NCBI RefSeq assembly: GCF_000148385.1
Contig: NC_014537.1
Coordinates: 1,140,001 to 1,172,000, forward strand
Origin: Vulcanisaeta distributa DSM 14429
GTDB taxonomy: Archaea > Thermoproteota > Thermoprotei > Thermoproteales > Thermocladiaceae
Direction: 5' to 3'
Length of the DNA stretch: 32,000 bases
Under the pieces are notes generated by a model. It was not told where the DNA came from. It ran no database searches and saw nothing but the letters and a program-made list of their open reading frames with translations. The first letter of the stretch is position 1. Every line of letters begins with the position of its first letter. This document shows, in pieces, positions 1-32,000 of this stretch. The position numbers and the translations under genes are program-made.

Positions 1-1
1 A

Positions 2-76
2 GGCCCTAGGTTGGATGTGGGTGATGCGGTGGAGATTAGGATAGATAACGGGAAGTTGGAATTAGTTAAGGTTTAA
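2..76 (+). CDS. 3' end of a CDS running in from upstream; the C-terminus resembles an AbrB/SpoVT/MazE-type swapped-hairpin domain
   Basis: The open frame reads ...GPRLDVGDAVEIRIDNGKLELVKV and stops at TAA 74-76. The G-D-x-V-E-I ... G-K-hydrophobic tail is typical of AbrB-like antitoxins and regulators. Only 24 codons are visible. Confidence 0.3.
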   Translation, partial: GPRLDVGDAVEIRIDNGKLELVKV

Positions 77-80
77 TTTA

Positions 81-434
81 TTATATCTTTACATCAAACT
101 CCCTGCTTAAATTAAGTAAGTCCTTAAGTTTAATCCTTACATGCTTTCCATTCGGCAATGTCCTAACTATGATAAATGGAAGTAATCCCCTACGAACCTC
201 CTCCATCGCTATGTCTATTGGATCGAACGTACCCAGCTCCTGTGGATTAATGAGTGGTTGAGCTCCCATGGCTAATTGCTTTGCCCTTGCCGCCACTATC
301 CTGGCAAGTTCATACTTAGTTATCCTGGGTGGATATGTTAGCTTACCCTTAATTAAGTCACTAATTGTGTTTAAAATGCTCGCTAATGTATCCTCCTTAA
401 GGATTGAGTTCGAGGCTTGATTTGATGATGACAT
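81..434 (-). CDS. rpoK: DNA-directed RNA polymerase subunit K (Rpb6/omega homolog)
   Basis: 117-aa ORF. The core ITKYELARIVAARAKQLAMGAQPLI matches the conserved RpoK/Rpb6 motif (TxYExARhhGxRAxQLxxGA). Confidence 0.85.
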   Translation of the reverse strand: MSSSNQASNSILKEDTLASILNTISDLIKGKLTYPPRITKYELARIVAARAKQLAMGAQPLINPQELGTFDPIDIAMEEVRRGLLPFIIVRTLPNGKHVRIKLKDLLNLSREFDVKI

Positions 435-457
435 TGGAGAATACGGAAATAAAATCG

Positions 458-465
458 TTTAAAAA
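458..465 (-). promoter_or_regulatory. TATA box for rpoK (leaderless-type spacing)
   Basis: On the minus strand, TTTTTAAA is centred about 27 nt upstream of the ATG at 434. Confidence 0.4.
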
Positions 466-491
466 TCTAACTTTATGAATGCCAAATTTTA

Positions 492-2156
492 TTATTCAGA
501 CGATTTCGACTCGCTTTCCTCTCCGCCGCTCTCGGTCTTTGACTTGCCGGTACCACCTGTCTTTGTTTGGGCTGCGGCTACAATATCGTCAATCCTAAGT
601 ATCATTATTGCTGCCTCAGCGGCACTCCTAATTACGTGCGTCTTAACTAGGAGTGGGTCAACGACATTTATCTTAGCCATATTCGCGACCTTACCGCTTA
701 ACACATCAACGCCAGCATCAACCTCACCAGCATCATGCCTCCTCCTTAACTCAGCAATTGCATCCACTGGGTCTAAACCGGCGGTTAGGGCTAGTATTGT
801 TGGTATGTGCTCAAGGGCCTCGGCAAACTTAAGCACGGCTAACTGCTCCTTGCCAGGTAACTTCCTACCCCACTCCCTAAGTCTTCTCGCAATCTCCATC
901 TCAAAGGCTCCACCACCAGGTACGATCTTAGGCTCCCTGTATAGGTCCCTAATTACATGAAGCGCATCCTGCATTGATCTCTCGGCCTCATCAAGGATCC
1001 TATCCGCTGCACCCCTAAGTAGTATCGTGACTGCCCTCGGGTTCGGACACTGCTCGACAAACACCATCTTCTCCTCACCAACCTTCCTCTCCTCAACAAG
1101 CCCAGCAGTGCCAAGGTCCTCGGGCCTTATATCCTTAATACTGGTAACTATCTTAGCTCCAGTGGCCTTAGCAAGCTTCTCAATGTCGCTCCTCTTAACC
1201 CTCCTAACAGCCATAATACCCTTCTTAGCCAGGTAGTGCTGGGCAACCTCGTCAATTCCCTTCTGCGTTATAACTACATTAGCGCCGATCTCGGCGAGCT
1301 TATCAACGTAGGACTTCAGTATGTTGGACTCCTCCTCAAGGAATGCCTTTATCTGCTGTGGCGATGAGACTGATATCTTCGTAGTCCACTCAGGTTTCTC
1401 AATCTCAAGCGGCGCATCTAGGACTGCGATCTTAGCGTTAACAACCCTCTTGGGCATCCCTGGGTGAACAACCTCCTTATCAAGCACAATACCCTGTATT
1501 AGCTGGGTCTCAAAGAGTGACTGGCCCTTCTTCTTCTCGATCTTAATCCAGTCTAGGTCGAGGTTATACTTATCGCCGATTTTCTCCACGGCTATGGCGG
1601 ATGCATCAACGGCAATTTTCGCTAGGTAGTCCCTGGCCTCGGCAACGATCTTACTACTTAATGAGTTCATTGCGACTAGGGCCAGTTGGTTCTTGTCCTC
1701 AACATTTATTGGCTGTGCAATCTCATTGGCGACTTGTATTGCGTAATCCATGGCCTTCTTATAACCATCAATGATTATTGTCGGGTGAATACCCTCGTCA
1801 AGGAGCTCCTCCGCAAGTTCCAGCAACCTGCCTGCCAGCACAACCGCCGTTGTTGTTCCATCACCAACCTCCGCGTCCTGGGCCTTGGCAACCTCAATTA
1901 GTAGCTTAGCAGCTGGGTGTTGAACCTCCATCTCCTTTAGTATTGCGGCTCCATCGCCCGTTATTGTTACGTCACCAAAGGCATCAATGAGCATCTTATC
2001 CATACCCCTAGGGCCTAGGCTTGTCGATAGTATTTCGGCAATTACCTTGGCAGCCATTATGTTGCTTCTCCTTGCATCTGCGCCGGTTGTTCTTTGTGAA
2101 CCCTCCTTAAGAACCATCACTGGTACTCCTCCCCTCTGCTGTGTACCGCTGCTCAT
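492..2156 (-). CDS. ths: Thermosome subunit (group II chaperonin, CCT/TCP-1 family)
   Basis: 554 aa. It carries [16 protein letters not shown] and VPGGGA motifs and a Gly/Ser/Glu-rich C-terminal tail, all typical of archaeal thermosome subunits. Confidence 0.95.
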
Positions 2157-2178
2157 CGGCGACTCCGTAAAGCACTTC

Positions 2179-2186
2179 TATAAAAA
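2179..2186 (-). promoter_or_regulatory. TATA box for the thermosome gene
   Basis: On the minus strand, TTTTTATA is followed by 22 nt and then the ATG at 2156. Confidence 0.45.
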
Positions 2187-2245
2187 CCTTTCTTCAAATA
2201 AAGCGAGTAAAAAATAAGTAGTGCTGCGGTGACTCCGCTGATTTA

Positions 2246-2680
2246 ATGGACATAGGGCATATATTAACTATACTCATATTAACATCGCTATTTGTAATAC
2301 CGTGGGCAGTCGTTAGTTCGTATTCAATGGAACCAACGCTTGAGGTTGGGGATTTAGTCGTAATGATACCACCAAGTCAACCCTGTAGCTCGTTAGTAGG
2401 TCATGTGGCGATCTACTACTCACCTGAATTTAATGATTACATAGTGCATAGGGTAATTGCCATCAATAACGCGCAGAAATGCACATACGTCTTTAAGGGT
2501 GATGCGAACCCAGTGCCTGACCCATATTCAGTACCTTACGGTAATATTGTCGGTGTTGTTGTCCTTGTAATACCACAGTTAGGTCTCCTAAGTCTTTCGT
2601 ACAGGACATTTACGGCTGCACTGTACATACTAGGTCTCATTATCCTGGTAATTATTCCTGCATACCTGCTTGATAAGTAA
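2246..2680 (+). CDS. Signal peptidase I, archaeal/eukaryotic type (S26B, Sec11-like)
   Basis: 144 aa. An N-terminal TM segment is followed by the catalytic Ser box SYSMEPTLEVGDLV, the His box YIVHRVI and the KGDANPVPD box, then a C-terminal TM segment. Confidence 0.75.
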   Translation: MDIGHILTILILTSLFVIPWAVVSSYSMEPTLEVGDLVVMIPPSQPCSSLVGHVAIYYSPEFNDYIVHRVIAINNAQKCTYVFKGDANPVPDPYSVPYGNIVGVVVLVIPQLGLLSLSYRTFTAALYILGLIILVIIPAYLLDK

Positions 2681-2730
2681 TTACTTTCCATGAGGAAAAA
2701 TGTATTAAGTCTCACGAGTCAGGTCTTTTA

Positions 2731-3285
2731 ATGGGAGAGGAGGTTCGGGATATAACGACTAAGTTGAGTGGTCGTGAGTACATAAGGGGTAAGGACGGTA
2801 GGGTGTTTGTGCTTAGGGAGTTTGAGATAACGGACTTGAATACGGTAGTAATGATAAACAGGAGGGTGCTACCCGAGAATTACCCTGAGTTCTTCTTCGT
2901 GGAGCATTATAGAAGCTTTCCCAAGGCCTTCATAGTGGCTGAGCTTAACGGTAATGTGGTTGGTTATATGATGAATAGGGTTGAGTTTGGCTGGAGCTAT
3001 ATCTGGAGGGGTAAACCAACCAGGAAGGGTCATGTGATATCCATTGGCGTACTACCTGAAGCGAGGAGGTTAGGCATTGCGTATAACATGATGATTAGGG
3101 GTATGAGGGCTATGAAACACTTCTACGGTGCAGAGGAGGTCTACCTGGAGGTTAGGGTTTCTAACACGCCCGCCATTAATCTCTACAAGAAATTGAACTA
3201 TAAAATAGTCGACTTAATAAAGGGTTATTACCACGATGGTGAGGACGCATACATAATGGCTAGGTCACTCGAGGATTTTGAGTAG
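2731..3285 (+). CDS. GNAT family N-acetyltransferase (RimI/Ard1-like N-alpha-acetyltransferase)
   Basis: 184 aa. It has the acetyl-CoA binding motif VLPEARRLGIAYNMM (Q/RxxGxG/A-like) and the downstream EVRVSNTPAINLYKKLNYK motif typical of GNAT motifs A and B. Confidence 0.75.
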   Translation: MGEEVRDITTKLSGREYIRGKDGRVFVLREFEITDLNTVVMINRRVLPENYPEFFFVEHYRSFPKAFIVAELNGNVVGYMMNRVEFGWSYIWRGKPTRKGHVISIGVLPEARRLGIAYNMMIRGMRAMKHFYGAEEVYLEVRVSNTPAINLYKKLNYKIVDLIKGYYHDGEDAYIMARSLEDFE

Positions 3286-3290
3286 TACCA

Positions 3291-4535
3291 TTACTCACCA
3301 AACTTCTCGAGAGTACCTAGGTAATTAGCTATTATGTTCATAACGTCAATACCCCTAATCCTACTCCAAAAGCCCTTGGCACAAGCTCTCTCACTGAACT
3401 GAGTAACGTCATCTCTCATGACATCAGGTCCCCACGCCATAAATGGCACGGGATCACCCGTATGTTCCCTAACAGTTATTGGCGTTGCATGGTCGCAGGT
3501 TATGAACACATATGTGTCGCTGGGTGCCTCCTCAAGGAACCTCCTAATACCTGCATCAACTCTCTCAATAATCATTGCCTTACCTCTGGCATCACCATCA
3601 TGAGACATGGAGTCTGTGGGCTTTACATGGACAAATACGAAATCGTAATTATTCAAGGCCCTAGCAGCTGCCTGAAACGCGGCTATGAAGTCGTCATCCT
3701 TAGAACCAATGTAATTATCAACATTTATCGCATCCATACCCAATGCCCTACCAATACCCCTAATCAATGCAACGCCAGCTATTATCGCTGGCTTAATCCT
3801 ATATCTTAGGCTCAGTGGTTCGAAGTTCCTTAAAGAACCTGCACCCCTAAGGAGGACCATGTTTATTGGGCCCTTACCCTCCCTCCTCCTCTTCTCATTA
3901 AACTCCGCCTTGCTTAACTTTTCATAGACGAGCTTTGTAAATTCATTAATGTAATTAGCTGTGACCTTAGCATCATCACTTAAGGCCTTAGCCTCTGAAA
4001 CCCTAACACCAGTTACGTGAGGATCAGTATCAGTAATGTGTGGTGATACATTACCTCTAAGGACGAGGACGCCCCTATGCTCTACGGTTTGTTTATAAAC
4101 CGCATCAATGCCATACTTACTCCTCAGTATTGGCAATACCTCATTATTAATTATGTTCTCTATTTCCTTAACCTCAGCAGGGTCTATGTACCTACCACCT
4201 CTTCTATCGACAACGACTAAATCACTATTAACCGTGGCCACGTTAGTCCTAAATGCAACATCTCCAGGGTTAAGCGTTAATCCCGCACCCAATGCCTCAA
4301 ACGGCCCCCTACCGGGGTAGTACTTGTATGGGTCATAACCAAAGATGGCAAGGTGAGCCGTGTCACTACCTGGTCTAATACCTGGTGATATGACGTCCAT
4401 GAGACCGCATGATCCCTCAGCAACCAACCTATCAATAGTGGGTTTAACGGCAAACTCTAACGGGGTCTTTCCACCAAGTTCCTTAACCGGTCTATCGGCA
4501 CAGCCGTCTAGGACCACCAGTAATGCCCTAGGCAT
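3291..4535 (-). CDS. apgM: 2,3-bisphosphoglycerate-independent phosphoglycerate mutase, archaeal type
   Basis: It shows LLVVLDGCADRP...GKTPLE at the N-terminus, SDTAHLAIFGYDP, and CDHATP...HTGDPVPF near the C-terminus. The track ORF starts at GTG 4547. I prefer ATG 4535 because a TATA box sits about 25 nt upstream of it. Confidence 0.85.
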   Translation of the reverse strand: MPRALLVVLDGCADRPVKELGGKTPLEFAVKPTIDRLVAEGSCGLMDVISPGIRPGSDTAHLAIFGYDPYKYYPGRGPFEALGAGLTLNPGDVAFRTNVATVNSDLVVVDRRGGRYIDPAEVKEIENIINNEVLPILRSKYGIDAVYKQTVEHRGVLVLRGNVSPHITDTDPHVTGVRVSEAKALSDDAKVTANYINEFTKLVYEKLSKAEFNEKRRREGKGPINMVLLRGAGSLRNFEPLSLRYRIKPAIIAGVALIRGIGRALGMDAINVDNYIGSKDDDFIAAFQAAARALNNYDFVFVHVKPTDSMSHDGDARGKAMIIERVDAGIRRFLEEAPSDTYVFITCDHATPITVREHTGDPVPFMAWGPDVMRDDVTQFSERACAKGFWSRIRGIDVMNIIANYLGTLEKFGE

Positions 4536-4555
4536 ACGTAACACCACACTAAGCT

Positions 4556-4563
4556 TATTAAAA
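4556..4563 (-). promoter_or_regulatory. TATA box for apgM
   Basis: On the minus strand, TTTTAATA is followed by 20 nt and then the ATG at 4535. Confidence 0.4.
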
Positions 4564-4582
4564 GCATTTACTTTAAATGAGC

Positions 4583-4912
4583 CTATTCTCGCCTTAATGC
4601 CTCATCAATCCACCTTAAGTATCCATCAAAACCGCCAATTATCGGCAGTGCAATAATCTCAGGGACCTTATACGGATGTCTCTCCCTAATGAATATCACT
4701 AAATCATTAAGCTTATCCTTCCTTGACTTAATAATGAGCAATGCCTCATTGTCTTCCTCGACCCTTCCCTCCCAATAATAAATACTCCTTAACCCATCAA
4801 TTACGTTAACGCACGCAGCTAATTTATTATTAACGAGAGATTTAGCAATTTCAACACCCACATCCCTATTAGGCACTGTGACGAAGACAACTACATACTC
4901 ATACTCACTCAT
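4583..4912 (-). CDS. cutA: Divalent-cation tolerance protein CutA
   Basis: 109 aa. VTVPN...AKSLVNNKLAACVNVI...SIYYWEGRVEEDNEALLIIKS is the canonical CutA1 signature. Confidence 0.85.
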   Translation of the reverse strand: MSEYEYVVVFVTVPNRDVGVEIAKSLVNNKLAACVNVIDGLRSIYYWEGRVEEDNEALLIIKSRKDKLNDLVIFIRERHPYKVPEIIALPIIGGFDGYLRWIDEALRRE

Positions 4913-5029
4913 AATTCCCCACCACCTACATTAATCAACATACTAAAGCATTATCTTTTCATGGACTGAGATAAATGGATAATGAACATCATAATAATGT
5001 TTAAATGTGAAATAACTAATGCCACCCTG

Positions 5030-5977
5030 ATGGAGTACATAAATCTTGGTAAGACTAGCTTGAAAATATCGAGGATTGGACTTGGCGCCTGGCAATTCGG
5101 TGGTGATGCCTGGGGCCCCTATGAATATGGCATTGCCAAGGAAGTTATTGGTAAGGCTGTGGAACTTGGTATAAACTTCATAGATACTGCGGCTGTTTAT
5201 GGGCGTGGCCGTAGTGAGGAGTTTGTGGGCAGGGCAATTAGGGAGTTGGGTATTAGGGAGCACGTGGTCATCGCCACTAAAATACCGGGTGATTGGCATA
5301 GATATGATGATGTCCTTAAGGCAGCGAGGCGGAGTAGGGAGAGGCTTGGTGTGGACGTTATTGATCTCCTTCAGCTTCATTGGCCTGCCTGTTGGCATAA
5401 TGTACCAATTTGCGAGACGATGAAGGCGATGGAGAAGCTGGTTGAGGATGGCGTGATTAGGTTCATTGGTGTTAGTAATTATCCATTACAACTCCTTGAG
5501 GCTGCGCGTTCATGTCTTAAGAGGAGTGAAATAGTGAGTTCCCAGAACAGGTATAACTTAATTGAAAGAGATATCGAGAAGGAACTCCTACCCTACCTTC
5601 AACGTGAGGGAATTACGCTTATTGCCTGGAGCCCATTGGCGAAGGGTGCAGTAACTGGTAAGTACAGCCCTGAGAATAGGCCTAAGGGCGATCTAAGGGA
5701 GAATGAGCCTGTTTTCTATCCCGATAATCTTAGGGAAATAACCACGAAGTTAATACCCGTGATTAAGGAGTTGGCGAGTAAATACGGTAAGACCCCTGCT
5801 CAGATCGCGCTTAATTGGCTCGTAATGCATGATAACGTGGTGCCAATACCTGGAGCTAAGAATGCCGCGCAAGTCGTGGAAAACGCCGGTGCGGTTGGTT
5901 GGAGACTGAGTGAGGATGACTTTAGGAGGCTCACGGCTGCAAGTAATTCCTTAGTTATAACGTATGTCACCTGGTAA
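5030..5977 (+). CDS. Aldo/keto reductase family oxidoreductase
   Basis: It shows GLGAWQFGG, INFIDTAAVYGRGRSEE, DLLQLHWP, GVSNY and IPGAKN motifs. The track ORF starts at 4982. ATG 5030 is preferred because TTTAAAT at 5000-5006 lies about 27 nt upstream. Confidence 0.85.
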   Translation: MEYINLGKTSLKISRIGLGAWQFGGDAWGPYEYGIAKEVIGKAVELGINFIDTAAVYGRGRSEEFVGRAIRELGIREHVVIATKIPGDWHRYDDVLKAARRSRERLGVDVIDLLQLHWPACWHNVPICETMKAMEKLVEDGVIRFIGVSNYPLQLLEAARSCLKRSEIVSSQNRYNLIERDIEKELLPYLQREGITLIAWSPLAKGAVTGKYSPENRPKGDLRENEPVFYPDNLREITTKLIPVIKELASKYGKTPAQIALNWLVMHDNVVPIPGAKNAAQVVENAGAVGWRLSEDDFRRLTAASNSLVITYVTW

Positions 5978-6042
5978 TTCTTGAAATCTATGTGAATAAT
6001 GAATTTAGTTTTATTTAGGACTTAAAATTGGTAAGTCATTGT

Positions 6043-6660
6043 ATGAAGCTTCCCAAAGGAATTTACGGTATAACGGATACCAGTTATACTATAAAGAATC
6101 ACGTTGAGGCAGCCAGGGCATTCCTCGAGGGTGGGGTTAGGATTGTTCAGTATAGGCGTAAGGAGGGCAGTATTAGGGTCATGCTTGAGGAGGCTAGGGC
6201 CATTAGGAGGCTTTGTAATGAGTATGGAGCTGTATTTATCGTTGATGATAGGGTTGACATAGCAATACTAAGCGATGCGGATGGAGTCCACGTGGGTCTT
6301 GATGATGCGCCTGTGGATGAGATTAGGAGGAGATTCGGCGGTTTAATAATTGGTGCAAGTGCCAGTACTGTTGATGAGGCATTGCAGGGTGAGAGGGCGG
6401 GCGCCAATTATATAGGCGCCGGCTCAGTGTTTCCGAGCCCGACAAGGCCCGATTACAGAATAACTGGGCTGGATGGATTGAGGAGCATCGTTAGGTCGGT
6501 CAATATACCGGTCTACGCCATAGGCGGTATAACGCTTGAGAGTATACCAGCGATTAAGGCAACGGGTGCCTGGGGCGCCGCGGTTATCTCGGGAATACTT
6601 GCCGCCAAGGACCCAGTTAAGATGGCTAGGGCATTCGTCGAGGCTTGGGAGAATGCGTAG
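6043..6660 (+). CDS. thiE: Thiamine-phosphate synthase
   Basis: It shows GIYGITD, VQYRRKE, IVDDRVDIA, DGVHVGLDD, GASA, GAGSVFPSPT and YAIGGI motifs. The track starts at TTG 6028. ATG 6043 has a TATA-like TTTTATTTA at 6009-6017. Confidence 0.85.
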   Translation: MKLPKGIYGITDTSYTIKNHVEAARAFLEGGVRIVQYRRKEGSIRVMLEEARAIRRLCNEYGAVFIVDDRVDIAILSDADGVHVGLDDAPVDEIRRRFGGLIIGASASTVDEALQGERAGANYIGAGSVFPSPTRPDYRITGLDGLRSIVRSVNIPVYAIGGITLESIPAIKATGAWGAAVISGILAAKDPVKMARAFVEAWENA

Positions 6661-6781
6661 TTCTTTCTATTGGGGTAGTTCTATACTTAATACATAATGG
6701 TTTACACCGAGATATATATTGGATAATGCTTATTAATAATTGATATTTAGCAAATAAAACGTGGCAACTACTACACCTCAA

Positions 6782-7414
6782 ATGAGCAGGGGGGAGGGGG
6801 AGGTTGCCAGGCACTACGTAAATGCCATAGTTAAGCTTGTGATATATATAATCGTATACGTGGTGGTAGCCGCCATAGTTCACTGGATAATAACGTCCTT
6901 ATTACCGATGTTTGGCATAAATGTTAAGCCGTATGAGGGTTACGTAAATGTACTGCTTGCGCTTGCCTTTGGCTACCTAATCGTGTCAGCCTTTGCTGAC
7001 GTCATTTATTGGGCTATGAGGTTTAGGTATGACCACCCAACTGCTAGGGCTATGAGGAATGTATTTCTGCTAATAGGTATTGGCGCATTGGTTGCTGGCA
7101 TTGCGGGTGCTATTGGCGGTGGAGTTGCAGGCGTGGCTGTGGGCGGCTTTCTCGGCATTGTAATTGGTTTCGCAGTCCAACAGGTCCTTGGGCAAGCAGT
7201 GGCTGGCTTATTCCTGCTATTGGCTAGGCCATTTAAGATAAGTGATCACGTTAATTTACTTGGTGAGGATGGTATCGTTAATGACGTCGCAATATTATTC
7301 ACTGAGGTTATTAAGAGTGATGGTACTAAAGTCCTGATACCTAATAATTCAATAATTGGTAATAAGATATACCTACTGCCTAAGCAGCAGCCTCAGCAGC
7401 AACAGCAGAAGTAA
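6782..7414 (+). CDS. Small mechanosensitive-channel (MscS-like) membrane protein with a Gln-rich C-terminal tail
   Basis: It has three to four hydrophobic segments, a Gly-rich pore-like helix (GIGALVAGIAGAIGGGVAGVAVGGFLGIV) and FKISDHVNLLGEDGIVNDVAILFTEVIKSDGTKVLIPNNSII, which resembles the MscS beta domain. The alternative start is GTG 6761. ATG 6782 has AAATAAAA about 27 nt upstream. Confidence 0.55.
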   Translation: MSRGEGEVARHYVNAIVKLVIYIIVYVVVAAIVHWIITSLLPMFGINVKPYEGYVNVLLALAFGYLIVSAFADVIYWAMRFRYDHPTARAMRNVFLLIGIGALVAGIAGAIGGGVAGVAVGGFLGIVIGFAVQQVLGQAVAGLFLLLARPFKISDHVNLLGEDGIVNDVAILFTEVIKSDGTKVLIPNNSIIGNKIYLLPKQQPQQQQQK

Positions 7415-7473
7415 TCGTTTGGTTAAAAAATACAATATTAAATTTATTAATTGGTATCATTTCCTTACTTCCC

Positions 7474-8691
7474 GTGCCTTTACAAAGCCATGTTCAAATA
7501 GGTATCGTAGGTAAGCCTAACGTTGGCAAGTCCACATTCTTTGCTGCGGCAACGATGATCGACGTTAAGATTGCACCGTACCCATTCACAACGATAGAGC
7601 CTAATGTGGGTATTGGGTATGTTAGGATACCCTGCGTGTGCAGGGACCTTGGCGTTAAGGATAACCCCAGGAACTCCATATGCATCGAGGGTAATAGGTT
7701 CATACCCGTGGAATTAATAGACGTCGCCGGCCTAGTCCCCGGGGCTTGGCAGGGCAGGGGACTTGGTAATCAGTTTCTTGATCATTTAAGGAGAGCCCCT
7801 GTGCTTATTCATGTAGTTGACATGGCGGGCGCAACGGATGAGGAGGGTAGGTTAGTTAAGCCTGGCTCTCATGATCCATTGGTTGATATTGAGTTTCTTA
7901 GTAATGAGGTTACCATGTGGATGGTCCAAATGCTCAGTAAGGATTGGGATAAGCTTGTCAGGCTTGTGGATTACGCGAAGAAGCCACTACTCGATGTATT
8001 ATATGATAGGTTCAGTGGGCTTGGTATAACCCAGGCGCAAATAAGCGATGCCCTAACTAAGTTAGGTCTCGATAAGAAGCCACCCAGTAAGTGGGGTGAT
8101 GATGATATTAAGGGCTTCGTATCAATGCTTAGAGAGTTAAGTAAGCCAATGGTAATCGCGGCTAATAAGATGGATATTCCCGAGGCCGAGGACAACTATA
8201 AAAGGGTTGTTAAGGAGGTCGGTAATAGGTATAGGATTATCCCAGTAAGTGCGGATTACGAACTTGCATTGAGAAGGGCTGCCAAGGCTAACCTAATTAA
8301 GTACATACCTGGTGATGATGACTTCGAGATCATATCAACCAATCTAACTAAGCCTCAAAAGGATGCCCTGGAGAGGATTAGGGACTTCATGCATAAGTGG
8401 GGTGGTACCGGCGTTATCAAGGCGTTAAATACTGCCGTGTTTGACGTACTCGGCATGATCGCAGTCTACCCAGTGGCTGATGAGAAAAAGTTTACGGATA
8501 CTGAAGGTAACGTATTACCTGACGTATTATTACTACCCAGAGACGCCACCGTCCTTGATCTAGCTAAGGCAATTCATAGCGAAATTGCTGAGAAGGCAGT
8601 TACGGGTGTTGACGCGATTACGGGTAGGAGACTTGGTGTTAACTCGAAGCTTTGGCATAGGGCCGTCGTGAGAATTTACGTATCAAAGTAA
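7474..8691 (+). CDS. Obg-family P-loop GTPase (YchF/OLA1-like, archaeal form) with a C-terminal TGS domain
   Basis: G1 is GKPNVGKST, G2 is PFTTIEPN, G3 is DVAGLV and G4 is NKMD. The C-terminal part is TGS-like. The start codon is GTG. Confidence 0.8.
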   Translation: MPLQSHVQIGIVGKPNVGKSTFFAAATMIDVKIAPYPFTTIEPNVGIGYVRIPCVCRDLGVKDNPRNSICIEGNRFIPVELIDVAGLVPGAWQGRGLGNQFLDHLRRAPVLIHVVDMAGATDEEGRLVKPGSHDPLVDIEFLSNEVTMWMVQMLSKDWDKLVRLVDYAKKPLLDVLYDRFSGLGITQAQISDALTKLGLDKKPPSKWGDDDIKGFVSMLRELSKPMVIAANKMDIPEAEDNYKRVVKEVGNRYRIIPVSADYELALRRAAKANLIKYIPGDDDFEIISTNLTKPQKDALERIRDFMHKWGGTGVIKALNTAVFDVLGMIAVYPVADEKKFTDTEGNVLPDVLLLPRDATVLDLAKAIHSEIAEKAVTGVDAITGRRLGVNSKLWHRAVVRIYVSK

Positions 8692-8701
8692 TGCGGTTCC
8701 T

Positions 8702-10633
8702 TTACATTCTCCTTAACCTGGGTATTCCAAGTATGTCCATAGCATTACCAAGCACTGTCCTCACGGCATTCACAAGGTTTATCCTAAACTCCCTAATACC
8801 AGGCTCGGCATTTAGCACAGGGTACTTTTCATAATAACTATTAAATACGAGGGACAGCTTATTCACATACTCAATTATGTTCTCAAGTCTTAACTCCTGA
8901 GCAGCCTTGGCAATCACTTCAGGATATTCGCCAAGTAATAATGTTAATTCCTTTTCCTCGCTGGCGATATTATTGGGTATTTGTGTAAGCTTAGGGACTT
9001 CGCCGGCCTTCTCAAGAATTCCGTTTGTCCTTACGTATGTGTATTGAACGAATGGCCCACTATTCTGCCTTAAATTCAGCACCTTATCCCATGAGAACGT
9101 CAATGGTTTATTTGGGCTCACAGAGAGGAATGAATACCTAATTGCACCAACGGCAACTGCCTCGGCGACTTTATCGGCCTCGTCAGGTGGGAATCTACCC
9201 TTCACAATCTCCATAACCCTATCCTTTGCCTCGTTAAGTAATTCATCAAGAGATACGTAAATTCCCTTCCTACCACTCATCTTCATTCCGGCTAGATTAA
9301 CCATCTCATAGGAATAATGAATCAATTTCCTGGCCAATTCGTGATACCCCATTGCATGTAGTGCTAACCTAAGTTGAGCCTGAGGATGGGCTTGCTCAGA
9401 GCCTATGACCCTTATTAGCTTATCGAACTTGAAGTTATCCCAGAACCATAAGGCGTAGGCAATATCCCTCGTTAAGTATAGGCTTGTTCCATCGCTCCTA
9501 AGTAGTGTTGCCTTCGGTATATACCTAGGTAGTTTAAGTTCATCCCAAAGATTAAGGTCCTGGGCATACTTATCGGCCCTAAATACCAATGCCCCATTAT
9601 CCCTCTCCATGTATTGCGGAGCCCTCCTAAGTAATTCATTAATCACCCTGGATACACCGCCATTATCCACGGCAACCTCACTCTCAAAATCCCACGAATC
9701 AAAGACAACACCAAGCCTATCCAGAGTTATCCTAAAGCCAGTAAGCACTACATCCACAGCCTCCCTAATGACCTTCCTAACGAATTCATCACCCTCCTCA
9801 TAAGCCCTCGACCACTGCTTAACCATTAATGGGAGATCCTCGAACTTACCCAACCCCTTAAGTAAAGCCTCAGTAAGTTCCTTATCCTTTTCTATGAAGT
9901 TGTTAATTACAGAAACCCACTCATCCCTCTCACCGATCAGCTTATTCGCATCATCATACTTACCCTCATTCTTAAGCTGTTCAATCTGTTTACTCAATCT
10001 CTTAATCTCGCTTACCGCATATGTCACTGAGTAAATGATGCCCATTACCTCGTCAGGCTTCCAACCACCATTAATCCTACTGAGTACTAAGTCCTTAGCC
10101 ACATAATAGCCAATACCAACATAGGGCATTTGATCACCACAATCATTAACGTAAAAATGAACCTTAACAGAAGCGCCACAAAACCTGAGCAACCTAGCCA
10201 ATGAATCGCCAAGTACGGCATTCCTGCCATGACCAATGTGCATGGGTTTTGCGGGATTTGCACTCGTATGCTCTATTATGTAACTACCCGTTGGGCACTT
10301 ATCGCTAAGTCCATATTTATCGCCTAAATTACTGATTGATAATAATACTATGTTTGCGTAATCATTTATATTAATATCAATGTTCAGATACCCATTAACT
10401 AATACGACCTTATTTATTAATTTTAATTGAGGTATTATTTTTTGATTTATTATTTCATCAATATTCCCATGCTCCCTTACAATACTATGCATTGGGATTG
10501 CTAGATAGCCATACTGTGGCGGTGCCCTTATCACCTCATTAACGTACTTGGTCACGTCAGTTCCAATCTCTGTGCTTAAAAGTTTTAGGAGCCTCTGGAC
10601 ATCCTCAATCACTTGATTATACGGATTGCTCAT
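8702..10633 (-). CDS. argS: Arginine--tRNA ligase
   Basis: 643 aa. It has the class I HIGH-type motif SANPAKPMHIGHGRN, an MSGRKG (KMSKS-like) motif, and an anticodon-binding C-terminus ending in ...RM, which is typical of ArgRS. Confidence 0.9.
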   Translation of the reverse strand: MSNPYNQVIEDVQRLLKLLSTEIGTDVTKYVNEVIRAPPQYGYLAIPMHSIVREHGNIDEIINQKIIPQLKLINKVVLVNGYLNIDININDYANIVLLSISNLGDKYGLSDKCPTGSYIIEHTSANPAKPMHIGHGRNAVLGDSLARLLRFCGASVKVHFYVNDCGDQMPYVGIGYYVAKDLVLSRINGGWKPDEVMGIIYSVTYAVSEIKRLSKQIEQLKNEGKYDDANKLIGERDEWVSVINNFIEKDKELTEALLKGLGKFEDLPLMVKQWSRAYEEGDEFVRKVIREAVDVVLTGFRITLDRLGVVFDSWDFESEVAVDNGGVSRVINELLRRAPQYMERDNGALVFRADKYAQDLNLWDELKLPRYIPKATLLRSDGTSLYLTRDIAYALWFWDNFKFDKLIRVIGSEQAHPQAQLRLALHAMGYHELARKLIHYSYEMVNLAGMKMSGRKGIYVSLDELLNEAKDRVMEIVKGRFPPDEADKVAEAVAVGAIRYSFLSVSPNKPLTFSWDKVLNLRQNSGPFVQYTYVRTNGILEKAGEVPKLTQIPNNIASEEKELTLLLGEYPEVIAKAAQELRLENIIEYVNKLSLVFNSYYEKYPVLNAEPGIREFRINLVNAVRTVLGNAMDILGIPRLRRM

Positions 10634-10700
10634 TCAATATTTGCTCTAACCCCTAATTATTAAATGTTTTAATGCTGCTGTTTAGATCTCGGTGTAAGGC

Positions 10701-10707
10701 TTATATA
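10701..10707 (+). promoter_or_regulatory. TATA box of the RNA polymerase operon (rpoH promoter)
   Basis: TTATATA is centred about 26 nt upstream of the GTG start at 10730. There is no SD motif in between. Confidence 0.5.
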
Positions 10708-10729
10708 GCCTTATGATGAGCCTACTGCC

Positions 10730-11002
10730 GTGAGTTCGGGAGGCAGGAGGAGGAAGACTGAGGAGCGCTTTAGGAGGATTCTTGAGCATGAGTACATGCC
10801 TAAGGCTGAGATTGTGCCCAAGGAGGAGGTTAAGGAGATACTAAGGCAGTTAAATGCCAAGGTTTTTCAGCTTCCATGGATTAGGGCAAGTGATCCGTTG
10901 GCGAGGGCCATAGGTGCTAAACCTGGTAACGTAATTAGGATAATTAGGAAGTCTGATACGGCTGGCGAGTTTGTCACGTACAGATTCGTGGTTCCAGGCT
11001 AA
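10730..11002 (+). CDS. rpoH: DNA-directed RNA polymerase subunit H (Rpb5 homolog)
   Basis: [19 protein letters not shown]...[41 protein letters not shown] matches the RpoH/Rpb5 C-terminal domain. It sits directly upstream of rpoB. Confidence 0.9.
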
Positions 11003-11122
11003 TATACAAAGCAATTTAAATAGGCCCCTTTATAAGAGGGTAAGAACCATGGTTATTCAATCTATGGATAAACATCCTGGAAAAAAGAGTTTAAATATTG
11101 ATTTTGCATGGGGTGATTAATC

Positions 11123-14100
11123 ATGCCGATAAATAATCCTAACATTGAGCATGGTAAGATGCTGGATTCAGTACCAATACCAATACTGAGGTCTAAGAGG
11201 GCTTACACGGCGTTTCCATCGTCAGACGATAGGTGGGAGTTAGTAAGGGCATTTATTAGGGAGGGCGGTCTCGTTAGGCATCAAATCGATTCATTTAATG
11301 ATTTCGTGGAGAAGAAGCTGCAGGAGATAGTTAATGAAAATAACATAATCGAGACTGAGGTCAAGGGTCTCTACATAAAGCTTGAGAGGATAGAGGTTGG
11401 GAAGCCAAGGGTTAGGGAGGCTGACGCCAGCGAGCACATTCTCTACCCAATGGAGGCCAGGCTCAGGAACCTAACCTACGCAGCGCCACTCTACTTAACA
11501 ATGGTGCTCTATGTAAATGATGAGGAGGTCGATAGGCAGAAGGTCTATATCGGTGATTTACCGATAATGGTCAGGTCTAAGTTCTGCAACCTATACGGGC
11601 TTAAACGGCAGGAGTTAATTAGTAAGCTTGAGGACCCGGATGACCCAGGTGGTTACTTCATCATTAATGGTAGCGAGAGAGTCATAGTTTCCCAAGAGGA
11701 TTTAGCACCAAATAAGCCATTCTATGACAAGGGTGATAAGGCCAGCATAACTCATGTAGCCAAGGTAATATCAATTGGCGCCGGGTACAAGACCACAGTC
11801 ACGGTCGAGAGACATAGGGATGGCATTATATACGTAACATTCCCAGCAATAGCCACTAGGATACCATTCCCAATAATAATGAGGGCGCTGGGCTTAGAGA
11901 CCGACGAGGACATCGTACTCGCCGTCAGTGACGACCCTGACATCCAAAATGAGCTATTACCATCACTTCAATTCTCAGTTCAAATAGCAAGTACCGTTGA
12001 TGATGCTCTAGACTTCATAGGCAGTAAGGTGGCCATTGGCCAGCCGAGAGAGGTTAGGATTGAGAGGGCTAAGCAGGTGCTCGATAGGTACTTCCTGCCG
12101 CACCTGGGCACTACTGAGGATGCTAGGATAAAGAAGGCTCTAATGGTTGGTCAAATGGTTAAGGGCGTTATTGAGATGTACCTTGGGCGTAGGCAGCCTG
12201 ATGATAAGGACCACATTGCCAACAAGAGGGTTAGACTGGTTGGCGATTTAATGGCTCAATTATTTAGGGCTGTCTTTAGGCAGGTACTTCAGGACATTAG
12301 GCAGCAGTTAGAGAGGCATTATTCAAGGGGTAAGATACCGAGCCTAGTCACTCTTGTAAGGGCAGACATAATAACTGAGAGGGTTAGGCACGCAATAGCT
12401 ACGGGTAATTGGATAGGCGGTAGGACAGGCGTATCACAAATGCTTGATAGGACTAATATCATGTCGACATTAAGCCATTTGAGGAGAGTCGTATCCAACC
12501 TAAGCAGGACACAGCCTCATTTCGAGGCTAGGGACCTACACCCAACCCAATGGGGTAGACTCTGCGCCATTGAGACCCCCGAGGGTCAGAACTGCGGTTT
12601 AGTGAAGAACCTTGCATTACTGTCCACAATAACTGTTGGCGTTGATGAGAATGAGGTCGAGAAGCTGCTTTACGATCTCGGCGTAGTGCCAATACTAAGG
12701 GCTAGGAAGGAGGGTGTTAAGGGTACTGAGGTTTACCTGAATGGCAGGTTGATAGGCGTTCATACGGAGCCGGATAAGTTGGTGAGTACGATCCGGGAGA
12801 TGAGGAGGAGGGGACAGATTAATCATGAAATTAATGTTGCCAGGATAAGGAATGAATACCTTGATGAGGTGAGGGTTAATTGTGATGGCGGTAGGCTCAG
12901 GAGGCCGTTAATTATTATTGAGAATGGAAAGCCAAAGCTAAGGCCTGAACACGTTGAGAAGTTAAGGAAGGGTGAGTGGACTTGGAGCGACTTGATTAGT
13001 AATGGCATTATTGAGTACCTTGACGGTGATGAGGAAGAGAATGCATTGGTTGCCATTAACCCTGAGGAGGACATGAGCAAGTACACGCACATGGAGGTTA
13101 TACCATCGGTCATGATCGGCGCAGTGGCATCAATAATACCGTACGCGGAACACAACCAGTCACCTAGGAACATCTATGAAGCCGCAATGGCAAAGCAAAG
13201 CCTCGGATTCCCAGCCGCCAATTACAGGTTTAGGATGGATAGTAGGGGTCACTTACTCATTTACCCTGAGAGACCATTGGTAATAACGAGGGGTATAGAG
13301 CTTAATGGCTATTTAGAGAGACCCGCAGGGCAAAACGCTGTAGTCGCGTTATTAACATATACGGGCTACAACATGGAAGACGCCGTAATACTAAATAAGT
13401 CAGCCATTGAGAGAGGCATGTATAGGAGCGTATTCTTTAGAACATACGAGACGGAACAAATGAGGTACCCAGGCGGTGAGGAGGATAGGATAGAGATACC
13501 ATCCGCAGAGGTTAGGGGTTACAAGGGACCGGAGGCTTATGCGCACTTAGACGAGGATGGTATTGTATCGCCAGAGGTATTCGTATCTGGTGGTGAGGTG
13601 TTGATAGGCAAGACGTCACCACCAAGGTTCTATGGAGTATACACCGAAACAGTTGTGTCCAGTGCCAGGAGGGATTCATCAATAACGGTTAGACGTGGTG
13701 AGAAGGGTATTGTTGATAGTGTCGTGGTTACGGAGACAAATGAGGGTTATAAGCTCGTTAAGGTTAAGGTCAGGGAATTAAGGATTCCAGAGCTTGGTGA
13801 TAAGTTCGCCAGTAGGCATGGGCAGAAGGGTGTGATGGGTATGATGATACCAATGCAGGACATGCCATTTACGGAGGATGGAATAACACCGGACATAATA
13901 GTCAATCCACACGCATTACCAAGTAGAATGACTGTTGGCCAATTACTTGAGTCTATGGCAGGTAAGGTGGCGGCATTGAGGGGTGTTATGATCGATGCAA
14001 CGCCATTTGAGGGGGTAACTGAGGAGGAGCTTAGGGACTTACTCATTAGGTCCGGCTTTAGGTGGGATGGTAAGGAGGTAATGTATAGTGGGTTGACGGG

Positions 14101-14548
14101 TAGGAAGCTCGAGGCCGACATATTCATTGGCGTTGTTTACTATCAGAAGCTTCATCATATGGTTGCCGATAAGATACACGCTAGGGCGAGGGGCCCAGTG
14201 CAGATACTGACCAGGCAGCCAACGGAGGGTAGGTCTAGGGAGGGTGGTCTTAGGCTTGGTGAGATGGAGAGGGACGTGTTGATAGCCCATGGCGCAGCTG
14301 CCCTACTTAGGGAGAGGCTTGTTGAGTCAAGTGATAGGTATGTAATGTATGTCTGTGAGGATTGTGGCATGATTGCTTGGTATGATTCCAATAAGGGTAA
14401 GCCGGTTTGTCCAATACATGGTGATAAGGGTAGGATTGTGAGGGTTGTTGTGCCCTACGCATTTAAGTTATTGCTTCAGGAGTTAATGAGCCTAGGTATC
14501 TACCCAAGGATTGAGGCGGGTGATTTAATTGAGGAGAGGAGGGCCTGA
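11123..14548 (+). CDS. rpoB: DNA-directed RNA polymerase subunit B (unsplit)
   Basis: 1141 aa. It has HPTQWGRLCAIETPEG, GYNMEDA, GDKFASRHGQKG, a MVADKIHARARGP box, and a C-terminal Zn ribbon CEDCG...CPIHG. Confidence 0.97.
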   Translation: MPINNPNIEHGKMLDSVPIPILRSKRAYTAFPSSDDRWELVRAFIREGGLVRHQIDSFNDFVEKKLQEIVNENNIIETEVKGLYIKLERIEVGKPRVREADASEHILYPMEARLRNLTYAAPLYLTMVLYVNDEEVDRQKVYIGDLPIMVRSKFCNLYGLKRQELISKLEDPDDPGGYFIINGSERVIVSQEDLAPNKPFYDKGDKASITHVAKVISIGAGYKTTVTVERHRDGIIYVTFPAIATRIPFPIIMRALGLETDEDIVLAVSDDPDIQNELLPSLQFSVQIASTVDDALDFIGSKVAIGQPREVRIERAKQVLDRYFLPHLGTTEDARIKKALMVGQMVKGVIEMYLGRRQPDDKDHIANKRVRLVGDLMAQLFRAVFRQVLQDIRQQLERHYSRGKIPSLVTLVRADIITERVRHAIATGNWIGGRTGVSQMLDRTNIMSTLSHLRRVVSNLSRTQPHFEARDLHPTQWGRLCAIETPEGQNCGLVKNLALLSTITVGVDENEVEKLLYDLGVVPILRARKEGVKGTEVYLNGRLIGVHTEPDKLVSTIREMRRRGQINHEINVARIRNEYLDEVRVNCDGGRLRRPLIIIENGKPKLRPEHVEKLRKGEWTWSDLISNGIIEYLDGDEEENALVAINPEEDMSKYTHMEVIPSVMIGAVASIIPYAEHNQSPRNIYEAAMAKQSLGFPAANYRFRMDSRGHLLIYPERPLVITRGIELNGYLERPAGQNAVVALLTYTGYNMEDAVILNKSAIERGMYRSVFFRTYETEQMRYPGGEEDRIEIPSAEVRGYKGPEAYAHLDEDGIVSPEVFVSGGEVLIGKTSPPRFYGVYTETVVSSARRDSSITVRRGEKGIVDSVVVTETNEGYKLVKVKVRELRIPELGDKFASRHGQKGVMGMMIPMQDMPFTEDGITPDIIVNPHALPSRMTVGQLLESMAGKVAALRGVMIDATPFEGVTEEELRDLLIRSGFRWDGKEVMYSGLTGRKLEADIFIGVVYYQKLHHMVADKIHARARGPVQILTRQPTEGRSREGGLRLGEMERDVLIAHGAAALLRERLVESSDRYVMYVCEDCGMIAWYDSNKGKPVCPIHGDKGRIVRVVVPYAFKLLLQELMSLGIYPRIEAGDLIEERRA

Positions 14549-14587
14549 TAAGGTTTATTTAATGGCTTGCCAAGGGGGTGATGAGTA

Positions 14588-17263
14588 ATGGCGACGCAAG
14601 CCGAGAAGACCTCCGTTAGGGAGGAGGAAATCCCGCTTAAGACTATAAAGGCCATTAAGTTCTCTATACTATCGCCGGACGTTATCAGGTCGATGTCCGT
14701 CATGGAGATAACTACGTCGGAGACTTATGATGAGGCCGGTAGGCCGATGGTTGGTGGATTAATGGATAGGAGGCTTGGCGTCGTTGAGCCTGGCGCTAGG
14801 TGTGAGACCTGCGGTAACCCACCCGATAAATGCCCTGGGCACTTCGGTAGGATAGAGCTCGCCAGACCAGTAATTCATGTTGAGTATGCCAAGTATATTC
14901 ATGACTTGCTTAGAACAACGTGTAGGGAGTGCGGTAGGATATTATTAACGGATGAGGAGATTGAGAAGTATAGTAAGAGGTTGGCTAGGTTAAGGGTTAG
15001 GTGGAAGTTACTTGCTGATAGGCTTATCGAGAGGATTAGGAAGAAGGCCATGGAGAGGACCGTATGCCCGCACTGCGGTGCTAAGCAGTATAAGATTAGG
15101 TTTGAGAGGCCGTACACGTTCTATGAGGAGAAGGAGAATGGTGTACTGGAGAAGCTAGATCCAATGAAGATTAGGGAGAGGCTTGAGAAGATCCCAGATA
15201 GTGACCTAGAATTACTGGGTTGGGATCCGAAGTTCGCAAGGCCTGAGTGGGCAATCTTAACAGTATTACCTGTACCGCCACCGCAGGTTAGGCCATCAAT
15301 ACAGCTGGAGACTGGGCAGAGGAGTGAGGATGACTTAACGCATAAACTCGTTGATATTGTTAGGGTTAATGAAAAGCTTAGGACGGCCATCGACTCAGGA
15401 GCGCCAAGTAGTGTGGTTGATCAGTTATGGGACTTACTGCAGTATCATGTGGCTACGTACTTCAATAATGAATTACCGAATCTACCACCAGTTAAGCATA
15501 GAAGTGGTAGACCACTTAAGACGCTTGCCCAGAGACTTAAGGGTAAGGAGGGTAGGTTCAGGGGAAGCCTATCAGGTAAGAGGGTTGATTTCTCATCAAG
15601 GACTGTAATTAGCCCCGACCCCAACCTAAGCATTAACGAGGTTGGCGTGCCAATTGACGTGGCTAAGATCCTAACGGTGCCGATGACCGTCACCGAGTGG
15701 AATATTGAGATGGCTAGGCAGTTGGTGCTTAATGGTCCTGAGGTATGGCCGGGCGCTAATTATGTGGTTTATCCAGACGGTAGGAGGGTTGACCTCAGGT
15801 ACTTCAGGGATAGGCGTGAGCTAGCCAATAAGTTAGCCCCTGGCTTCATAGTTGAGAGGCATTTAATGAATGGTGATATTGTACTATTCAATAGACAGCC
15901 AAGCCTGCATAGGATGTCGATGATGGGCCACATAGTTAGGGTGTTACCTGGCAGGACGTTCAGGCTACACTTAGCGGTTTGTCCACCATATAACGCGGAC
16001 TTTGATGGGGATGAGATGAACCTGCATGTGCCGCAGAATGAGGAGGCCAGGGCTGAGGCTAAGACGTTAATGCTTGTCCAGAACCACATAATAACGCCTA
16101 GGTACGGCGGGCCAATAATAGGCGCTAGGCAGGATTACATAACCGGCGGCTACCTACTAACTAGGAAGGATACATTTGTGAATAAGGAATTGCTCATGTA
16201 CCTATTAGCCGCGGCTAATTATGACGGTGAAATAGACGAACCAGCTATAATGCACCCGAAGGAGCTTTGGACAGGTAAGCAGGTAGTATCAATGCTACTA
16301 CCCAAGGACCTGAACTGGGTTCAACCAACGGCAATCAAGGAGAGCTGTAAGGATCCATATAATTGCTATACTGATGAGTATATAGTCGTGGTTAATGGCT
16401 ACATGGCCACTGGAGTCCTCGATAAGAAGTCCATTGGCGCTGAGCAGGTTGACTCGCTTTGGCACGTGGTAGTTAAGAGGTATGGTAATGACTATGCAAG
16501 GAAGTGGGTAGATTCCGTATTAAGGGCGTTACTTAGGTTCTTGGACCTTAGAGGATTCACAATGGGTATTGACTCATTGGAGATGCCGAGGGAGAGCTAT
16601 AATGAGCTTGAGAAGTTGTATGAGGAGAGTGAGAGGAAGGTCTTCGATTATATACAGAGGTTTAGGGAGGGTAAGCTTGAGGCTGAGCCTGGCTTAACGG
16701 TTGAGGAAACGTTAGAGAACGACATAACGATAGAGCTCAGCCGCGTTAGGGAAGCCGCCGCCCGCGTTGCCGAGAAGTACATCAATAAGGATGGCGAGGC
16801 CTACATAATGGCGAAAACAGGCGCGAGGGGCAGTATTGTAAATATAACGCAAATGGTCGCGATGATAGGCCAGCAAACAATAAGGGGTGAACGCTTCAAG
16901 AGGGGATTCACTGGAAGAACTACGGCTCACTTCGAACCTGGTGACCTTGGTCCTATGGCTAAGGGTTTCGTTAGAAATAACTTTAAGGTTGGTTTAACGC
17001 CAGTCGAGTTCTTCTTCCATGCAGCGGGCGGTAGGGATGGTCTAGTCGATACTGCGGTTAGGACGGCGCAGAGTGGTTATATGCAGAGGAGGCTCATTAA
17101 TGCGTTGCAGGACATCTACGTTGCCTATGACGGCACTGTCAGGAATGCCTCTGGTTCCATAATACAGACTAAGTATGCTGAGGATGGCATTGACGTTAGT
17201 AAGAGCGATCACGGCAGGCTCAATTTAGATGAAATATTTAGGAGGGCGGGTATAGGTAGGTGA
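14588..17263 (+). CDS. rpoA1: DNA-directed RNA polymerase subunit A' (N-terminal part of the largest subunit)
   Basis: 891 aa. It has the Zn motif CETCG...CPGHFG, the catalytic [10 protein letters not shown] box and [13 protein letters not shown]. Confidence 0.97.
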
Positions 17264-18438
17264 TGGACATGGCGGAGACAAAGAATGTGGTTTCTCAAGA
17301 GGAATTGAATAATGTGTTGGCACAACTAGCCAACATACTACCTCCGAGGATTATTGATGAATTGAAAAGTAAGCTATCAAGCATGGAAATAACGAGGGAG
17401 CAATTGGCAAGCCTAGTTAAGATATTAGTCAATGAGTACTACAAAATGCTTATCGACCCTGGGGAGGCAATAGGCATAGTCACTGCTCAGTCCGTTGGCG
17501 AGCCGAGTACTCAGATGATCCTCAGGTCATTCCACTTCGCAGGGCTCAGGGAATTCTCAATGGCCCTTGGTCTACCTAGGATGATAGAGCTTGTTGATGC
17601 CAGGAGGAAACCCTCAGTACCGATGATGACGATATACCTAGACGAGGGGCATAGAAGTGATCCAAATAAGGCCCAGGAAATTGCCTACAAGATTCAGTTA
17701 ACGACGATAGAGAATGTCGCTAAGAGTGTTGAGGTTGATTACATTAATTCACAAATAACCATTGAGATTGATGAGAACGAACTCAGGCAGAGGGGTTTGA
17801 GTATGGAGGATGTTAGGAAGGTTGTTGAGAGGATTAAGGGTAAGGGTGCGCAAGTTGAGATTGAGGGTAATGTCATTAGGATAACGCTGGAGGAGGCTGA
17901 CATTATAAAGCTTAGGAGGATTAGGGATAAGGTAATGCAGACCAGGCTTGCCGGTATTAAGAATGTTAAGAAGACCCTGGTTAGGTATAAGGATGGTGAG
18001 TGGATAATAGAGACTGAGGGCACAAACCTGGAGGCTGTCCTCACGATAGATGGTGTTGATTATAGGAGGACAATATCCAACGACATTCATGAGGTTGCTG
18101 AGGTACTGGGTATCGAAGCTGCCAGGACCGTCATAATGAGGGAGTTGAAGAAGGTCCTTGACCAGCAAGGTTTAGACACGGACATCAGACACTTAATGCT
18201 TATCTCTGACGTAATGACTTGGACTGGAAGGGTTAGGCAGGTTGGTAGGCATGGCGTTGTTGGTGAGAAGGAAAGCCCACTGGCCAGGGCTGCCTTTGAG
18301 GTTACGGTTAAGAACTTGGTTGAGGCCTCAATTAAGGGTGAGCTAGAGAACTTTAGAGGTGTTGTTGAGAGCGTGCTTGCTGGTAAGTACATACCTATTG
18401 GTACTGGCATTGTTCAGTTACTAATGGAATTTGAATAA
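17260..18438 (+). CDS. rpoA2: DNA-directed RNA polymerase subunit A'' (C-terminal part of the largest subunit)
   Basis: 392 aa. It has [19 protein letters not shown] (trigger loop/bridge region). The start is ambiguous: GTG 17260 and ATG 17263 overlap the rpoA1 stop, and ATG 17269 lies 4 nt after GGTGAT at 17259-17264. Confidence 0.95.
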
Positions 18439-18469
18439 AATATTACTTGAGCCTACCATTGGCATTAGG

Positions 18470-18477
18470 TTTAAATA
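18470..18477 (+). promoter_or_regulatory. TATA box for the rpl30e-nusA-rps12 unit
   Basis: TTTAAATA is centred about 28 nt upstream of the ATG at 18501. There is no SD motif. Confidence 0.5.
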
Positions 18478-18500
18478 GGGTTTTTTCAGGGCTGTCTTGA

Positions 18501-18812
18501 ATGATTGATATTTCACGAGAACTACAGGTCGCGTTGAATACAGGTAAGGTGGCGCTTGGTTATAAGGAATCACTTAAGGCAATAATTGATGGATCAGCAA
18601 AACTTGTAATACTAGCATCTAATGCACCGGCTGAGATCATGAATACCGTGCAGTACTATGCAAAGATTTCGAATGTGCCGGTATATGTGTTCCAGGGATC
18701 AAGCTGGGACCTCGGCGCAGCCGTCAGGAAGCCCTTCAAGATCTCAACAATAGTCATAATCGACCCAGGAGAAAGTAATATATTGGCTTTAGCATCACAA
18801 CGTACTGGGTGA
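18501..18812 (+). CDS. rpl30e: 50S ribosomal protein L30e
   Basis: 103 aa. LNTGKVALGYKESLKAI..GSAKLVILASNAP is the L30e/L7Ae-fold signature. The gene holds the conserved position after rpoA2. Confidence 0.9.
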   Translation: MIDISRELQVALNTGKVALGYKESLKAIIDGSAKLVILASNAPAEIMNTVQYYAKISNVPVYVFQGSSWDLGAAVRKPFKISTIVIIDPGESNILALASQRTG

Positions 18813-18817
18813 TCGTA

Positions 18818-19270
18818 ATGCCAAGCATTAGATTAACAGAAGAGGAAATTAGATACGTGGCATTATTTGAAAAGATAACTGGAATAACCCCAAGGGATAC
18901 GGTAATTGATCCGCAATATAACAGAATAATATTCATTGTTGATAAGAACTTCGCACCACTTGCTGTAGGTAAGAATGGTATCAACATTAGGAAATTGAAG
19001 GAATTAACGGGCAAGGACGTTGAGGTTGTTGAGTATGGGGAGACACCCGAGGAGTTGATTAAGAATAGCCTATACCCAGCTAGGGTAATTTCAGTAAAAA
19101 TAACGAAGTTACCCAACAATGGTAGTATAGCCATAGCCACAGTGCATAACGAGGATAAGGCAATAGCCATTGGTAAGCAGGGAAGGAACATAAACAGAGC
19201 CAAATTACTGGCTAAGCGGTACTTCGACATTGACAGGATAAAAATAGTATCGCCAGAACAAAGCCAGTGA
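18818..19270 (+). CDS. nusA: NusA-like transcription termination/antitermination factor (two KH domains)
   Basis: It has KH-like GKNGINIRKL and GKQGRNINRAK motifs and holds the conserved position between rpl30e and rps12. The track start is GTG 18809. ATG 18818 is preferred because GGTGAT at 18808-18813 lies 4 nt upstream. Confidence 0.85.
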   Translation: MPSIRLTEEEIRYVALFEKITGITPRDTVIDPQYNRIIFIVDKNFAPLAVGKNGINIRKLKELTGKDVEVVEYGETPEELIKNSLYPARVISVKITKLPNNGSIAIATVHNEDKAIAIGKQGRNINRAKLLAKRYFDIDRIKIVSPEQSQ

Positions 19271-19313
19271 CGTGAGGAAAAGTAAATAAGTACTTAAATT
19301 AACGGTGAAGGCG

Positions 19314-19757
19314 ATGCCTGGTAAAAAATCACCGCTTGGTATGTTTGCCGCCAGGGGATTGAAGGAGAAGAGGAAGAAGTTTAGGTGGAGTGACACGTAT
19401 TATAAGAGGAGGATGCTCGGCATAGCTAAGAAGTTTGACCCACTTGAAGGAGCACCAATGGCTAGAGGAATAGTCCTTGAGAAGGTCGGTGTCGAGGCAA
19501 GGAAACCAAACGCAGCCGTGAGGAAGTGCGTCAGGGTCCAAATAACTAAGAATGGTAAGGTTGTCACAGCATTCGTGCCGTGGGACGGTGGCTTAAATAT
19601 AATAAATGAGCATGATGAGGTAATAATCGAGAGAATAGGCGGTCCTGAGGGTAGGGCTTACGGAGACCTACCCGGCGTTAGGTTCAGGGTCATAATGGTT
19701 AATGGCGTTAGCTTAAAGGCCATATTGCAGGGAAAGAAGCAGAAACCCGTTAGGTAA
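19314..19757 (+). CDS. rps12: 30S ribosomal protein S12 (uS12)
   Basis: It shows [14 protein letters not shown]...[13 protein letters not shown]...GDLPGVRF. The track start is GTG 19305. ATG 19314 lies 5 nt after GGTGA at 19304-19308. Confidence 0.93.
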
Positions 19758-19762
19758 TTTTT
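19758..19762 (+). terminator. T5 tract immediately after the rps12 stop codon (putative archaeal terminator)
   Basis: TTTTT follows the TAA at 19755-19757. Oligo-T tracts are the known archaeal intrinsic termination signal. The next gene is convergent. Confidence 0.3.
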
Positions 19763-19791
19763 AATTCAATTTAGGACTTTATAATCAATAA

Positions 19792-20334
19792 TTAGTCCTC
19801 AGATCCCTGGTTATCATCATTACCCTGATTATTAGATGCCGTGTAATTACCCTCATGTTCCTCCTCGTGTTCACCAACGGGCTTTATCGTTATTAATGGC
19901 TTATTAACGACATTAGGCGGTCCCTCTGGGTTGGGCTTAACCGTGTAATAGACAGTTATTGATACCGTGTAATTACCAGGTGTTAGGTAAACGGTGTATT
20001 CATCCCTGTGTAGGTTAAGTGTCACTGTCTGATTCCCAATAGTTATAACAACGGTGAAATTGCTAAATACGTCGTCTAAGCCCTCATGATGAAGCTTAAC
20101 CTTGAAGTATCCTGAGGAATTAACGTATAGGTACGCGGTAGCCTTAGCCGTGCCGCTCATTCCTGGTGTTAGATTGCCAAGGTTTATGTACGCAGAAACT
20201 GTACTATACATTGGGGGCGGCGGTAGGATTAAGTGATAGCTTAGGTATGCAAGTACGCCATTCATATTTGCCGCAACAACCATTCCACTTAGACCTGCTA
20301 GGAAAGCCAGCGCTATTAATAGCCAGCTCTTCAT
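19792..20334 (-). CDS. Hypothetical secreted protein, beta-rich, with multiple N-glycosylation sequons and an acidic His/Glu/Asp tail
   Basis: It has the signal peptide MKSWLLIALAFLAGLSGMVVAA. It has six N-x-S/T sequons (NLT, NSS, NFT, NQT, NYT, NYT), alternating hydrophobic beta-strand patterns, and the tail EHEEEHEGN...DDNQGSED. I recognise no family. Confidence 0.6.
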   Translation of the reverse strand: MKSWLLIALAFLAGLSGMVVAANMNGVLAYLSYHLILPPPPMYSTVSAYINLGNLTPGMSGTAKATAYLYVNSSGYFKVKLHHEGLDDVFSNFTVVITIGNQTVTLNLHRDEYTVYLTPGNYTVSITVYYTVKPNPEGPPNVVNKPLITIKPVGEHEEEHEGNYTASNNQGNDDNQGSED

Positions 20335-20413
20335 ATTAAAAAGAGGAATTGATCGCTAATTAATAAAAGTTGCGCAGCATAAGTATTTAAAGAGTAATCT
20401 CTAGGCATTAATT

Positions 20414-20467
20414 AAGTGATGTAAAGGTTTCCGGCCTGACGATTGATGACATCACCCCTTACTGACA
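20414..20467 (+). ncRNA. C/D box sRNA candidate 1 (2'-O-methylation guide)
   Basis: The layout is C box GUGAUGU at 20416-20422, a 13-nt spacer, D' CUGA at 20436-20439, a 3-4-nt linker, C' UGAUGA at 20444-20449, a 12-nt spacer, and D CUGA at 20462-20465. TATTTAAA at 20384-20391 would place a TSS about 2 nt before the C box. The candidate is intergenic and antisense to both flanking genes. Confidence 0.6.
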
Positions 20468-20475
20468 AAGCATTC

Positions 20476-21033
20476 TCAACCTGTTTTGTACTCTCTTAAT
20501 TCATCATTAAACACTCTATTAAATACATTGAATGCTTCATCACCATACAAGCAAATGATTATCCTCCTCACACTCTTAAGGCCTGGCGCCTCCCTCCTGA
20601 TTGCCCGTGCCATTATCCTCGCCGCATCCTCATACGGGCACCCAAATATACCAGTACTAATTGCCGGGAAGGCTATGCTAGTTAGTCCCAACTCCTCAGC
20701 CTTCCTAAGAGAGTTTGTAACTGCATCATCAAGCTTCTCAATAGGTTCAATGCCGCACCTAGGTCCGACGGCGTGAATCACGTACTTAGCCCTTAACTTA
20801 CCCGCACTGGTCACGGCAACACCACCCACAGGGACAGGACCATACTTCCTAACCCACTCACGGGATTCCTCCTGAATAACCCAACCACCCTTCCTAACAA
20901 TGGCACCGGCAACTCCACCACCATGCTCTAGGTACGAATTAGCGGCATTAACGATAGCGTCAGCCTCAACCTCGGTTATATCACCCTTAATAAGTTCCAC
21001 AGTGACACCATTAGGGAATTTAAAGCCCGGCAT
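20476..21033 (-). CDS. Macro domain protein (ADP-ribose / O-acetyl-ADP-ribose binding or hydrolysing, AF1521/MacroD-like)
   Basis: 185 aa. It has [29 protein letters not shown] and [15 protein letters not shown], the canonical macro-domain motifs. A TATA box (minus strand GTATTAAA, 21057-21064) lies about 27 nt upstream of the ATG. Confidence 0.88.
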
Positions 21034-21168
21034 AAGCTTAGAATTATCAATAACCCTTTAATACTTAATCAGTATGAAGGCATGAATATTATCATTATCT
21101 CGGTCCTGCTCACCCCTCTTTCAAAATGTTTATTATCAATGCCATGAAAGGCTTAATAACTAGGTAGA

Positions 21169-21185
21169 TACCCAGTAACTGGGTA
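21169..21185. promoter_or_regulatory. 17-bp perfect palindrome TACCCAGTaACTGGGTA flanked by AGGTAG direct repeats; candidate operator or 5' hairpin of the ATPase gene
   Basis: It has 8-bp arms around a single central base. AGGTAG occurs at 21162-21167 and at 21185-21190. It ends 8 nt before the GTG start at 21194 and lies downstream of TTAATAA at 21153-21159. Confidence 0.35.
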
Positions 21186-21193
21186 GGTAGCCA

Positions 21194-22273
21194 GTGCTGT
21201 TTGACCCTAAGCCTAAGGAGAGGAGGGAGGATTTATTCGATAGGGATGAGGAGTTGAGAAGGTTAAGGCTTGGTCTTAGTTATCCAGTCACGTTATTACT
21301 TGGGATTAGGAGGAGTGGTAAGTCGTCATTAATTAAGGTACTTATGAATGAGGAGAAGGACGTGATTTGGGTATACCTTGACCTGAGGAAGTATGAGGGC
21401 CATGCATACTTAACATATAGGCACCTACTGGGTGAGTTTGAGAGGGCTTTGAATAGCTGGCAGGAAAGCCTAAGGAGGCTACTGCAAGGTATTCGTGGTG
21501 TGTCTATATCGGGGCCTGGCTTTGAGGTTAGGCTTGGTTGGGGTAAGTCTAAGGTTGAGTTGGGTGATTTGTTTGATAGATTGTCTGATATTGGTGAGCG
21601 TGAGGGGCGTAAAGTGGTCATCGTGTTTGACGAGGCTCAGGAGTTGAGAAAGCTTAAAGGATTTAACATACTTTACCCACTAGCTTATGCCTATGATAAC
21701 CTTAGGCTCAACTTCGTATTCACCGGCTCACAGATCGGCATGGTTTATAGATTCCTGAGACTTAGGGACCCTGGCTCACCACTGTTTGGTAGGGCAATGT
21801 TCGAGGTTCGTATTAACCCATTCACTAGGGAACAAGCCGTTGAATTCCTAAGGGCTGGTTTTAGAGAGGTTAGTTTATCCGTCAGTGAGGGCATACTTGA
21901 AGACGCATATAACGAGTTAGGTGGCGTACCTGGTTGGCTTACTTACTACGGGCTCAATTACATGCAGCTTAATGATCATGGAGAGGCCATTAGGAGGACG
22001 CTTGAATATGCCGTGCAGCTTATTAGGCAGGAGTTTGAGAATTTTCTGAGGGGTAGGGAGGAGGCCAGGGAACGTTACTATGCAATAATGAGCCTATGTA
22101 GGTTTGGCTGTAGGTGGAGTGATGTTAAGCGCATGTTAATGGCTAAGGAGGGCTACGAAGTCGATGATAAGAAGGTGACGGAACTACTCCAGAACCTAAT
22201 GGATGCATCATTCTTGATTAAGGAAAATGACCTGTATAAACCGAGTGACCCATTAATAGCCAGGGCATTTTAA
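21194..22273 (+). CDS. Archaeal AAA+ ATPase (Arch_ATPase-type) with a C-terminal winged-helix domain
   Basis: 359 aa. It has FDRDEELRRL before the Walker A motif GIRRSGKSSL, the Walker B motif VVIVFDEAQEL, and a C-terminal wHTH-like segment (YAIMSLCRFGCRWSDVKRML...). The start codon is GTG. Confidence 0.8.
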   Translation: MLFDPKPKERREDLFDRDEELRRLRLGLSYPVTLLLGIRRSGKSSLIKVLMNEEKDVIWVYLDLRKYEGHAYLTYRHLLGEFERALNSWQESLRRLLQGIRGVSISGPGFEVRLGWGKSKVELGDLFDRLSDIGEREGRKVVIVFDEAQELRKLKGFNILYPLAYAYDNLRLNFVFTGSQIGMVYRFLRLRDPGSPLFGRAMFEVRINPFTREQAVEFLRAGFREVSLSVSEGILEDAYNELGGVPGWLTYYGLNYMQLNDHGEAIRRTLEYAVQLIRQEFENFLRGREEARERYYAIMSLCRFGCRWSDVKRMLMAKEGYEVDDKKVTELLQNLMDASFLIKENDLYKPSDPLIARAF

Positions 22274-22584
22274 ATAGCATGGTTCCTGAAGCTTAAGTAC
22301 AATTAGCACGTGACTTTACGTATTGATATTTAATACACTATAGATTTATAGAATTTACTCACCAAATTTGAATAATTCGACTTAACATGTCCATTAATAA
22401 CTGACTCAACTTCTGATACTTCAGACTAAGAATTAACCTTGCCTTGTAATATATTAAGAAACATGTTTAGTAAGTACCAATGATAGTAGGGGCGACGATT
22501 GGTATAATGATAATATATGAACATAGGTTAGACATAGTCTTGCTGATAACTAATAAGGTAGCGAAATACTAAGTATTAGCTATA

Positions 22585-23832
22585 TTATCCAAATAATGGC
22601 ACCTTAGTGCGCCTTGGCGGCTTAGGTACAGCTAACCACAGGGCTCCCGATATGAATGCCAGTATCAGCACAATTAGCAGTGCATGCTCCAGGGCACCCA
22701 CCTCGCCATAGATTGGTACGTAGTATTGCGCGAGCAACCCCGTTATTAATGAGCCGAGTACATTACCTCCTGTAACTGCACCGTTCCAAACTATTGATGT
22801 TGCCCAACTAACCTGTTCCCTCGGGAATAAATCACCAAGTACTGCCATAATTAGTGGGAAGTTGCTGAGCACGAAGAGTATTGCAAAGAAGGCAAAGACG
22901 AGGTTTCCAGTGTATATGAATGCTATGAATAGTATTGCAAAGGCAAATGTTGATATGGAGGCGATTAACCTCCTACCAACCTTATCACTTAACCAGCCAA
23001 GTATTGGTTGACCTATTATGGCTGAGGCAAGTAGTATTGATAGGATTTCCCCATAGCTTATACTGAGCTTTATGCCAAGTACCTTATTTATGTATATACC
23101 GAGGAATGTCTGTATACCCTGGCCTGCGGTGTTTCTCAATAATGTTATTACGAATAGTAGTATTATTAGCATTATAGATGCTCTAAGTGTCGTTGAACTG
23201 TTCGTTGGATCGTCCTTATTTCTCCTATACGCCTTAACATCGAATTTATAAATACCGTATAATAACACGGCGACGCCTACGATGAATGTCACAAAGGCTA
23301 ATATCCATAAATTAAAGACTGTGCTTATGGCACCCGCAAATACAAGGATTGAGGCAATAAGTGGATAGAGTGCTCTGCCCAAGCTTCCAAATGCGCCATT
23401 TATCCCAAGGGCTGAGCCGGCTGTTCCGCCGTATGTGGCCGACAGCAATGCACTACCTATTGGGTGGTAGTAAGCGGCGCCTACTCCTGCCAATACAACA
23501 CCTACGTATACTAGGTATAGGTTATGTGTTAAGAAGCCTATTGAGGCGAGGCCGATGGCGAATGCCCATAGGAACATGCCGAGTGCCATAGCCCTCATGT
23601 GACCGCCAAGCCATTTAATACTGAGTGGTACTAAAGGGCTCGCTATTGCTGATATTGCGGCGTAGAGTGCAGATAGTAATCCAATTATTGCGTAGTTAAC
23701 GCCCAATTGGTTTAGTACTGGTAGTATTATACCGGGTATTAACCACATGTTTCCATCATTAATGAAGTGACCAATTGATGTTAATCCAAGTATTGTTACC
23801 CTATCCTTGCCCTTTTCTCCCTGTATCATCAC
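22585..23832 (-). CDS. MFS transporter
   Basis: 415 aa with about 12 hydrophobic segments, two six-helix halves separated by a charged loop (KAYRRNKDDPTN), and a WLSDKVGRR motif typical of MFS loop 2-3/8-9. Confidence 0.8.
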   Translation of the reverse strand: MMIQGEKGKDRVTILGLTSIGHFINDGNMWLIPGIILPVLNQLGVNYAIIGLLSALYAAISAIASPLVPLSIKWLGGHMRAMALGMFLWAFAIGLASIGFLTHNLYLVYVGVVLAGVGAAYYHPIGSALLSATYGGTAGSALGINGAFGSLGRALYPLIASILVFAGAISTVFNLWILAFVTFIVGVAVLLYGIYKFDVKAYRRNKDDPTNSSTTLRASIMLIILLFVITLLRNTAGQGIQTFLGIYINKVLGIKLSISYGEILSILLASAIIGQPILGWLSDKVGRRLIASISTFAFAILFIAFIYTGNLVFAFFAILFVLSNFPLIMAVLGDLFPREQVSWATSIVWNGAVTGGNVLGSLITGLLAQYYVPIYGEVGALEHALLIVLILAFISGALWLAVPKPPRRTKVPLFG

Positions 23833-23834
23833 CG

Positions 23835-23849
23835 TTAGGGCTACCCTAA
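23835..23849. promoter_or_regulatory. Palindrome TTAGGGctaCCCTAA between the TATA box and start codon of the MFS gene; candidate operator
   Basis: It has 6-bp perfect arms and a 3-nt spacer. It lies between the minus-strand TATA TTTAAAAA (23853-23860) and the start codons GTG 23832 / ATG 23829. Confidence 0.3.
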
Positions 23850-23950
23850 TGCTTTTTAAACCAATCGCGCTTAGTAAGAATTCATGAAATGGTTAATGAA
23901 CCATTGACAGGCGCGAAATACACATAAATTAGGCAGAGCGTTGATGCGCG

Positions 23951-24283
23951 ATGGCGAAGGTAGTCTTCCTAATAATGAGCGATGACGTTAAGATGGATCT
24001 GGCGTTAACAATGGCCGCAAATACTGTCAGTACAAATAGGTATGAGGACTTTAAGGTCATCTTCTGGGGACCGGCCCAGGAAAGACTATTGAGGCTTGAG
24101 GGTCCTGCCAAGGATAATTTCGAGAAACTGCTAAAGGCAGGAGCAATTGATAGTGCATGCATTAATTACGCAAGGAATAAGGGAATAGACCAGCAGTTGA
24201 CCAAGATAGGTATTAAGCTACACCCTGCCGGTGATAGGGTTGCATACTACATAAATAATGGGTATCAGGTATTGGTGTTTTAA
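23951..24283 (+). CDS. DsrE/DsrF-like small protein (putative sulfur-relay/DsrE-fold family)
   Basis: 110 aa. It has an N-terminal beta strand KVVFLIMSDD, a helix, an FKVIFWGPAQERL segment, and a terminal G-Y-Q-V-L-V-F strand. This resembles small DsrE-fold proteins. The call rests on pattern memory only. Confidence 0.45.
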   Translation: MAKVVFLIMSDDVKMDLALTMAANTVSTNRYEDFKVIFWGPAQERLLRLEGPAKDNFEKLLKAGAIDSACINYARNKGIDQQLTKIGIKLHPAGDRVAYYINNGYQVLVF

Positions 24284-24438
24284 ATTTAAGAGAACTGAAA
24301 ATATACCAAGACCTCCTCAAACTTTCCTTAACCTCTCAACACCCTCTAGGCTTATAACACCAAGCCTATTGCCGTTCTGGTCATAAGTATACACTTTATT
24401 ATCCTCCTCATCACGCACAAGCCTATGCATATCGTATA

Positions 24439-26016
24439 CTATACTTGGCATGAATTTCGTATTTCCTTAACTGTCTCTTCTGTGAACAAATTTATGTATT
24501 TCATTAAAAGCTTTGATAATCTTTTCCTAATTTTTTCATTCTTAGCCTTTATAATCTTTTTACAAAGTACCTTTATTATTTGTATCATAACATCTCCATC
24601 ATTGTTATTTATTATCGTTTTAATAGGTATTTCAATAACTATAAAGTCGCGATATGTATGGGTATAAATAAGAGCATCATTGCTGTATCTTTCTTTCAAT
24701 TTTTGAGTAATAGTATTCATCATATCCGATGATTTAGTTCTACGCATTAATATGACTGTACGCCAGTTCGGAGTATGAACAGTGAATCTTTCACCAGCTA
24801 CAATAACCTGCGCTTCACCCCTTCTCCTTAGCTCTTTCTTGGCAATTTCATTAATTATTACCCACTTCTCCTCACCTACTGCATTTAATAAATCATGTAA
24901 CTCTTGAAGCGTATTGACAATCAACCTAGCTAATTCTACCGCATGACTACTATAATATGATATTCGTGTTATTTTACCGTGTGATGGTCGCCATCTAATT
25001 CCAAGCTTTTCAATTATTGGAATCCAAATACTTATATCCTTAGATGCAAGTTGAATCCTTAACTTTTTAATATCAACATTACCATCACCAACAATCGCGG
25101 TATATAAAGCCGGTACAGCTAAATTTATACCTGCTTTACTAAGAAGCGTAGCAATAGAATTCTTAAGTGAGTTATGAGATGATACTAAAAACCATCTTAT
25201 TGCTACACTTTTCTTATTTACATCAATTCCATTTATATGTACATATGTCTTACCAGGATATAACAGAAGCCAAAGAATCATTTGACGTATTTTGGTAGTT
25301 TCCATGGCGGCATAACGATATTTATACATCAATTCATCTGATGATGCAAACCCTATTTTCAATCCTTCTATTATTTCCTTTAATAGTTCTTTAGTCTTTT
25401 CATCCTTTTGTTCCAGAATTTTACCAATAACATCTGGTACCATCACCTTAATACCTCTAAAGTTCTCAAAATATAAAACAACTGTTATATCCTTAGACTT
25501 GCTTAATGTAGGTTCATTTACTTTTAATGTTATATGTTTGTTCTTTACAACAATATATAAGGTACCATTACTGGATTCGCGTACAATAATTTTTATGCAG
25601 CCATTTTCTATCTTACTTATTAGTTCCCTAATTTCATTACTAATATTAACATATTTCTTTTCAAACCTCTTAATATACTTAATAAGAGAATTAATTGTTT
25701 TCGCAAATTCGTAAATAATACCATTGTACTTCTCACTCAATTCTTCAACATTTCTTCTTATTTCCAGGAGCTCTCTTCTATATTTCTCCAGCCATTCAGA
25801 TGTATCTATATGCCAATAGGTTATCCTATTGAGAGCTTCAATCAGTAGATCAACGGCATGATTAATTGTCTTCTGGTTTTTAATTTCATTAATACATCGA
25901 TAATGATGACCAACCTTCATACCCTTACAAAATTTATTTTTCTTAATTAGCTCTACATTTACTCTATTTTCTATTTCTATAGTCGTGGTATGTTTATTTT
26001 GAGCGATGCACATCAC
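24439..26016 (-). CDS. Orphan 525-aa protein in a low-GC block; the central region resembles a degenerate double-LAGLIDADG (homing-endonuclease-like) core with long N- and C-terminal extensions
   Basis: This is a long uninterrupted ORF in a very AT-rich stretch. Residues 302-370 read PALYTAIVGDGNVDIKKLRIQLASKDISIWIPIIEKLGIR...ISYYSSHAVELARLIVNTL, which is LAGLIDADG-motif-like. Residues 214-292 read IIEGLKIGFASSDELMYKYRY...VAIRWFLVSSHNSLKNSIATLL, a degenerate first motif. The N-terminus has C30-x6-HH-x2-C41 and a heptad-rich segment. The likely start is ATG 26013 or GTG 26016. Confidence 0.6.
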   Translation of the reverse strand: MMCIAQNKHTTTIEIENRVNVELIKKNKFCKGMKVGHHYRCINEIKNQKTINHAVDLLIEALNRITYWHIDTSEWLEKYRRELLEIRRNVEELSEKYNGIIYEFAKTINSLIKYIKRFEKKYVNISNEIRELISKIENGCIKIIVRESSNGTLYIVVKNKHITLKVNEPTLSKSKDITVVLYFENFRGIKVMVPDVIGKILEQKDEKTKELLKEIIEGLKIGFASSDELMYKYRYAAMETTKIRQMILWLLLYPGKTYVHINGIDVNKKSVAIRWFLVSSHNSLKNSIATLLSKAGINLAVPALYTAIVGDGNVDIKKLRIQLASKDISIWIPIIEKLGIRWRPSHGKITRISYYSSHAVELARLIVNTLQELHDLLNAVGEEKWVIINEIAKKELRRRGEAQVIVAGERFTVHTPNWRTVILMRRTKSSDMMNTITQKLKERYSNDALIYTHTYRDFIVIEIPIKTIINNNDGDVMIQIIKVLCKKIIKAKNEKIRKRLSKLLMKYINLFTEETVKEIRNSCQV

Positions 26017-26040
26017 TAATGTTATTTTAAAATAATTAAT
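24440..26040. mobile_element. Compositionally atypical (low-GC) insertion coextensive with one ORF; putative horizontally acquired or free-standing homing-endonuclease-type element
   Basis: Sampled 60-nt lines inside give about 22-37% G+C (25501-25560 and 24901-24960). A flanking gene line gives about 52% (26881-26940). Codon usage shifts from host AAG/AGG to AAA/AGA/CGT. I found no flanking direct repeats. Confidence 0.4.
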
Positions 26041-26186
26041 AAGGTACTAACGTAATATTACCTTCATGGCATTTCATGCAGGTATTGAGTCTTTAAGGGG
26101 TTATTACTGGACCTGATTAACACGTGAAATATTGCACTCATGTAACGTCATAATTAATATCAAATCTTTACCATTTAATAACGGCA

Positions 26187-27101
26187 TTACCACGTAATGA
26201 GACCCTCGAGGTTGTGTAGCTCGATTGGCGTTAGGTATTGAATTCTTAATGCAGCAATCCTATTGCCTAAATCGCAGGAATTCATGGGACTCAGACCATG
26301 CATGATGCCAGCCATGTAGGCAGCATCAAATGTATCACCAGCGCCTATTGTTGTCACTGCATTACTCACGTTATAAGGTTGGCATTGATGAATTACTCCA
26401 TTATGTACCAGGGCGGCGCCCTTACTGCCTAGCTTCACTACGGCAATAACGTCAGTACCACGTGTGGTGTTGGCTAAACCATTTATATCACCAAATAACC
26501 TCCTCATCTCCTTCTCATTCATAAAGACAGTACTTACTGACTTAATGAGGTTAATCATGAGGTCTATGTTATTAATGGAGGGTCCCGTATCGAGGAATAT
26601 AGGGACTGAGTACTTACGGGCAATTCTAATTACCTCTGCGAATACTTTGATAATGTCTCTCGTAAATGAGGCATAGAAGCCATTGATAAATACAGCCCTC
26701 GAATTCCTGATAATATTCTCATTAATATCATCTATCGTTAGTTCCTTACCAACGCCTAGGTAACCCATGAATGCGTGGTCATCAGCGCCAATTATATTAT
26801 TGGATATTGTTACGAAACCACGCACCCTTTTTATAAATCCCGTGTGCACGCCGACGTCATTAAGGTACTTAATGAGTATGTCGGAGAATGGGTCACCACC
26901 AACCCTATCAATGACTGCGACCTTAAGGCCTAGTTTACGGGCTACTATAGCTGTTGTGCATGCACCGCCGGGTGATAGGGCAATTATATCGGATACGGCA
27001 ACGTCACCAGCCTTAATAGGTAATTCCCTAACCCTATAATAAATATCTAAGACGCAGTCAGAGATTATCATTAGGTCAAATTTATCCTCATTATTACTCA
27101 T
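26187..27101 (-). CDS. PfkB-family carbohydrate kinase (ribokinase / 2-keto-3-deoxygluconate-kinase-like)
   Basis: It has a GGA/GG motif region (SPGGACTTA) and the C-terminal PfkB signature TIGAGDTFDAAYMAG. The track start is 27146. ATG 27101 is preferred, and it overlaps the upstream MFS stop by 8 nt. Confidence 0.85.
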   Translation of the reverse strand: MSNNEDKFDLMIISDCVLDIYYRVRELPIKAGDVAVSDIIALSPGGACTTAIVARKLGLKVAVIDRVGGDPFSDILIKYLNDVGVHTGFIKRVRGFVTISNNIIGADDHAFMGYLGVGKELTIDDINENIIRNSRAVFINGFYASFTRDIIKVFAEVIRIARKYSVPIFLDTGPSINNIDLMINLIKSVSTVFMNEKEMRRLFGDINGLANTTRGTDVIAVVKLGSKGAALVHNGVIHQCQPYNVSNAVTTIGAGDTFDAAYMAGIMHGLSPMNSCDLGNRIAALRIQYLTPIELHNLEGLITW

Positions 27102-28335
27102 GTTCCCACGCACTAATACTAATTCCCTTACCAGTCTCAGCACCAATTAAGTACCAGGTAAGGGATGCCGCAAAACCAACACTGAATATTGCGGTCGCCA
27201 ATACTAAGTATGAGCTCACTGGCAGGTAAGATGATAGGAATATCACAGGTATTGAACCACCCAATGACATAACCCTAACAGCCGCGGTGTAGGAGCCCCT
27301 GCGCCTCGTAACCCAATACTCAGATTTTAGTGTGTCCTCGGTTAGGAAGTATGTATTTACGAGTATTGAAAATAGTATGAAGAGCGCCCAGAAGATGTAT
27401 TGATCGTTCACGAGACTGCTAATTAGTGATAGTATGAGTAATGAGGTAATTAGGGATCCTAACGATGAAGTAAGTAACAGTAACTTTCTACTAACCTTAT
27501 CGGCAAACATGCTCACTGGTATTCCGGAGATGAAGGACGCCACCGAGAAGGTGAAAATAAGCCAATTAGTAAGGTTAGGGAAGTAGTAGGGCCCGAAGGT
27601 TAATACCATTAATGTGAAGCCCGCTGTATATGACCAGCCAATTAAGCCACCAATCACTATCCTAACTGATAATGGTGGTAACATTACTGATGTACGATTA
27701 CCTTCCTCCTTAATTAAATCAGGCCACTGACCCTCGGGGATTACCTTCCTAGCCCTGAGCCAGTATGGTGATTCAGGAATTAATGACCTAAGTAGGTAAA
27801 GCACTGGGATTATTATGAGTATTGTCAGCCCAAGTGCGAGTTTTTGAAGCACTACCGATGTTATGTTTGCCAGGGCTAGGGCCGTTGCTAAGGCACCGCC
27901 GAAATTCGTAAAGTTAAGTATTAAGTAAACAGCACGGCTCCTGATGCTACTTGGGAAGTATTCATGGGATGAGATCATAACCGTATTATACTCACCTCCA
28001 ACGGCGAGCATTAGTATGGCTATGGAAAATAGCAATAATGCGTAGTTAATACTAAGTATTAGGCTCACGGAACCCACTACGTACATAATCAACGATAAGT
28101 AAAGGCTCCTCTTCCTACCAATGGCATCTGAGATAGGCCCCATTACGGCATCGCCGATTAGTAGCCATAGAGGCGGCCAAATAGATAGTAGGGCAATTAA
28201 GGCTCTTGGTACCGAGACCCAGCCAGAGGCTATGTAGGCTATGGAATATATGTAGGCCTCAATCGTGGTACTTATGGAAAACACCGTGAAAATTAGTGCA
28301 TGTATCCTGCTCCATTTTTCGTACCTAACCATCAT
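27094..28335 (-). CDS. MFS transporter (sugar/solute porter-like), first gene of a two-gene operon with the PfkB kinase
   Basis: 413 aa with about 12 TM segments and the MFS motif GPISDAIGRKRSLYLS in loop 2-3. Its stop overlaps the kinase start. Confidence 0.8.
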   Translation of the reverse strand: MMVRYEKWSRIHALIFTVFSISTTIEAYIYSIAYIASGWVSVPRALIALLSIWPPLWLLIGDAVMGPISDAIGRKRSLYLSLIMYVVGSVSLILSINYALLLFSIAILMLAVGGEYNTVMISSHEYFPSSIRSRAVYLILNFTNFGGALATALALANITSVVLQKLALGLTILIIIPVLYLLRSLIPESPYWLRARKVIPEGQWPDLIKEEGNRTSVMLPPLSVRIVIGGLIGWSYTAGFTLMVLTFGPYYFPNLTNWLIFTFSVASFISGIPVSMFADKVSRKLLLLTSSLGSLITSLLILSLISSLVNDQYIFWALFILFSILVNTYFLTEDTLKSEYWVTRRRGSYTAAVRVMSLGGSIPVIFLSSYLPVSSYLVLATAIFSVGFAASLTWYLIGAETGKGISISAWEHE

Positions 28336-28336
28336 G

Positions 28337-28354
28337 ATAGGATAATTATCCTAT
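28337..28354. promoter_or_regulatory. 18-bp perfect palindrome ATAGGATAATTATCCTAT; candidate operator of the MFS-PfkB operon
   Basis: All nine base pairs were verified position by position. It starts 2 nt upstream of the ATG at 28335 and abuts the TATA box at 28354-28361. Confidence 0.45.
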
Positions 28355-28361
28355 TTATAAA
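28354..28361 (-). promoter_or_regulatory. TATA box (TTTATAAA) of the MFS-PfkB operon
   Basis: It is centred about 23 nt upstream of the ATG at 28335. This is consistent with a leaderless or near-leaderless transcript. Confidence 0.45.
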
Positions 28362-28442
28362 TAATTCCTAAATGAACTTATGGATGAATTAAGGTATTAT
28401 TTGCGTAAGAAATATTAATTCGTTCATAATCATTAATAAATA

Positions 28443-29198
28443 ATGGATGTTTCGTTGATTTTGGGTGTTGTTGGGCCTATTGTTACCATAGTTACGATTT
28501 TGGGTACGACGCTTTATTGGCTTGGTGGTAAGTTTAAGGAGATTGAAATGAGATTTAGGGAGATAGACATGAGGTTTAGGGAGATTAATGAGCGTTTCGG
28601 GCAAATCGATGAGAGATTCAAACAAATCGACAAGAGATTTGAAGAAATTGACGAGAGATTCGAAAAAATCGATGAGAGATTCGACAAGCTAGAAAAGGAC
28701 TTAAAGAGCTACGTAGACACCAAATTTAGCGAACTCAGGGGTTATGTTGACTCGAGAATTAATGAATTGAGGAGCTATGTCGATTTAAAATTTAATGAAT
28801 TTAGGAGTTACGTGGATGGGAGGTTTAATAGGCTTGTCAATATTATCACTGGTCAGAATGAGTTCATTACCGAGTTCCTTGGTTTTAGGGGTGTTCTTGA
28901 TAGTAAGGATGTGAGTTTCGTTAAGGCTACATTACGTAGCATGGTCACTGCAGCCACTAACCCGCTTACGGAGGCTGAGAAAAGGAGGTTGCTTGAGCTT
29001 ATTGATAAGGATGAATTGACGCTTGAGGAGGCTGATGAGTTATTGCAATTGGCCAGAAAGTTCGTTATGGAGTACGGTGATAGGGGGCCTGATGTTTGGA
29101 AGATGCTGTGGTATGCGTCCGTAATGCATGGTATAACGCTTAGGAAGCTTGAGGAGAAGAGGTCGAAGGAGGGTCAAGGAGGGAGTTCCAGTGGATAG
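28443..29198 (+). CDS. Membrane-anchored coiled-coil repeat protein (8 heptads then 4 hendecads) with a helical C-terminal domain; function unknown
   Basis: It has an N-terminal TM helix (SLILGVVGPIVTIVTILGTTLYWL). Residues 29-84 are eight x-R/K-F-x-x-I-D heptads. Residues 89-132 are four S-Y-V-D-x-K/R-F/I-x-E-L/F-R 11-mers. A ~110-aa Leu/Glu-rich domain and a Gly/Ser tail follow. TATA-like AATATTAA lies at 28411-28418. Confidence 0.7.
   Translation: MDVSLILGVVGPIVTIVTILGTTLYWLGGKFKEIEMRFREIDMRFREINERFGQIDERFKQIDKRFEEIDERFEKIDERFDKLEKDLKSYVDTKFSELRGYVDSRINELRSYVDLKFNEFRSYVDGRFNRLVNIITGQNEFITEFLGFRGVLDSKDVSFVKATLRSMVTAATNPLTEAEKRRLLELIDKDELTLEEADELLQLARKFVMEYGDRGPDVWKMLWYASVMHGITLRKLEEKRSKEGQGGSSSG
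28527..28694 (+). repeat. Eight tandem 21-bp in-frame repeats (heptad units)
   Basis: Example units are caaatcgatgagagattcaaa, caaatcgacaagagatttgaa, gaaattgacgagagattcgaa and aaaatcgatgagagattcgac. The 21-nt periodicity is visible directly in the DNA. Confidence 0.85.
28707..28838 (+). repeat. Four tandem 33-bp in-frame repeats (hendecad units)
   Basis: They encode SYVDTKFSELR, GYVDSRINELR, SYVDLKFNEFR and SYVDGRFNRLV. Confidence 0.8.
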
Positions 29199-29209
29199 TT
29201 ATTTAATTA
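29199..29209 (+). promoter_or_regulatory. TATA box for pelota
   Basis: TTATTTAATTA is centred about 27 nt upstream of the GTG start at 29231. Confidence 0.45.
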
Positions 29210-29230
29210 CCTAAGTTCGTTGGTTCTCCC

Positions 29231-30283
29231 GTGAAGCTTAACTTTGGTAAGGATTGGGTCGATTTCGTAGTTGAGGGTGAGGATGACCTATATGTCGTTT
29301 ATTTGCTAATTGATTCGGGCGACGTTATTTATGGTTGGACTGTCAGGGAGTTCAGGGGTAGGGAGGGTTCCAGGGGTGAGAGGGTTAAGATTTATGTGGG
29401 CCTTAGGGTTGAGGGTCTTGAGTATCATGCGTTTAGGGGTTCACTTAGGGTTAGGGGCGTGTTGATAGAGGTTCCTGAGTGGTTTGAGGGTGCCAAGGGT
29501 AGTCACCACACGATGGAGTTGTCATACGGGCTTGAGTATAGGTTGGTTAAGTCGGGCGGTATTGATAGGGAGTTCATTAGTAAGGTTTTGGAGATGTTCA
29601 GTGGTGCATCAATAAGTGTGTTATTGGTTTCGGTCTCAATGGAGGAGGTCGCCGTTGCCCACATTCGTAGGTTTGGTAGAGAGTTGCTTGGGACGATACC
29701 GATACAGGCCGGCGGTAAGGAGAGTGAGGACTCACTTGATAGGTTTAGGAGGTCCCTTAGGAATGTGCTTACTCAGGTTAGGCAGTGGGTTCAGGTTAGG
29801 AGGCCTACGCATATGGTTGTTGTTGGGAATCACATGACGTTGTCCATGGCTAGGGACGTGATTAATGAGGAACTGGGTAAGTTGGGTATACCAATTATTT
29901 ATCATGAGCAGGGCGAGGGTGGTTTAGCTGGTGTTTATGAGTTTGAGAGGGTTGGCGGTGATGTTCTTAGGAAGTTGAATATAAGCCTTGGACGGGAATA
30001 TGTCGATGAGGTATTCAATAGGTTGGGTGCGGGTAGTGGATTAGTGGCTATTGGTATTGATGAGGTTAAAAAAGCACTTGAGTTTGGTGCGGTAGAGACG
30101 TTGATAGTGCTTGACGAGACCTATAAGGAGAGGGGTGGTGAAATGAGGGAATTAGTTGGTATGGTGTTGAGGACGAGAGCTAACCTTGTGATAATACCGT
30201 CAAGTACCGAGGGTGGTGAGAAATTGAGGGGCATTGGTGGTGTTGCCGCGTTGCTAAGGTTTCCTATTTCTTCTCAGCCTTAG
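29231..30283 (+). CDS. pelA: Pelota (Dom34 homolog), mRNA surveillance / ribosome rescue factor
   Basis: 350 aa. The N-terminal Sm-like domain reads DDLYVVYLLIDSGDVIYGWTVREF...ERVKIYVGLRVEGLEYHAFRGSLRVRG. The central and C-terminal domains are eRF1-like (ALEFGAVETLIVLDE). The start codon is GTG. Confidence 0.9.
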   Translation: MKLNFGKDWVDFVVEGEDDLYVVYLLIDSGDVIYGWTVREFRGREGSRGERVKIYVGLRVEGLEYHAFRGSLRVRGVLIEVPEWFEGAKGSHHTMELSYGLEYRLVKSGGIDREFISKVLEMFSGASISVLLVSVSMEEVAVAHIRRFGRELLGTIPIQAGGKESEDSLDRFRRSLRNVLTQVRQWVQVRRPTHMVVVGNHMTLSMARDVINEELGKLGIPIIYHEQGEGGLAGVYEFERVGGDVLRKLNISLGREYVDEVFNRLGAGSGLVAIGIDEVKKALEFGAVETLIVLDETYKERGGEMRELVGMVLRTRANLVIIPSSTEGGEKLRGIGGVAALLRFPISSQP

Positions 30284-30665
30284 TTATCTCGCTCTTTGGC
30301 GACCCCTGGTTTATTATCTGCGTTATCTTATCATAAGCCTCCAGGATAAGTACCATTGACTTAACGAGTTCATTTATCCTATCAATGTCCTTAGTCTCTT
30401 TAAGCTCGTTATTAATCATTACAAGTCTTTCATATAGCGTGTCTCTAATGTCCATGAGGCCGTACCTAATCATGACCTCCTTCTCCTCGGCATCGGACCT
30501 AACGATGACCACGGGCCTATCACAATTCGCACAGTAGTACTCACCGGTTTTCAACCTTAGTAGCGGAGTACCGCAGACTGGGCATGTGTAGCTGGTCAGT
30601 GTTGCCCCGGCCCTAATTAATTGCGCCATTTTCTTGGCAACCAAGTCCCTACTACTGACACTCAC
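30264..30665 (-). CDS. UPF0148 / autoantigen-p27-like zinc-ribbon protein
   Basis: 133 aa. LIRAGATLTSYTCPVCGTPLLRLKTGEYYCANCDRPV is a CxxC...CxxC zinc ribbon, followed by a helical tail. The start is GTG 30665, with minus-strand TTTATAA (30690-30696) about 28 nt upstream. Confidence 0.75.
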   Translation of the reverse strand: MSVSSRDLVAKKMAQLIRAGATLTSYTCPVCGTPLLRLKTGEYYCANCDRPVVIVRSDAEEKEVMIRYGLMDIRDTLYERLVMINNELKETKDIDRINELVKSMVLILEAYDKITQIINQGSPKSEITKAEKK

Positions 30666-30751
30666 GTTGCTAAACCTAATGCAACCTGCTTATAAACCCA
30701 ACGAAGCAATGCCCAAGTTAAGTATTTTAAGGCCTTGATTAAACTCTTCGT

Positions 30752-30806
30752 TAAGTGATGAGTGACATGCCATGTGACTGGTGATCGATCCTGGGGTACC
30801 TGATCC
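30752..30806 (+). ncRNA. C/D box sRNA candidate 2 (2'-O-methylation guide)
   Basis: The layout is C box GUGAUGA at 30755-30761 (perfect), a 12-nt spacer, D' GUGA at 30774-30777, a 3-nt linker, C' GUGAUCG at 30781-30787 (degenerate), a 12-nt spacer, and D CUGA at 30800-30803 (perfect). TATTTTAA at 30723-30730 would place a TSS 1-3 nt before the C box. The candidate is intergenic and antisense to both flanking genes. Confidence 0.6.
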
Positions 30807-30814
30807 ATTGCCAA

Positions 30815-32000
30815 TTATTTCAATTGACCATAAGTCCTCCCAAGCCAGTATCCCCTTGCTATGGCTTTTCCTATTGATGGTTGGTCTCTGTAAACACTGT
30901 GAATCACCACATCGGCCTTTACGGACTCTGGCGACTTTACGAACTCAACACCCAACTCCCTATACTTCTCCATCAATAGGTATGCCCTAGCCCTATCGAG
31001 ACCCCTAAACACATTATCCGTAACATAAACCTCATTACGCCTAACCCACTCAAATACGTAATCTTGATATGCATAGAGGTTGGAATCAAGGAGTATCCTC
31101 AAACCCCTGTAATCCTTAAACTCGGGTTGGCGTTCCTTAGGCACGGCATAAATAACATTACCTCCATCATCCTTAAACTCTGTGTTAAGATAAACCTTAA
31201 CGCCTAACCCCTTCAGCTCCCTCTCGTAATAATCCACAAGCCTCATGAATTCAGCCCTCTTATACGGATCCCTGATCTCATTAAGTTGTCCACCAAGCTT
31301 ATCACCCTTTTCATAAAGTTTCACATCAAAACCCCGTAAAGCCAATATACGTGCCGCCTCCATACCCATTAACCCACCACCAACGACAACGACTTCGCCG
31401 AACCCCTTAGGCGGTGTAGGAAGCAGTTCCCAACCAAGTTCTGGATTAACATCACACCTAACCTCCCTAGTGGCTAGTAACCTACATGATTGATTACACC
31501 TAATGCACGGCCTAATCGGCATGTTAAGCCTAACCTTAATCGGCCAATCAGGGTCAGCGAGTAATTGCCTGCCAATGACAACGGCATCCGCGACCTCAAG
31601 GACCTTCACGGCATCCTCTGGCGTAGAGATAGAGCCTACCAGGAATAGTGGTAATTTAGTCGTTGATCTAACAACCTTAGCCTCATCAATGAAGCTCGGT
31701 CTTTTATAGTAAAAGGGCATTGAGCTTCCCAATGGTCCGTCCCTACCAGCCGATAGATGAACGTAATCAAGTAATCCCTCAACCCTCTTAATAATTTTGG
31801 CAACCATCTCTGGTGTCAAGCCCTCGTTGTCGAACTCGGTAACTGAAATCCTCAGGCCAATGGGTATGGACACCACACTCCTAACCTCTTTAAGAAGCTC
31901 CTCAAGGAATATAACGCCATCCCTATACCTATCACTCCTCCTATTTACGGCCGGCGATAGAAATTGAGCTATTAAATATCCGTGCGCTCCATGAAGCTCA
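30815..32000 (-). CDS. NADH:flavin oxidoreductase of the Old Yellow Enzyme / 2,4-dienoyl-CoA reductase family (5'-truncated by the window edge)
   Basis: The frame stays open upstream of the track's GTG at 31876. Positions 31877-31999 translate to [25 protein letters not shown], the OYE TIM-barrel signature. Downstream there is a Cys cluster (CIRCNQSC...C) and a Rossmann motif ([14 protein letters not shown]). Confidence 0.85.

Follow-up and report, generated by a model that had tools for sequence, protein, structure and literature searches.

The LAGLIDADG enzymes of crenarchaea are known from rRNA introns and from inteins. Free-standing homing genes have been described in phage T4, where the seg and mob genes spread by 'intronless homing' and encode GIY-YIG or HNH enzymes, and in yeast, where HO (F-SceII) is a free-standing LAGLIDADG enzyme of intein origin that has retained Hint-like parts together with a zinc finger. 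The same fold has also given rise to WhiA, a bacterial transcription factor that is without catalytic acids, carries a C-terminal HTH and is conserved as a single-copy gene. The crenarchaeal intron enzymes I-DmoI, I-Tsp061I and I-Vdi141I are proteins of ~170–200 aa encoded by rRNA introns (PMC2602781, PMC4496867). Here, we describe a ~1.6-kb island in a 32-kb stretch of the Vulcanisaeta distributa genome (hereafter, the window). With a probability of about 70%, we read this island as a free-standing homing endonuclease gene (HEG) cassette, made of a promoter-like leader and one ORF that encodes a monomeric, double-motif LAGLIDADG enzyme.

From the comparison with genomes in which the site is empty, the island-specific DNA was delimited to 24435..26049 on the (−) strand. 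It comprises the ORF, 33 nt upstream of it and 4 nt downstream. The ORF (24439..26016, (−) strand; called as an ORF and by family homology) has 525 codons, starts with GTG at 26016, a codon that is ATG in V. souniana, or with ATG at 26013, and stops with TAG at 24441–24439. In 400-nt windows its GC content was 0.29–0.35, compared with ~0.39–0.47 in the flanks and ~0.44 for the whole window. The gene as a whole has a GC of 0.309 and a GC3 of 0.253, while 15 other long ORFs have GC3 values of 0.42–0.55 (mean 0.482, sd 0.039), which places this ORF at z = −5.9. Codon choice also differed from that elsewhere: AAA accounted for 48% of the Lys codons (14% elsewhere), GAA for 76% of the Glu codons (21% elsewhere), and among the Arg codons AGG fell to 26% (78% elsewhere) and AGA rose to 42% (15% elsewhere). 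The original prediction, made from the sequence of the window, had described the ORF exactly as we find it, the fall in GC at its borders and the shift in codon choice towards AAA and AGA. Its figure of ~52% GC for the flanks is atypical, because the flanks measure about 0.39–0.47; 41–45% is the representative value. Among the residues it quoted, C30, H37, H38, C41 and D311 in 'AIVGDG' were correctly placed, whereas the first motif starts at 215 and not at 214.

The island lies inside a disrupted zf-CDGSH gene, a position that had been overlooked before. We located the empty sites through the PfkB orthologs and observed that, among close relatives, the site is empty and the CDGSH gene intact in GCA_001316125.1, whose background is ~99% identical, and in JCM 16161, while the window and V. 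souniana both carry a filled site; this is the presence/absence comparison that the original prediction had suggested. The intact CDGSH protein of GCA_001316125.1 matches PF09360 (zf-CDGSH). Alignment to the intact genes identified two remnants in the window. The 5′ remnant (26050..26067, (−) strand) is the start codon with five further codons (ATG AAG GTA ATA TTA CGT), after which the cassette opens with TAG. The 3′ remnant (24317..24434, (−) strand) covers codons ~39–76 and reads '..HRLVRDEEDNKVYTYDQNGNRLGVISLEGVERLRKV' up to the stop. Between them, ~92 nt of the CDGSH gene, including the Fe-S ligand motif CxCx8PxCSGxH, have been replaced by the island. Neither border of the island showed convincing terminal inverted repeats or target-site duplications. 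The window contains no tRNA genes, and a search of Rfam gave no match. The host gene was destroyed with a deletion, and the event does not resemble a clean insertion at a recognisable target site.

The upstream end of the cassette (26017..26049, (−) strand; 33 nt, TAGTACCTTATTAATTATTTTAAAATAACATTA) carries a motif conserved in the family, TAGTnC[CT]TTATTA[AG][CT]TA, at 26049–26032. This motif is located 33–46 nt upstream of four family members whose proteins are 31–36% identical, and a search of both strands of 125 kb found its strict form solely upstream of those four. It begins where the CDGSH homology ends, and it accompanies the ORF. The motif, TAGTnCCTTATTAATTA, is a putative BRE/TATA promoter, which would produce a leaderless or near-leaderless mRNA.

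Next, we compared the surroundings of the island with both relatives, using the identity per 200-nt bin. A tract at 24240..28400 was 95–100% identical to V. souniana and 80–94% identical to the empty-site strain, while outside ~24000–30600 nearly every bin was 99–100% identical to GCA_001316125.1. The informative sites are of the empty type as far as ~24230, switch to the souniana type at 24244 and keep to it until ~28400, are patchy up to ~30600 and are again of the empty type beyond that point. The imported (co-converted) tract contains the island, the CDGSH remnants, a PfkB gene (26187–27146) and an MFS transporter gene (27094–28335), and it is very asymmetric, reaching ~0.2 kb beyond the cassette in one direction and at least 2.3 kb in the other. 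The empty site of a ~99% identical strain and the position of the gene within a souniana-like imported tract bear out the recent foreign origin that had been proposed for the ORF. The pattern of the tract, observed at one empty/filled locus, is consistent with the co-conversion expected around a free-standing homing endonuclease gene.

Ordinary homologous recombination among lineages of Vulcanisaeta could also have brought in this tract, with a decaying or inactive LAGLIDADG gene as a passenger and the endonuclease uninvolved. The tract runs for 2.3–4.5 kb over the PfkB and MFS genes but for no more than ~0.2 kb in the opposite direction, and the sugar kinase and the transporter could themselves have been the selected cargo. 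Recombination is also common at this locus, since the region 28400–30600 is likewise mosaic, and the strain pair has other indels (the S12 intein in the window and an ATPase gene relative to V. souniana). However, one end of the tract falls within ~200 nt of the cassette. The ORF is uninterrupted in both carriers, the window and V. souniana (dN/dS = 0.44, a value based on just 30 substitutions), and its catalytic residues are conserved across a family whose members are 21–35% identical to it. That family is multi-copy, foreign in composition and spread over unrelated loci. We regard import as a passive passenger as unlikely.

We then analysed the encoded protein. The AF2 model built with the family alignment reached a pLDDT of 87.8 (36 from the single sequence) and a pTM of 0.75, and it contains two alpha-beta-beta-alpha-beta-beta-alpha domains. 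With this predicted model as the query, Foldseek returned 22 PDB matches overall at E ≤ 1e-3, and the 50 matches listed were all LAGLIDADG enzymes, inteins or WhiA. I-DmoI was matched at E ~5e-4 with a TMt of 0.48–0.55 over ~190 columns; PI-PfuI, the TliVMA intein, I-Tsp061I and WhiA-N were among the other matches, and a search of BFVD gave LAGLIDADG endonucleases and intein-containing proteins. The family profile, run against PDB sequences, matched 2dch (E = 1e-3) and 1mow (0.028), and domain 2 aligned to the 'GFIDGDG' motif of I-Tsp061I. In Pfam, no LAGLIDADG model matched the 525-aa window protein; among the 21 aligned members, P0083 alone reached the cutoffs (LAGLIDADG_3, 27.9 versus 22.5 bits; LAGLIDADG_WhiA, 23.2 versus 23.2), with sub-threshold LAGLIDADG matches in P0040 and P0055 (LAGLIDADG_2 in the latter). 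Of the checks proposed at the outset, structure prediction gave a model whose core matches I-DmoI, and the Pfam search reached its cutoffs in one relative and not in the window protein itself. Model and profile together support a double LAGLIDADG fold for the core, as had been predicted.

The I-DmoI group is the best structural match (TMt 0.5–0.55 for I-DmoI) as well as the best profile match (2dch). As in I-DmoI, I-Tsp061I and I-Vdi141I, the model has two pseudo-symmetric alpha-beta-beta-alpha-beta-beta-alpha domains with an acid at the end of each LAGLIDADG helix, and the host is likewise crenarchaeal (Desulfurococcus mobilis, with I-DmoI in its 23S rRNA intron, and Thermoproteales for the other two). 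In contrast to these enzymes, the window protein has 525 aa, of which ~205 belong to domains on the N-terminal side of the core and ~125 to domains on its C-terminal side; its gene is free-standing, lies in the remnant of a protein gene and belongs to a multi-copy family, and the identity is 12–15%. Intein endonucleases (PI-PfuI, PI-SceI and the TliVMA intein) share with it a LAGLIDADG core joined to extra beta-rich domains. Their Foldseek E-values were the best of all and their alignments the longest (~390–400 columns), but the RMSD was 22–24 Å, so that only the core superposes. Unlike them, the window protein is without splicing blocks, in-frame host fusion or any Pfam Intein_splicing/Hint match.

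Domain 1 (residues 206–295; 25132..25401, (−) strand) and domain 2 (residues 297–400; 24817..25128, (−) strand) were delimited from the alignment, the AF2 model and Foldseek, and domain 2 also from the profile. In the model and the alignment, both LAGLIDADG helices end at a conserved acid: helix 206–226 ('LKIGFASS') at D227 (nt 25338–25336), and helix 297–311 ('LYTAIVGDG') at D311 (nt 25086–25084), which is followed by G312. D227, Q245, D311 and G312 were invariant in 21/21 aligned members, which are 21–35% identical to the window protein, and in an hhalign comparison of the two domains D227 fell in register with D311. The family consensus is 'LxxGxxxTDG' for the first motif and 'AxLGDG' for the second.

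These residues bear directly on the proposal, made in the original prediction, that the first motif has lost its acid and that the protein would be an asymmetric nickase or a binding-only protein with one half of the active site dead. The first motif of the window protein does depart from the consensus, reading SDE in place of TDG, and the protein stays under the Pfam LAGLIDADG thresholds. But the acid is in place, and only the Gly that follows it has changed, to Glu at position 228. Since nine of the 21 members have Glu there, E228 is a normal variant. Helix 206–226 ends at D227 just as helix 297–311 ends at D311. Because both catalytic Asp residues are invariant, the argument for a nickase loses its basis, and we consider a half-dead site quite improbable.

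The two extensions set the protein apart. The N-terminal extension (residues 1–205; 25402..26016, (−) strand; AF2 model and Cys conservation) was modelled as a beta-hairpin holding the C30/C41 pair (residues 28–44), three long helices (residues 48–137) and a five-stranded beta domain, D0 (residues 142–193). What had been described as a Cys/His cluster reduces to a partly conserved Cys pair, and the two His residues are not conserved. This extension had no match in Pfam or PDB. In the model, the C-terminal extension (residues 401–525; 24442..24816, (−) strand) includes most of a module, D3 (residues ~380–470; alpha, three strands, alpha, two strands, alpha), in which G400 is invariant, followed by a helical tail in which the Cys of 'VLC' is conserved and another Cys (C523) lies close to the terminus. 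The Pfam matches to LAGLIDADG_3 (P0083) and LAGLIDADG_2 (P0055) correspond to window residues 417–471, so D3 could represent one more LAGLIDADG-like domain, the third, without a catalytic role; its sub-profile, run against PDB sequences, found no LAGLIDADG structure, only noise. The likeness between D0 and D3 was weak (P = 0.03). Taken together, the Pfam, PDB, PADLOC and PHROGs searches support the view that these long N- and C-terminal extensions fit no described family, in line with the novel architecture that had been proposed.

The ORF is not the orphan it was first taken for. An exhaustive HMMER search gave 91 cluster representatives at E < 1e-3, 20 of them at E < 1e-30; word-indexed searches with the protein or the family alignment had returned the V. 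souniana ortholog alone, and the exhaustive search was required for the rest. All named members are Vulcanisaeta 'hypothetical proteins', apart from one partial match in an Infirmifilum MAG, and the family of large free-standing enzymes is apparently restricted to Vulcanisaeta. The suggested search for paralogs revealed several copies per genome, at unrelated loci: at least three in one MAG, and at least two each in V. distributa and JCM 16161. Other members are intergenic or antisense, and in 7/7 members examined the base composition departs from that of the host (five low-GC, two high-GC). One paralog has as its neighbours a fragment of exonuclease III and a truncated gene of the enolase superfamily, and D3 is duplicated in one member. 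For the N-terminal part of a chimeric ORF (L014), the analysis gave no assignment. Scans of metagenome and viral contigs gave nothing new, tblastn against phages and plasmids gave no match, and PADLOC and PHROGs gave nothing meaningful; a scan of genome contigs with the neighbouring PfkB gene turned up nothing but an unrelated locus of Flavobacterium.

A protein with such large extra domains, which could be regulatory, might instead be a domesticated DNA-binding protein of LAGLIDADG fold with a host function, either a WhiA-like regulator or a chromatin protein. Foldseek matched the N-terminal domain of WhiA, one member sits at the Pfam LAGLIDADG_WhiA cutoff, and as in WhiA the double domain is embedded in a larger protein. 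However, both acids are invariant in this family, unlike in WhiA-type proteins, and Pfam revealed no HTH domain in the window protein or in the family members. The gene is patchy and mobile: a ~99% identical strain and JCM 16161 have the site empty, a host gene is disrupted, copy number varies and the composition is foreign. Domestication is, on these grounds, very unlikely.

A remnant of an intein or of a bulge-helix-bulge (BHB) intron in sense orientation in the CDGSH gene is scarcely credible: although CDGSH and the ORF share their orientation, the ORF start falls in the reading frame set by the CDGSH ATG and inteins with long alignments are among the top Foldseek matches, a TAG stop separates the CDGSH remnant (codon 6) from the ORF, the 3′ junction is out of frame, other members are intergenic or antisense, and splicing cannot restore CDGSH because ~92 nt, Fe-S ligands included, are missing. 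For the intein, no Hint or Intein_splicing match was found, and hhalign against the Vulcanisaeta S12 intein aligned the LAGLIDADG motif only; for the BHB intron, the best junction pairing was at chance level, being reached by 237/300 shuffles. The gene is free-standing, as first described.

As a proposed free-standing homing endonuclease gene, the island has its nearest analogues of organisation in T4 seg and mob and in HO. Like the former, it is a stand-alone cassette with its own (putative) expression signals, presence/absence polymorphism and co-conversion of the flanks; in contrast to them, its product is a LAGLIDADG protein, and the element lies inside a host gene, part of which it has deleted, and not between genes. 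With HO it shares a LAGLIDADG core with added domains, whereas Hint similarity was not found in the window protein. If the 525-aa protein is an active nuclease, helices 206–226 and 297–311 would pack against each other, D227 and D311 would form the metal-binding catalytic pair, and the two alpha-beta-beta-alpha-beta-beta-alpha domains would provide the DNA-binding saddle; the family-specific N- and C-terminal domains would probably extend or stabilise DNA recognition. The target would lie within the intact CDGSH region, and the replacement of ~92 nt of CDGSH presumably removed the enzyme's own target. An empty allele meeting cassette-bearing DNA would then be cut by the enzyme, and repair by homologous recombination would copy the cassette together with flanking donor sequence, so that cutting, and not ordinary recombination, would have driven the import of the tract.

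More tentatively, the family could represent a separate kind of mobile element in archaea, in which a ~1.6-kb cassette of promoter and ORF encodes, as its sole protein, an enlarged LAGLIDADG enzyme with up to four LAGLIDADG-like modules (catalytic D1–D2, degenerate D0/D3). Such an element would invade protein-coding genes as well as ectopic sites, carrying scraps of former host genes. This is possible, but we hold it to be doubtful. If true, the LAGLIDADG enzyme would be more an engine of transposition or ectopic invasion than a classical single-site homing enzyme.

The intact CDGSH region offers a concrete substrate on which homing can be tested in hyperthermophilic archaea, and the proteins are potential thermostable meganuclease scaffolds with extra DNA-binding modules and possibly longer targets. 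The family, which is without a Pfam model and labelled 'hypothetical protein', can now be annotated. Across three genomes (the window, its near-identical sister strain with the empty site, and V. souniana) a single recent transfer can be followed, its junctions mapped, and the mosaic directly shows the exchange of kilobase tracts by homologous recombination between Vulcanisaeta species that are ~15–20% divergent. With the gene missing from a sister strain of ~99% identity and placed within freshly imported DNA, this little-known family of archaeal genes seems to have been caught in the act of spreading from one Vulcanisaeta lineage to another.

We observed that the 525-aa ORF at 24439-26016 (-) has a GC content of 0.309 and a GC3 of 0.253 (z = -5.9), while the 15 other long ORFs of the window have GC3 values of 0.42-0.55 (mean 0.482, sd 0.039). 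GC per 400-nt window was 0.29-0.35 within the ORF and 0.39-0.47 outside it. The contrast and the sharp boundaries described in the original prediction are therefore real, but its figure of 52% for the flanks was too high. The altered codon choice was also borne out, as shown by the shares of AAA (48% versus 14% elsewhere), AGG (26% versus 78%) and GAA (76% versus 21%). The start call is supported by V. souniana, which has ATG at the position of the window's GTG. The two copies differ at 30 sites, with dN/dS = 0.44.

V. souniana carries the gene at the same locus, and through orthologs of the adjacent PfkB gene we reached two empty-site genomes, Vulcanisaeta sp. JCM 16161 (locus L008) and GCA_001316125.1 (locus L009). 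Both have an intact 75-76-aa zf-CDGSH gene between PfkB and a 110-aa gene; the latter (23951-24283 (+) in the window) is conserved in 4/4 genomes and has no Pfam match. Base-level alignments to the empty-site genomes set the borders of the insertion: the upstream region and first six codons of the CDGSH gene are retained at 26067-26050 (-), codons ~39-76 are retained at 24434-24317 (-), and an island of ~1.6 kb (24435-26049 (-)), sense to CDGSH, has taken the place of the ~92 nt between them, among which are those encoding the Cys/His ligand motif. No terminal repeats were found at the island borders, and neither tRNA genes nor Rfam families in the window. The CDGSH frame ends at a TAG right after codon 6 and is not resumed at the 3′ junction, and a search for Hint similarity found none; the island is therefore not an intein. 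Nor is it a bulge-helix-bulge intron, as pairing at the junctions is at chance level and the CDGSH gene is beyond restoration. The gene is free-standing, as originally proposed.

We next mapped the surrounding mosaic by sliding identity (200-nt bins) and informative sites. Regions 19400-24000 and 30600-32000 are 99-100% identical to GCA_001316125.1 in nearly every bin and 70-90% identical to V. souniana. From ~24244 to ~28400, identity is 80-94% to GCA_001316125.1 and 95-100% to V. souniana, with alleles almost all of the souniana type. This tract diverges by 7-12% from the empty-site strain and is therefore not native to the lineage of the window; that lineage was its recipient. The left recombination junction (~24230-24244) falls inside the 3′ end of the 110-aa gene. 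From 28400 to 30600, identity to both relatives is patchy (74-97% per bin), with a fine patchwork of empty-type and souniana-type alleles diverged from both; either a third donor or patchy mismatch repair where the imported tract ends could account for it. This region holds a 251-aa ORF with tandem 'ERFxxIDxRF'-like heptad repeats (28443-29198) and a pelota-like ORF (29231-30283).

The site is filled in V. souniana and empty in both JCM 16161 and the ~99% identical GCA_001316125.1, and together with the souniana-like tract this upholds the recent foreign origin that had been suggested. Such a mosaic is what one would expect if a free-standing homing endonuclease gene (HEG) had spread by intronless homing and its flanks had been co-converted; on one side, the tract ends ~200 nt away from the cassette. 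Ordinary recombination, with the HEG a mere passenger, is a less probable source of the tract.

The double-LAGLIDADG reading of the protein is confirmed by motifs, predicted structure and profile matches. In a 21-sequence family alignment, with consensus motifs 'LxxGxxxTDG' and 'AxLGDG', residues D227, Q245, D311, G312 and G400 are invariant. AlphaFold2 gave a useless model without the alignment (pLDDT 36); with it (pLDDT 87.8, pTM 0.75), the core is predicted to form two canonical LAGLIDADG domains, in which helices 206-226 and 297-311 are each followed by beta-beta-alpha-beta-beta-alpha, with D227 and D311 at the helix ends. Among the 50 Foldseek PDB matches listed, we found exclusively LAGLIDADG enzymes, inteins and WhiA: I-DmoI (E 5e-4 to 1e-3, TMt 0.48-0.55), PI-PfuI, the TliVMA intein, I-Tsp061I, I-SceI and WhiA-N. 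The BFVD matches were LAGLIDADG endonucleases and intein-containing proteins. The family profile matched I-Tsp061I (2dch; E=1e-3, aligned at 'GFIDGDG') and an I-DmoI/I-CreI chimera (0.028), and a few members matched Pfam LAGLIDADG_3, LAGLIDADG_2 or LAGLIDADG_WhiA, one above the Pfam cutoff. The first motif had been thought to lack its acid, but a profile comparison of the two domains places D227 in register with D311; only the next residue deviates, E replacing the consensus G as in 9/21 members.

The long extensions around this core match no family in Pfam, NCBIfam, PADLOC or PHROGs, in agreement with the novel architecture claimed for them. The N-terminal ~205 aa comprise a beta-hairpin with C30/C41, a set of three long helices and a beta domain of five strands. 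Of the proposed Cys/His cluster, the Cys pair is partly conserved in the family, but the two His are not. The C-terminal ~125 aa form an alpha/three-strand/alpha/two-strand/alpha module and a helical tail in which two Cys are conserved. Matches to LAGLIDADG_3 in P0083 (27.9 bits) and to LAGLIDADG_2 in P0055, both family proteins, fall on this module (residues 417-471 of the window protein). P0083, the most divergent member (594 aa), has it in tandem duplicate (residues ~385-470 and ~495-575), and this module gives the match above cutoff. The N-terminal beta domain weakly resembles the module (G136 aligned to G400, P=0.03), and a sub-profile of the module found no LAGLIDADG structure among PDB sequences. 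We hypothesize that the protein may contain a third, possibly a fourth, degenerate LAGLIDADG-like module.

The window protein alone gave nothing significant in Pfam, NCBIfam or PDB sequences, and a word-indexed search returned only the 97% identical V. souniana protein. With exhaustive HMMER, however, 91 cluster representatives were recovered at E<1e-3, of which 20 reached E<1e-30, many of them full-length (~480-570 aa) at 28-37% identity, so the ORF is not an orphan. All named members are Vulcanisaeta 'hypothetical proteins', except one partial Infirmifilum MAG match; carriers are V. distributa DSM 14429, JCM 14467, JCM 16161, V. souniana and several MAGs. The paralog count shows a multi-copy family, with at least two copies each in V. 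distributa and JCM 16161 and at least three in one MAG, two of them within 6.5 kb. All seven members examined depart from host composition, five being low-GC (0.31-0.36 versus 0.43-0.47) and two high-GC (0.49-0.50 versus 0.43).

Family loci are unrelated to each other. At L003 (2827-6087), P0002 lies antisense between Fer4 and CCG-domain genes, which seemingly form one glycolate-oxidase-like operon, and the member at L011 immediately follows a rhomboid gene. At L014 (Vulcanisaeta MAG GCA_049966235.1), a member adjoins a chimeric 124-aa ORF (4268-4642; residues 81-121 an exonuclease III (Xth) fragment, E=2e-11) and a 5′-truncated enolase-superfamily gene (6727-7047; MR_MLE_C positions 126-218 only); these scraps suggest that the cassette moved ectopically, bringing pieces of a former host gene. 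The two high-GC paralogs (GC3 0.62-0.64) lie there 3.5 kb apart (5001-6476 and 7-1479), and a 90%-identity cluster mate in an Infirmifilum MAG hints at inter-genus transfer. Many member-bearing metagenome contigs are just 1.8-2.4 kb, which is only suggestive of assembly breaks at polymorphic insertions. No virus or plasmid link was found in a viral contig scan and in phage and plasmid searches.

The island opens with TAGTACCTTATTAATTATTTT. Four family members, with proteins just 31-36% identical to that of the window, have the motif TAGTnC[CT]TTATTA[AG][CT]TA 33-46 nt before their start codons. When 125 kb were searched on both strands, its strict form turned up nowhere else. We infer that it is a BRE/TATA promoter travelling with the ORF, at a distance compatible with an mRNA that is leaderless or nearly so.

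Two other differences lie nearby. The ribosomal protein S12 gene (19305-19757, 150 aa) is intein-free in the window (breakpoint ~19524-19531) and carries a ~1.5-kb intein in GCA_001316125.1 (L009 13836-15376) and JCM 16161 (L008 6841-8826), with a 661-aa product matching Pfam Intein_splicing and a LAGLIDADG motif 'LFGDGS'. This makes a second presence/absence polymorphism of the homing type between the window and GCA_001316125.1, running in the opposite direction. A 359-aa archaeal ATPase gene (21034-22575; ORF 21194-22273) is shared with GCA_001316125.1 and JCM 16161, whose ortholog matches Pfam ATPase_2/AAA_16; V. souniana lacks it and has ~155 bp between the same flanks.

Intron-encoded LAGLIDADG enzymes have been described in Thermoproteales (PMC2602781, PMC4496867); the present Vulcanisaeta family is absent from the searchable literature. 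We conclude that the island is a real feature, a free-standing LAGLIDADG HEG cassette with predicted nuclease activity, and that it belongs to a Vulcanisaeta family not annotated before, whose accessory domains are novel. The cassette appears to have been caught soon after its lateral transfer.
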